From assembly GCA_040954595.2 (NCBI GenBank), contig CM082597.2, forward strand, positions 8,142,343-8,206,342: DNA of 64,000 nucleotides, written 5' to 3'. Shown piece after piece: positions 1 to 64,000 of the stretch. Both the position numbers and the translations under genes were made by a program. A model generated the notes under the pieces. It ran no database searches, had not been told where the DNA came from, and saw nothing but the letters and a program-made list of their open reading frames with translations. The first letter of the stretch is position 1, and each line of letters starts with the position of its first letter. The DNA comes from Balanoglossus misakiensis. Taxonomy: Eukaryota > Animalia > Hemichordata.

Positions 1-277
1 TGTTTTACAGTAGTTTGGAACACGGTTATAATAATAAACTACACACAAAAAACATTAGAGGTTCACCAGAAGACAAAGTGTTAGATCAGAAACTTACCAG
101 ACATGTGCAAAGGCTGCAAGGATCAGCCAATGGAACAAACTGTTCACCAGTTTTGTAAATCTGATTCTCAAAGCTACATTCCAAAGGACCTGTAAATGGA
201 ACATGACAACTGGTGGTATTATCTAGAGGAAGTGGAAAGTCACTGACTTCTGAAATGTTCTGAATACTAGTACTCTC

Positions 278-915
278 TTAAAGGCAATAGATCGTCTCAC
301 GCGCATGTGTGTAACTTCCCAGCAAATTTTCCGTTCGATGCATTCAAAAAGTGGACTGCCTTCGCTTCCTTCCATATTTCATGCGCACCGTATAAGTAGA
401 TTCTGGTTTTGTCCCTCCTTTTTACCCAAGCTGGTGTTTTCTCACGATCTCCGACATAGATTATGGTCGCCGCCATCTTGTCTGTTGTTAGGACAGAGCA
501 CTGCCTTATGGGATTGACTGTTCACTAAATGTCTGTAACCAGCGGCTACAGCTGGAACATGCGTGTGAGACGAGCTAGGTGCTCTAAAGGGCAGTGATCA
601 TCTTATGCGCATGTGCCAAACCAGAGACTCTGGTTACATAAATTGTATACAGTCATTGCCATAAGGCAGTGTGCTGTCCTGACAACAGACAAGATGGCGA
701 CAACCATAATCTGTGAGTGATTGGGAAAAAACAGCAAATTGGATGAAAAGAAGGGACAAAACTAAAGTCTGGGTGAACATGAAATATAGAAGGAAGCGAA
801 GGCAGTCCACTATTTGAATGTATTGAATGCAAACTTTGCACAACACTTGGATTGGATGTAATGTTTGGACACATTAAATACACACATGTGCATAAGACGA
901 TCATTGGCCTTTTAC
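278..915. mobile_element. Two adjacent, oppositely oriented copies of MITE family C
   Basis: Shared core GTGGACTGCCTTCGCTTCCTTC in inverted orientation; third copy at about 41440-41765. Confidence 0.7.
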
Positions 916-3236
916 AGTTGTCACTGTGAGCAATAAATTGTATCAAGGAATACATACGCTCAATTGTATTGAAACTTTTTGTGTTGTAAAAAGTTACCAC
1001 AGACACGCATTGCATGATTGAACACCATATGTTGATGTACATAAAAAAAACTTACTTGCACAGCGTGGACAGCATTCACCTGCATCACGTAGGATTCTAT
1101 CTTCGTTACATTCTAACTCAGGACACAATTTGACATCACATGAAACATGACCATCCTGACAGAAAATACACACACAGACAATAAGACAACAACTCATATG
1201 ATTATCAATTGATCATACACTTGTTAAAATTCACACAAAAACATATTTATCAACATCAGTAAAAATTGAACAATGAATGCTGGACCGGTTTTACAATTCA
1301 CCACTTTTGATTGCGATTGACACTTTTTTAAATCAAAGTATTTTATTTTCTTTGCAACAGCTTTGTGGATGTCTAACTGCAGGGAGATCTAACTTCAACC
1401 CTTACGCCAACATGGTTGGTCCAAATCCATTGTTTTCTATGGTAAAGTTGGACTTCCAAACAGGGAAATGGGGATGAAAGGTTAATATAAGACTTGCATC
1501 TGGGTTATTCACTTACCATACATATACATGATGTACAAGGATTTAAATTCTGTGCCATTCTGATATACAATGCCTGTTGTATTATTCTCACAAACTCTTT
1601 CCAAAGGCTCTCCTATATAGGATAAAGAAAACATTATACGACACACATATTCACAAGAGAGCATGATTGATGTGAGGTTACATGAGTCTCAAAGCCAATC
1701 AGAGTGTACAACTTTCAGACCATTCATCTCATGGTTCATTTCCAGGAAATGCAAGTTTTTTTCAATAGTTTTCCAGGGCTTTCAGTAAAAAAAATTCAAT
1801 TTTCTGAATTTTTTTCATTAGTTTTCTATGACTTTTGAAGCCAACAGCTGACATTTCCTGAGAGTGATTATGCAGATGACATATCAAAAACATCAACAAT
1901 ATTGCAGGACTTTCAGGAATGAATTTCATTTTTATATTTCTGTCTCTTCAACAAGTGTATAAACTTTGTCAATATTGTCAGAATTTTTTTTACACAGAGT
2001 TTAAAAAACACTGACCTGTACATGTTGGGCAACATGCAGAGTTTTCTACTGTGACTCTCTCTGGAGGACAATTCAGTGTTGGTAGACACAGCAATATTCC
2101 TTCCTGTAAACACAAGTTATATGATTCAATCTGGTGTATGTGCACCGTAATGGTCGCCTTAAATAGGTTCCACTTTGCGCTAGGGGGTCAAATCACATTG
2201 CATTCTGGGGCAAAAGTCGACAACCCACTGTAGTAAAAGATAGAAGAAATGATATTTTTACTGTATTTCATGACTTTCTCTGGTCAAACATGTCTGTCTT
2301 TGTAGTTACCATATTAAACTCATTAAACTTTTTTCACATTTTGTTATTTTTTCTGTTACAAAGTTTCGAAATGACCCACCAACACTTTAGCTTATGAACT
2401 CCCATTTTTTAAACATGGCAAAAAACGGCCATCTTGAATTGCGTCGACCATTTGAGATTTTCACCACTCACTTAGGTAGCTTAAAACCTATTTAAGGTAG
2501 GGAGAATTATCATACACTGGCATCATGTTCCCATTTAACTTCATGCGAAAGAGAGCCCTCACATCCATGCATTTTTTATGTATCATGCACGGCCTGGCTG
2601 CCCAATTAAGATCACTGCCATGCATTTCTGAACTGTTTTTGTTCTTGTGGTACACACTTTGCTATCCTTAAAAAATTCTTATGAAAACACACCAGAATGA
2701 GATTTTAACCTGTTTTTTTTAGTGCTTTGATCGTAGCACAGAGTAAAAAGCTCTCAAGAAATTCATTGTCTCTTCAAAGCTGATACAATTATTTTACATC
2801 TTTATATCCTTTTTGTTCATGATGAATTTCTGTCTATGGTTAATGGAACAAAAATTGTCATTTGTTGAATATAAATTAGTTGTTGTTTCATTTGTAGTTT
2901 AATGCTCTGTTTCCTTGACAACACAAATTAAAGTTGTCATTATAAATATTGTATACACATGTTGGTTGTAATTGGAGAATAAGACAAGAATTTGCACATT
3001 AAGATGTCCACCTTACCGAACACTGGCATTCCAAACATTGGTCGTCATCTGGTTTAAAAATAGCACTTTCCTTATAAGTGACACCTCTGAATTCACAACC
3101 AATACATGCTTGACAACACTGGTTTGGTACTCGCACTGGGTTCTCACACGGTGCTGGACATGTGACAGTTGTACAGGAGATGTCTTGGTCCTGTCAACAC
3201 AAGAAACAAAAACGTCCAAGTTACAAACAAGAGAAG

Positions 3237-3449
3237 TAGTGTAAAACACTTTATTTTCGCGAGTTGAAATTTTCGCGATATTGAAAGCTGCCACTGTTTT
3301 GCGAGTATTAATTTTCACGTTCTCTTATTTATATTCACTCCATTGTTATCTTCAAAAAATATTTACGCTACTTTTTATTTTCACGTTATTTTGGCTCTCG
3401 CGTATTCCGCGAAAATGTATTGCTCGCGAAAATAAAGTGTTTTGCAGTA
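3237..3449. mobile_element. ~210-bp TA-flanked MITE family A (CTGTAAAACACTTTATTTTCGCG...)
   Basis: TIRs; further copies at 5601-5812, 9434-9644, 12102-12309, 13670-13844, 39527-39736, 55877-56089, 57252-57443; related subfamily at 23543-23753, 27426-27640, 39965-40160, 40206-40414. Confidence 0.85.
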
Positions 3450-6400
3450 TGTAAAGTACACTAGCTACACAAGATAGCATAATCTTGTTAGATAACAAGA
3501 TTAAAAATTATTATATAAATAGCCAAAAGTACAGATCTAGAAATCTAATTACTGAGATATATGACAAGAAGCAAAGATCCACAAAAAATGAAAGCTCATC
3601 AGAACAGCAGAATGTGACACTGTACACTGTGTTGCTGCACAAAAAAAGTCTTGGCATGTACACACTGCATGTGCTTATAACAATCAAAGCCAAAAGTGCT
3701 CTGCATGTGCTTATAACAATCAAAGCCAAAAGTGCTCTAACACAAGATATATTATTCATTAAAGGGACAAAGTCTCTCTTCTTCCCCATTTTTAATTAAT
3801 TATGTTTGATACAAGACACCGTTTATGTTATTCTACATGTGGATTTATAGGGAATCGACGTTCAACCACACACTACTTCCATCCCACTTGTAGACGATAG
3901 GGGAAAATCTCGCCAAAATGAATAATCAGTCTCTACCATTTATTCATTTTGGGCGAGTTTTTATTTTCATATCATACAAGCGGGATGGAAGTTGTGTGTG
4001 GTTGAACGTTCATTCACTACATGTACATATACACATGTACATTAACATAACCAGTGTCTTATATCAGATATAATTAATTGGAAAGGGGCAGCGTCCCTTT
4101 AAACCCACCAATCAAAGTAACTTACATCACATATACATGTTGTACAGGGATCATCTTGAAGAGTCCACATGTCACCATGGTGATACGTTGTGCCATCAAT
4201 GACCCGACAGTCTAAACAAAGAGACAAAGAAGACACTTTATACAGTGCTATGTCGCTCTGGTTGAAGACATGATGATATGGCCAACAGGAATACCAGTAT
4301 CTGGGTGTTCAAATTATATAGAATTCTTCTGTTTTGCGGTATTAAAATTGTTTTTTATATTTTGTCATTTTTCTGATCAATATACTGGTATTGTGTAAAA
4401 TTCGATTGATTGATTGGTGTGTGCTTTGTTCACAGCCTGAGCACTTACTCAGCAATTGATAACCCATACAGGAAAGATCACAACAAGTGATGACACATTG
4501 AGGAGAGATCACAACAAGTGATGACTCATAGAGGAGGAAGCACAGCATGTGATGACTCATCTAACCTGTCCACTTACCTAGACATTTAGGACAGCACTGC
4601 CCTGGTACACATGCAAAATTAAAGATGTTGTGGCTTCACACACTGTTAAATTACAAGTCAAAGTACCATCCTGTAAATACAAATTATTTAATGGGTTATT
4701 ATTATAGAAATTATGGACGACCATTGACCCTGACCCTGACCATTGATACTTTTAATAGTGAAGGAATGTATGTGTGCACCAATGTTCATGATGCATGTAG
4801 ACTAGACAATGTTTCTCCTACGTGTATTAGTGGAACATTTTTGTTTGGGTTATAAGGTCTCTGTACGTATGATTTTTAGTTTGTATGCATTTTTCCATAG
4901 CTTATGCGTACAGTGTAGGTAACTCGAAAAAAAAAAAAAAAAACCTTAAGTCTTGGCATGAACACACGGCGTGTGCTTATAACCCTCAAAGCCAAAAGTG
5001 CTTTAACACAAGATGTATTCTTCATTAAAAGGACAAAGTCTCTCTCTCGCAGCCCTTTATCCATTAATTATGTTTGATACAAGACACCATTTATGTTATT
5101 GTACATGTGGATATATAATGAATCAAAGTTCAACCACCCACAATTTCTATCCCGTTTGTAGACACGAGAGTGAAAACTCGCCGAAATAAATAATTGGTCT
5201 CTACCATTTATCCATTTTGGGCGAGTTTTTACTCTCATATCCTACTAACGGGACGGAAGTTGTGTGTGGTTGAAAGTTGATTCACTGCATGTATATATCC
5301 ACATGTAGAATAACATAAACAATGTCTTGTATCAAACATAATTAATGGAAAGGGGCAGCTAGAGAGAGACTTTGTGCAGTGATGAGAACTTACCAGACAC
5401 AGGCAGGATCTACACACATCACCAAGAGGGTTGAAGCGATCACCATCGTCATACAAGATATTATTGTATTCACACAGACTACAGTCTGGACAGCAATCAG
5501 AAGCTGTGTACAGTCCATGCTCACATGTTACTGGGCACTCTAATTCTGTACAGGTAATCTTGGAATCAGGCTGAAAGAGGAACGACAACAATCAGGTTCA
5601 TACTGTAAAACACTTTACTTTCACGAGTTGAAATTTTCACGATATCGAGAGAGGCCACTGTTTCGCGAGTATTAATTTTCACATTCTCTTATTTCATTCA
5701 CTGCATCGTTATCTTCAAGAAAATGTTATGCGACTTTTTATTTTCACACCATTTTGGCTCTCGTGTATTTCGCAAAAATTTATTGCTCGCAAAAAAAAAG
5801 TATTTTACAGTATCAGTTAGCCATACCGTCTTTTCCAAAACATGGTGATGTACAGATTTTTAATCAAATTCTATTTTGGTTTCGTTAAATGTCGTTAAAA
5901 TAATGTTATGTAGTAGTCGTGTATTTTGCTGCCTTCATGGCAAGTCGACTGAGATCAAATCATCTGGAAAACAGGAAAACAATGGCTCTGTTTCTGGGAC
6001 TGTCTGTAGCACTTTGGCTGAAGTAGGAGCTTATTTATTTATGTTTACTTTTACAGTGGATTATATTTACTGACAAGTTTAGTTACAGAAATAAATGTGT
6101 TTTTAATTTGACAACTATTGTTATTTTCACTGTCACCCAACCTCGGTTTGGTTTGATTTGAAGCATCACAGTAATGAAATAATGGGAATGATTCAACAAT
6201 TAAATTTCAACGGGTTGGCCAGGGGTTTTGGCAAAACTAAAAAAAAATATTTTTTTTACCAGACTTTGAACTTCTGACATCATCTATAAGTTGACATACC
6301 TGACATGTACCTTGCAGACACAGGTCAAATTCTGTCCACATTTGTCCAGGTTGATACTCTGTACCATCCCCTGCCACACATACTGGATCTACCAATAAAG

Positions 6401-7868
6401 TTCAAATACACATTGTTGAGATGGAAATTGTTACATTCCCATGCAGTCCACTGAAGGGGTCCAGTGTGGAACCCATTGCATGGATTGGTTACGCAAAGTG
6501 CCCTCATGTGACAAACTTCAGTCTAGATTAGTTTTTCCTTCGTTGAACTTGAAGATAACTTTAAAGAGACAAAAAGTTTCTCTCTCGCTGCCCTTTTACC
6601 ATTAATAATGTTTGACACAAGACACGGTTTATTTTATTCTACATGTGGATAGATATAACTTTATTTATTTATAAAAATTAATAAAAAATAAATAAATAAA
6701 TAAACTTCCATTCCATATGTAGCATATGAGAATAAAAATCTCGCCAAAATGAATAAATGGTAAACACCGATTATTCATGTTGGCGAGTTTTTTCACTCTT
6801 GTCTACAAGTAGAATGGAAGTTGTGTGTGGTCGAATGTTGATTCACAATACACGTATATCCACATGTAGAATAACATAACAGTTTCTTGTCCCTTGAAGA
6901 ACAGAAAATTATTTAATCTCAGAAAATTCTGATACATAACACTTGACTTTAAGATCTTGTATCTGATATTTCCTTACTTTCTTGACACACTGGACAGCAA
7001 CTATCCTCTACAAGGATGGGGTTGTCACATTCCAGTATTGGGCAAATTTCCATGTTACCACATTTTACATTCGCCAACTATGCAGACATGGAGAGACATC
7101 AGTTTAGTGTGGAAGAGATAGCATGGGTGCATGGGGATGGGGAGGTGGACTAGGCAAGGTGGAACTGAGAGGGGGCAGAGGGTGAGGGTGTCATGGGCAG
7201 TTCAATAACAGTAACATACGATCTGTCAAGTTATAAATGGAATAAGAAAGTTATTTTGTTCAGAAGGGACTTTACCTTCTGTTGGTATAACAACAATTCA
7301 AAGAAAATTAATCACAAATATTACATTGGAATTATTTACTTTCATTTATTGCTTGAGCAAATAAGTAGACGTGACATAGCCTACACTGTAGCCTGGCCAA
7401 TCCATGTCTTTGTCAGAAACACTTTCGCTGATGTCATACTCAGGTTTTTTACGTGTAACCAATGATATCTATGACTTTTATTATTTGGGAAATTTTCTCA
7501 GATTAAAACACTCGATAAAATTATTATATTAACTTACTGTACAAAGACAAGTTATGCAGCCATCTTTGATTGTGTTCATATTCTGTATATACTGACCATC
7601 ATACAGACAATCTGCAAAGAATTAATAACATCACATTATGAGTAAAAAAACCATTCTGGTCAATCAGACTTCAGTCAAGGAGAGTATTATTAAAACAAAA
7701 GTTATTTATAACCATTTGCCCAGTGAATGTTTTCAAGAGGTTTGAGAAAATGCTATGCAGCCATGCACTGTTTTCTATATCCACTAGATATGTTCAACTC
7801 AGCTGTAATTCATTACAGCCCTAGTATTTCTCGTGTTTATCCATTTTTCATCATCGAAAATTGCCTGT

Positions 7869-8025
7869 GGATGATAAAATGCGCCCTCTTTTGGTGAACT
7901 CTGCCTACCACCTGACCTTCTACCTAGCTATACTTGACTAGTAAGGCAAGTAGGCAAGTAGGCGGTCAGCTGGAGGGGTCAGGCGGTAGGCAGAGTTCAC
8001 CAAAAGGGGGCGCATTTTATCATCC
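7869..8025. repeat. Short hairpin/MITE
   Basis: GGATGATAAAATGCGCCC..TTTTGGTGAACTCTGCCTACC and its reverse complement. Confidence 0.75.
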
Positions 8026-8342
8026 ATTGTTTATAATGTGTAGTGTATGAGCAGAGAAGCCTCAGTGTTCCGGTTAGAACCGTATCGATAAGACAAAGAC
8101 AGAAGAGTTGACCGACAACAAATTTATTCAGTTTATATCATATAATTCTTACTTAAACATTCCCTGAATAAATCCCTGTGATTTAAGTATACATATCATT
8201 CCATGGTAGCATGAGTTTCTGCTTTACTACAAATTCATTCTCCCAATCCTGACTAGATTTGAGATGCAGATCATCCTTATGTAAATGAATGCTTCATCAA
8301 TAAACTTGATGACACAAAAGATCTAACTACATGTTCGGTTAC

Positions 8343-8516
8343 CTTGACAACTATGACAGCAATGTCCAGGGTTGGGCAATGGATGTGTGCATTCATGTTT
8401 ACATATCTGTTTGACACAAGTTACAATTCCTTCACTACAGGTACAGATTTCACATTCATCAACAGGACTGGTCCATGTAGAATTGTGGTGATATTCTATA
8501 TTGTTGAATACACAAC
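8343..8516 (-). CDS. Complete VWC domain exon
   Basis: GCVFNNIEYHHNSTWTSPVDECEICTCSEGIVTCVKQICKHECTHPLPNPGHCCHSCQ, phase 1-1, AG/GT bounded. Confidence 0.85.
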
Positions 8517-10088
8517 CTATAGCACAAAAAGATTCGTTTGGAATCAATTATTCTTTGGAAATAATTACCAAGAGCTTTATAATTTTGATTAAAACCCTAT
8601 CACTACTGGGCGTCATACCCGTTTAGAGTGTCAAGGCCCTTAAAATATATATGTGCCCTTTTTCTTCTTAAAGGTATTTTGACTGTCTTGGCATGGCTCT
8701 CTAACGTACTTAAACACACTTGGCAGTCTGAGCCCCCTGTAAAATGTATCAAATCGCACTGGTTTGCACTGTATTGGTCTGAGGATCTTGTATAGGCCCT
8801 ACTGAGTAACACACACTTGGCAGTCTAACAGGTCTGGATGCCAAGATTCTAGGCACCCTGGTAATCAAACCAGATTTAACCGACATGCCAGTGTTAGCGT
8901 TAGAGTGGAAAGTTGCCCAAAATTGCAACCATCATTATCTTCATACGACCAATCCTCTGAAATCAATAGGGCTGTATATCACGGAGAAGTATCTGATGGC
9001 TTCAATTACTAACCTTTACAATGTGGACAGCATTCACCCACAATTTGTTCTGTATATTGGCATGGCAATACAGGGAACTGAGTACATGTGATAACATTAT
9101 TCTGAAATATAACATGACAATTATGGAGAACAAATGAAGTCATTGTGAATAACAATGCATAATGGGATGCAGGTCTAATGTGTCTAAATAATTGATCCAG
9201 AAATCAATAAAAGACAATTTCACAGTTTTATATGTATAACTTCATGAATAATATTTTAAAGCACATTATATTTTTCAATACGATACATAATAAAACCTTT
9301 ATAGCTGAGATGCATTGTGGAACCTTTGGTAACACAGCAGAAAGGCGCTCATACAAGGGTAAGACTCTTCTCCTATACAACCTTTGGTCTCAAGTCAGTT
9401 CAGATCAACTACACAATATGTGAGCATATGATATACTGTAAAACACTTTATTTTCGCGAGTTGAAATCTTCGAGATATCGAGAAAGGCCACTGTTTTCAG
9501 AGTTTTAATTTTTATGTTCTCTTATTTCATTCACTGCATGGTTATCTTCAAAAACAATTTTCGCGACTTTTTACTTTCACGCTATTTTGGCTCTCGCGTA
9601 TTTCGCAAAAATTTATTGCTCGTGAAAATAATGTGTTTTACAGTATACACAATGTGTATGAGTAACATCAATTGCTCCTTACCTGACATGTACAATTATA
9701 CACTCATCAAAATCCATGTATCACCAGATGAATATGTAAAATCATGTGGTTGAAAATAACACCCTGTAACAAACGAATTCAAACTTTCATTATAGTCCAG
9801 TAATCTTTATGATGACTTTCAGTATAGTCCTATTGTAAGGTTATTTCATTGTCATTGTAGAAATGACTGTATCAACTGAGCAATATGCTTCAGTATTTGT
9901 CCTCGACGCTGCGCATCTCAGACAATACCTCCACTGCACTGTACGATATACTCGGACATAAATCCTGGTACTTTATGAATAACCTTATATTATTTAGGAC
10001 CATTTATTTCATTTGAATCAAACAGAGTCTAAACATAGCCATACAATATTAAGCATACATGTACATAAATGCCAAATGACATCAATAC

Positions 10089-10223
10089 CTTCTATTGGTT
10101 GACATGTTATTCCATCTGTCCTCAACACAAAGCCATCCAGACATCGACACATAAATGAACCTCTTGAACTAATGCATTCTTGCTCACACACCTGTAAACC
10201 TTCTATATCACATTCATTGATGT
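10089..10223 (-). CDS. Calcium-binding EGF exon
   Basis: DINEC...CEQECISSRGSFMCRCLDGFVLRTDGITC, 135 nt, phase 1-1. Confidence 0.85.
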
Positions 10224-11554
10224 CTGAAATACAACACAAATCAAAGTTACTTGCATGAAGCCAGAAGATACAAATTATACTTTTGAAGCAGTTTTGTTTC
10301 CCTGTTTCTTTCAAGACTTTTGAAACAAGCCTTTGTAACAAGTTTTTGTAGACTATGCAGTCGTTTTAAAGGTATACAGTCACCTCCAATTTACATACGC
10401 CCATACAATCTTTTCATTCAATGCTTCAAGATAACAAAAAATACAAAATGTTGACATCATGAACATTCATAACAATCCCGTGGTCACTGTGTTCGTTGGT
10501 GCAACCTCGGCTACTTGTACTTCATTTAAAATAACATATGACACAGTAATAGGGTGCACTATGCACACAACAGGCACAGCTGTACTGTGCAGAGAGTCTA
10601 AGATGTTTGATGTAAATAACACATCAGCTGGTAACCATGATTAATCGTTGATCAAAAGTTCCTCACTGATTTGCTAGAAGGACAGAAACTTTGCAAAGGA
10701 CTTATCAAATCTGCTGGGAAGTTGACATCACAAGTCGCCAACAACAAAAATAAAACTTACCCTCATCACACAAATCACCTGTGTAACCAGCAAAGCATTC
10801 ACATTCTCCACCATTGCAGATACCATTTTCACATAAACACACACCTGAGAAGGACAATAAACACATAAACAAAGTAAAATAAACAACAGAATGCGATGAT
10901 CATAATGATCATGGTGATATACAATCCAGGTGTCATTTTTTTTCTATCGATAACCAAAGGCCTTACCCCTTGAAACTGATTTTTCAAAGATCTTCATAAA
11001 TGCTCGCATGTCATGCGACCATTTTACACTGTATACGATCAGATTCCCCTACATCTAAAAATATACACTTTTTAGAGTTTTTGTATAGTTGTTCTACGTC
11101 CTTTTAGAGTTTCATGTGCCAAGATAATTTGCATAAATTCTCAGGTACTTTGCATATTCTAACTCAATGAACACATTTCCTGCTACATTGACTTTCTCAC
11201 TTTGCATAAAGTGTGATATTTACATTTATTTACATTTGGAGCAGTCATCTCCACAAAAGCCCTCCTGACAGTTGCAGTATCCTTGGAAACATATTCCATC
11301 ATTCTTGCAGTCTGGGATGCAAGGAATCTCTGTAAAAACAATCAAAACACATTCAAAAGATGTCTGATGAAATCATACTTTATCAGGTATTATATTATAC
11401 CAGTATATTGATGGTGTAAATCATGCTATTTGATTGGTCGAGACACGACACGTGACCGTGATATATTAGCCATATACCACAGTCATATATCATAGTCAAA
11501 GAAAATGCCCTTTTAAAATGTTTTATGCAAAGTTTCAATATACTGGCATAATAT

Positions 11555-11705
11555 AATAGCAATAAAACACCCCCCAGCCATGGTATACCACTCAATTTTG
11601 ACCGGTTCAACTCCATATACGCACTCGCTATCGCTCGTGCGTATATGTCATGAACTGGTCAAAATCTCGTGGTATACCATGGCTGGGGGTGTTTTATTAC
11701 TTAAA
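11555..11705. repeat. Hairpin end of a dispersed element
   Basis: AATAAAACACCCCCCAGCCATGGTATACCA...TGGTATACCATGGCTGGGGGTGTTTTATT; architecturally similar hairpin at 29620-29765. Confidence 0.65.
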
Positions 11706-12638
11706 TACTTAATTCTCCACATACAAATATCACAGAATCGGAATATTTGATATTTTGATACACAATATCATTTTTCTATAGCACCATTTACTGTAAAATA
11801 ACCAGTTAACAAAATGCATCATGGGCAAAATGTTGACTTAACATTGTCATTAGCATAAGAGTTTTGAACAGCAATCCATCACGTGTTTCAAGTGACATTT
11901 CAATGGTCAAAGCTTTGTTGTTGCAATATGCATACACAACTTATGAAAGTTTTCACCTTTTTGATGGCAAGACCAAAACATTCAAAGTCCCAGTTGCTCT
12001 AACTTTTAGCTATTTTTTCACAGTATTTACAACTTGCATCATAGGGAGTTTGTTTTGATGCCCTACCCACTGTTTCACACAGTATCTGTGTATCTGTGTC
12101 ATACTGTAAAACACTTTATTTTCGCAAGTCGAAATTTTCACGATATCGAGAGAGGCCACTGTTTTGCGAGTATTAATTTTTGTGTTTCATTACATTCACT
12201 GCATTGTTATCTTCAAAACAATTTACGCAACTTTTTATTTTCACGCTATTTTGGCTCTCACGTAGTTCGCGTAAATTTATTGCTCGCGAAAATAAAGTGT
12301 TTTACAGTAGTTAAGAAGTATACAATGTATGCAAATTTAGCCACAGTTACCATGGAAAGTTGAGACATGGCCAATCAGAGATTTTGCCTACACACTTTTT
12401 ACCACTTAAGGGTATATTTCACACCACTTCTGTACCTTGCATTGTTGACAAATTATTGTTTTCAAACTTCATTACAAAAATGTGCTCTCCGCCATGAATG
12501 TGCACCTTTAACCCTTTCACCACATGGTTTGATCCAAAGCCACTGTTTCCTATGATAAAGATGGACCTCAATACAGGGATACAGGGGTGAGAGGGTTTAA
12601 ACATCTGGCAAATATAGTCTAGTAAATATAGGGCTAGA

Positions 12639-13233
12639 CCCACCACAAATTGCAACATAATGTTTTTCTTCAGAATATACTTTGGAGAGGTGTCTAGAAC
12701 AACATATTAAAAATGCACCCGAATCCACCTTGTGGAAATATGTCTAATTTGCATAAATTTAATATTAGAGATTTTGGGGCCAAATATCAAGAAATAAACG
12801 CTTTTTCCATGATTTTAAAGTTTAAAAACTATTTCATGTTCATGACAAAACATTTAGGAATACTGTCTGCCATATGTCATAGAGGTAGTTTTGAATAAAA
12901 AAAACACTAGAATTGCTTGCGTATTACCCGATATACTGCTCAAATATGTTTTTTTTAGGAATACTGTTCACCATATTGAATTTATGCAAATTATGAAAAC
13001 TGCCCATGTCAAATATTATTCCAAAATGGTTTTTCATGCACATGAAATATTTTTAAACTTTAAAATCATGGAAAAATCATGTTTATTTCTTGATATTTGG
13101 CCCAAAAATTATTAAATTTATGCAAATTAGACATATTTCCACAAGGTGGATTCGGGTGCATTTTTGATATGTTGTTCTAGACACCTCTCCGAAATATATT
13201 CTGAAAAAAAATTCTGTTGCAATTTGTGGTGGG
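12639..13233. mobile_element. Fold-back element with long inverted arms
   Basis: CCCACCACAAATTGCAACA...TGTTGCAATTTGTGGTGGG with inverted similarity over more than 200 bp. Confidence 0.8.
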
Positions 13234-13304
13234 TTACATGTAGGTGCCCAAATCTCGTAGATTTACTAGACTAATAGGTGATCGTAATATTGATTTGTAC
13301 TCAC

Positions 13305-13482
13305 CACAGGACGATTTTCTCCAGTCCAGCACAATCCCCTTCCTCCTGGCTTCATAGGCATAGGCAAACAATACATCACATAGACACTTTTCATGCACAG
13401 GACATGCACACATATCAGACAAACACAATTCATAGAACGGAGCTGGGTTTACTACACCATGGGCTGGCCGAAATAATGGTCC
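13305..13482 (-). CDS. C8 (VWD-associated cysteine-rich) domain exon, BMPER/kielin/mucin type
   Basis: GPLFRPAHGVVNPAPFYELCLSDMCACPVHEKCLCDVLFAYAYEARRKGIVLDWRKSSC matches the C8 pattern (V.P.PFY..C..D.C...C.C....AYA......G....WR); phase 0 start, phase 1 end. Confidence 0.8.
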
Positions 13483-14308
13483 CTGTGTAAAACTAAACAA
13501 AAATAACAACGGATCATTTACAATGAGAAACTGTTTAAAGGTATACGGTCACCTATGGAAAATTAGCAATAGTTACCATGGTAAATTGAGAATTAGCCAA
13601 TCACACATTTTCAGTGGGTGGCACACGCAAAAAAAAAGAGCGCCACCATACGTTCTCAAATATGCCATTTCGGGATATTGAGAGAGGCCACTGTTTAGCG
13701 AGTATTAATTTTCGCGTTCTCTTATTTCATTCACTGCATTGTTATCTTCAAAAAAAAAATATGCAACTTTCTATTTTCATGCTATTTAGCTCTCGTGTAT
13801 TTCGCGAAAATTTATTGCTCGCAAATATAAAGTGTTTTACAGTAGTATTACTAATACATATACACTATTTTTACTCTAAAATTAGACTGTCGACAGTCCC
13901 TCGCGCCTAATGTGTATCGATTCGGCGTTTCGTGCGAGGGCCGTAAGGCCCGTATCTTTTGAGGGTCGAAGGCCCGATTCGGCGTTTCGTGGTGCGATGG
14001 CCGTAAGGCCTCGGGCATGGGCGTGGCCCGAGGGACTGTTATAACTTGTTTCGCCCTCACACGGGCACTGTGGGAAAATGCCCCTGTAAAATTTAGCTGC
14101 AGTTACCATGGTAAATTGAGATCTAGCCAATCACAGATTTTCAGAGGGTGGCACACGCGAAAAAAAAGGCCACCACCATACCAGTATGTTTTTTAGAACG
14201 CTCAAATACTCCATTTCAGCCATATATGGGCGTATGCTAATTGGAGGTGATTGTATACCTTTATTCAGAGATAATGTGGTGTCTGTAACACTAGACTATT
14301 TCTCTTAC

Positions 14309-14464
14309 CAATACAGTCATCTAGACTCTTGCTGTGTCTATCGTGTGTACTGTAACCTGATGGACAGGTAATGCATGAGGTTTGACCAGTGGCAATTTGA
14401 TAAGATCCAACAGGACAGCTAGCACATTCATCTCCTGTATCATAAGTTCCAGCTGTACATGTCA
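14309..14464 (-). CDS. Ephrin-receptor-like (GCC2/GCC3) Cys repeat exon
   Basis: TCTAGTYDTGDECASCPVGSYQIATGQTSCITCPSGYST...SLDDC. Confidence 0.85.
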
Positions 14465-17400
14465 CTACGGTGTAACAGATTAAAAAGACAAAGATCATAT
14501 TAAAGTGAAGGGGTCATCGCGTCACGTTTGTTTGTTTGTTTATAAACATTACAATTCATCCACAAATCCCTGAAATTAGATCATTCTTAGAATGAACAAA
14601 GCAGCCAACCGTAGCGTAGACGGGGCATGACAGCAACTGAAGATCCTAGTAGGTCGTGGCGACTGCAGTGAGGTTTGTGCTGGTATGGGAGGACATATTC
14701 TCATCAAGGGGGACACCCATGCGGCGAGGTAATGTATATTGGATAGATGAATACTTACAACAATAACAGTCACTGAGAATCTTTACAGATGGACAGCAAC
14801 ATCCTGAGAACTCATTAGTTGGGGCTCCTGACAGATTCAATTCTGGACAAGCACCATTTGCATCGATTTTGGTGAGACTGTTGAATTGACTGAACTGAGT
14901 TGTTATTGCACTCATTATACTATCACCGCAGGTTTGGAGATCTAAACTTGTTACGTTGTCTGTCTTTGCAAGTAATTTCATGGCAACTGTTGCATTCACC
15001 TACCGGTATGAAAAACACCAAATAGAAAGTTTGGTTTAATGGATTAAAAGGACACGATAGCTGTAACTTTTGGCTTTATTTTCAGTATTTTCCTTCTGTA
15101 TATAAAACACAGTTTCTTGTTCTACTCCAAACAGTATGTTAATATACCCAGTACTTGACTTATCATATACAAGAAACTGCAGTAGATACACAAAACAAAC
15201 ATACTGAAAATGTAGCAAAAAGATACAGCTAATAGAGCTTTTAAAGGGATTGTGTTTGATACAAGACACCGTTTATGTTATTTTACATGTGGATATATAA
15301 TGAATCAATGTTCGTCCACATAAAACTGTAAAATTTTCCAGCAGGACAGAATAATACCTGATTGGCGTCTACTATGGCCATTGTTGTATAGTCACTTTGA
15401 ACTTCAACACTGTCTTCAATCGAGTTACACAGGACCGACAACAGTGGTTCAACAGACTGCACGATTCCAAGCAGACTTGACTCGTAATATGAGATACATT
15501 GGTTGGTATCACTTGGAATGGTCATCACAGAGTTGTATACACCTCCCACAGTCAGGAAATAATCCGGAACTTCCTTCTCTGTGAAAAGATCAATATGGAA
15601 GAGAATTCAACTTCAGGCAGACTAGTTGAATTGTCAATACAGTTTTTGCTTTACTCAGCTGGCGAAAAAAATCCAAATTTTGCTAATCCACTCAAATCTT
15701 GACTAATGCCATCTTCTATGCGGTAATGTAGGTATTGACTGGTTATAAAATGATCAGTTTATATAAAGGCACATATAGCAAACTGGAAAACACAAATTCC
15801 CTCGCATATCAGCAATATACAAAGAAAATCTGAACCAACAGTAACACTGAATTAGTTGGTTATTTTGGTTCTTCAAGTTTATTATCTACATCAGTATTCA
15901 CATATTATTTTTGGGGCTTAATGAATATTGATATGATATCAGTTCAATTTCAATTATGCAGTAATAGATCAGTAGAAGCCGATACACACCGACACAATCA
16001 GGTACGTAATTATGGGGTAGCCATGTTCCACCAATTATGCAGGTGTACATTCCTCCAGGCGAATCAATTTCTTGAATGAAATCATAACCGGCTTGACAGG
16101 ACAATGCACAGGAGAATCCTGAACCCAGTGGTCCTCCAATAACACGGGTGCAAGTCTTCTGGCCACCTTCTGGTGTAGGTAGTGACCACTCTGGACATGT
16201 ATCAGCTGAATAACAAAATGAGATGTTGAAAGGTGAAATGTCTCATGTCTCAAAACAATGACACATTAACTTCTAAATGCATATCAAGTAATAACCATAT
16301 CATTTTTTTTATCTTATTTATATAGTATCTGTTTAAAGCCTCTAGACCTGCAACCTTTTGCATTATTTTCATGATTTTATTTTCCAACTTAAATTGGGAA
16401 ATCAAAATAAGATTACTGATAGGTACACATGAACATCTCATCAACTTGAGCTGAACACTTACGTTGAACAGAAACATCAAATTGACACTGAGCCTGGTTG
16501 CCACTGTAATCGGTTGCAGTAACAGTCACTGCGATGTAATTCCTGGTTTCAACTGCAGTTCCATTTGGTGGTTCATATATGACGTCACTGATTCCGTGGT
16601 TGTCTACAACAGAGACTCCTGGATATGACACATTGTGTACCACTTCATCAACAAGAATTACGTACGTGTCCGGACAGTCTAAAGTTGGTGGCATGGTATC
16701 TGCAATCCAATAAATATTTCAAAAGATATGAGACTGTAATCTGCTTGGTTTGTAACCACAATACTTGCCAGCCATTAAAGCGACATAGTAATCTTGAATT
16801 CAGCTGGGAGAAGAACTGTTCTGTAGGTGGCTCCATGACAACCCCAATTGCTAAACCACTTAAACATCGTCCTTTTTCCCAGTGATGTCGACAACCACTC
16901 CAATGATGGACCATTAAGCTTTGTGATTTCCACAAATGAAAGCAGGCAGACAATGCATGAAATCAAATCAAATCAAATCAAATCAGAATGAAACAAAATC
17001 AGAATCAAATTAGAATAAAACACAAACAAACATTAAAATCCGATTCCAACATTGGTGATTTCATTCAAGAACTCAATCTGGCGGATAAATTGCTAAGGGC
17101 AAATAAAAAAATATGTGCTGTTCTGATTACATGGTTTTCAAAAATAGGGTAGGTAGGTAGGGAATGTTTTTTATGTTGCATTTTTCTTTTAAATCCTCGG
17201 CCCCTGTAGTGTAGAAGAATAACGTTATAATTCTTACGTGATTCTTGCAATTTTCATAAATTTTGTATATTTGACAATGTTTTTTATACTTCCGGTTTAG
17301 GAAGCTCTAAAAAGTTTAGGGTCGGCGGGTTATAATTAGGGTAGGTCGGGTAATTGGAACAGCACATATTTTTTCATTTTGACCTAATGAACATACCAAT

Positions 17401-20400
17401 ACAAACAGGTGCAGTCCCATTCCATTGAGCATTAGTAAGATATGATGACTGTTCAGATACATCCCTTCTTTTCCTCACAACTTCCACTGCGGCTGCTGTT
17501 AAAATAAAAAAAAATTTCTGTAAGTAATACTTAATTCATGCTTGTAACACACCGCTCATAGCATGCATTTACCTGATGACCGTGCCTGTTTATGAAATAC
17601 ACATTACAGAGTCACGAATTTAGTCGATAATAGAAGAAAACTGCTGACTCAGCATTTTTCACCAATGGTTTGTCTATGGGCAAATTTTTTTTTAATGTAA
17701 TTTATCTCAAAATAGAGCAAGGTGAACCTTATATTTTAAGTGACCAATGAATTTATATTTACTGGACTGAGCTATGTAGAAAATTTCGTGACAATGACAA
17801 TAGAAGAAGTTTGTTTTCTAGCAATTATCAATGTAATCCTATGGGAAAAAGACGGGTGCGTGCAGTTTTCCGGTTTATGTTTTGCGCGTACATCCTTAAA
17901 AGAAAAGAAGAGATATAAGCGCCACTTTAGTGTGAATAAAATAATGATTTTATACATACTGCATCTGACATTCTGGAAGAGCTCAAATCCTTCAGGACAA
18001 CAGAATGTTGCATCATCTTCTTGAATTGGGTTTGCAGAAGATGATAGTTCTGGACAATTGTCTGAACTGTCAATGGCAACCAAAACTGGAAATACACTTG
18101 GATGGTTGGTCAGATAGAAGATTAGTTGAAGACCACATCTTGACAATTCTGCATTGTCGTATCCAGGGCTCAATGGGTCTATGGGTTCGATCAGTAAGTT
18201 CAGCCCCACATCCATTAAAAGCTGCAGGTAAGACGAAAATACAGTCATAAGCATTTGTTTTAAAAGATGTTATGTTTAATATGCTTTATTATTATGCATC
18301 TGGCACCAAGAACAATAGAATTTAGCGTGTACTAAAAAGCCGTACGGAACGCGTGTTAAATACGCCTTAAGTTTCAAGGCGCCCCAACTCACCGTGTACA
18401 GGTATGTACTGTTATGCGGACGGTTTCAAGACCACCCCACTCCAACGCACGTAAACAAAAAAGAAAGATGACTGCTCGCTGTTTCAGCTGAGCAGTTTAC
18501 GATCGATGGTATCGACAAAATTGAACATCGCATGGTTGTCACACTTGCATGAAAATATTCTCGCAATATGCTTTTTTCTTTGCATTTGCAATCTGAAGAG
18601 CAAGTGAGATAAAATGCTATGACCTGAACAATTTGTTGAGTGTAATATTCTAGACTCCAGAAAGAGTCTACAAGATTTTCTGCAAGACTGAAAGAGACAG
18701 TTAGAGTACCCACCGAATTATCCGATAGCGAGGTGAGACTTATGGATAATGCGATATTGATTGTAACCAGACCAGCAAGAGGAACACATGCTCCTGATGG
18801 ATCTTGAGACAGGAGTTGAGTTAAACCATTAACAAGTTGTGTTGTTATTTCTGTACCATAGTAGTTGCCACAGGATTGCTGGTCTGTGATTTCGCCACTA
18901 CCATTATATGACACACTAAGCTGTGCACAGTAGTCAGGAACGTCACGGTCTGCAAAGTAATTATCGAATAATTATAAATCCAATTTTCTTCAGGCCAATT
19001 TGTTCAAAGCATAAATGGGTTCAATTCTTTGGGCTTTATTCAGATTTCAAATTTAACCGTATTATTACTTCATGGTGCAGAGGTCGCAGTAACATTTTTT
19101 TGAGTGCGTCTTTTTGACGCATTCATAAAAAAAATGTGTCAAACTCCTTTCAGCCTGGTCCTAGACATGTCTAGTTCAATATTCATTAAACAAAATTAGC
19201 TACATTTTGAGTACAAAAGGTTGGGCGCACTAGTGGTTGTTACATTTTGAGTACACAGTTTGCGCGCACAAGTGATTATTTTGATCCCAGGGGGATAGTC
19301 AGCGTATGCGGTATCATGCGTATGGTTTCAGTAGTTCTGTTTCAAAATGACCTACATTACAGGTCCTATGCACACGTTGGTTTATCCGCTTCTCTAAGGT
19401 CCACTTGCGGGTCGCTGATTGGAGGGACCTTATGTGTTAGGTCTTATTACTATGTATTATTCACCAGACCTTGTAGGTTAGGTCTTATTACTATGCATTA
19501 TTCACTTTACAGCTCCCTGATTGGTTAATGTGTAGGTCTGGTCCTCCAGTGTTCACTGCCTCATTATGCAGGACCTTGTAGGTTAGGTCTTATTAATATG
19601 TATTTATTCACCATACAGCTCCCTGATTGGTTAACGTGTCAGTCTGGTCCCCCATGTGTTCACTGCCTCATTATACAGGACCTTGTAGGTTAGGTCTTAT
19701 TAATTTGTATTTATTCACCATACAGCACCCTGATTGGTTAACGTGTCAGTCTGGTCTCCCAGTGTTCACTGCCTCATTGTGAAATGTCCCATGTGCTTCC
19801 TTGCTAGCGTTGTGGTAACACATTATTCGGGATGTCCGCAGATCATTCATTGATTTTCTGAGAAATAGCCTGACTGATACTATCTCCAACATAAACCGCA
19901 CCCTGGAAAGATTAAATGATTTTTAGATGGACTTTGAAAATCTGATTAACTCATCTAAGCATTTTTGCTAACAGTTGTATATTTTTGTAATCACCCTCCT
20001 ACTTCTCATCATCAATATTATTATTGTTGTTTTACTATTTTAAAGTAAATTTGTTTTGACGAAGATGTTGTGATAAGGAGTACGTTGTCCGTTTATACAT
20101 TCGTATATTGTTTTCATAAAAATGAAACTATGACGGTGCAGCTTCGTGAAAGAAGTACAATAAAAGTAATCATACCTGTAAAGCAACTAATGAGGTATCC
20201 CAATTAAAGAAATGCAATGCTATTCTAAACATATATTTCTATTGTAAGATATTTTTGGTTTGCTCGAATGAATAGCACACACTTCGTATTCAGCCAGGTG
20301 TTACACGACGTGATGCGCTGAAAGGCATTACGTAACAAAACACTAGCCCATTTCAACAAACCGCCACTGGAAATAAATGTGAAATTTCTCCTGGCAATTT

Positions 20401-23400
20401 TTATTTCGAGTATCTAGTTCACAGTATCACATAAAATGCCATGAATAGTGAAGGAAAAGGTGAAATCCAATCATTATATGAGTGCCATTCTTTATACACT
20501 GGGATCGAGCTTCGACAACGCGCAGGCAGCATGCCAGACAGTATACGACAACTGTATTCAGAAAGTACAAAGGACTTTGCATAACGAAGCAGTGAAAACT
20601 GGAGACCTACACATTAACCAATCAGGGAGCTGAAAATTGAATACATACATGTTAATAAGACCTAACCTACAAGGTCCTGCATAATGAGGCAGTGAACACT
20701 GGAGGACCAGACCTACACATTAACCAATCAGGGAGCTGTAAAGTGAATAATACATAGTAATAAGACCTAACCGACAAGGTCTAGTGAATAATACATAATA
20801 ATAAGACCTAACACATAAGGTCCCTCCAATCAGCGTGCCTCAAGTGGACCTAAGATTACCAGATGGACCAATCACAGATGTCGGTACATATGTCATGGAC
20901 CTGACTTATGAAACAGGACTACTTGACCATTGTGCATATAGAGCGGTCGTTCCTATGCGTCAATATTGACGCACTGATTAAGATATCTGCGTCAAGTGAG
21001 GATTTTTTGCGTCAAATACGCATACTTTTTGCGTAAACGCAACCTCTGATGGTGTGTATTAAAGATACAAGAAAAAAATCTCTTTTTGAAATAAACATTT
21101 CTCTGTTAATTATCAAGTTCTGTTAGTTATCGAGAATCCCCTAAAAGTATAATATTTTCTGAAAGAAAATATAGAAGAACATTTTGGTGTGACCATTGTT
21201 TACACAACTATCATGTGACAAGCAATTTAAATTAACTTCCAAAAACAAGTTTTCGGGATGTTTTGTTTTAACACTTTGAGACATCACTCAAATACAACAC
21301 GTTATCAACCAAACTAAGGGTAATATCTCTTACCTGGTAGTTGAGTTGGAGTTGGTAGGGTCGTAAGACCACCTGTTGTGGCTTTCAGAGTTGTTGCTGG
21401 TTTCGTAGTTGGTTTATTACTAACATCATGATATACTGTATAAATGAAATTGAAGGAATATTTTATATTACACACTGGACATAATGGGTGTCTATATGAT
21501 AAGAGTGGAAGAGTTATTTGACCAACTATATACAGATCAATTGCACTGAGCATTGTTATTGCCTCATTTGTGACATAGAGTCTGATTCAAACAACGATGA
21601 TGATGGTAACTAACAATGTATAACTGTTTAACTGTTAACATTGCAGGTATTATGAATTTTTTTTTTCAATTGAAATTTTCACTGTACCCGTACATGAAGT
21701 TTCTATCAATAAAGCCAAATTTTCTATGTTTTATTATTCATAGTTTACTTTATCATAATAGGAAGTAAACCTACATTTCTTTGAAAAAAAAGTGAGGAGT
21801 GAATATGTTTTCTCCTTTCTCCCACCCCTCACCCCCTAAAAATAATGGTGTCATCCAGGAGCTAGAGTCGTGTCAACTAAGTAAACAAGATCCATCCTTA
21901 CTTTGGAGCTCATAATGCTGAAAAGTGTAGAAATTGGTATACATTCACCTTTTGATGTTAACAGATCTGTCGGTGCCTCAGTTGTATGTTTTCTTGTTGT
22001 TCTTCTTTGGGAAGTGGCAGTATCATCAGTTATCATTTGTGTTTGCCATTCTGTGGTGCCTTCTACCGTTTGCCAATATTCTGTGGTGCCGTCCATTTTA
22101 TTTGTTGCCAAAAGTGTCTCTGGTGTGGTGGCGTCCATTTTGTTTGTTGTCAACAATTTCTCTGGTGTGGTCCATGACTCTGTTGGCATCACATCACTTG
22201 CATCGTCATACTCTGAAGTCTGGTCTGCAGGAGTAATATCCACAGATTCTGCTGTTGACATCATTTCTGTTTTTGAGATCGGAGCAGATGTTGTCTTGTA
22301 TGTACCCTCACCTTCTGTGCTTGACTGCTGATCAGGCTTTTCAGAACTTGCCTCTACTGTTGTCACGACAACAGGCATGGTTACTGTAACCATAGTAACT
22401 GTTGTGGTTGACTTGCTTTTTCCAGTTGTCACAGCCGGTATATTGTCTGTGTCCAACACAATTGTCATTCTGGGCGAAGTTATGGCATATCCATCTGTTG
22501 AGATGCTTTTTTCTGTGCCTTCGGTGTAGGGACTAGTTAAATATTCCAGCGTTGTTTCATCTGTTGATAAAAATGAACATTACAATTTGAATAATCTAGA
22601 ACAAGGAAATCTAATGTTATATTGTTCTCCACTAACATGAACAGTATTGAATCAATGTTCCTGGCAGGAGACAATTTCAAGGTATTCTCATCCCGGTGTG
22701 TGATTCAAATGATATTGTGTTATTATTCTATTGCTTTCTTTAATACAATTGTTTATGAGGGTGTTGAGATTTCTTATTCAAAATACAGTAAAATAGGAAA
22801 TTTTCGCGAACGATAAATTTACTGGTGAAAAAAAAGTCGCTTATGGTTTTCAGAGATAACGATGCAGTGAAATACCAGAACGTGAAAATTAATCACCACG
22901 TAACAGTTGCCACATTTGATATCATGAACATTTCCTCTTGTGAAAATTTTGCATAAGAGTGTACCAGATATTGGTGTGCAAAACACAATATCAGATATCA
23001 CAACTAATTTAACAAATTCAGCTATACTCCATTGAAATCATCAGCAACATTGACCTATGTTATACAGTAAACTAATTACATATTGTATAAAATGAAACCA
23101 TCTTACCTTCAAGCGTACTCTCAATTGTTGTAACTATTCCAAAGTCTGGAAGTGTAGTAACTTCAAGCTCATCATCCTCACAATGTCGAAATTGCTTGGA
23201 GGTGTCAATAATCGCACCAAAATCAAACTCTATAACCCTGTAGTTAATTTTACCAGACACCGAATAGACCTTGACATTGAGAGGGGCTTGTATATCACCA
23301 GAACCAATGGGTGGTTCAAATAAGTTATCACTGAGTCTGTCTAGAGTAATCCAGGGACCAGTTGTGTGGACTTCCACAGTGGTGACAGGGTAACGATGAT

Positions 23401-26400
23401 CCAATATTAATAAGCTGAATGATGCAGAAATGCTCTCTGCAAACTAAATAAACAAATCAATCAATCAATATGCAGTACACTAAAAAGATGAACGACACAG
23501 TCCCTGGTTGGTCCTAATACTTTGAAATTTAGAGCAAGACTTACTGTAAAATGGGTTATTTTCGCGAGCATAAATTTTCGCAAAATACGCAAGATCCAAA
23601 AAAGACGTGAAAATAAATGTCGTGTGAAATGTTTTTCAGATTTAACGATGCAGTTAGTGAAATACATGAACGCCAAAATTAATCCTCGCGTAACAGTTGC
23701 CTCTTTTGATATTGCGAAAATTTCCTGGCGTAAAAATTTCCCGTTTTACAGTATTTGCTACAAATCATTGTCAATGACCTAGTCCCCACTGGATCTTCCC
23801 TTGTCCATATCAGTTGAGACTGGTTTGATTTCCAGGAGATATAAACTTCCAGTAAAGAAACAGATGAACACTCTTGACAATTTAAACTTCAATCTTACAA
23901 ATACTTAATAAAATGGCTAGGGAGGTTTCAAACAAGTTTGCCAAGATGTGACAATTAAAGACAAGGGTATATAAATTAGTTAATAATTGTTTTGTTTCAC
24001 AAACCTTGAACTTGATGGAGACATCTTCAGGACAGGCAACAACTGAGTAGGATACAAAAAGAGATGAAGGACTTTCACCATCTGACAAGATGTTGTAAGC
24101 ATCCTCACTTAGAACCAGACCATCTTCATCAATCATGCAGTACGGGTACATGCACATGTCTGTTACCCGGACAACTACCGATACATCATTTGAACCAATC
24201 ACGTTCAGGCATTGCCCACAAACCTGCAATCACAGAAACCAAAATCTCCTTCTTTAGACAACACTGGAAGTACTAAAGCCAGCAGGGTTTCTTCAAATAC
24301 AAAGCGATTATATCAATCTTAGCTGAGAAAATAAAATAAACACAGCGCAACACACAAAAACGAACAAGATGAAATAAAATTATTCATAACAAAAATTGTT
24401 ACAAATCACAATGACTCGAAATGACAGACCATCCGGTCAGTATTGACATCACAGCCAATCATGTACATAGTCTTTTAAGAACTAACGTTATCTATACTTA
24501 CATGTGAATCTTGAAAATTGGCCTTACCAGCAACCATACTTGTGTAGAATGTTCCAAATGAACAGGTACCATCAGTTGGTGTCTCACTGTACTTCTCACA
24601 AGTTGCATTTACAAAAGTCTCAAAGGTACCACAATCTCTACTGACTGCAACAACAACATATGTAAACATAAATTCAATCAATATGTAATCTTGGTTTCAA
24701 TCAGAATCACACATCCATAAAAAATAATTTATGCACAAAAATTGAGGGTGTAATGTTATGTGTCATTAACGATACTGATTTTTGAAAAACAGGCCAACAC
24801 GTTTCGAACTACCGTATATTCTCACAAATAAGCGCCACCCTTGATTAGGCGCCAGTGATACCTGACTTTGCTACTTTTTACTTAAAATTAAGCGCCAGGA
24901 ATTTTTTTTTTTTTGAGGTGTGGACATACGTGAATCATGGCAAGTACTACCGGGGTAACACCTGTTTAGAGGTCTTGTCAAAATCAACGGGGGCTTGCTG
25001 CGTGAATAATAATTGACCTGAGCAGACAATGCATGCTTTGGGCTGATGTGCTATTTATTTACAAGATGAAATCGGGCACATGTCAACCTCCTAATTTATG
25101 TAAATTATTATTCACTGCAAAAGACACAAGTGCCGGGCGTCTAGACACTCGTCTTTTTCCTGTCGATCGATCGGCAGCCGCTTACGTTACCGGCACTACC
25201 ACCCAAGTTTGACCATATGGCCAGGGCTTTGAAATAATAGGACTAGTTTCAAGTTGTGAATGTTTGCGGTATTAATTTTCTCATGAATATTCACGCAACG
25301 TGAGTATTCACGCAACCTTGCCTGACCTTACATGTGTGAGAGCATGACAAAGACGCACTTGGACTAAACCACTATACGTCAGTAGATTTTGTTGATGGTT
25401 CAGCCAGCATACTGTAATGCTGCTCGTAGTATTCACTTCGTTGACAACTTTTTATTTCTGGAATATTTATTAGACAATACATTGAACTGACTGTATTCGA
25501 ATAGAAAATGTTAAAACTTTACATATGAATTCGAAACAGCCATTCATTCATTGCGGACACCCCCTTACGAGAACACTGATTGGAACATCCCAAATCATTT
25601 GCATATGAATCAACAGGGTACAGTACAGTATACAGGGCGACCCATGAATAAGCGCAATCGGTTCTTGAAAGACTCATTTCTGCTTTTGTTTAGGCGCCAC
25701 CAAAATTTGAAATGGTTAAAAAGTGGCGCTTATTTGTGAGAATATACGGTAATTTCGGAATTTCCGGACAATTTTCGGAATTCCTTTTAAATTTTAGAAA
25801 TTTTTCATCAGATATAAGTGTTACTATTTATTGGACATGTTTTTATCATTGTTTGCTTTTTAAGGTCATTCTCATCCCCCCCAAAAGCCGCTTTAGGCTT
25901 CATGTTCAGTAAAAAATTCAGCTGAATTTTCCAGGGATCACACAAATCAGTAAAAAATTCAGCTGAATTTTTTGATGAACAAAGTCTTTCAGTAAAAAGT
26001 CAGCTGAATTTTTCACTGATTTGTGTGATCCCTGGAAAGTTCAGCTGAATTTTACACTGATCACACATTTTTGGGAAGGTCTGGCGCAAAATAAAGGATG
26101 ACAAAGTCTTTCAGTAAAAAGTCAGCTGAATTTTTCACTGATCACACATGTTTGGGAAAATTTTCAGCTGATTTTTCATTCACTGACATTATCTGTTAAA
26201 AAATCAGCTGAATTTTTCACTGATTTGTGTGATCCCTGGAAAGTTCAGCTGAATTTTACACTGATCACACATTTTTGGGAAGGTCTGGCGCAAAATAAAG
26301 GATGACAAATGTAAATCCAATGTCACATTTGTAAACCTCTAAGTATTGTACACTCATTCTATTAAGTATATGCAAATAGAAAAGATAATTTTTTCGGAAT

Positions 26401-29400
26401 GTGGAATTCCGAAATTAGTTCGGAATGCGCTGGCGTATTTTTCTTCACCTCCAAAGCTCCATGACTTGTACACTTCTGCTGAATTTCAGCCAAATAGTGT
26501 GCATTTGGACAGTTGCTGGCAATTGCAAACAATGTACAGGACGTTTTTTCATAATGTCTGAAAGGTCCATATTTGTATCTTTTAGCTATTTTTATTCTGA
26601 GTGGCAACCAATAGCTGCCCAAGACAAGTTTACATGCGTAGTCTTTATACGTAGTATAATTACCTGTTGTTACATCATGAGAAGGTGTCACTGGTTTTGT
26701 TGTTGATATTTTAGTTGAAAGTGGTTCCAAAGATTTCGATTGAAATTCAGTGCATTCGGTGGTCAGTTCTTGGACACTAGTTGTAGGCAGGGATGTACTT
26801 GTATCTACATCTGTTACTATTCTTGTTTTGGATTCTGTTGACCTGATTTCATATTCTGTTGTCAAAGACTTTTGTGTGACTGGCTCAGCTGTTGTTGGGT
26901 TAGGCTTGATATCAGTAGTTGCTCTTTGAGCACTTGTTACATCTGTTGCAGTTGGGCCTATATCAGTTCTTGTTGCTGTTTCTGTGGTGTCTTCTTCTTT
27001 CATCGTTGAAAGTATTGTAGGATTGACGCTTGTTGTTAACAGAGTTGCAGTTGTGAAAGTCTCGGATATTGCTGAGCTGACTTCATCCTGATCTGTGACT
27101 ATAACATGGGTGGTCGAGTGGAGACCAGTTGTGACCTCTTCAGATGAAACTGTTGTACCACTTGTCACTTCAGTTCTTGTAGACCGACTGGTGAAGGAAT
27201 CAGTCTCAGGCCCCCGTGCTGTAATGTACACAGGCAATGTTGTTGGACCCTCCTGAGTAGATTGCATCTCATCTGTTTTGGCAGAAAGGAAACATGAAGA
27301 ATAAGGGCTTCTGATTTCTGACATAAATGTTCACTACTTGTATATAACATACATACATACATACATACATACATACATACATACATACATACATACATAC
27401 ATACATACATACATACATACATACATACTGTAAAACGGGTTACATTCGCGAGCGATACATTTTTTGCGAAATATGCGATAGCCAAAATACATGAAAATAA
27501 AAAGTCACGTAAATGATTTTTCGGAGAGAGCTATCCAGTAAAAATAAGAGAACGCGGAAATTAATCCTTGCATAATAACAGTTGCCTCCTTTGATATCGC
27601 GAAAAATTTCTCGTCACCAAAATAACCCATTTTACAGTACATACAGACAGACAGACAGACTAAACTGATCCCATAAGGTTCAATGGTATAACATATACTG
27701 GTATATACCAAATGGGAGCTAAACTATGACGCTGAAACACAATCTTACCTTCAAGCGTACTCTCAATTGTTGTAACTATGTCTGGAAGTGAAGTAACTTC
27801 AAGCTCCTCATCCTCACAATGTTGAAATTGCTTGGAGGTGTCATTAATCGCACCAAAATCAAACTCTATAACCCTGTAGTTAATTTTACCAGACACCGAA
27901 TAGACCTTGACATTGAGAGGGGCTTGTATATCACCAGAACCAATGGGTGGTTCAAATAAGTTATCACTCAGTCTGTCTAGAGTAATCCAGGGACCAGTTG
28001 TGTGGACTTCCACAGTGGTGACAGGGTAACGATGATCCAATATTAATAAGCTGAATGATGCAGAAATGCTGTGTGCAAACTAAATAAAAAAAATCCGTCA
28101 ATCAATATGTGGTTCATGTACATTCAAAAAATGAATGACACAGTCCGTGGTCGGTTAGAATATTTTGAAATTAGAGCAAGACTTTTTTGCAACAAATCAT
28201 TGTCAGTGACATAGTCCCCACTGGATCTTCCCTTGTCCAAATCAGATGAGACTGGTTTGATTTCCGGGGGATCGAAACTTCCAAAACATCAATCTTACAA
28301 ATACTGTTAAAAACATGGCTAGTGAGGTTTCAAATATTTTTGCCGTGATGTCACAATTAAAGGGAATGTTTACTTTTAAGTAGCAATTAAAGAAAAGGGT
28401 ATCTAAACTAGTTAATAATTGTGTTGTTTCACAAACCTTGAACTTGATAGAGACATCATAAGGACAGGCAACAACTGAGTAGGATACAAGAATAGATGAA
28501 GGACTTTCACCATCTGACAAGATGTTGTAAGCATCTTCACTTAGAACCAGACCATCTTCATCAATCATGCAGTACGGGTACATGCACATGTCTGTTACCC
28601 GGACAACTACAGATACATCATTTGAACCAATCACATTCAGGCATTGCCCGCAAACCTGCAATCACACAATCATGTAGCTGTCAAAATGCATAATTATATT
28701 TCAACAAACCAACTAACTCCTTCTTTAGACAACACTGCAGGTTTTGGTTTAAGTGCTTAAGCAAATTAAGCTGAGGAAATTTGAAAGAAAAACCGTGCAA
28801 CACACAAACTTAGACAAACACGATGAAATAAAATTATTCATAACAAAAGTTGTTACAAATCACAATGACTCGAAATGAGAGAATACCTGGTCAGTATTGA
28901 CATCACAGCCAATCATGTACAAGGACTTTCAGAACTAACATTATCTATACTTACATGTGAATCTTGAAAATTGGCCATACCAGCAACCATACTTGCATAG
29001 AATGTTCCAAATGAACAGGTACCATCAGTTGGTGTCTCACTGTACTTCTCACAAGTTGCGTTTACAAAAGTCTCAAAGGTTCCACAATCTCTACTGACTG
29101 CAAAAACAACAACACAAGCAAGATATTCTTTGCTGCAAGAAGAGTTAATTAACATCCTAAAATGGGTTTGTGTTGTACATTTTCTAATCTGGTGAAATGT
29201 GTTTGTGTGTAAGCTTTTATCATTTATTTACATATATGGGACCTTGTACAGTGGTGATATCATCTACAATTGATCAATTGATGATGTACAGCAGAGAAAT
29301 TTCCTGATTTGCGCTACTTTCTGATAAGGAAACACATATTTACTGGCCATGTTCGGATAACAGCATATGTTTGTGTGCCCTCAGGACTGCAAATTACCCC

Positions 29401-32400
29401 CAAAACAATCTGTTTCCATCGGCCTTCAGCCTCTAGAAACAGACTGTTCTGGGTTGACTCACAGTCCATATTGCCACTGTAAAAATTACATATGCCGGTA
29501 TACGGTATTGAGTATTTGCCATTTCTCTGCCACAAAATATATTCCTTTCTTAAATTTTGGCAATAAAAGGACAAATACTGATATGAATATGAATTATACG
29601 AGTACACAGTATAATTAAGCAATAATTAAGCAATAACCCCCGCCGCGAGATTTGGGTACAATTCGAGACATATAGCACGAGCCGTTAGGCGAGTGCTGTA
29701 TGGAGCGAATTGTACCCAAATCGAGTGTATACCCGACTGAGGCGGGGGTTATTGCTATTATATTATATATCAACAATTGATTTTGAGGCCTATCAGTGGC
29801 ATTTTCTTAACGAAACGGCGTCAGAAAGAGAAATAACGATCGTGAACCAATATGGCGAGGATGAATGTAAACACGAGCGGCCGGGATCGAGCATTAAACA
29901 TGAAGCAGACGACAAAAAATGACCAGACGGGCGTCGCGCATGGCAAAGTGACAAATATTCCTACACAGCAATTTCAAAATAAAACGTCCGTAAATTCAAC
30001 AGTGTTTTCATTTTTTTTATTTGGTTGAAATACACACGACTGTGGTTCAACCGCACGTTTTCACTACCGCATGCTAGTTCAGGGGCCCGTTTTAGCACTG
30101 CCAGCAGTGCTATATGACTATTTAAGCATCGCTGGATTGAGCTCTCGTCCAATCAGAATGGCGGAGGGTAGCATGATATAATATAATTACCTGTTGATAC
30201 ATCATGAGAAGGTGTCACTGGTTTTGTTGTTGATATTTTAGTTGAAAGTGGTGCACTAGTAGTTTCAGATGTTGTAAATTGTTCATCTGAATCTGTCGTT
30301 GTTTTTCTTTCAGTCACAGTGACTGCCTGCGTTGATGACGCCTCATAACCTGCATATGGAAATCAAGTCATTTTGCATTAAAGGGACAAAGTCTCTCTCT
30401 CTCACTGCCCTTTTTTCCATTAATTATGTTTGATGCAAGACACCGTTTATGTTATTCTACATGAGGATATATAGTGAATCAATGTTCGACCACACACAAC
30501 TTTCATCCCGTTTGTAGGATATAAGTCTAGAGTAAAAATCTCGCCCAAATGAATAAATGGTAAACACCGATTATTCATTTTGGCGAGTTTTTCACTCTCG
30601 TGTCTACAAGCAGGATGGAAGTTGTGTGTGGTTGAAGGTTAATTCACTATATATCCACATGTTGAATAATATAAACAGTGTCTTGTATCAAATATTATTA
30701 ATGGAAAAGGGCAGCGAGAGAGAGAGACTTTGTCCCTTTAAAATATGTGAGATTCCAAAGATCTCACTAATGATTATTTAATATAACTATACGGTAAATA
30801 ACTTGAATGGAATTTGGATGTTATTGCTACATTTTGCTACACAACCTGTACACACAGAACGTAAACTTGGAAACTGTGCAAATTTGTGCACATTTGTCTC
30901 TTCGCATAGAATTAGATTGATATAAACTCACTACTATTGTCATTTTCATGACAATTTAGCTCAGTTAAATGAAAATAAATTCATTGGTCAAATAAAATTG
31001 TATAGTCACCATATATCGTTAAATGTTTAAGAATGGTGAAGAAATGCTGACTCAGCTGGGTTTTTTTTTCAAGTATACAGTAGACTTAATTCATAGCCTT
31101 GTAAATAAAACAAGCATTTGTGACCCCTGTATTATACATATTTTCATTATGCTAACAAAGGAGAAACCAAAAATCCACAATTAAAAGAAATGAGATACTT
31201 TCACTTCCCCTGAGAGGACATCTGTAAGTAAACTTGTCATATTGTTTTCAGATATTCAGTGGATGTTTGTATTTGACGTACCTGTTGTATCTCTGGTTTG
31301 AGCATCAGTGTGTACTCTTGCTGTCGTGGTTACCAGATCATCTGTGTGTACTTTTGTCGCCGTGGTTGCCACATCATCTGTGTGTACTTCTATCGTCGTG
31401 GTTACCATGCCATCTGTCTGTGCTCTCTTGGTGGTTCTCATGACATCTGTGTCTGCAGCTGCTGTGGAGATTTTCATCCGCAATGTGGTCACTTCTTCCT
31501 CTTCTGTTGCAGCTCTATCAGTTCCATCCATTTCTGTCGTCCAAAGCTCTGCAGTTGACATGTCTGTGACCATTTCCGTTTCTATGACAATGGAGGCAAT
31601 AGAGGTTATGCTGATTGAATTCTGTTTGTCAAGTTTCACTTCAACATTCAAATAGCTTTTAAAGCCTCTCTGTTGTTTTGGAAGCGGGCATTCTGAACCA
31701 TTTCTCCATATATCACACTACATGAACATAGAAGTTATCACGGTACTGTTTCAGCACACCACGATGTTTATAACAACAGTATATACACACCAGTAGTTGT
31801 AGTAGAAGGTGTTGTTGGCAACACAGTCACAACATCTCCTTCACACATCAAAGTGTTTGGATGGTTTTGTGTGAATCCATAGTCACAACTGAATGACACT
31901 ATAGAACCAATGTCGAAATCATTGCCATGTCTCTGACCATTGACTGGTGTACCAGGATCTTGACATTCTCCCGAGGTCAAGAAGCAAAGTATCTTATCAA
32001 TATTAAATCATCAACTCAGACAGAAGTCATTCCTTTCAAAAACATTCCATATACATCATTCTACAGAATTCATTAGCCTTTTGAATTTCTATATAAGTTT
32101 AAATAATTTCTATGGACATCTATATATTTGTATGTAGTTTTCGAAGTTGCTTAAAAGGTTTTTCGGAAATAATGATGCAGTGAAATAGAAGAAAGTGAAA
32201 AAGTAGTAGTCGCAGTGTAACAGTCGCCTTTTTTGATATTGCGAAAATTTCTGGCACAAAAATTCCCCATTTTACAGTATTCAAACAACACATAGTGTGT
32301 GAATGTCATGAATTTCATCAGAGTATCACTATTTTCAAACAGAAGTGATTGCTTCTCTGAAAGTATTAAATATTCTTTTCTACGTTACCCTGGGCAACAC

Positions 32401-35400
32401 ATCTTGGTCTGGTGCCATTCCATGTTCCATCTTCAGTGCAATATCTCCTGGTGTTACCAAGTGCTTCATATGCCATGTTACACTGGAGTGTAGCAACACT
32501 ATCATACCAAGTGCCATCGCTATATTCCCATGAGCCATCTTCAATCACAGTCAACAAACCACAGTCAACACCTAGAAATAAGTAATTTGAACTTTTGGTA
32601 ACTCTTTCCTCTATATTGTAATCTTATTTTCTTTTGTCTGAGACACCCCATTTTTAAGGTGTTCATATTTCTCACACTTGTCAGGGATATTTTGACTCAC
32701 ACTCGCCTGCGACTCGTGTGGGACAGAAAATCTCCAACTCGTGTGAGAAATACAATCCCAGGTCCTTGGCAGTGAGATTCTATTATTACTGTTACTTACG
32801 TTGACAGACAGGAGGAGAGGAATTCCATCGGTAATCACCATCTTGACTGCTGTAGGTACACACTCTGACATGGCTACCATATAAGTTGTATCCAATGTCA
32901 CAACTGTAGGTCACTTCACTCTGATAGTTATAGTTGGGGTCATTGACCTCGTAGCTGCCATGATCAATACTCTCTGGTTCACTGCAGACAGCAGCTGTAG
33001 AAAATACACGTAGAGTTGAGTTGAAGAAAGAGCCTGGGATAAATCTGTAATCACTTTAAAGGGATAAAGTCTCTCTCTCGCTGCCCTTTTTCCATTAATT
33101 ATGTTTGATACAAGACAGCGTTTATGTTAATCTACATGTGGATATATAGTGATTCAACGTTCGACAACACACAACTTCCATCCCACTTGTAGACACAAGA
33201 GTGAAAATATCGCCAAAATGAATAATCGGTCTTACCATTTATTCAATTTGGGCGAGTTTTTACTCTCATATCCTACAAACGGGATGAAAGTTGTGTGAAT
33301 ATAGTTGAATGTTGATTCACAGTATATTCACATGTAGAATAACATAAACGCTGTCTTGTATCAAACATAATTAATGGAAAAAGGGCAGCGAGAGAGAGAC
33401 TTTGCCCCGTTAAAGGCTATGAAAAAGAAAAACCCCTCTCTTCTCACATTGAAAAGGTTACAGCAGACTGTAGAAACTGTATTTAGGCTGCATTCACAAA
33501 CACCTCTGGAGGGGGGGGGGGCGGGAGAATTCAATTTTTTTTACCGCTAATTTTCACATGCCCCCTGTACACAACCCGAAAAATTTCAAATCCCCCCCTT
33601 CCGAACTGCCAAAATTTTGAAATCCCCCCCCCCATTTTCTTTCACAGAGCAAAACACATCACCTAGTATCTATCTTGTAAAAAAAGATAAACAGCGCTCC
33701 CATGAAAAGAATTTGAAACTGATGTACCCCTTCACTGAACATTGTTTTTATTTTTGAAGTATTTGTATTCTGTGCTGGAAGACATTGTAAACCGAGAATT
33801 GAAGGGGGTGGGTTTGGGAGGGGGTGTCCCCCTCCCACGTAAGAGAATTTTATAAAATACAGAGCTCAAAGCTGCATTTTAATGAACCCGGCAAAAGCAA
33901 ATTAACTCAACTACCGGTATGTTGGGGAGGACAAATTTAACCGTCGCCGCTCAAAGTTATTATGGGGTTGGGGCAAGTCCCCTGACCTGGGACACTAGAT
34001 AAACCAATCAATGATTGAAAGGTGTTGATGAATGGAGGGGGTGGGTGTGGGAGGGGGTGTCCCCTCCCCCATTAGAAAATTTTGTAAAATAAAGGGCGCG
34101 AAATTGCATTTTTGTGGACTCAAAATAAATATTTAGTCGTCAAAGTTTTCAAGTCCCCCCCTTTCAGTCCCTAAATTATTTCAAATCCCCCCCCCTTACA
34201 TACCCTCAATTTTTTCAAATCCCCCCCCCCCTCAATTCTCCTGCCCCCCCCCTCCAGAGGTGTTTGTGAATGCAGCCTTAACACGCTTTAAATAAGCCAG
34301 TTCCATGCGGCTTTTTTAGTGCACGCCAAATTCTATTGTTCTCGGTACCAGATGTATAATATCAAGGTTTTCTGTTTTAAAAAAAAATATTGACTTACAT
34401 GTGCAAGTTGGGAAGTCAGCATCATACTGGCCTTCCACTGTACACAACAGAGTGGACTGTCCATTCAGTTGAAAACCCTCCAAACAATAGAATGTAATGG
34501 TGCTATTGAACTCCACCAGAATATCACCAGTTTCCTCTATGTTCCAGACTAGGGATCCTTCATGTGGATTTGGAATTGGGATTGGGTTGGAAATGTTGGG
34601 CACAATACACATCACGGCTGTACAAGATAAAAAGACAATATTGGTGAAGTACACACGAATTAATATTTGTTTTTATGGAATGACAAACTATAGCCATTAC
34701 ATAGGACACTAAATGTCAATCTTTGTACTATTCGTACATGAAACTTTTCTTTCAAATACAACTTAGAGACCAACATAGACAGTCATGCTTATATAAGTAT
34801 GACTATCTATTAAAGTAACTTTCATATCATGATTGTTGTTTTACACTGTGTTTTCAAAGTAATTGTTGCAGTAAACCAATTGCCTTGCTTGGAAATATTA
34901 AAAGGGAAGTCCTGTCCAGCTGATTTATGCATAATTTCTACACAATGTTTTTTTCTGAAAGAATGACCTCAAAGCTACCCAATTATGTAGCTGAACCGGA
35001 CTTCCCCTTTAAATGCTACCAGTGAGCTTGTTTGTCTTTGTAAATACACTCAAGTATTAATCCCCTTTTCCTCAGAATTCAATGCATCTTCATGCCATGA
35101 GGTGAGAGGACACTTTTGTTAGCAGGAGGGAAACAAATCCAAAATAAATAATAACAGTGCAAAGTTGGTCTGCTGACTTTCTCCACATTTCATTATTGAA
35201 TTACGGCAAAATTATGAAATCCAATTATGAAATTTAGCTTTTTGTCCATTTTTTTTGCTGCAAATTCATTGCATATAAAGGTCAATAATATGACAAATCT
35301 TGGTTAAAAGTATACAGTCACCTTCAATTTACACATTCCCATATATGGCTGAATGGCGTATTTGAGCATTCTAAAGAACATATGGTGGCGCCTTTTTTCC

Positions 35401-38400
35401 ACGTGTGCCACCAAATGAAAATCTGTGATTGGCTAGATTTCAATTTTCCATGGTAACTATATATAGCTAATTTTCCATGGGTGATCATATACCTTTAACT
35501 CTATAGTTTAACATGATACTTACGAACACATGATTGGTTAAAAGTGTAGACATCATACATTGAGAGACCAGTTTCTCCAGGTGGCAGATAGAATCCACCT
35601 GTGCCGTTATTTGCATATAAGAGATAGCCTTCTTCACAGGAACATTGAAAACCACCTGCAGTGTTTTCACAAAGTTGATCACAAGAATGTGAAGCACATT
35701 CATTTATATCTACAAAGAAGGAAAATGGATTGGATTAAAACAATGTACGTTCAGTAAAATTGAAAGTATTGTCATTTCTTTTAATCGTGAATTTTAGGAT
35801 TATCTTGTGTACGTACAAGATGAATCTGTGATAAAATAAAGGCGTCACCTTGCTTGCTTTTGAAATACAAGGCCATGAATTTAGTTGATAATAGAAGAAA
35901 CCTGCTGACTCAGCATGGTTCACCAATGGTTTGTCTATGGACAAAAACCTTAAAGAAATTTATCTCAAAATAGAGCATTGTAACCACACAATTTTATTTG
36001 ACCAATGAATTTATATTTACTAGACTGAGCTATGTGTAAAATTTCGTGAAAATGACAATAGTAGAAGTTTGTTTTCTAGCAATTATCAATGTAATCCTAT
36101 GAGAAAAAGACACCTGAGATTAAAAGGTCATTCCAAAAATTTATATTTATATTTATATTTACTAGACTGAGCTATGTGTAAAATTTCGTGAAAATGACAA
36201 TAGTAGAAGTTTGTTTTCTAGCAATTATCAATGTAATCCTATGAGAAAAAGACACCTGAGATTAAAAGGTCATTCCAAAAATGTATATTTATATTTATAT
36301 TTACTAGACTGAGCTATGTGTAAAATTTCGTGAAAATGACAATAGTAGAAGTTTGTTTTCTAGCAATTATCAATGTAATCCTATGAGAAAAAGACACCTG
36401 AGATTAAAAGGTCATTCCAAAAATTTATCCGGAATTCTGAAATAAGTTCAGAATGTGTTAAATGTGAAAATAGTGACTTGAAGTTATGTTGCAAGTGACT
36501 TGTTTATGTCTCACCTTTGCATGCTGTTCCATTCACATCTGGTTCAAATCCCACCAAACATGCACACTGATAGTCACCATCTCTATTTTCACAGACTTGA
36601 TTGATTCCACACAGTGCCACCAATGTACTACATTCATTGATATCTGAAATGTTATTCATCAAGATATGATCAAAATCCCACAGGTCCACTGGTAAATTCA
36701 GACCAACAAGTTTAGCTGGGAAGCACCAGACCAACAGGAAATGTTCACAAACAAATTTTCGCGAACTATGCAAGAGCCAAAACAAAAGACGTTTTTGCGT
36801 AAAAAACAATTTTCAGTGATAACAATGCAGTGAAATACGAGAACATGAAAATTAGTCGTCTCATAACAGTTTCTGCTTTTGATATCGCAAAAAATTTCTT
36901 TGTCGCGAAAATTTCCCGTTTTACAGTAATCAATGAAAAATAAAATTACAAAAATAATGAAATTTCTGACAGCCATAGATTTGCATGGCATGAACTGTAT
37001 GTCCTATCAGCATGTAGTTTAGGTGACATTTATGATAAATAGTCAAATTACTGGAGTGATCGATTACGGTACCTCATAAGCAGACAACCACATGAAGACC
37101 AATCTTGATGTGAACTTACCAATGCATGATGGTATTGCACTATTCCACTGTAAATCGGATTGACAAGTCAGGTAATCAGCACCATTTAATTCATAGCCAG
37201 CATTACAATAGAATGTGATGTTACTGCCCATATAATATGGTCCACTATCAGGGACAGCTTGTAGATGTGGGTCTGTTATGAGTATATCACTGCAGTTCAA
37301 TCCTGCAAGTAAAAAAAAATAAAACACTATGTGGATGCAGACTTGATTGTGGTATATATATTGGGTATCTGTATTCTGTCACAACTTTAACATTTTCACC
37401 CCAAGTTCCCACTATAAAAGTCCAGATACCATTGACTCCTTTTTTCTATTATCGACTAAATTCATGACTCTGTATTTCAAAAACAAGCGTGGTGACCCCT
37501 ATATTTTATCACAAATTTTCATTATACATACATAGGATAATCCAAAAATTAACAATTAAAAGAAATGACCATATTTTCAATTTTACTGAATGTACATCCT
37601 TAAATGACTTACGTTGACAGTATCCTGGATCTCCAATCCAAGATCCATCTTCACCACATGTAGAGACAGTGTAGCCAGTCAGACTGTAGCCAGATGGACA
37701 TGAGTAGGCAACGGTTGTTCCAAAAATCAATGAATCACCATTAACAATTTCATATGATAAGTAGTTGTCTACATTCGGTGGTGGACACTCACGAGCTGTT
37801 TGGATAAGATGAACAGATAACATTACAAGTGTGTTAATACTAGGAAAATGGTTTAAAGGGACATAACATGTAGCAGTAACTCTCACAATCCTGCATATTT
37901 TCAAGTTACCAGTGTCTGGTTTAACATTCAGAGTGTAATGTCCCAATTAGACACCCATGTGGAATGTAGCAACCAGCACAAAGTGCCCCATCATAACGCT
38001 ATGGAGAGAATTTCAACTTGAGTCAGTGATTTTTATGAAAACATGACAGTGAACACCCTGTGTTATACTTTGTTTTCAAAACGACTCATCACACACTTTA
38101 AAGCCTCTAGAGCTGCCAAATTTCACAATTTTTTTTCTTTTCCACAGTAAAACCTTTCAAATCTATGGTGATGCATACCACGATAGCTAGCTGCATACTG
38201 TTTGTATGGAGGCTGATTTTAATAAAATGGGTACGGCACCTGTTTAATACATTGCATGTTTAAATTGCAACACACAGCCACAATCAGGCATTGATGACAT
38301 GTTCCTGTATCCCTATCAGTAAGCTTAATTATTTCAATGTACCAATCTACGTCGGAAAATAAAATCTGAAAATAAATGCAAAAAGTGGCAGCTCTAGAGG

Positions 38401-41400
38401 CTTTAAAGCATTGAAAGGTTCAGAGGACTAACATTTTTCTTAAAATCCGTCTCCTAAGTGTGCACTACAATGGCAGTTTAATTGTTTTCAAAAATATCAA
38501 CTTACGCTCGCATTGGGGCACAAGTGGACCCCAGACACCATCTGCTTGGCATTCCAATGAAGTCACATTATTTATAAACTGATAGCCCTCAATGCATTGA
38601 TAATAAGCAATGCCACCATACACTGTACTGGTAACATTGGTAAGAATTCCATTGCTGCACTCAGGGGGTCCACCACATGTTATTCCTAAAAAATAAACAA
38701 CAAATTCAAGAGATTCAAGAGACAAATTAAGTCTCTCTCATCACTGCACTTTTTTCATTAATTATCTTGGATACAAGACACCAGGCTAGGCATATTGGCA
38801 TAGCTGGTACGACTTATACACGGCGAAAATAATTTTTTTTCCTGAAAGAGTGACCTCAAAGCTACAAAATTATGTAGATATCAGCTAGACCGGACATCCC
38901 CTTTAACTACTGGATAACCGTCCGAGCATTGGAATGAGACAGAGACATCATACCTTCTATCATCTGTACTGGTCACCACGCCCTCACCAATCACAATTTT
39001 GGGACAGTCTGTCAGAACAAGGATCACAATGATAAGAATGCATGCAGACAAATACTTAAACTCATAAATGTCAGTTGTTTTAAAGTGAAGGGGTCGTCGC
39101 AACGCGTTTGTTTATAAACATTACAATTCATCCACAAATCCCTCAAATAAAATAATTCTTAGAATGAACGAAGCAGCTGACAGTATCCTAGACTGGCCAT
39201 GACAGCAACTGAAGATCCTAGTAAGTCGTGGCTGTCTAATTTCAGGGATTTGTGGATGAATTGCAATGTTTATAAACAAACAAACGCAGTGCGACGACCC
39301 CATCACTTTATTGAGTGTGATTCAAGAGTGTTGCCATTCCTGTCAATGGTCCAAAAATGCATTGCAATTGTAAAAAATTACTGTCTCTGTTTTTCCAGCT
39401 CATTGAAGTTTCGTAAAAATTCAAAAACCTTTGCACCTTTCACTTAATGACTCTAAATCACAAGGAATAAAGGGAGAGTGTGTTTCTAAGAATTCTGTAA
39501 CAACTTTTTCTGTAATGTTAGTTAGTTACTGTAAAACACTTTATTTTTGCGAGCAAAAGATTTTCGCGAAATACGCGAGAGCCAAAATAGCGTGAAAATA
39601 AAAAGTCGCGTAATTTTTTTGAAGATAAAGATGCAATGAATGAAATAAGAGAACGCGAAAATTAATACTGGCGAAACAGTGGCCTCTCTCTATGTCGCGA
39701 AAATTTCAACTCTTGAAAATAAAGTGTTTTACAGTATGTGTACCTGGTGAAAATGAAGCCCTGAATCCTTTTAGCTGGTCGTGTTCTACTACTCCTGAAC
39801 ACAACCGAAAAGTGTCCAATGTCTGTACGGCAATCGGGTGGTGGCACTGTGCCATCAATGACTCCATCAGAATTGCCACTCCATGGTCCAATAATGACAT
39901 CATCATCACTCTCAGTACCATTGTATACCTTCAGAAACAAAGACAAATTAAGCATGCATTGTAAATACCGTAAAACGGGAAATCTTCACAACAGGAAATT
40001 TTCGCGATATCAAAGGTGGCTACTGTTACGCGACAATTAATTTTCACATTGCCATATTTTACTGCATTGTTATCTCTGAAGCATTTTAAGCGACTTTCTT
40101 TTAAATATTTTTTGGCTCTCACGCAGTTTACGAAAATTTATCGTTCACGAAAATTTTATAGTATTCAATCCTTGTTGCATTTCCTGCTGTAACAGCTACT
40201 CAACATACTGTAAAATGGGAAATGTTCGCAAACAATAAATTTTCGCGATCTACGTGAGAGCCATCAAAACATGAAAATAAAAAGTTGCGTAAAAATGTTT
40301 TTCGGGGATAATGATGCAGTGAAATACAAGAAAGTGAAAATTTATTGTTGCATAACACTTGCCTCTTTTGATATCGCGAAAATTTCATGTTACAAAAGTA
40401 TCCCGTTTTACAGTATATATGTGATTAATTAAATTTCCAAATTGTGTTCCAAAGTTGTATAGTTTGAAGTAATGTCTGCCAAAATTGTCAAACTAAAATC
40501 ACTGCAAAATAATATGACAATTTTTTTAATATGACAAATATTTTTAACATGGCTGACTCATGATCATATCTGATACTCACAATGATGTAATCAACATCTG
40601 TGTTCCTCTCTAATCCAAAGTTCTCATCAAAGATAAGAGTTAATGGTCTTCCAGTTGGTTCCTTGATTAACCAGCTACACATAACATCATCAGGGTAAGT
40701 GCTAACATCATACCCTGGTGACTGAATCGTGCCAAAACTACGCAGAATTTCAATTCCCTGGCAACCTTTAAAGAAACAAGTGACCTATCGGTCAAAAGAG
40801 CTCTGCTGACTTTAACAGTGAAACCTATAGCTGGGCAATGATATGAATACCCTAGGTTTTAATCATAACAATTGTATTCTATTAAACAAAACCAAACATA
40901 GACATCACAAGTATTTAATATCCACATTCAGCTTGATTCATTGTGCTAAAGAAAGAAAGAATTTATTCCTAAAGAACAACATCAAAAGGAAGTACCAAGG
41001 TTCGAATTTGCATATTCATGACCCGATCAAAAGTCCAGGTAGGGGCACCATAACACACATTCTACCAAATTTCAGCTCCATCGTACATGTATTTAGGGAG
41101 AAGATTTTTTTACCAAAAATTCTATTTTTAGATCTAATTTGCATATTTATGACCCCATCATATCCAAATTAACAAAATCAGTCATGTTACAGCTCTGTTC
41201 TAGCAGCGCTGTAACAGTACTGCCAGGCCAGTCCTGTTACAGCACTGTTCTAGCAGCGCTGTAACATGACTGTCAAGGCATACATGGAGCATTCCTGATA
41301 CAGCAGTGTTCCTAGCGTGGTACATTGCAATAACAGAGTTGCAACATAAGTGAAACACCCATGTCATAACAGACATGAAACATTGATGTGGCATGACTGT

Positions 41401-44400
41401 TTCATGTCTGTTATGTTACATGGCTGTAGACTTTTAGCTGTGTATGATCGACTAATGCGCATGTGCTAAAGCAAAAACTCTGGGTACAAAAACTTTATCA
41501 ATGACACAATTCTGTCTATACAACAGACAATATGGCGGCAACCATAGTCTGTGTTGTAGATTTGGAAAAAACAGCAAATTAAGTGAAAAGAAGAGACAAA
41601 AATAAAGTCTTCTTATATGGTGTGCAAGAAATATGGAAGGAAGCGAAGGCAGTCCACTATTTGAATGCACACACATAAAATTTGCAGATATTTTGATTGG
41701 ACGTTATTTTGTACACATAAATTACGCACATGTGCCTAAGAGTAAGAGGATTGTCGGCATTTAAAACTCACTAACTGTCTGCCAGAGGTTATCATCAGTG
41801 CTTCCACACTGGTACCATGGAACAACTAGAAGAGTCAAAAATAAGACTGAGACAAGATTTGTTGTATTCCTCTGTCTAATTTAGGTCTGCTTTGGACAAA
41901 CAGTGCATTGAGTTTATTCTGTGTGACTGTCAGGTCCCCAATGCATTAAAATAAGTTTGGGAATGGAACAGACCATGTTATTTGTAACATCGAGAAAGCT
42001 CCTTTTTTGAGAAAAATGATTTCATTTTTCCCCACATAACAATTCCCAGGAGTGACACGGGTTTCAGTCTTGGTTTTCAAAATATTCACTGTTCACATTA
42101 TTGTGACAACTTACTTGTAAGAGGTGTCTTAGTTGTTGATGTGTTGATTTTACATTGGATGGCTGTGCTGGCACTGCTTGTTGTTGTTGTTGGGCTCTCT
42201 GTTGTTGTAACCTTTGTAATTGCTGTTGTTGTTGATGTTGTTGTCTTAGTGCTATGAGTTGACTTTGTCTTGCATGTTGATCTTGCTGTTGTTTCAATTC
42301 AATTTCTATTTTTCTGTGCCATCTCTAGATTCTTCTGCAGTGCTCGACTGAAAGATCAAACAAAGAAAAGTGTAAACAGTCAAACATTGTCATGTGTCTA
42401 CCTACAGGTAACATGACTACAGGAGCCTCAGCCAATCCAAGCTTTTCACTTGTGAGACTATTGAAATCAATTTAAAGCTCAGTAACTCCAACTTCGGGTT
42501 ATTTCCTCAATAATTTTGTTTTGGTGGTCACCTTTCATTGAACAATGAATGGGCAAGTGCTTGCTCACTTCTTCAGTGAATTTCACTGTTTGTTTATCTC
42601 ATCATAAAAACTTGGGCACCGCAGTCCTTTGGACAAAAATATTCATGTGCGGTGATTTAAAATCAATGTTGCAAGAAGCAGAATTAATCACAGGATTAAC
42701 GGCTTCTGTTTGAAAAAATACTAAATGCTAAATATGCCATATGCCGCACACAGAGTGATCACATTAGTCAATTGGACCGCTGTTCCAAATTACTAAAATG
42801 ATTGCAACATTTTAATATTATATTTATTTTACAAACCCTTGCATCTGAGCTTCACTTTAAAGTACTTCCATTTACTAGTAGTACACGTACACATCAGTTA
42901 ACATTGACAGCTAGGCATGACATCATAGATGTAGGACTTCAAAATTGACATTCTGAACAGTGGGGGCGCTCTATCATAGTGGGTTTTAATGAACATGTGT
43001 ATTTAATTTCATGAATCAGATATGTCGATGAAAACTGCGTATTTTAACATACGCTTATAGTTAATGCATTTGCAGTATCTAGTCATATTACAGTAATACA
43101 CCAGACATGTTCTTAACTCAACTCAATGTGTGTAACTTGAATTTCTGACCATACTCAGATTACCCAAGTCCCTGTGACCAACTATCCTGCAAGTATACAG
43201 AATTGAACTCCGGAAAAACTAGTCACCTTCAATACTTGAACTGGAGCCACATCCAAAACTTGACTTTGAGATCTTTTATCAAATCAGTTCTCCTTTTAGA
43301 ATTAGAACTCCAATGCAATTTTTGTGACAGGCGAGAAAATTTAAATTGGACACCTGCAATCTGAATAATTTCTTCAGTCCCTTTGGTGTTAGACGGGTTT
43401 GACTGTACGTGAAAGTGCAGTTGATATACACAACAAAAATGCAAAAAAATATAATTGTAGACAGTCAGAATTTTGAGGCTGGGAATCATTTACATAGTTA
43501 CCAGAGTCAATACTGTCACAGTAGTCCATTTCTCTATGTACCAAATTGTAATAAAACATTGCTATGCAGTCATGTTACCCTTCCAAGACGCGAACACGAG
43601 GCCAGAGTAAAAACTTGATCGTCTTGTGTATCAACACTATAGTTGGGACTGACTTTCGACAGCCACATTTTATTGTAAGGTCAGTTTTACACTCAACTTG
43701 TATCATGTATACAACAAACTAGATGAGCTCGAGCAGTACTCTGTAACCTACTGGCCTCCCTTTTCACATTGTCTGCTTGGAGATGACACCTTATTTTGGA
43801 AGTGTGCCCTCTTTATGAAAAAGTGTATAATGTCATAATTCATGAAGTGTTCTGTTACATGTGTAACAGACAGAAATCAACACAAGTGCAGTCAAACCTG
43901 TCTATTGTGGCTAGTGAAGGGACTTTCCTAAACTGGCCATTATACCTGGTAAAAAAGTCAATTAATGTAGATATAAATTACACAGGGACTAGAATAATGT
44001 GGCCACTATATAGAGGTGGCCACACACAGAGGTTTGACTGTATGTTAATTTGTGCCATGAATAGCAGACATTTACCAATGACAGTACAATGTATGATTTC
44101 AGTGTCACATATCCATGTATTAGACACTTACATTGTACAAACACATACATCTTACTTTCTCTCCAAATTGTAGATACTCACCAACACGTGTATGTTGAAT
44201 CCTGGTCTGCAACCACACTGGTAACGGGCTGGTGTGTTGTAACATACTTGTTGGCATGGCGACCAACCAGCTTGATCGCACTCATTGTCATCTGTGGGGA
44301 AAACACAAATATCATAAATTGTGTTTGAATGAATACATCTGAATTACAGTTGTCCTTGAGTGCACATTTGAAAATATACGACAAGAGAAAAAAATTGAAA

Positions 44401-44853
44401 GAAACTTAATAAATATCATCTGGCATATAACTTGGTCATATCATATGTTTATCTGTACCAGTACTGTATACTGATGAACAAACAATGTAGTAACCACATT
44501 ACATTTTACAAGCTAGTGTTCTGCAAGCCAAAACTATCACACACGAGACAACAAACTCAATTTGTTTTAAATGTGTAACTTTGGAAAGTGCCTGATAACT
44601 TGTATTTATTATTTTTTTTACATGGTGACTCGCTGTAAAGTCTGTCACTTACAACTTGTGTAAGCGCCCTTTTGAGGCAGGAAATTCCAAGCCATTGTTG
44701 GCCTATCCCCTCCCCACTCAAATAAAAACTTACCTAAACAATTGACATGATCTGCACTCATAGAGAAACCATCATCACCACAACAACAGCTGAATCCACC
44801 CTCTGCATTGAGACAACCTCCAGCACAGACAGAATCTGAACACTCATTCACAT
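14309..44853 (-). CDS. SVEP1-like mosaic extracellular protein gene: EGF-CUB-Sushi-EGF-Sushi-mucin-expansin-mucin-expansin-mucin-HYR-Sushi-ephrin-receptor-like repeat (partial, some lesions)
   Basis: About 30 co-oriented GT-AG exons, mostly phase 1-1, listed individually below. No start/signal-peptide exon or stop exon was identified. Whether all exons form one transcript is inferred from phase compatibility. Confidence 0.7.
14759..15578 (-). CDS. Two exons (15358-15578, 14759-14999) of an unnamed Cys-containing linker module, repeat 2
   Basis: EKEVPDYFLTVGGVYNS... / VNATVAMKLL...CCCPSVKILSDCYC; phases 1-0 and 0-1; resembles module at 17960-18949. Confidence 0.7.
15990..16205 (-). CDS. Sushi/CCP-like exon
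   Basis: DTCPEWSLPTPEGGQKTC...CALSCQAGYDF...YTCIIGGTWLPHNYVPDCV, 216 nt. Confidence 0.8.
16463..16699 (-). CDS. HYR domain exon
   Basis: DTMPPTLDCPD...VVDNHG...YEPPNGT...VTVTATDYSGNQAQCQFDVSV, canonical HYR pattern. Confidence 0.9.
17397..17495 (-). CDS. Short exon: RKRR motif plus C-terminal end of a Sushi domain
   Basis: AAVEVVRKRRDVSEQSSYLTNAQWNGTAPVCI, 99 nt, phase 1-1. Confidence 0.6.
17960..18949 (-). CDS. Two exons (18714-18949, 17960-18221) of the unnamed linker module, repeat 1
   Basis: DRDVPDYCAQLSVSYNGS...DNS / LLMDVGLNL...FCCPEGFELFQNVRC; phases 1-0 and 0-1. Confidence 0.7.
19078..21048. mobile_element. ~2-kb non-autonomous DNA transposon with subterminal inverted tandem repeats
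   Basis: CAGAGGT...ACCTCTG termini, ATGGTG on both flanks; ~110-bp tandem units at 19470-19790 inverted relative to 20570-20855. Confidence 0.75.
21334..22560 (-). CDS. Thr/Ser-rich mucin-like stalk exons (21949-22560, 21334-21435)
   Basis: Open Thr-rich frames bounded by AG/GT, lengths 612 and 102 nt (phase 1-1). Confidence 0.75.
23107..24644 (-). CDS. Expansin-like module copy B (exons 24502-24644, 24005-24223, 23107-23443): DPBB domain + CBM63-like domain
   Basis: NAT...DGTCSFG...ANFQDSH|VCGQCLNV...SVVVRVTDMC...LVLSEDAY...VSYSVVACP...IKFK|FAES...DHRYPVTTVEV...WITLDR..DNLF...PLNVKVYSVSGK...DTSKQF, collinear with microbial EXLX expansins; intact frame, phases 1-0-0-1. Confidence 0.85.
24812..25749. 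mobile_element. Tc1/mariner-pogo-type MITE
   Basis: ta|CCGTATATTCTCACAAATAAGCGCCA...TGGCGCTTATTTGTGAGAATATACGG|ta. Confidence 0.85.
25908..26310. repeat. Minisatellite-like array of palindromic AAAATTCAGCTGAATTTT units
   Basis: Repeated CAGCTG-centred palindromes with an internal ~100-bp direct duplication. Confidence 0.75.
26664..27272 (-). CDS. Thr-rich mucin-like exon between the two expansin modules
   Basis: 609-nt phase 1-1 exon inside ORF 26362-27324. Confidence 0.8.
27348..27428. repeat. (CATA)n microsatellite
   Basis: About 20 perfect units. Confidence 0.95.
27749..29097 (-). CDS. Expansin-like module copy A (exons 28955-29097, 28437-28655, 27749-28079)
   Basis: Near-identical to copy B with about 10 amino acid differences counted by eye; same intron positions; intact frame. 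Confidence 0.85.
30191..31581 (-). CDS. Thr-rich mucin-like exons (31282-31581, 30191-30349)
   Basis: Phase 1-1 exons; internal 33-nt VHTD-type repeats; 3' end of 30191-30349 duplicates 3' end of 26664-27272. Confidence 0.7.
30378..30741. mobile_element. ~360-bp TTAA-flanked palindromic MITE family B (AGGGACAAAGTCTCTCTC...)
   Basis: TIRs plus TTAA; copies at 3758-4102, 5026-5375, 6560-6897, 33056-33413, 55300-55650. Confidence 0.85.
31791..34617 (-). CDS. Four Sushi/CCP exons (34399-34617, 32800-32994, 32389-32571, 31791-31970)
   Basis: C..P....G...C..GY/F.L.G....C...G.W....P.C patterns; the last exon is a partial Sushi running into a Thr tract and has a weak or mutated acceptor. Confidence 0.8.
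33484..34280. mobile_element. MITE with G/C-tract TIRs
   Basis: GGCTGCATTCACAAACACCTCTGGAGGGGGGG and its reverse complement. Confidence 0.85.
35524..36643 (-). CDS. Two calcium-binding EGF exons (36515-36643, 35524-35709)
   Basis: DINECSTLVALCG...; [29 protein letters not shown]...SCV with a long insertion before the last Cys. Confidence 0.85.
36010..36428. repeat. Three near-identical tandem copies of a ~142-bp unit
   Basis: TTTACTAGACTGAGCTATGTG...AAAGGTCATTCCAAAAA repeated three times; derived from a dispersed repeat also at about 17630-17860. Confidence 0.9.
37120..39008 (-). CDS. Sushi/CCP exons (38903-39008 truncated, 38506-38685, 37613-37795, 37120-37302)
   Basis: Canonical 4-Cys/Trp Sushi patterns; first exon breaks off at a TTAA MITE end. 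Confidence 0.8.
38097..38406. mobile_element. TTAA-flanked MITE family D (AGCCTCTAGAGCTGCCA)
   Basis: TIRs; another copy at 58863-59190, partial at about 16332-16440. Confidence 0.8.
39744..40765 (-). CDS. CUB domain (exons 40581-40765, 39744-39928; frameshift near the end)
   Basis: GTIQSPGY..YPDDVMCSWLI...FGLE...DYII|VYNG...IGPWSG...SVVFRS, with the terminal KGFRASF motif in a shifted frame. Confidence 0.85.
42115..42347 (-). other. Low-complexity (CAA)n-rich exon-like segment: Gln-rich/LxxLL in one frame, Thr-rich in another
   Basis: ttcag...gtaagt bounded; no frame is open end to end. Confidence 0.4.
44182..44853 (-). CDS. Two calcium-binding EGF exons (44734-44853 intact; 44182-44291 degenerate 3' end)
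   Basis: DVNECSDSVCAGGCLNAEGGFSCCC...NCL; DDNECDQAGWSPCQQVCYNTPARYQCGCRPGF, lacking the sixth Cys in frame. Confidence 0.75.
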
Positions 44854-47800
44854 CTGAAAATAGAGAAAAAAAAACATCCATTGTAATTATTCAAGTCAAT
44901 ACCAATCCTCCCTTCCATTAACAATTTCCCTAAAGGGAACAAATTCACATGGCTTTGAAATTAAGTATTAACAGTGATATTTTAATATTTCTAACAGACA
45001 CGACTTTTCTAAACTTTGAGTCTCTTTGTGGATTTGTAGAAATTATCTACAAACTGAGCTGTCAGGTCATGGCTGTTTGTGCTTTGGCATGCACACATAT
45101 CCCAGAATGCCCAACAGGGTTGGTAGTGAAATTGATAAACTCTTCACCTAAGATTTCAAACTCGTAGATCTCAATAGATTCTCACACTCTTGGCATGCTG
45201 AGAGTGTGGGATCAGATCGTGAGAACAAATCAATCCCACATTCTCACTGAATCGAAAGCTGTATATGACGCGAGTGCTGATTGGATGACAAAGCGTTATT
45301 TAATAACGTGCGCTAAATGTTATCCAATGACGTGATACAGAAACTACAATGTGCCAGATGACAGTTCAAGATGTTTTAAGACTAATTGGGCTAATTTATG
45401 GCCATGTGAGAAATATAATCTCACACACCAAGGACCTGGGATCATATTTCGCACACTCGTCAGGGATATTTTGTCCCACATTTGCCTGCAGCTTGTTTGG
45501 GACAGAAAATCCACAATTCATGTGAGAAATATGAAATTTGTACAGTCCTATGAACCTAAAACATGAAACAAAAAATGTTTGCTTGTTGGTAGTTTCCCGG
45601 AACAATTAAAAACCGCGTCTCCTCATCAATTTTGACATTTTGAAAGATGCTAAACAAAACTCATTTTTTGGCCTTATCGGTAGCAGAGTGACGTCATTTT
45701 CTGGGTAGCCAGAACTCACTTCCGGCACAGCATTTGGGTGTTTCACATTTCTCCGTTGTTGCTGGCTTATCTGTCGACAAGCAAGGTAACGTAAATAAGG
45801 GATTTATAAGTGGCCGTGACAGTGACCTTCACATAAGACTTCTTGACCCTATGACCTTTCATGTGATGAGCAGTTGCCAAAATAACTTTCTCTTTGTGAC
45901 CAATCCAGGCCGAACACTTTTCTATTCTACTACACAGAACAAACTAAACGCAAAGTAACTCATGAAGGAAAACGCTGACAAAATCTACGCCTACCAGTAA
46001 TTTTCAAATCAGGTAACTGCATATGGATTTATACAAATTAATTGAATATTGCCTTTGTGGTTGTCTGATGTCAATTTTAATTGAAGAGTTGTTGTGTTAG
46101 AGTTAACTTGCGTGAATTTCTTGCCTTTCATTCTGACAGTCAATTATAATTTGAGGATGCAGCTCCCACTTCTAGATTGAAAATATGAAATATTAAAAAT
46201 ATATGTATTTATATTTTAATGTAAAACACTATATCACAAGTCATCCTTTTACCAGAGGTGGGCCAAACCGTAAAGGAAACTGGGAACAACCATTCAATGC
46301 TCAGATATTTGGATTGACAACTCTACTCTTTGCCACAATATTCAATTTCAAACATTTTTGAATACAGTAATAAATGCATTTAATATTGCATGTATTAAAT
46401 TTTGCTATTTTACAATTTGGGCCAGTGAGTGAGCATTTCAAAAAAAGAAAAGTCACTGTTTGTTCCTTTGATTTGTGTATCATTTGATCACTGCAACCTT
46501 ACACTTTCATTGACGAGAAGTGTCAAAACATCCACAGGTCTATTCATTGAATGTGAGGTGCAAAGCTAGAAATGGAGATGTTACAAGTAGTGCACGAGCG
46601 TCGTATGTGGAAATCTAATGGTTGGAGGAGAGAAATAAAAATCGCATTGTTTGTTGTTTGCACATGCGCACAAAGTCATTAAATATGGCGTCCTTCATGT
46701 CATTTCGGGAACGATCGCGATCGTCGACGAAAAAAGTTGTTGCATCTGCCTCACGAGAGCATCATCTCGTTTTGACAACTCAAAATCGTATGCCAAACAC
46801 TTAGGGGCATGTTTCGGAGCCGTGCTGAAGGTATGAGTGGCTATTTGTGCATGACGTGCAAAGCAAGTATTAGAAAGTTTTGCGAGGATCGATCGTTGGA
46901 CTTCAGCCACTTACTTGACAAAAAAGGCCAGAAAGGTGGAAGTAAAGGACAAAGGCAGTATGGGGGACAACGAATAAAACTGGCAAGGTGGGAGAGTTCT
47001 TCATCAACGTCGTCGAGTAGCTAGGAAATAGGCAGCGAAGGTTCCGGCTGTGACTACCGGAGTTGGTTATCTGCGGCAGGTGCATGTGGATTGCTGCCAC
47101 CCGATGTCATTGTCAGTATTCTCCATCACGTAAATGTCACTGATATTGTGAATTTCACATCAACATGTTCAGTTCTGCATACATTTCGAGCTGATGCTAT
47201 AATTTGGTGTCAGAAATGTATTCATGATTTTCCAGAGAAGTATGCCACACTGATATATCATAAGGCAGGCTTTTTTGATAACACCACATCATGGTTTGAA
47301 ATTTACAAATTATCGAAATTTTCTGATCTCAACCACCAAAATGACACACAGCAATATTTAAGTCAGATCAAATCACTGTCTGTTCAAATGAATAATGCTT
47401 CACGGAAATTAATGACCTGAAGGAAAAGTTGGCAGAAACATAAAAATCTCTCAGTGATATTTTGACCATGTCACCATCCAAACCACTCACAGTAACACAA
47501 GAAAAAATCTTCAAAACTATGACAGTAGTTAAAGAAATAAGGAGTTTGGATGGAACCATAAAAGCTGTTAGTTCCAGAGGAAGACCAAAAGTGTATATTG
47601 CAATACCCCAGACAGAAACATCATCGATAGAAGCTACAGAAAGAACAAAAAGAGCCAAGTGTCAGCTGATGGAGAAAATTGAAAAAATGCAGTGTGTCAA
47701 CAAAAATGAGAGTGGAGAACTTAATAAAGCAATTTAGTTGCTCAACATGCGTAAAGAATAACCCGAGACAAAGATATCTACATCAAGGCAGCACAAGAAG

Positions 47801-48420
47801 CCGGTATACCAGTACAAGGAACATTTTCCAGGGAAACAAGTTCTTGCTTTTAAGAGCATAATGCCAATGACAACCTGGCAGCTTTTGAAGCATACATTCA
47901 AGATGGAGCTCGGTGTTGATGTGCCAGGAACAGAGAGGCAGTTAAGACAGGAGCTAGAAGAGATGGAGTTTAGCTATGAATACGGAAGTTTTGAGAGTGA
48001 AGAGGAAGGTGGACCAATTACAGTCCTTTATGTGCGAGTTGCAGATGTACAAGAAGTTCTTCATAAAATGGTTGCAGAGTTCAAGGCAAATGGAAAGCTG
48101 ACAAATTTTGACAATATATCAAGAGACACACTGTGGCTTTGTGTATCTGGTGACAAAGGTGGCAACTCTACAAAACTGATGTTACAAGTCATGAACAATA
48201 AGACTCAGCATTCTATTAAGCAGTCTAAACTACTGGGTTTTATTTGAGGGTGGACATGATACCCGAAAGCATATGACATGGTGTTCAAAGATATCATTGC
48301 TGACTTATGCAAGTTGCAGACAGAAATCGCAGAAATGAAGCTGGAACTGCCTGAAACATTTCAGTGTGACAAAAGAACACGGAGCCTGGGATCACAAGGT
48401 AAATTTGTAATTTCTTCTGC

Positions 48421-49413
48421 TTAAGGTAGTTGGAAAGGCTATTTTTGAAGCAAATTCTCTCAATGTTTTGAATTTATTTTCACAAGTTAGAATAAAGATA
48501 ATGACTTGAAATTTGCAGCATGTATTCTTAACAAACTCAAAAGTGAGGGAAAAATATGACTGTAAAAATATCTGCTAAAATTATGAAATTTGATACGCCT
48601 AAATATAAATATTCATAATTTTACAAAATATTGATTGAATCTTGACATGTTTACACAAATTATTGAATAATTTGTATTCATTTTAATATTAAGCAACCCC
48701 TCCAGCAATGTACGGGACACTTTCAGCATAAACTTATTTTTTTCAAAGTTATCACTCAGGAAAACACAGTTTTTGTTGATATTTTGTATACAACTTTAAC
48801 GTGCTGCCAAAACACAACGGGAAAACTTATGAAAAAACTGTCCCGTAAAAGTGTTCTTTGGGATGTCCCGAGCCTTTCCTGAAAGTTTCATGATAAAAAA
48901 ATAATCTGGCATACCAATTCAATCACAAATAAAAACCATTACATTATGGCGAAGGGCAGAAAAGTAGCGAAATACGCAAAGTTTAGCGGCAGTTCACGGC
49001 GAAGGATCGCATTTATCTGGGTCAAACGCTTTTCCGCTGGCTTTTCGGGTTCCCTAGAAATGCAAAAATGTCCATAATTTGGCAGCCTTTAATAAACAAG
49101 CAAGGTTATCTATCGTTGAAAATTGCAAGAATCAGTGTTTGCAAGTTACATTTAAATGCCCTTGGCTAGGGGAACCTGTCCTTGTGCGCATAGCCTAGGA
49201 GAAGTCTTCCCCTAGAGGGCGCTCAAATAAGGCTCCCTAGCTTCCTTGCCAGATGTATGAAATTAGGTATAATAAAACCAGCCATATCTTGTTACACGTT
49301 TATTGCCCCGAATTTTTCATGAGTTTAATTTTTCTCTAATACATTTCTAGATATAAATTCAGTGTTTTTAAATGAAATTTTAACTGACGCCCTAGCCTTT
49401 CCAACTACCTTAA
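48421..49413. mobile_element. TTAA-flanked non-autonomous DNA transposon (Kolobok/piggyBac-type target site) in the transposase intron
   Basis: ttaaGGTAGTTGGAAAGGCTA...TAGCCTTTCCAACTACCttaa. Confidence 0.85.
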
Positions 49414-51019
49414 TGTCACTAGTCACTACTTTGAAAATTTACCCGGATTTTTATGATAACACAGCAAATGTATATTAATTTGGAAATGTTTTCATTACTA
49501 GTGCCAACAAGTGATGGAGAACTACATGGACTGGATTCAAACCACTGCGACCCTTCAATGAAGATAATCAGACTGTCAGTGTTAATTGTGCGTACTGTAA
49601 GCTGCAACATGGTAAGCAAATTGACATCACCCAATTAACAATAAATGTAGTGTAAATAGGAAAAAAAATGATAATACAAATAATTATCAACACAAAAGAA
49701 AATATAAAACCATAAACATACTTGCCTAATAGATTATCAGCAATTATTGTCACAAATGTTCTCTGTTTCAAAAGAAACTACAGTAATATGTGCAGTGGTG
49801 GATGCTAACCAAAATTAGTTTCCTAAAAGCTGTTGTAGTCAGCAGACATGTTTTTTTTTACATGTTACTGTTATAACCATGATTGTTTACATTCTACTTG
49901 TCAAATAACCTTTATTCAAATTTTGTGTTTTATTCTTTTAACAAGCAAAGTGAAAAAGTGCAGCCCACAATGTGCCCAAAGTTCAGGACAGGCAGTTGAC
50001 AGTGAGGAAACGCGACCATTATCTCCGGGGTGTAGAGAATGTGCAACAATGGATATCGATGATGATCAGCTTTCTGCATCGCCGTCTATCTACACTCAGT
50101 GTAAAATTAGCTGGTGGGGAGTCTGGGAATGGCTTGCAAGATTGATAGGAATAACTGGTCCAAATGGGAGATACTTTTGTCTTCATTGTTACTGTACCCT
50201 CTCTGATTTATGCAAGGGTAAACCCCATGCATATCACATTCTTGATAAATATAAAGCGCTCTTTCCTGATTCCGCTCCAGCAACATTTGCACTGAGAACA
50301 TTTCAGGACTTAGAAAGACATTCAGTGAACTTTACCAGTACAGCTAATGCAAAAGCTTACAATCATTATAATTGTGAAGCACTTCCTTTGATTCAAACCA
50401 CTGGTTTTATTATAGAGAATTTAACAGTGACACCTCTTCACCTGTGTCTTGGCATTGGGCTGATGATACTGAACCTGATTGAATCTATGTGTCTGGAATT
50501 AGATCGGACATTTTTCAGTGAGAACGTTGTACATTCTGATGAAATGGAAACATTGCTAGAAAGTCAGAGAAAACTGTCAGATGACTTACTCTCTTCAGAA
50601 AAAGAGCTAAATTTGCTTGAAGAACAAAGTCATGAAATTCAAAAACACATAGATGATGTCATGGAAGAGTATGCAAACTATTATGAAAAGTAAGGTGGGA
50701 AGTTAATTGACAGGTCAAGTGATGCTAAAGATGCCAGAAGAGAAAAAACACAGAGGGAAAATGCTTTACTCGAGAAACAAAAACTAATCAAGTTACAACT
50801 AAAACATGTTAAAGAACAACACAAATTAACAGATAATAGTCTTCAAAATGTAATAACAAAACTGGCATGTGTAACTGGTCCATTCAAACAGAAGCTTAAT
50901 GCCTCCCTTGATAGTTTTAACCTCAAACGATGTGTCTATCATTCTGGGGCACTCACTGGCCCTGATGTCCGAAAAATTTGTTTGAAACAAAACATCAGAA
51001 AGATTTATAGTGTGTTTAA

Positions 51020-51814
51020 GATGGGTCCCTAGGATCTTTTTGCCCGTTGCTATGGGCCTTTGTAAGACATTACACCCCGATTTGGACTAAGCCGTTTTCA
51101 GAGTCTAACAAGGGGCTGGTAACTAGTTGAAAATCTGCACGATTGTGAGCGCGCGCCCCCTGACGCCATTGATATGCAAATTAGCTAGGTCAAATTTCAA
51201 AAGCCTAAGGCTTTTTATTCCGTGACCTCAAAAACGAACTTGATACGTATTCATTAGTTGCTTGAACCAGGGAAGATCGTGACGGATTTTGTTTTCAAAT
51301 ATTATCGTTGTATCCTACGATTTCAGCATACCCGTACCACACCTGAAAAAGTAATCGATTTTGGGTGTTTTTGGACGCACTCTTCCACCGGTATCGCTTC
51401 TTAGCACGACGAAAACCGAAAAAACGATCCGTCACACTGTGCGGAAGTGCGTTCTCAACAAGCAGGTCAAATTTGACTGGCGTACGTGGCCTATGAAAAA
51501 AGCCTTAGGGATTTTCGTGAACGGTACAAAATCTCTGTGTACAAAACATTGGATTTTTGGCGTTCGATCCAGTTACTGTGGTTACAGGACGCGCACGCTA
51601 TCGCTGACCGCTGCTTTGCCGTATTAGCGTGGCGGCCTATGGCCGGGCGGTAGCTGCCGTAACCATACTCGGACAGGGGGTGTGCACACAATCATGCGTA
51701 TTTTTAACTAGTTACAAGCCCCTTGTCGGACGTTCATAACGGTTGCGATCAAAATTGAGTGTAGTGTCCTATAAAGGCCCATAGCAACGAGCAAAAAGAT
51801 CCCAGGGACCCATC
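51020..51814. mobile_element. TTAA-flanked MITE inserted in the transposase coding exon
   Basis: TIR GATGGGTCCCTAGGATCTTTTTGC.CGTTGCTATGGGCCTTT; TTAA at 51016-51019 and 51815-51818; excision restores SVFKPALFKTG in frame. Confidence 0.9.
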
Positions 51815-54778
51815 TTAAACCTGCCCTCTTTAAGACAGGTAGTGGTGATAAGGTATTTAGCTGCCATGCCATGGCTGTCAAAGTCTGCACACTACTCACA
51901 AAATTCAGTTTGATATATGATCTCATGATGGCAAATAGACCACTTTGTAAACATGAAGTTGAAATTTTGGCAATAAGGTGCACAAGTTTTGGGAATTGGT
52001 TTCCTGTTGCATTCCCAAATGCAAACCTATCAAGGAAATTCCATGTGATGACTGTAGAAGTTGTACGCAAAGAAAGAAATTTGCAAACTGTTGGCATGGA
52101 AACTGAACAAGTAACTGAAAGTATCCACTGTTATATTAACAAACTAAACAGAATGTATGCAACTGTACAAAATACAGCTAAGCGACAAGAACTTCTTGTC
52201 AAAACACACAATGTATTCAGTAACCCGGGTCTTCCTGATCTTGCTAAGACCAAGCCCACATAAAGAAGATGACATAGGACAAGTCACTATGTAGCTGTTA
52301 GTCTGTTACAGACTTTAAGTGTATGGGAACATACATGTACTTTATTGAACCCACTCTGCATCTGAAGTGTATGTAATAAAAGCATGTGATTGTTACTTAA
52401 AATACAGTGAGGTGTGATTTTCTTGTTTGCATTTTGGTTAATGTTACTTTGTCTGTTCTAGACATTGTCATTGTTTTTGTTTGTTTTGTTTTGGAGTGAA
52501 TGGGCAATGAATGCAGCCTGGTCAGAAGTCTGAGTCCCAAATGTTTGAAGTTGTCATCCATGACCTAAGAAAAAGTGGAGCAAACCATAGACGGCTTCTG
52601 TTGCAGTGATTCAAATACTTTGAGATGAACGGTCGACCCAGCATAAACAGCATATACAACTTCAGCACCGAAGTTTTCTGAGAAAGATGACAAAACTTTA
52701 TTTTTCCATATTTTTAAACAAACCTGACCCATTAGAGTTACCAAAATATGTTAAAATTTCTTTGGATGTTGAACGGTTTTTCAACCCAATATTGGAAAAA
52801 ATCTTAGGAACCTAAAATGATCTCATGAATATTAATGAGCTTGAGTTGTGTGAAGTTAATCAGATCCACCGTATATATATTCCTATGTAAACTGTCAACC
52901 ACAGTTAAGGTGTTTTCGACTGCCTATCGTGTACTAAAGTGTGTAGAATAATATCACACTACGAAATTAGAACTCTGAATCAGGCAATATTATTATCATT
53001 TTGCGTTTTTTTCGGTACATCATCCGAGCTGTTGATTAATTACTATAATTTGTAGGAACATACATTCAGAACGACTGCATCGCATCGGCGCTAACGCGGA
53101 AGCGAGTTACCGCTGTTAATATGTAAACAGATCGACATCGGCGATGTAAACGTGGCGAAATTTACATGGATATTGAAGGGGTTATTTTATTCTTCACGGA
53201 AAATATCGTTTTCGGCGTTATAAAGTCCGTTAAATTTTGAATATTTAATGAGAAAGTGGGAAAATGACGTTTTTCTGCACTTCCGCACTCGATCTTCTTC
53301 AAATTTTCTGTGTAAGCATTCCTGAATTTTGGCCTTATCATCCTGGGCATTGATTAGTTCAGATTTTGGATCAAAGCCTTATATATGTAATAGAGAATCA
53401 CCGACCCCGAGGGGGAGGTGGTTCTCTAACTTAAACCACGATCCCCCACAGACATTGTCACCATTGGAGCTTTGTGTGCCACAAAGACGTCGTTTTACTC
53501 AACGATTCAATAAAATGAACGAACAAAGGCTTATCAAAAGAGGCTTATTCTTCATTGCTGACTGTGAAATTTGGTTGGCCACCCCTTTTCCTATAAATGA
53601 ATCATGTCGTGGGCAGGGAGTTCTAGACCGCCCTGCTGGGCCTTACAAGATCGCCCACGCTTGACAGGTGTTACTCTAAATGTTCATACTTACGTGTCGG
53701 AGTGATATGCTCATTTCAAACTTCAATTTGCATCAAATTAAACTTTACAGGTGTGTTACGTACTGTATTATGGAAAGGGTTACAGCTATTGGGGTTTTGC
53801 GTGCACATGGTAAGCTTACGCGAAAATGTTCTAGGCCAAATGCAGTAGGCCTACATGTAAGTGTCACGTTTTTTTTTATTTTCCTTCAAATGTCCATGAA
53901 ATCGATCTGAAGATACATGTAGTTCCGATCTATATCATCTGCGAAAACAAGCGGCTACATGTTGGTAAAGCAAAAACCGGGTCACAATGCTCTACATGGT
54001 ACTACTGCCCGTCTGTGTATTGGCCTCCCTGGCTTTTGAACGAACCACTCTCTACGAGCCACAGCGGCAACGCGTCTGTATGGTAGCGATATTGGTGAGT
54101 AACTCATCTGCGAAAAGACTTGATACCGAAGTGAATCCGTCCGACATTACAAACCCACGTCTGGTGAACAGCAACAAAAAGTAAGCAGAATTTTGCAAGG
54201 TACGCGGGTTTTGTTAAACAGTAGGCCTAAAACAGCCAACCTTGTTACATGTCGGTAGTGAAGCAAAATCGAAGTGAAGCATCTGGTTAGAGTAATACAA
54301 GCAAAAATGGGGATAATGTGATTTAGTATAATTTTCTAGAAATTTGTAGTAAATTTATTGCAACGTTAGTTTGTTTCTGGTGAATTGATTTTTGTCTATT
54401 TTATACTTTTATTATCATGTTATGAAGACTCTCGAGAGCCACCAAGACATTAGCTTTGTACGTCAGTAGACAAAACTGTGAATGTGAAGCATTGAATGAA
54501 ATGATCCGGAGACTGTCGCATATCCAGTTCGCTTTCAATTAACATAACAATTACTCTATTCAAATGAAATGTACTTTGAATACAGGTATAGAAGTAAATG
54601 TAATTATGCAAATAAAGCATTGTGTATTTGTATTTTTGTTACGACAGGTGAGACTGAGTCCTGCGGTAGTTCTAGAACCCCACGTTTTTCCCATTGTGCT
54701 TTGCGTGACAATAGGGGTCATGCAGGTCATGGGCGATCGATTAGATTGTCAAGGCGCTTATGGCGGCGAACGCTCGTG

Positions 54779-57700
54779 TGAGGTGAGATCACAACAAGTG
54801 ATGACTCATAGAGGAGGAAGCACAGCATGTGATGACTCATCTAACTTGTCCACTTACCTAGACATTTAGGACAGCACTGCCCTGGTACACTTGCAAAATT
54901 AGAACATGTTGTGGCTTCACACACTGTTAAATTACAAGTCACAGTACCATCCTGTAAATACAAATTATTTAATGGGTTATTATTATAGAAATTATGGACG
55001 ACCATTGACCCTGACCCTGACCATTGATACTTTTAATAGTAAAGGAATGTATGTGTGCACCAATGTTCATGATGCATGTAGACTAGACAATGTTTCTCCT
55101 ACGTGTATTAGTGGAACATTTTTGTTTTGGTTTTAAGGTCTCTGTACGTATGATTTTTATTTTGTATGCATTTTTCCACAGCTTATGCGTACAGTGTAGG
55201 TAACTCGAAAAAAAAAAACCTTAAGTCTTGGCATGAACACACTGCGTGTGCTTATAACCCTCAAAGCCAAAAGTGCTCGAACACAAGATGTATTCTTCAT
55301 TAAAAGGACAAAGTCTCTCTCTCGCAACCCTTTATCCATTAATAATGTTTGATACAAGACACCGTTTATGTTATTCTACATGTGGATATATAGTGAATCA
55401 ACGTTCAACCACCCACAATTTCTATCCCGTTTGTAGACACGAGAGTGAAAAACTCGCCGAAATAAATAATTGGTCTCTACCATTTATCCATTTTGGGCGA
55501 GTTTTTACTCTCATATCCTTCAAACGGGACGGAAGTTGTGTGTGGTCGAAAGTTGATTCACTACATGTATATATCCACATGTAGAATAACATAAATAATG
55601 TCTTGTATCAAACATCATTAATGGAAAGGGGCAGCTAGAGAGAGACTTTGTGCAGTGATGAGAACTTACCAGACACAGGCAGGATCTACACACATCACCA
55701 AGAGGGTTGAAGAGATCACCATCAGCATACAAGATATTATTGTATTCACACAGACTACAGTCTGGACAGCAATCAGAAGCTGTGTACAGTCCATGCTCAC
55801 ATGTTACTGGACACTCTAATTCTGTACAGGTAATCTTGGAATCAGGCTGAAAGAGGAACGACAACAATCAGGTTCATACTGTAAAACAGTTTACTTTCGC
55901 GAGTCGAAATTTTCACGATATCGAGAGAGGCCACTGTTTCCCGAGTATTAATTTTCACATTCTCTTATTTCATTCACTGCATCGTTATCTTCAAAAAAAA
56001 TGTTATGCGACTTTTTATTTTCATGCTATTTTGGCTCTCGCATAGTTCGCGTAAATTTATTGTTCGCGAAAATAACATGTTTTACAGTATTTTGTAGTAG
56101 AAAACAGACATAGATATGACTAAACTCCTGACCAGTAACCTTAAATTGTTTGAGGTATGTACGAGGTCAGATCTACATAGTCGACATCCAACACATTCTC
56201 AAAAAAGTGAAGTCTGCTCCAAGGGTTTGCATCAAGCAATCAGTTGCACCTTTTGTTTAATACACAGAAATGACTGAACTGTGAAGAATTTGACCAATCA
56301 GAAATCTTGTTAGATCTGTGCTACTGCATTCTGTGTTCTTACCTGACAAGTACAGCTCTGGCATGGACCATTCCTCTTAAACCACGTCTGTCCAAATGGA
56401 TAGCTGATTCCGGAAGCATCTACACATCCCGGATGTTGGTTGCACGTCGGGCAGCATTGTCCGGGCAGGAATGTCTGAAACTTGATTGCACAGGGAAGTT
56501 CTGGACACAGTACAGATTCACATCTTATTTGTCCATCCTGTAATTAAACAATTGCAGATTGCTACTGATGCAATAAGGACAAAACAAATAATTCTTTGTT
56601 TTGCGTCTTTCCATAAGGTACTATACTTATACCAAGTTGCACAATGATCACTTCACAGATGGTGCGAAATCATTGCAGACACATGCATGGACGGAAGGAC
56701 AGAAAAATTGATTTACTCTTTAAGTTTCCGCATTCCAAAGCATGAACTAACAACACAATTAAATTTTGGAAGTCAACTGCTGTGGCTGAAATACATTAAT
56801 ATCAGATGGAACTACAGACTGAAGTAAAAATCATAATGACTATACAACTGCCATTGAAGAATGCAATAAGGCCAACATAAATAAATTCTTTGTTTTGCGT
56901 CTATTCATAAGGTACTATACTAATGCCAAGTTGCACAATGATCACTTCACAGATGATGCTGAAATCATTGTGGACATACATGTGCATGGATGGAAAGACA
57001 GACAGACCTCTATAGGGGGAACTGGGTTGAGAGGGTGAATAGACATGTACTTACTGAACACCAACAAATTGTACAGTTCTGATTGGTTGGTTTTAACGTC
57101 TCACCACTTTGAAATTCATTACCATCAAAGAAACAACTTGCTGGGAATATACAATAAAAAGATAACATTGCAACATAATCAGCAAATGATAGACATAATG
57201 GTTAGAAATACTGTATAGTACCAAATTGAACTCCAATGTACATTGATCACATACTGTAAAACACTTTATTTTCGCGAGCAATACATTTTCGCCAAAATAG
57301 TGTGAAAATAAAATGTCGCATAATTTTTTTAAGATAACGATGCAGTGAATGAAATAAGAGAACGTGAAAATTAATACTCGCGAAACAGTGGCCTCTCTCG
57401 ATATTGCAAAAATTTCAACTTTCGAAAATTAAGTGTTTTACAGTTGTAATGCCATGTTTGGACAACCAATTCAAAATCTCTACATTATTTTTTCTTCTTC
57501 CAATTGCAAAGTAACAACAACATACAGTATGACATTTTATGTTTTACTATTCACCAATCTGATTAAAATCAGATGTAGGGAACAGCGACTTGGTTTTTCT
57601 TATGCTGTCGCCTCACACTACATCTGACCAACTCTCAATGGAGATCCCGCTGAACTCTACGAGATTTACTGGGAATATAAACCAATTAGAAGGCGCCTTA

Positions 57701-60700
57701 TAGCAAATGATAGGCAACCCACAATCACATGACCTGGCCCCTTGCGGTTGTTACCATGGAGCTACCACAGACATATATCTCGGGCGCGACAGTCGAATCA
57801 GCGTGGGGAATGGTTTCGAGCCAGTTCAGCGTGACGACTGAACCTCTATATTCCACCGGTCAACGAAATGTATAAGACGTGGCAACAAGTCGCAGTAAAA
57901 TTGTTAGAGAATCGATTACATTTGTGTAAGGCCGTCCCAGAGAGAGATTCTGTCGCCACGATCGTTTGTATACACCAGAGTGTACCGACCGACTGCATAG
58001 TGCACTGACTTGACTAGCTCTGCATGCAGGTCTGTGTGTTCCCGGCGTTACACAGACGTTAGAATAAGTTAATCGCATCATATTTGGGGTCAGTTGAAGT
58101 AGACAGGGAAAGGATTTTGCACAGATTTCGACAGAAAAAGCTGCGGTCGGGCGTCCGGGTCCGGAACGCAGACGCACCAGTTTTGTCTATGGGGCCTTAT
58201 GCAGGGCTGTGGTGCATCGGGAACACACAGACCTGAACGCGGAGCTATGACTTGACATTTCTTAGCCGAAGTTAGCGTTCTTTTTAAAAATTTGTCACAT
58301 AAATTGTTTTGGGATACATGGCAGTGAAATTTGGTTTATTTTTTATTAACTTTTACATGAAGTACGTCATTTTCCCCGACTAGCAGCATGACTACGAGGG
58401 CAAACATGACGACTTGTTAGGAGAGTTTGTAAATGATCCACGACAGTTCATCATGTGTATATGGCTACAGCTCGACGTTGCACTGCTCTGCGAAAAGCAC
58501 TCGCATACGATGACGCCAAACAAAGAAAGATATCATGGGATTACATGTAATTGTTCACAAGAGAAAGCCAATCTGTCGTATTCTGTGCGATACTCGAAGT
58601 CAACAACAAAATTTCTCCCATCTCCCAGTGCAATTCTTTAGTCGGCATAACAGTCATTCTGATTGGCCGGGTCGGAATGCGCGATTTCAGCGGGATCTCC
58701 ATTGAGAGTTGGTGAGATGTAGTGTGAGGCGACAGCATAAAAAAAACCAAGTCGCCGTTCCCTACACCTGATTTTAATCAGATTGACTATTCACTACATA
58801 TCATTAGATCAATCAGTAGATTTCTGTCACCTTACATATCTCTTCCAGTAACTGCAGGAGATAAAGCCTCTAGAGCTGCCACTTTTGCATTATTTTCATG
58901 ATTTTATTTTCCAGCTTAGATTGGTTCATCTAAATAAGTTTCTGATTGGTATACATGAACACTTTATCGATGCCTGATTGTGGCTGTATGTAGCGATTCG
59001 AAAACATAGACATGAACATCCATACAGACAGTACGCAGCTATTGTGGTATGCGTCACCAAGAGATGACAAACTGATGCAAATACAAGTTACATGGCTTAA
59101 TGGTGAGAATTTTAAAGGATAGGGAAAAGGTTTGAAGTATTTTATTGTGGAAAAAAAATGTGTGAAATTTGGCAGCTCTAGAGGCTTTAAATGTTATGGT
59201 AAGATCCACATACTGAGAATGCGGAAGAAATGGTTCTCAATATTTCCCTGAAGTTCGGAAAGACTAATCAAGAGAAAATTTCAAAGTCACCTTTACAGAC
59301 CGGACAGCATGGTCCCTGAATGGGATTTGCACACGTCACCAAAGGACAGTCGTGAACCAACACATCACACTGCCTTTCTGGAACAGAGAAAAATACAGAT
59401 CATATGAAAGGAGATGCTTCAACATTGTGGAACTGGTCACCAAATGGTAATGAATTCAACACAGTTCGATCACTTCATGGTGATTCTCTTTCTGACCAGA
59501 GGAACAGTGACATGTGATCAGAAATTGACCAATAAGAATGCAATCGTAAGTATAAATGTATCTCATGTGATCAGAAATTGACCAATGCAGTCTGTCTGGT
59601 ACTTACCAAACATTGACATTGTGAACATGTGTTGTTCGGATCAGTAAATATTTCACCGTCATTAGAAATATAACCATTGTATAAACATTCTGTTGAAAAG
59701 AAATAATGAAAAACATTATCAGGGTAGAGGTCTTGGAATAAAAAAATTACATTAAAAATTGCAATTAAATATATGTTGGCACATTTCTTGCTACCTAATT
59801 AAACCCCGGTGCGGAAAGTACTGGGGTTCGGATTAACGTGTGTTTGTATAGTTGTTTATTTGGGAGTGGTCGTCGTGCATAATGACTGTGTAATTGCTTT
59901 CATGTACATGTACACATAAAATAATTGAACACTTTACACCTCCACGCGATTGACAGCTGTTTGAATAGCGTGGTTATTGTTTCTCAGGGACGCTTCTGAA
60001 AAGCACTGAAACCAGATTTCTCCCAAAATCATCGTTGTTTCAAAAGCTCGTGTACTTTTTCGTCGATAACTTTATGTTGTGTGTTTATAAAGCCAAATAC
60101 TGTCGTTGTGTGGTGTAATTCTTTATGCTTGGACCTGTTTGGACCGATTTTCATAGAGCCAAGATCGTTGGTGTTGTCTGCTGTCAGTCAAACGGCATTA
60201 AGATTCGCCACCGGGATTTAAACAATAGTTTGTTTGTAAACTGTCTGTGTTTGGACATTGCTGAATTCTTAGGGTCAGGATTAAATTTAACCATCAACAA
60301 TAACAAGGCTGGGTATATGAAAGATAACATTTTGTTATTTTAATAGCTGAATGTAATTTTCTTTCAAATTTAACCGACCTGGAAATGGATTTAAGTATAC
60401 ATATCATTCCATGGTAGCACGAGTTTCTGCTTTACTACAAATTCATTCTCCCAATCCTGACTAGATTTGAGATGCAGATCATCCTTATGTAAATAAATGC
60501 TTCATCAATAAACTTGATGACACAACAGATCTAACTACATGTGCGGTTACCTTAACAACTATGACAACAATGTCCAGGGTTGGGCAATGGATGTGTGCAT
60601 TCATGTTTACATATCTGTTTGACACAAGTTACAATTCCTTCACTACAGGTACAGATTTCACATTCATCAACAGGACTGGTCCGTGTAGAATTGTGGTGAT

Positions 60701-61003
60701 ATTCTATATTGTTGAATACACAACCTATAGCACAAAAAGATTCGTTTGGAATCAATTATTCTTTGGAAATAATTACCAAGAGCTTTATAATTTTGATTAA
60801 AACCTTACCACTACTGGGCGTCATACCCGTTTAGAGTGTCAGGGGCCCTTAAAATATATATGTGCCCTTTTTCTTCTTAAAGGTATTTTGACTGTCTTGG
60901 CATGGCTCTCTAACGTACTTAAACACACTTGGCAGTCTGAGCCCCCTGTAAAATGTACCATATCGCACTGGTTTGCACTGTATTGGTCTGAGGGTCTTGT
61001 ATA
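54779..61003 (-). pseudogene. Partial second copy of the VWC gene
   Basis: Approximate exons: 60551-60725 (CAA>TAA stop), 59607-59690, 59291-59378 (frameshift), 57055-57140, 56343-56537, 55670-55846, 54858-54951. 54779-56020 matches 4499-5740 and 60388-61003 matches 8180-8794. Confidence 0.8.
57555..58785. mobile_element. Non-autonomous Mutator-like element
   Basis: Long TIRs starting CAATCTGATTAAAATCAG.TGTAGGGAAC.GCGACTTGG; exact 9-bp TSD ACTATTCAC (57546-57554, 58786-58794). Confidence 0.85.
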
Positions 61004-62494
61004 CACCACTTTCATAAGTAGTGCCCTGTACAGGCGATGACGTCATTCGGGGGAAAGTTTGAAGAAGCCATTTTGTCAACGGTATTTTTCTTATGTGGCG
61101 CCTGGTGTTTTTTCAACGCGGTCGCGGGAAGCTGGAAATGGCTGCAAAAATGGTGAGTGCGATTTCAGTTTTCTTCTCAAAGTCCTTATTTGGTTCTGCC
61201 AAGTAATTTCAGACTGCCGGTCACTCATAAATATTCATCGGCGGCATTAATTTTCATTACTTAAATATTTACATCCTATTACTTATTCATGTCCTCAACG
61301 TACTTGCTCTAAGCAGCTCAGTGATCCAGTTTTCATTCACAACTAATACAAAAGACCCAATAGCTACAATGACACAACATCTGAACAACTAAATACTATT
61401 AGCAACTGTTTCACACCTCTGGTTTTTGTTTTCTTCACGATCTTTTGTTTATTTAACAGCAATGTACATGGGCCAGCCAGGGCTGCAATTTTTATCACTT
61501 TCATTCCATTGACAGGCTATCCTTTGAGCTACCACTGAGCTGACTGAAGTGAATCATGAGTTTTCAGAACGGTAGAGTGGCAAATGCTGTGCAGCCTAGC
61601 TGTAATTGTGCAAATGTGAGTGATTGTTTTTCAGATGCTTCAATAATGGTTACACATGCAAAGTGAGAATTCACATATTTTCAGTAGTAATATGCCTAAT
61701 TGAAATATTCATTTGTGTCGATAAGTTTTTAATGTTTGAACTACTTTATCCAGGTGACCAGACCCCTAATTAAATGCTTTGACTTTTTTTCTATACAGCT
61801 AACTGAGGAAGACAGACCGGGTTCTGTTTTATCGAAGGATGTTGAAAAATGCAAAAAGAGTGAACTACAGTTTTGGTTAAAATGCCATGGATTAGTGCAC
61901 AAGTCGGCGGATACCAGGGCAACACTCATAACAAGGTCATTATTACTCTTGCTTTTCACTAAATAGAGTCCGATGTGTTGAATGCTGATATTGATGTAAT
62001 GGTCATTAAATGCTTTGAAATATCTATCAAAACATGTTCCTTTGTATTTCAGAGTCCGGAAGAGGTACCATGATGCCCATACTATTGTTGACCCTGATCC
62101 AGGACTGTGTTACACACGGGCGAAGAGGCTCCGTTGTCCAAGATGTAAAGATGAATACACTGTTGATAAGACTCAAACTGTGGACATTTCTAGTTGTGAT
62201 GATTGGACCAGTTCTTGTGGTTCAATACCAACAGGTTTCTCATATGTTCAAATTATGAACCATGTGAAAAAGTCGGGCAAAGTTGTTGGGGATTATGTTG
62301 AAAAACCACTTGATAAAGGGTACAATTTTTTGTTATGAAAATTATGTACACAATGTAAAAAGCTGCAAAACAGACACACATTGTTTAATCAAAGGGAGGT
62401 GTTACAGGTCCCAAAAGAAAAATGAACCGCCCCATTTTGTCAGCTTGTCACTATGTTTAGTAACAGCTGAGGTTTTTAATGCAAAGTGCTCATA
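61004..62494 (+). mobile_element. Transposon fragment encoding SAP-like and N-terminal SWIM-type region (ISL2EU/YqaJ-type accessory ORF-like), truncated
   Basis: Begins at the point where homology to 8794 ends. Exons about 61799-61934 (KCKKSELQFWLKCHGL...RATLITR) and 62053-62494 (LDKGYNF/YENYVHNV...IKGRCYRSQKKNEPPH...NAKCS), frameshift near 62330, cut off before the rest of the SWIM ligands. Confidence 0.55.
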
Positions 62495-62804
62495 ACACAA
62501 CGACATAGAAATCCCAATTTTCGAAAACGAAGATAAATTCGGATTTTTGTATGGAAATACTCATTATCAATGTCAGCCCAATCAAAAATTACAAAATTCC
62601 TTTGAAAAAACCCATGGTTGTCAAAGGGAAATTTTGAAATTGATTTTTCAATGGAAAAGTGCATAAATGTTACATTAAAGACCCTCATTATTATTTGTAT
62701 TGAATAAAAAACTAACTTTGAGCGATGCTAAATTTGATTTGACTTTTTTCAACAGAAAAACGAGCGCAGTTTAATTGTCAATGGGAAAGGAATCTTGTAT
62801 AGCT

Positions 62805-62990
62805 TGAAATCTTGCCAATTGGCAGGAAAACCGCAACGACTTAGAAATCCCTGCCAATTGGCAGGATTTTCAGGCTGTACTAGACTCCTGCCAATCGGCA
62901 AGATTTCCAGGTTGTACAAGACTCCTGCCAATTGGCAGGATTTTCAGGCTGTACAAGACTCCTGCCAATCGGCAAGATTTCCAGGCTGAC
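62805..62990. repeat. Tandem array of palindromic CTGCCAAT(T/C)GGCAG units (~37 bp period)
   Basis: About five units visible; probably the subterminal repeat of an element that truncates the SWIM ORF. Confidence 0.75.
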
Positions 62991-64000
62991 GTACCAGTTC
63001 CTGCTCATCGTCGCTATCAAAGTGCACAAGTGAGCACGTATTTTCGAGCGCACGATCGCTGAGCACGACATATTCGTCACTTGAATCAAATTACGTACTG
63101 GTTGATGAAAAAAATACTGCCATTAATCGACATGCTGACAGGCGCAGAAGACAGCCCTGATACACGGCCGAACAACCTGGCAGTAGCCCTGACCTCGAAC
63201 GCCGCGGGCCAGCTTAGGCTTGTAGTTAGTTTTGGCACAGTCACTTGGTAGATTCCATTCAATTGAAGGGTTTCCTGATTTAAAGCACCGGTCAAGTAGG
63301 CGAAGTAATTGGACTTTTACTAGCTAGAAATACTAGAAAGTAGTCATACTGAAAAATTATAACCCATGTAAGATTTCAGTAACATATATCCGTCAGTTCG
63401 TATTTTTTACTGAAAACATACTAGTACTCAATCATTGAAGCGCCTTTCCCAAGGTTGGCCCAACCTAAACATAATGGTTTATCTATTCTCTAATACTAAT
63501 TTGAATAGTAAAGGTTAAGGGTTATAAGATATATCCAGGCACAAAGGTGGCGACCCACGCGGCTAAGGTGTGAATCGCCAAACATATCTATGGAACAATA
63601 AAAATCTCCGGATTTCTATTGTTTCTGTGGACAGCGACGGTTTTCGCCAAGTTCTCAATGATGCGATTCAAACCCGGGTTTGAGCAGAGTGCCCAGCGCA
63701 AACTGTCGACGTCCAACGTTATAGCGTTGCTATCTTGTGGAAGAAGACCGGTGCACTTTAAGTAAATAAACAAGAATCAAAGAAAACTTCCAGGCTGATC
63801 AACAAGCGCAAGGGTGAACCGTTCTGGCCATTGAAAACGTGTCAAGCTTACAAGGACACCCATAAGGTAAGAATGATTGTCGTCCACTAGGTCTCTCTGT
63901 TTCCGTGATGTATGGTGACTGTGTCGCCGTCCCGTGAAGTTTTGTAGCCAGCAACATTTCTCAACGATGGGCATGTGTGTCAGGAAAGACCACCCTTTCC

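Follow-up and report, generated by a model that had tools for sequence, protein, structure and literature searches.

Organization of the locus

The stretch of Balanoglossus misakiensis DNA analysed here (the window, 64,000 nt) carries, on its minus strand, part of a gene for an animal extracellular protein in which two expansin-type modules are embedded (Table 1). All 28 window exons from the second Sushi domain to the ephrin-receptor-like repeat (28/28) join into one frame of 2158 aa with no stop or frameshift, and this frame is colinear with P0001 and P0005 (see below). The Sushi, EGF, CUB and HYR exons flanking the modules are confirmed by Pfam, and the joints are in frame and of phase 1. 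The last Sushi domain is cut short and continues into a stalk, likewise in both of the relatives described below. Ser/Thr-rich exons lie on each side of the modules and between them, their Ser plus Thr fraction ranging from 0.31 to 0.46. An acceptor at 31621 for the first of these exons was rejected because it breaks the frame; the in-phase acceptor is at 31581. Unrelated VWC/C8 exons are found on both sides of the gene segment.

Each module, about 210 aa long and of two domains, is encoded by a unit of three exons with phases 1-0-0-1. All six module exons have AG..GT ends (6/6), and the two spliced units can be read without a stop for 231 and 233 aa. The first-pass annotation had described these two in-frame units with spliceosomal introns, the Thr-rich stalks next to them and their setting in an animal extracellular protein. 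The phases and the frame agree with that description, and the protein motifs that it quoted are present in the sequence. Of the host MITEs that it mentioned, one is inside intron 2 of copy B, is absent from copy A, and has 14 further matches within the window. The two copies are 96% identical and both are of the module-1 type of Ptychodera flava (when aligned, exon 1 of module A and the P. flava module share 60% identity). Between the two copies there are 21 changes, 9 of them synonymous and 12 non-synonymous (omega 0.38, p 0.027).

Table 1. Features of the gene segment, with positions counted along the window
Feature	Position	Strand	Remarks
Third CUB domain, two exons	39744..40765	-	Pfam; comparison with both relatives
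First Sushi exon, truncated	38884..39008	-	Lacks about 30 aa; reads into a stop codon
Nine in-frame exons: Sushi x3, EGF x2, Sushi x4	31791..38685	-	Pfam; colinear with P0001 644-1185 and P0005 641-1185
Two Ser/Thr-rich exons before module A	31581-31282, 30349-30191	-	Phase 1-1; S+T 0.31 and 0.46
Module A exon 1	29097-28955	-	143 nt; N-terminal part of DPBB domain; phase 1 to 0
Module A exon 2	28655-28437	-	219 nt; DPBB core; phase 0 to 0; NF041144 39-109, E 5e-7
Module A exon 3	28079-27749	-	331 nt; CBM63-type domain and linker; phase 0 to 1; NF041144 119-193, E 1.4e-5
Ser/Thr-rich exon between modules	26664..27272	-	202 aa; S+T 0.40
Module B exon 1	24644-24502	-	AG..GT ends
Module B exon 2	24223-24005	-	DPBB core; NF041144 E 7.6e-7
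Host MITE	23539..23757	.	In intron 2 of copy B
Module B exon 3	23443-23107	-	337 nt; CBM63-type domain; NF041144 E 8.3e-6
Two Ser/Thr-rich exons after module B	22560-21949, 21435-21334	-	S+T 0.34 and 0.33
Eight in-frame exons: domain, RKRR furin-type site (17495-17397), HYR, Sushi-like, domain, ephrin-receptor-like repeat	14309..18949	-	Sequence; relatives

Relationship of the modules to expansins

The NCBIfam profile NF041144 (EXLX1) matches four of the six module exons, exon 2 and then exon 3 in profile order, and finds no match in the two exon-1 copies; every single module exon scores below its whole-protein cut-off of 100 bits. With an HMM of 198 positions, built from 27 bacterial expansins only, the spliced modules A and B score 96 and 95 bits and span positions 11-198, and no shuffle of module A was reported (0/200). 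Identity to the 27 bacterial rows is nonetheless at most 30%. Pfam is less forthcoming: DPBB_1 matches exon 2 under its cut-off (E 0.005-0.007), the Barwin match is also weak, and Expansin_C has no match on exon 3. Of the profile matches foreseen in the first-pass annotation, that to DPBB_1 fell short and that to Expansin_C failed.

Searches with single exons gave few matches, and those to PDB sequences were to expansins. Exon 3 has three PDB matches, the best (E 0.0074) being EXLX1 of Bacillus subtilis, and exon 2 has one (E 0.09). A full HMMER protein search with exon 3 returned four proteins; word-index protein searches with single exons, and a metagenome scan and a plasmid tblastn with exon 3, returned none. 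Placement of exon 3 in the Atlas near plant Expansin_C clusters (0.87) is to be read as a lead only.

The predicted fold agrees in part. A model of the P. flava module, which is 62% identical to the window module (pLDDT 86, pTM 0.82), retrieves only expansins and expansin-family allergens among the 12 best Foldseek rows (E 1e-14 to 1e-9), a match that is partly circular because 26 of the 34 alignment rows are bacterial expansins and that concerns the P. flava module rather than the window's own. The model of the window's exon 3 has no match at E <= 0.001; its best is at 0.005 and its best rows are expansins (D2).

In sum, sequence comparison confirms the prediction that the six exons encode expansin-derived two-domain modules, and the claim of a complete DPBB plus CBM63-type architecture stands. 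An N-terminal DPBB/GH45-like domain is followed directly by a C-terminal CBM63/pollen-allergen domain in a single unit, the size of which is given as 200-250 aa in the part of the expansin literature available to us. The order and length (about 210 aa) are those of the microbial EXLX proteins (BsEXLX1/YoaJ, PDB 3D30; NF041144; Talaromyces 7WVR; Clavibacter 4JCW). The window modules differ from these in having two introns each, in their tandem arrangement and in being set in an animal membrane protein (4500-4800 aa in the relatives), whereas the fusion partners named for microbial expansins in the accessible sources are GH5, CBM1, CBM2, CBM32, dockerin or discoidin domains.

The same fusion in other acorn worms

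Two database gene models, both named 'uncharacterized protein', have the expansin fusion at the same place. One is Saccoglossus kowalevskii LOC100378937 (P0001; 4825 aa, three modules), and the other is from P. flava (P0005; 4527 aa, two modules). The globular exons of the window are 55-77% identical to P0005 and 41-63% to P0001, and the embedded modules 38-62% identical to module A. The position of a basic furin-type site is shared by all three species, and the C-termini of both relatives consist of a hydrophobic segment and NPMY. The window differs from the relatives in having two 96% identical copies of one module type, in the absence of the divergent module 2 and in the absence of both gene ends. 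It should be noted that a second database model of the S. kowalevskii gene (P0006) skips residues 1270-2965 of P0001, all three modules included. Inclusion of the modules may therefore be optional, or it may reflect a choice made in gene modelling.

Expansins belong typically to plants and microbes and are treated as their tools, and a 2019 preprint survey, in the portions available, raised contamination for animal expansin matches, leaving open whether these are genuine genes or come from gut contents (10.1101/637728). Contamination, or a recent bacterial insertion, has nevertheless a negligible chance of accounting for the modules at this locus. The orthologous fusions in two named hemichordates are a strong argument against it, as the first-pass annotation had held on other grounds, and already refute it unless both models are wrong alike. 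The spliceosomal introns with a host MITE, the in-frame phase-1 joints to animal exons and the low identity to the bacterial rows tell the same way. Three hemichordate genomes have intron-split modules fused in frame within a conserved animal receptor, which answers the question of the survey for one phylum.

The host protein resembles Uninflatable

SVEP1 is a secreted protein with vWFA at its start, about 34 Sushi domains, no CUB domain and no membrane anchor. The host was earlier called SVEP1-like, and there is a likeness to SVEP1/polydom in the Sushi, EGF, HYR, ephrin-receptor-like and pentraxin domains. The full-length relatives, however, have three CUB and eight Sushi domains, HYR, ephrin-receptor-like repeats, many EGF domains, LamG and a transmembrane tail (Pfam on P0001, P0005 and P0006), and Pfam finds no vWFA in them. 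Since this inventory fits that of Drosophila Uninflatable (Uif), we replace the SVEP1 comparison by one with Uif, which the descriptions accessible to us present as a large transmembrane protein comprising three CUB and eight CCP/Sushi domains in addition to HYR and many EGF domains. The set of three CUB, eight Sushi, HYR, an EGF array and a single transmembrane segment is found in P0005 and P0006; in the window only one CUB is present, together with the Sushi run, a single HYR and a single ephrin-like repeat. The host protein is Uif-like by domain inventory, and orthology with the fly protein is putative.

The fly protein carries two FA58C (discoidin) domains and three HYR domains, whereas the hemichordate proteins have two HYR by Pfam, and a Ser/Thr stalk of 1300-1600 aa with two or three expansin modules. 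Pfam reports no FA58C in P0001, P0005 or P0006, a weak negative because the same scans miss the C-type lectin and LDLa domains that can be seen by eye at the N-terminus of P0001.

State of the B. misakiensis locus

The window holds the middle of the gene only, with neither end found. Residues 1-451 of P0005 have no match in it, and residues 3005-4527 none beyond one ephrin-like exon. Compared with both relatives, the second CUB exon (39928-39744) has one extra base, located in an A-run (a +1 frameshift), and the first Sushi exon is truncated. The missing ends and the two damaged exons upstream were overlooked in the earlier reading.

It is on balance likely that this locus, and this locus only, represents a partial duplicate that is young and non-functional, or else a misjoined scaffold, within a mosaic of gene fragments, the working gene being elsewhere. 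Besides the missing ends and damaged exons, the acceptor at 31967 is weak, the exon that follows downstream, half a C8 domain in phase 0, is incompatible with the phase-1 donor, and a frameshifted Gln-rich fragment lies upstream. A contig of a different haplotype likewise runs across the Sushi 1 truncation and has no matching insertion. Against this stand 28 consecutive exons, or 2158 codons, without a stop or frameshift, and the omega of 0.38 between copies A and B; the extra base in the A-run could have arisen through sequencing error, and an in-frame chimera with the VWC/EGF exons could result if the C8 exon and the damaged ones were skipped. In runs X1 and X2 (one sample, one study) contigs run through introns, and the depth over copy A (0.08-0.99) is uninformative on its presence.

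Loss of the expansin working residues

Asp82 of EXLX1 is needed for wall loosening (D82A and D82N are inactive), and W125, W126 and Y157 contact cellohexaose and have a role in cellulose binding, according to the sections available of PMC5072189, which also allow that some expansins may work without Asp82. We anchored the Asp82 column via a D78N mutant chain and took the numbering of W125, W126 and Y157 from the 2bh0 alignment. The Asp82 equivalent is present in all bacterial rows (27/27) and in none of the seven embedded modules, six of which have Val (as in exon 2 of module A) and one Ala. No embedded module has an aromatic residue at the W125, W126 or Y157 column (0/7 each; exon 3 of module A lacks all three), against 22, 26 and 21, respectively, of the 27 bacterial rows. 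Constraint is indicated by the retention in all seven modules (7/7) of Asp71, the cysteines and the motifs CGQC and HRYP, and by the omega of 0.38 between copies A and B, a value based on 21 changes.

Because both Asp82 and the W125/W126/Y157 platform are missing from every embedded module, cellulose binding or loosening by these modules appears unlikely from their sequences, and the earlier suggestion of a polysaccharide-binding receptor is weakened as far as binding of the expansin kind is concerned. Acorn worms feed on sediment with mucus, and the modules might still serve deposit feeding as cellulose- or glucan-binding expansins, as a receptor or loosener of plant or algal detritus. The whole two-domain module and Asp71 are retained, and the second module of a related double expansin (P0002) keeps Asp82, Y/W and Y157. 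We nevertheless regard such a role as improbable, given the loss in 7/7 of the very residues whose mutation or cellohexaose contacts are described in the available parts of PMC5072189.

The modules may instead be passive, serving within a mucin stalk as rigid spacers locked by disulfides or as beads that resist proteases, and binding no specific ligand. This would suit the loss of all known functional surface residues, the free variation of copy number and sequence between lineages (the 38-62% identity to module A cited above) and the existence of one gene model, P0006, without modules altogether. We think it unlikely, but less so than a cellulose- or glucan-binding role. The modules have been kept and re-duplicated in three lineages, and Glu at the Thr12 column (6/7) and an acidic patch before the old Asp82 position are shared and are unlike core residues.

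We prefer the view, and hold it to be probable, that the six exons form two tandem expansin-derived modules in the Ser/Thr-rich stalk of a Uninflatable-like protein, repurposed as a non-loosening binding unit for a non-cellulose ligand. Behind it stand the frame in which the exons splice, the homology to expansins, the recurrence of the fusion in two hemichordate models and the residue loss in every embedded module. At full length the protein would sit at the cell surface, passing the membrane once, with an O-glycosylated stalk that holds the acidic modules at a distance from the epithelium. If it is cut at the conserved RKRR site, the outer half could remain loosely attached or be shed into mucus, where the modules may bind glycoproteins of the mucus or the surfaces of microbes. 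The copy in the window itself is likely a partial duplicate rather than the full gene. Retention of the expansin fold after loss of its known working residues makes other binding partners of the scaffold testable, and the fused modules link a type of developmental surface protein (Uif is a Notch modulator in flies) to the deuterostome mucus surface.

Origin of the embedded modules

In a tree of 27 bacterial and 13 other rows, the seven embedded modules form one group (99/96) nested among the double expansins P0002-P0004. The tree cannot name a donor for the possible horizontal acquisition raised in the first-pass annotation because it is unrooted, has no fungal, amoebozoan or plant rows and has an unsettled bootstrap; P0002 is placed in the Atlas near bacterial, fungal and plant clusters alike. 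An acorn-worm ancestor may have inserted a member of an older tandem double-expansin family after the eighth Sushi domain. Copy number would later have changed by lineage, to three, to two and, here, to two recent copies of one type.

Expansins are annotated in other animals, namely Exaiptasia (AIPGENE19685), Oikopleura and bivalves, all at table level in partly available sources. AIPGENE19685 is described there as a secreted protein of 749 aa, up in the pedal disc and annotated with an added invertebrate chitin-binding domain. Like the window modules these are two-domain expansins in an animal, but none is described in a Uif-type receptor, and they are called unconfirmed against contamination in the accessible text of the survey (10.1101/637728). 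The literature on animal expansins and Uif yielded no description of the fusion, in searches that covered subscription journals thinly and were in some cases poorly focused; the animal list of the survey (Supplemental Table 3) may include hemichordates. The supplements of two hemichordate papers contain no mention of it.

The second FA58C of fly Uif sits after the eighth Sushi domain. It is conceivable, and we put it forward tentatively, that acorn worms replaced this sugar-binding slot of Uninflatable with tandem expansin modules from an overlooked animal expansin family, some secreted members of which (the second module of P0002) keep the full cellulose-loosening residues and the receptor-embedded members of which gained a new ligand specificity.

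Two expansin units and their homology

In both three-exon units (modules A and B), the splice ends and phases listed in the table hold for 6/6 exons and no stop interrupts the frame; the in-frame splicing with these phases agrees with the first-pass annotation. The copies differ at 21 bases over 220 codons, and their introns are 69-91% identical and alignable in blocks only. They are a real tandem duplication. The changes (9 synonymous and 12 non-synonymous; omega 0.38, p 0.027) hint at purifying selection on the copies.

Features of the window, with coordinates
Feature	Position	Strand	Remarks
Module A unit, three exons	29097-27749	minus	AG..GT ends, phases 1-0-0-1
Module B unit, three exons	24644-23107	minus	AG..GT ends, phases 1-0-0-1
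MITE, ~215-bp family, TACTGTAAA termini	23539-23757 in copy B; 14 other window places		absent from copy A
Second repeat family, ~360-bp	e.g. 30378-30742, 33056-33414		
Block in intron before module B	24793-26459		~1.65 kb skipped by another haplotype's contig
Long inverted repeat pair, 89%	19377-19677 and 20578-20871		internal ~105-bp repeats
Cys-bracketed domains, ~150-160 aa	18949-17960 and 15578-14759	minus	kept in both relatives
VWC clusters	63960-54800 and 9200-89	minus	flank Uif-like fragment
Duplicated flank block	4499-5813/54779-56090		95.7%
Duplicated flank block	8180-8794/60388-61003		97.7%
C8 half exon	13482-13305	minus	second half of domain
Gln-rich open frame	42324-42115	minus	Thr-rich in another frame; donor site present
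Calcium-binding EGF exon	44291-44182	minus	stops short of last cysteine

The NCBIfam profile of EXLX1, a bacterial expansin (NF041144), matches exon 2 at 39-109 and exon 3 at 119-193, colinearly and in both copies; exon 1 alone gave no match to it in either copy. Searches of PDB sequences with exons 2 and 3 returned four matches, all expansins. Against an HMM of 27 bacterial expansins the spliced modules A and B scored 96 and 95 bits (positions 11-198), and 0/200 shuffled controls were reported. The two-domain homology proposed earlier is borne out by NF041144 and the bacterial HMM. In Pfam, exon 2 reached DPBB_1 and Barwin below threshold only and exon 3 matched nothing.

A Ptychodera flava module with 62% identity to module A matches 7WVR (E 6.6e-11) and 4JCW (E 5.7e-7) across both domains. 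The top 12 Foldseek rows for its predicted structure (pLDDT 86, pTM 0.82) are all expansin-family, but since 26 of the 34 alignment rows underlying the model are bacterial expansins, this match is not independent evidence. For exon 3 of the window itself, the predicted structure returned seven expansin chains plus Phl p 2 in its first eight rows, 0/8 at E <= 0.001.

The host protein

With exon 3 as query, full HMMER found four proteins, of which P0001 (Saccoglossus kowalevskii LOC100378937, 4825 aa) was the best; P0005 (P. flava, 4527 aa) and P0006 came from a further search by region. NF041144 detects three modules in P0001, two in P0005 and none in P0006; P0001 and P0006 are alternative database models for a single S. 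kowalevskii gene, and the shorter P0006 skips residues 1270-2965, a block of 1696 residues that contains all three modules. The globular exons of the window run colinear with both species, at 55-77% identity to P0005 and 41-63% to P0001, which suggests that the window probably comes from an enteropneust nearer to P. flava. Contamination as the source of the modules appears exceedingly improbable.

The relatives have three CUB, eight Sushi and two HYR domains, ephrin-receptor-like repeats, an EGF array and LamG/pentraxin, with a hydrophobic segment and NPMY at the C-terminus. A basic furin-type site follows the Ser/Thr-rich stalk in 3/3 species. This set differs from that of SVEP1, and the 'SVEP1-like' host suggested earlier is not supported. 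The inventory instead agrees with that of Uninflatable (Uif) in the relevant passages of PMC3340373, FA58C excepted, of which Pfam reported none in the relatives. The feature is real: an expansin scaffold lies within a Uif-type animal receptor. Three stretches scanned in the two Cys-bracketed domains gave no Pfam match.

Passages of 10.1101/637728 describe the expansins annotated in Oikopleura and some bivalves as unconfirmed, with contamination a possible source, and give only carbohydrate-active fusion partners for microbial expansins. An Exaiptasia gene is annotated Expansin-YoaJ, with a chitin-binding domain, in one row of a table and two rows of the supplements of PMC6626399. Passages of PMC12867482, PMC13178913 and PMC6006793 hold nothing further on animal expansins or the fusion. 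No description of an expansin/Uif-type fusion was found in the literature searched, including the supplements of PMC12768270 and PMC11175523; sequences bearing it are already public, labelled 'uncharacterized'.

Functional residues and relationships

According to passages of PMC5072189, Asp82 is required for loosening, although some expansins may be without it, and W125, W126 and Y157 form the cellohexaose platform. In our alignment Asp82 is present in 27/27 bacterial rows and in 0/7 modules embedded in the Uif-like protein (Val in six, Ala in one). The three platform columns are aromatic in 22/27, 26/27 and 21/27 bacterial rows, respectively, and in 0/7 embedded modules at each. Columns were mapped via motifs of a Clostridium row, with Asp82 and the platform separately anchored by PDB-sequence alignments. 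The numbers Thr12, Asp71 and Lys119 were assigned by motif, in part following passages of PMC5072189. All seven embedded modules are acidic (pI 4.1-4.7). Given the loss of Asp82 and of the aromatic platform, the embedded modules are, as judged from their residues, expansin-derived yet non-canonical by two tested features. A cellulose-binding reading of the polysaccharide-binding role first proposed fails this residue test, and retention of cellulose activity seems quite improbable.

In a 40-row tree (27 bacterial rows, chosen from the matches with near-duplicates and partial matches left out, and 13 others; no fungal, amoebozoan or plant rows; bootstrap unsettled) the seven embedded modules group together (support 99/96). 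Together with the six modules of P0002-P0004, unnamed proteins that each carry a tandem pair of expansin modules, they make a group of 13 (96/94) apart from 27/27 bacterial rows. Transfer from bacteria is one possible origin of the embedded modules. The second module of P0002 retains Asp82 along with three aromatics, and it shares 45% identity with the bacterial row closest to it. In P0004 both modules are degenerate, and this protein also has a Thr-rich stalk and, at the C-terminus, a hydrophobic segment.

We somewhat favor, as the likeliest account, that the modules act as binding units put to a new use on the putatively O-glycosylated stalk of a surface protein. This protein would be cleaved at the furin-type site and would face or enter the mucus, and the ligand would be something other than cellulose. 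That the modules serve as passive spacers in the stalk is rather unlikely.

State of the window's gene copy

Between Sushi 2 (38685) and the ephrin-like exon (14309), both included, frame and homology delimit 28 exons. AG..GT ends are found in 28/28, and once joined they give 2158 codons with no stop. This count excludes three upstream exons: an intact CUB half, a CUB half whose A-run has one base too many, and a Sushi exon shortened by ~30 residues, which runs into a stop. The window has no counterpart of P0005 residues 1-451, and for residues 3005-4527 a single ephrin-like exon is the only match. Both flanks of the fragment carry VWC, EGF and C8 exons, with two blocks duplicated at 96-98%. 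The C8 half exon (Pfam E 2e-16, phase-0 acceptor) does not match the last Uif-like exon in phase, has no fitting upstream exon nearby and is followed by three EGF exons. Contigs from one public sample, ~1-2% different in bases from the window, traverse the truncated Sushi exon without insertion and connect exon B3 with its own intron and with the Ser/Thr exon that follows. From the missing ends, damaged exons, unrelated flanking exons and contigs, the window copy is probably either a misjoin or a partial duplicate that has been damaged. The fusion is independent of this, because it is present in two other genomes.

The flank blocks are shared but the exons lying between them are not, which suggests that exons were shuffled in a kielin-like gene. 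The block before module B contains internal repeats and is likely an insertion polymorphism; the inverted repeat pair, in the intron that follows the last Ser/Thr exon, is probably a transposon. The Gln-rich fragment, in which 0/3 frames stay open from the likely acceptor to the Gln run, looks like a broken piece of an unrelated gene.

Follow-up and report, generated by a model that had tools for sequence, protein, structure and literature searches.

A FAM60A-like zinc finger and an F-box ahead of the DDE core of a dead Chapaev-like transposon in Balanoglossus misakiensis

The locus considered here raises the question of how a zinc finger resembling that of FAM60A/SINHCAF could have come to stand at the N-terminus of a transposase, and what it could do there. 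The preliminary description had proposed such a finger at 46685-47024 once two one-nucleotide shifts were mended. The window (the whole 64,000-nt stretch of DNA analysed) carries the head of the element on the plus strand, where the peptide is translated from three forward-frame pieces (46685-46737, 46735-46818, and 46818-47021), and both frame changes between them are one-base losses. In the features given below, P0002 is an unbroken 1,099-aa chain from ENA (a cluster of 31 sequences), and X1 and X2 are two of the three sequencing runs, all of one sample, that contain the stretch as contigs.

46685-46737, plus strand: likely start codon and basic leader, ending at the A6 run with a putative one-base loss (translation; aligned to KPKCC of P0002)
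46735-46818, plus strand: FAM60A-type C4 zinc finger, first half (Cys codons 46738 and 46747; Pfam PF15396, profile positions 13-42)
46821-46934, plus strand: second half of the finger (Cys codons 46848 and 46857), helix, and LLDKK tail, with a one-base loss near 46821 (aligned to P0002 77-112)
46935-47090, plus strand: basic, Ser-rich linker with a premature TAG at 47022-47024 (GAG in X1 and X2)
47091-47222, plus strand: F-box (PF12937, E 4.8e-5, 23.5 bits; PF00646, E 0.0012)
47223-47760, plus strand: helical linker and GRP segment (47579-47587), with a frameshift near 47397 and stops at 47441 and 47735 (colinear with P0002 200-370)

The finger was borne out by both the translated pieces and the Pfam match. 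For the 30-aa middle piece, FAM60A (PF15396) was the single Pfam family at E ≤ 1 (E 1.1e-4, 22.8 bits), and the 65-aa open stretch holding the first half-finger gave E 6.2e-5 and 23.5 bits; these scores come from the half-finger only and lie below the gathering cut-off of 27 bits. The second half scanned alone against Pfam gave no FAM60A match. As a control, the 125 CxxC-bearing stretches among the 1239 stop-free window stretches of at least 30 aa were scanned, and a FAM60A match at E ≤ 0.01 was obtained for one of them, namely the element's finger. The gap between the second and third zinc cysteines in the window is 98 nt, and one added base turns it into 33 codons; the FAM60A-like spacing claimed earlier is thereby confirmed, as the zinc ligands of human FAM60A are C16/C19 and C53/C56 (excerpts of PMC3463326). 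Use of the ATG at 46685 rests on the alignment with P0002 (KK-SCC against KPKCC), since the A6 shift is unmended in the X1 contig. An Atlas search with the window half-finger returned only unnamed bacterial clusters with scores below 0.8.

The connection of the finger with a transposase was provided by P0002. A 131-aa query from the catalytic region, holding no head sequence, matched 3 of 557 protein candidates, P0002 among them, and this protein carries the FAM60A finger at 47-127 (PF15396, 41 bits, E 2.8e-10), an F-box at 158-201, and DUF1280 at 388-551 in the same chain. The fusion of finger and transposase, claimed in the preliminary description, was thus demonstrated in an intact relative with a single ORF joining the finger to the DDE core. 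The two outcomes named there as speaking against the claim, a lack of significant FAM60A profile hits and intact relatives devoid of the segment, were not what was found, because P0002 passes the PF15396 cut-off and has DUF1280. Moreover, its PF15396 match extends beyond the cysteines to profile position 95, and the three acidic motifs (GDKGG, GGDW, and ExxxESIH), presumably catalytic, are in place together with CMHC. The window is colinear with P0002 from the finger to the C-terminus at 28-45% identity (145/512 identities over the N-terminal half, E 1e-47), and the alignment of the two fingers scored 107, whereas 5000 shuffles reached 59 at most. For the head of P0002, both Atlas clusters among the matches listed were FAM60A (0.79 and 0.78), which serves as a lead only. 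P0002 itself could be a domesticated gene.

A third head was available in L002, an internally deleted copy in which the finger, F-box, GRP segment, and GGDW follow in order. FAM60A was the best Pfam family for its finger, below the cut-off (E 0.0085, 16.5 bits), and its zinc cysteines are 38 residues apart, compared with 33 for both P0002 and the corrected window. Thus, the finger and F-box were present in all three elements with readable N-termini and FAM60A was the top family for each finger, with the PF15396 cut-off passed by P0002 alone; four further relatives (P0001, P0003, L001, and L003) are partial, do not cover the head, and were excluded from these counts. The P0002 and L002 heads share 32% identity and all three are strongly divergent from each other, so the head module is old in the lineage. 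True kinship of the finger with FAM60A is considered very probable.

The copy in the window is dead. Related copies in the sequencing runs carry an extra A behind 46821 (in one X1 contig, at a depth of 133.5 out of 783.1 in total, and in an X2 loose end) and an extra C behind 47397 (one X1 contig); in both X1 and X2, T>G at 47022, found at full depth, converts the premature TAG into a Glu codon, and T>C at 47441 converts TAA into CAA. Since the missing bases and mended stops are present in these copies, the stretch from the finger through the linker and F-box to the GRP segment once formed one frame. At the same time, the X1 contig spanning the A6 run (46730-46735) has no added base (0 gaps), and no mending of the shifts near 47760 and near 47836 was seen in X1. 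The related X1 copies are therefore broken too, and a single ORF in the lineage of the window rests on P0002. The unevenness of the variant depths points to several copies or to a pool of individuals. No RNA runs were listed among those containing the stretch.

The F-box between the finger and the core had no place in the preliminary description. Its position is the same in the window, P0002, and L002; with a PF12937 cut-off of 24.3 bits, L002 lies above it (29.2 bits), and P0002 (24.1) and the window (23.5) lie just under it. This F-box likely binds Skp1 and would thereby recruit Skp1-Cul1 (the SCF ubiquitin ligase). The GRP segment, for which a comparison with PDB sequences gave no match, we take to be the likely end-binding domain by its likeness to the nonamer-binding domain of RAG1. 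A query composed of the half-finger, linker, and F-box matched none of 519 candidate proteins of 351-2000 aa, which is weak evidence. PDB sequence searches gave no match for the finger or the core, and the best row for P0002 was the F-box of FBXW7 at E 0.38. The two AlphaFold models were of low confidence (pLDDT 36.7, and 47.8 for the head), and Foldseek with the poor head model (pLDDT 47.8) found no match at E ≤ 0.001 (best Z 3.3). An NCBIfam search gave no match.

The catalytic part was delimited mainly against P0001, a partial Ptychodera flava protein model that is the closest protein (66-73% identical to the window core) and the only match of the window core query among 747 protein candidates.

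47761-48398, plus strand: first part of the core with DUF1280 and the first Asp in GDKGG at 48149-48163 (PF06918, 57.5 bits; 69% identity to P0001)
48399-49501, plus strand: putative GT-AG intron holding a nested element (gap relative to P0001)
48421-49413, no strand assigned: nested 989-nt element with 21-nt perfect inverted ends and TTAA on both sides, within the putative intron
49502-49611, plus strand: short putative exon with CxxC (71% identity to P0001 250-277)
49946-51015, plus strand: second part of the core with CxxC (50178-50189), PLHLCLG, a long coiled coil, and a stop at 50691-50693 (66% identity to P0001, 33% to P0002)
51016-51814, no strand assigned: nested 799-nt high-copy miniature element with 145-nt inverted arms and TTAA on both sides, breaking the coding frame
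51815-52263, plus strand: last part of the core with KFH, EQxxESIH (52105-52128), and the stop codon (45% identity to P0002 945-1078)

The DUF1280 scores of the window, P0001 (80.3 bits), and P0002 (68.4 bits) are all above the PF06918 cut-off of 25 bits. The first part of the core is interrupted by frameshifts near 47760, near 47836, and at 48245-48273, two putative introns lie within the element, and 13 additional bases are present at 49516 in related copies. The position of the second catalytic Asp is occupied by Val in the window (50121-50123), where P0001 and P0002 have GGD; the Glu of EQxxESIH is the probable third catalytic residue, judged by analogy. The architecture of a finger, F-box, GRP segment, and DDE core is almost certain. 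The start of P0001 matches the stop-ridden frame at 47692-47760 of the window, so that this copy, ~30% diverged in protein, may have changed frame near the same point; a shared old lesion, a gene-model error, or a real recoding site may lie behind it.

Both nested elements are non-autonomous, with TTAA flanks and ends beginning GG or GA, features that presumably fit Kolobok. One X1 contig joins 48419 to 49409 and so represents the empty site for the 989-nt element. Empty sites for the 799-nt element, the depth of which is ~300 times that of its host element, occur in X1 and X2, and without it the coding frame is continuous. A long coiled-coil insertion between CxxC and the last catalytic motif (P0002 750-890; window 50500-50900) is common to the window, P0002, L001, and L003, and a CxxC...CxC motif is found at the C-termini of P0002 and L003.

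Patterns from the core alignment found five loci among 251 metagenome candidates and none among 25 viral candidates; patterns from P0001 found none among 97 metagenome candidates or in the single viral candidate. L001 and L003 cover the C-terminal core only, and L004 and L005, matching over only about 37 residues, were set aside. The core relative in L003 (323-1864; 27% identity, 57% GC, one stop) lies on a metagenome contig, and the lineage may reach beyond animals. Around the window element, the best score for terminal inverted repeats (27) fell within the range of 30 shuffles (23-34), and no CAC/GTG pair with a matching target duplication was found. The candidate ends 46227/52409 were rejected, as they match at 11/15 positions without a duplication and contigs of both X1 and X2 run through 52409.

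A gene with VWC and EGF-like exons runs antisense to the element, which occupies one of its introns. The minus strand of the window at 85-61042 holds the exons of one large extracellular protein gene, or of two, with many VWC repeats and EGF-like and ephrin-receptor-like Cys-rich domains.

8326-8547, 11229-11372, 14268-14513, 44170-44300, 44715-44860, 54844-55032, 56313-56543, and 60555-60755, minus strand: examples of these exons (VWC/EGF-like/ephrin-receptor-like)

A 1,227-nt duplication of 96.6% identity (54779-55999 and 4499-5723) overlaps VWC-coding stretches and a palindromic repeat.

The explanation towards which we lean, with some reserve, is that of a dead Chapaev-like element equipped with a host-derived FAM60A finger for chromatin docking and an F-box for SCF recruitment. 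The finger was probably transferred from host to transposon; the proposed mechanism of finger and F-box, built on analogy, is evenly balanced between acceptance and doubt. According to it, the finger, likely taken from a host FAM60A gene, would likely dock the transposase on chromatin, and the F-box would likely bring in the SCF ubiquitin ligase of the host via Skp1. SCF would then eliminate a host factor of silencing or chromatin close to the transpososome, or limit the level of the transposase itself; the DDE core would work by the cut-and-paste reaction of other DDE enzymes. In Chapaev and RAG1 the place of the pair is taken by Chapa or NZD plus a RING E3 ligase, so this slot likely kept its finger and ubiquitin-module job with new parts.

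A different origin, which seems unlikely, would make the finger the transposon's own single-zinc (ZFa-like) form of Chapa/NZD, with FAM60A sharing its ancestry or domesticated from it. Such an origin agrees with the N-terminal position of the finger, where Chapaev has Chapa, with the high divergence of the three heads, and with a single-zinc ZAD-like ancestor proposed for Chapa and RAG1 NZD, both of which bind two zinc ions (excerpts of bioRxiv 10.64898/2026.01.24.700457). However, no match to the RAG1 N-terminus or ZAD was found in Pfam or the PDB, neither Pfam family being listed for the three heads. By sequence, P0002 and the window head have no matching two-zinc Chapa ligand set, nor an N-terminal His for a second zinc site; L002 has one His at this position. 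Furthermore, FAM60A is conserved from flies to humans (excerpts of PMC3463326) with a C-terminal Sin3/HDAC domain that is missing in P0002, and FAM60 occurs 0 times in the available text of the preprint. A wider conjecture, more speculative still, would derive the FAM60A, RAG1, and Chapaev fingers from one single-zinc module moving between hosts and transposons; this lineage would have kept the single-zinc state and rebuilt the finger and ubiquitin-ligase head of RAG1 with an F-box for RING, and FAM60A would perhaps be a domesticated transposase head.

HDAC recruitment by the finger, an earlier idea, is unsupported as stated, because only the N-terminal half of FAM60A is matched (profile 13-95 of 206) and the C-terminal Sin3/HDAC-binding TYWKR (Motif-1) is absent from P0002, with only a Trp look-alike in the window. 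It is accordingly doubtful that the head recruits HDAC1/Sin3 for self-silencing or for insertion into repressed chromatin. Each half of FAM60A brought down HDAC1, HDAC2, RBBP4, and RBBP7, but most Sin3/HDAC binding is carried by residues 149-221 and TYWKR, which is crucial for it, and the 1-148 fragment failed in immunoblots (excerpts of PMC13254352). K22, inside the finger, cross-links to K90 of HDAC1 (excerpts of bioRxiv 10.1101/2024.01.16.575949), so a contact with HDAC may occur nonetheless. Finger Cys mutants lost promoter binding and kept SIN3-HDAC co-precipitation (excerpts of PMC3463326). In the window, a Trp and a Cys-Gly stand just before the F-box (47052-47090). Their spacing, as we judge it, resembles a FAM60A C-terminal block, but the segment keeps only the Trp of TYWKR and aligns with plain pre-F-box linker in P0002; a second FAM60A block was rejected here, being missing from P0002 and having no Pfam match at E ≤ 10. 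Since the Cys mutants lose promoter binding and Sin3/HDAC binding is mainly C-terminal, chromatin docking is the likelier job of the finger, which by analogy would bind chromatin or DNA and would not require Sin3.

A likeness to FAM60A acquired by convergence, without kinship, conceivable as short Cys-rich domains match easily, two of the three heads are below the Pfam cut-off, and the Atlas scores are below 0.9, is very improbable against the 41 bits of P0002 over 81 profile positions, the first rank of FAM60A in three of three heads, the Cys spacing of 33 in P0002 and the corrected window, and the absence of FAM60A matches in the 124 other CxxC stretches of the window.

The job of the N-terminal finger and RING of RAG1 is still open, and another finger with another ubiquitin-ligase module in the same slot of a related lineage suggests that the pairing serves transposition itself, an idea made testable by the unbroken P0002. 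The element is also a candidate F-box-carrying transposase beyond the Zisupton precedent, and the little-studied FAM60A finger is met in a further context, separate from the half that binds Sin3. No description of a FAM60A finger combined with an F-box and a Chapaev-type transposase was found in searches of openly accessible papers.

Compared with FAM60A/SINHCAF, the elements share the N-terminal C4 finger (C-x2-C-x33-C-x2-C) and basic tail, corresponding to profile 13-95, but have no match to profile 96-206 and no TYWKR, the finger being followed by an F-box and a transposase. An F-box beside transposon domains is known from a Zisupton (KDZ) transposase isoform and from Caenorhabditis F-box A2 genes, which adjoin such domains; these belong to other transposase superfamilies and have no FAM60A finger, and the available text of PMC12062965, where they are described, offers no evidence from its own data that transposons have captured F-boxes and leaves Chapaev, DUF1280, and FAM60 unmentioned. 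The likeness to Chapaev (CMC/CMCT group) consists of DUF1280 above the cut-off, a domain corresponding to Chapaev transposases (excerpts of PMC3985635), of a DDE layout in which C(2)C falls between what are, by analogy, the second catalytic Asp and Glu, and of an N-terminal zinc finger. Chapaev proteins have a Chapa finger, joined in two subgroups by a RING as in RAG1 (excerpts of PMC4411706), whereas neither a two-zinc Chapa nor a RING was detected here; no RING family was found in P0002 at E ≤ 1 in Pfam, and a FAM60A-type finger and an F-box take their place. As to the motifs and ends of the Chapaev group (excerpts of PMC12730594 and PMC3014272), the CAC...GTG ends were not found, and the second His of H(3-4)H is mostly replaced, being kept in one of four covering sequences (L001). 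The lineage, whose heads are without the second zinc site and RING, is filed as Chapaev-like, not canonical Chapaev. Membership in the RAG1-like group was rejected. No sequence match to RAG1 or Transib chains was found in the PDB, and an F-box stands instead of the RING, for which an E3 role in RAG1 is indicated by reference titles in PMC4411706 (excerpts). No RAG2 partner was seen either. The element shares with RAG1 and RAG1-like proteins the overall plan of a finger, a putative ubiquitin-ligase module, a probable end-binding segment, and a DDE core.
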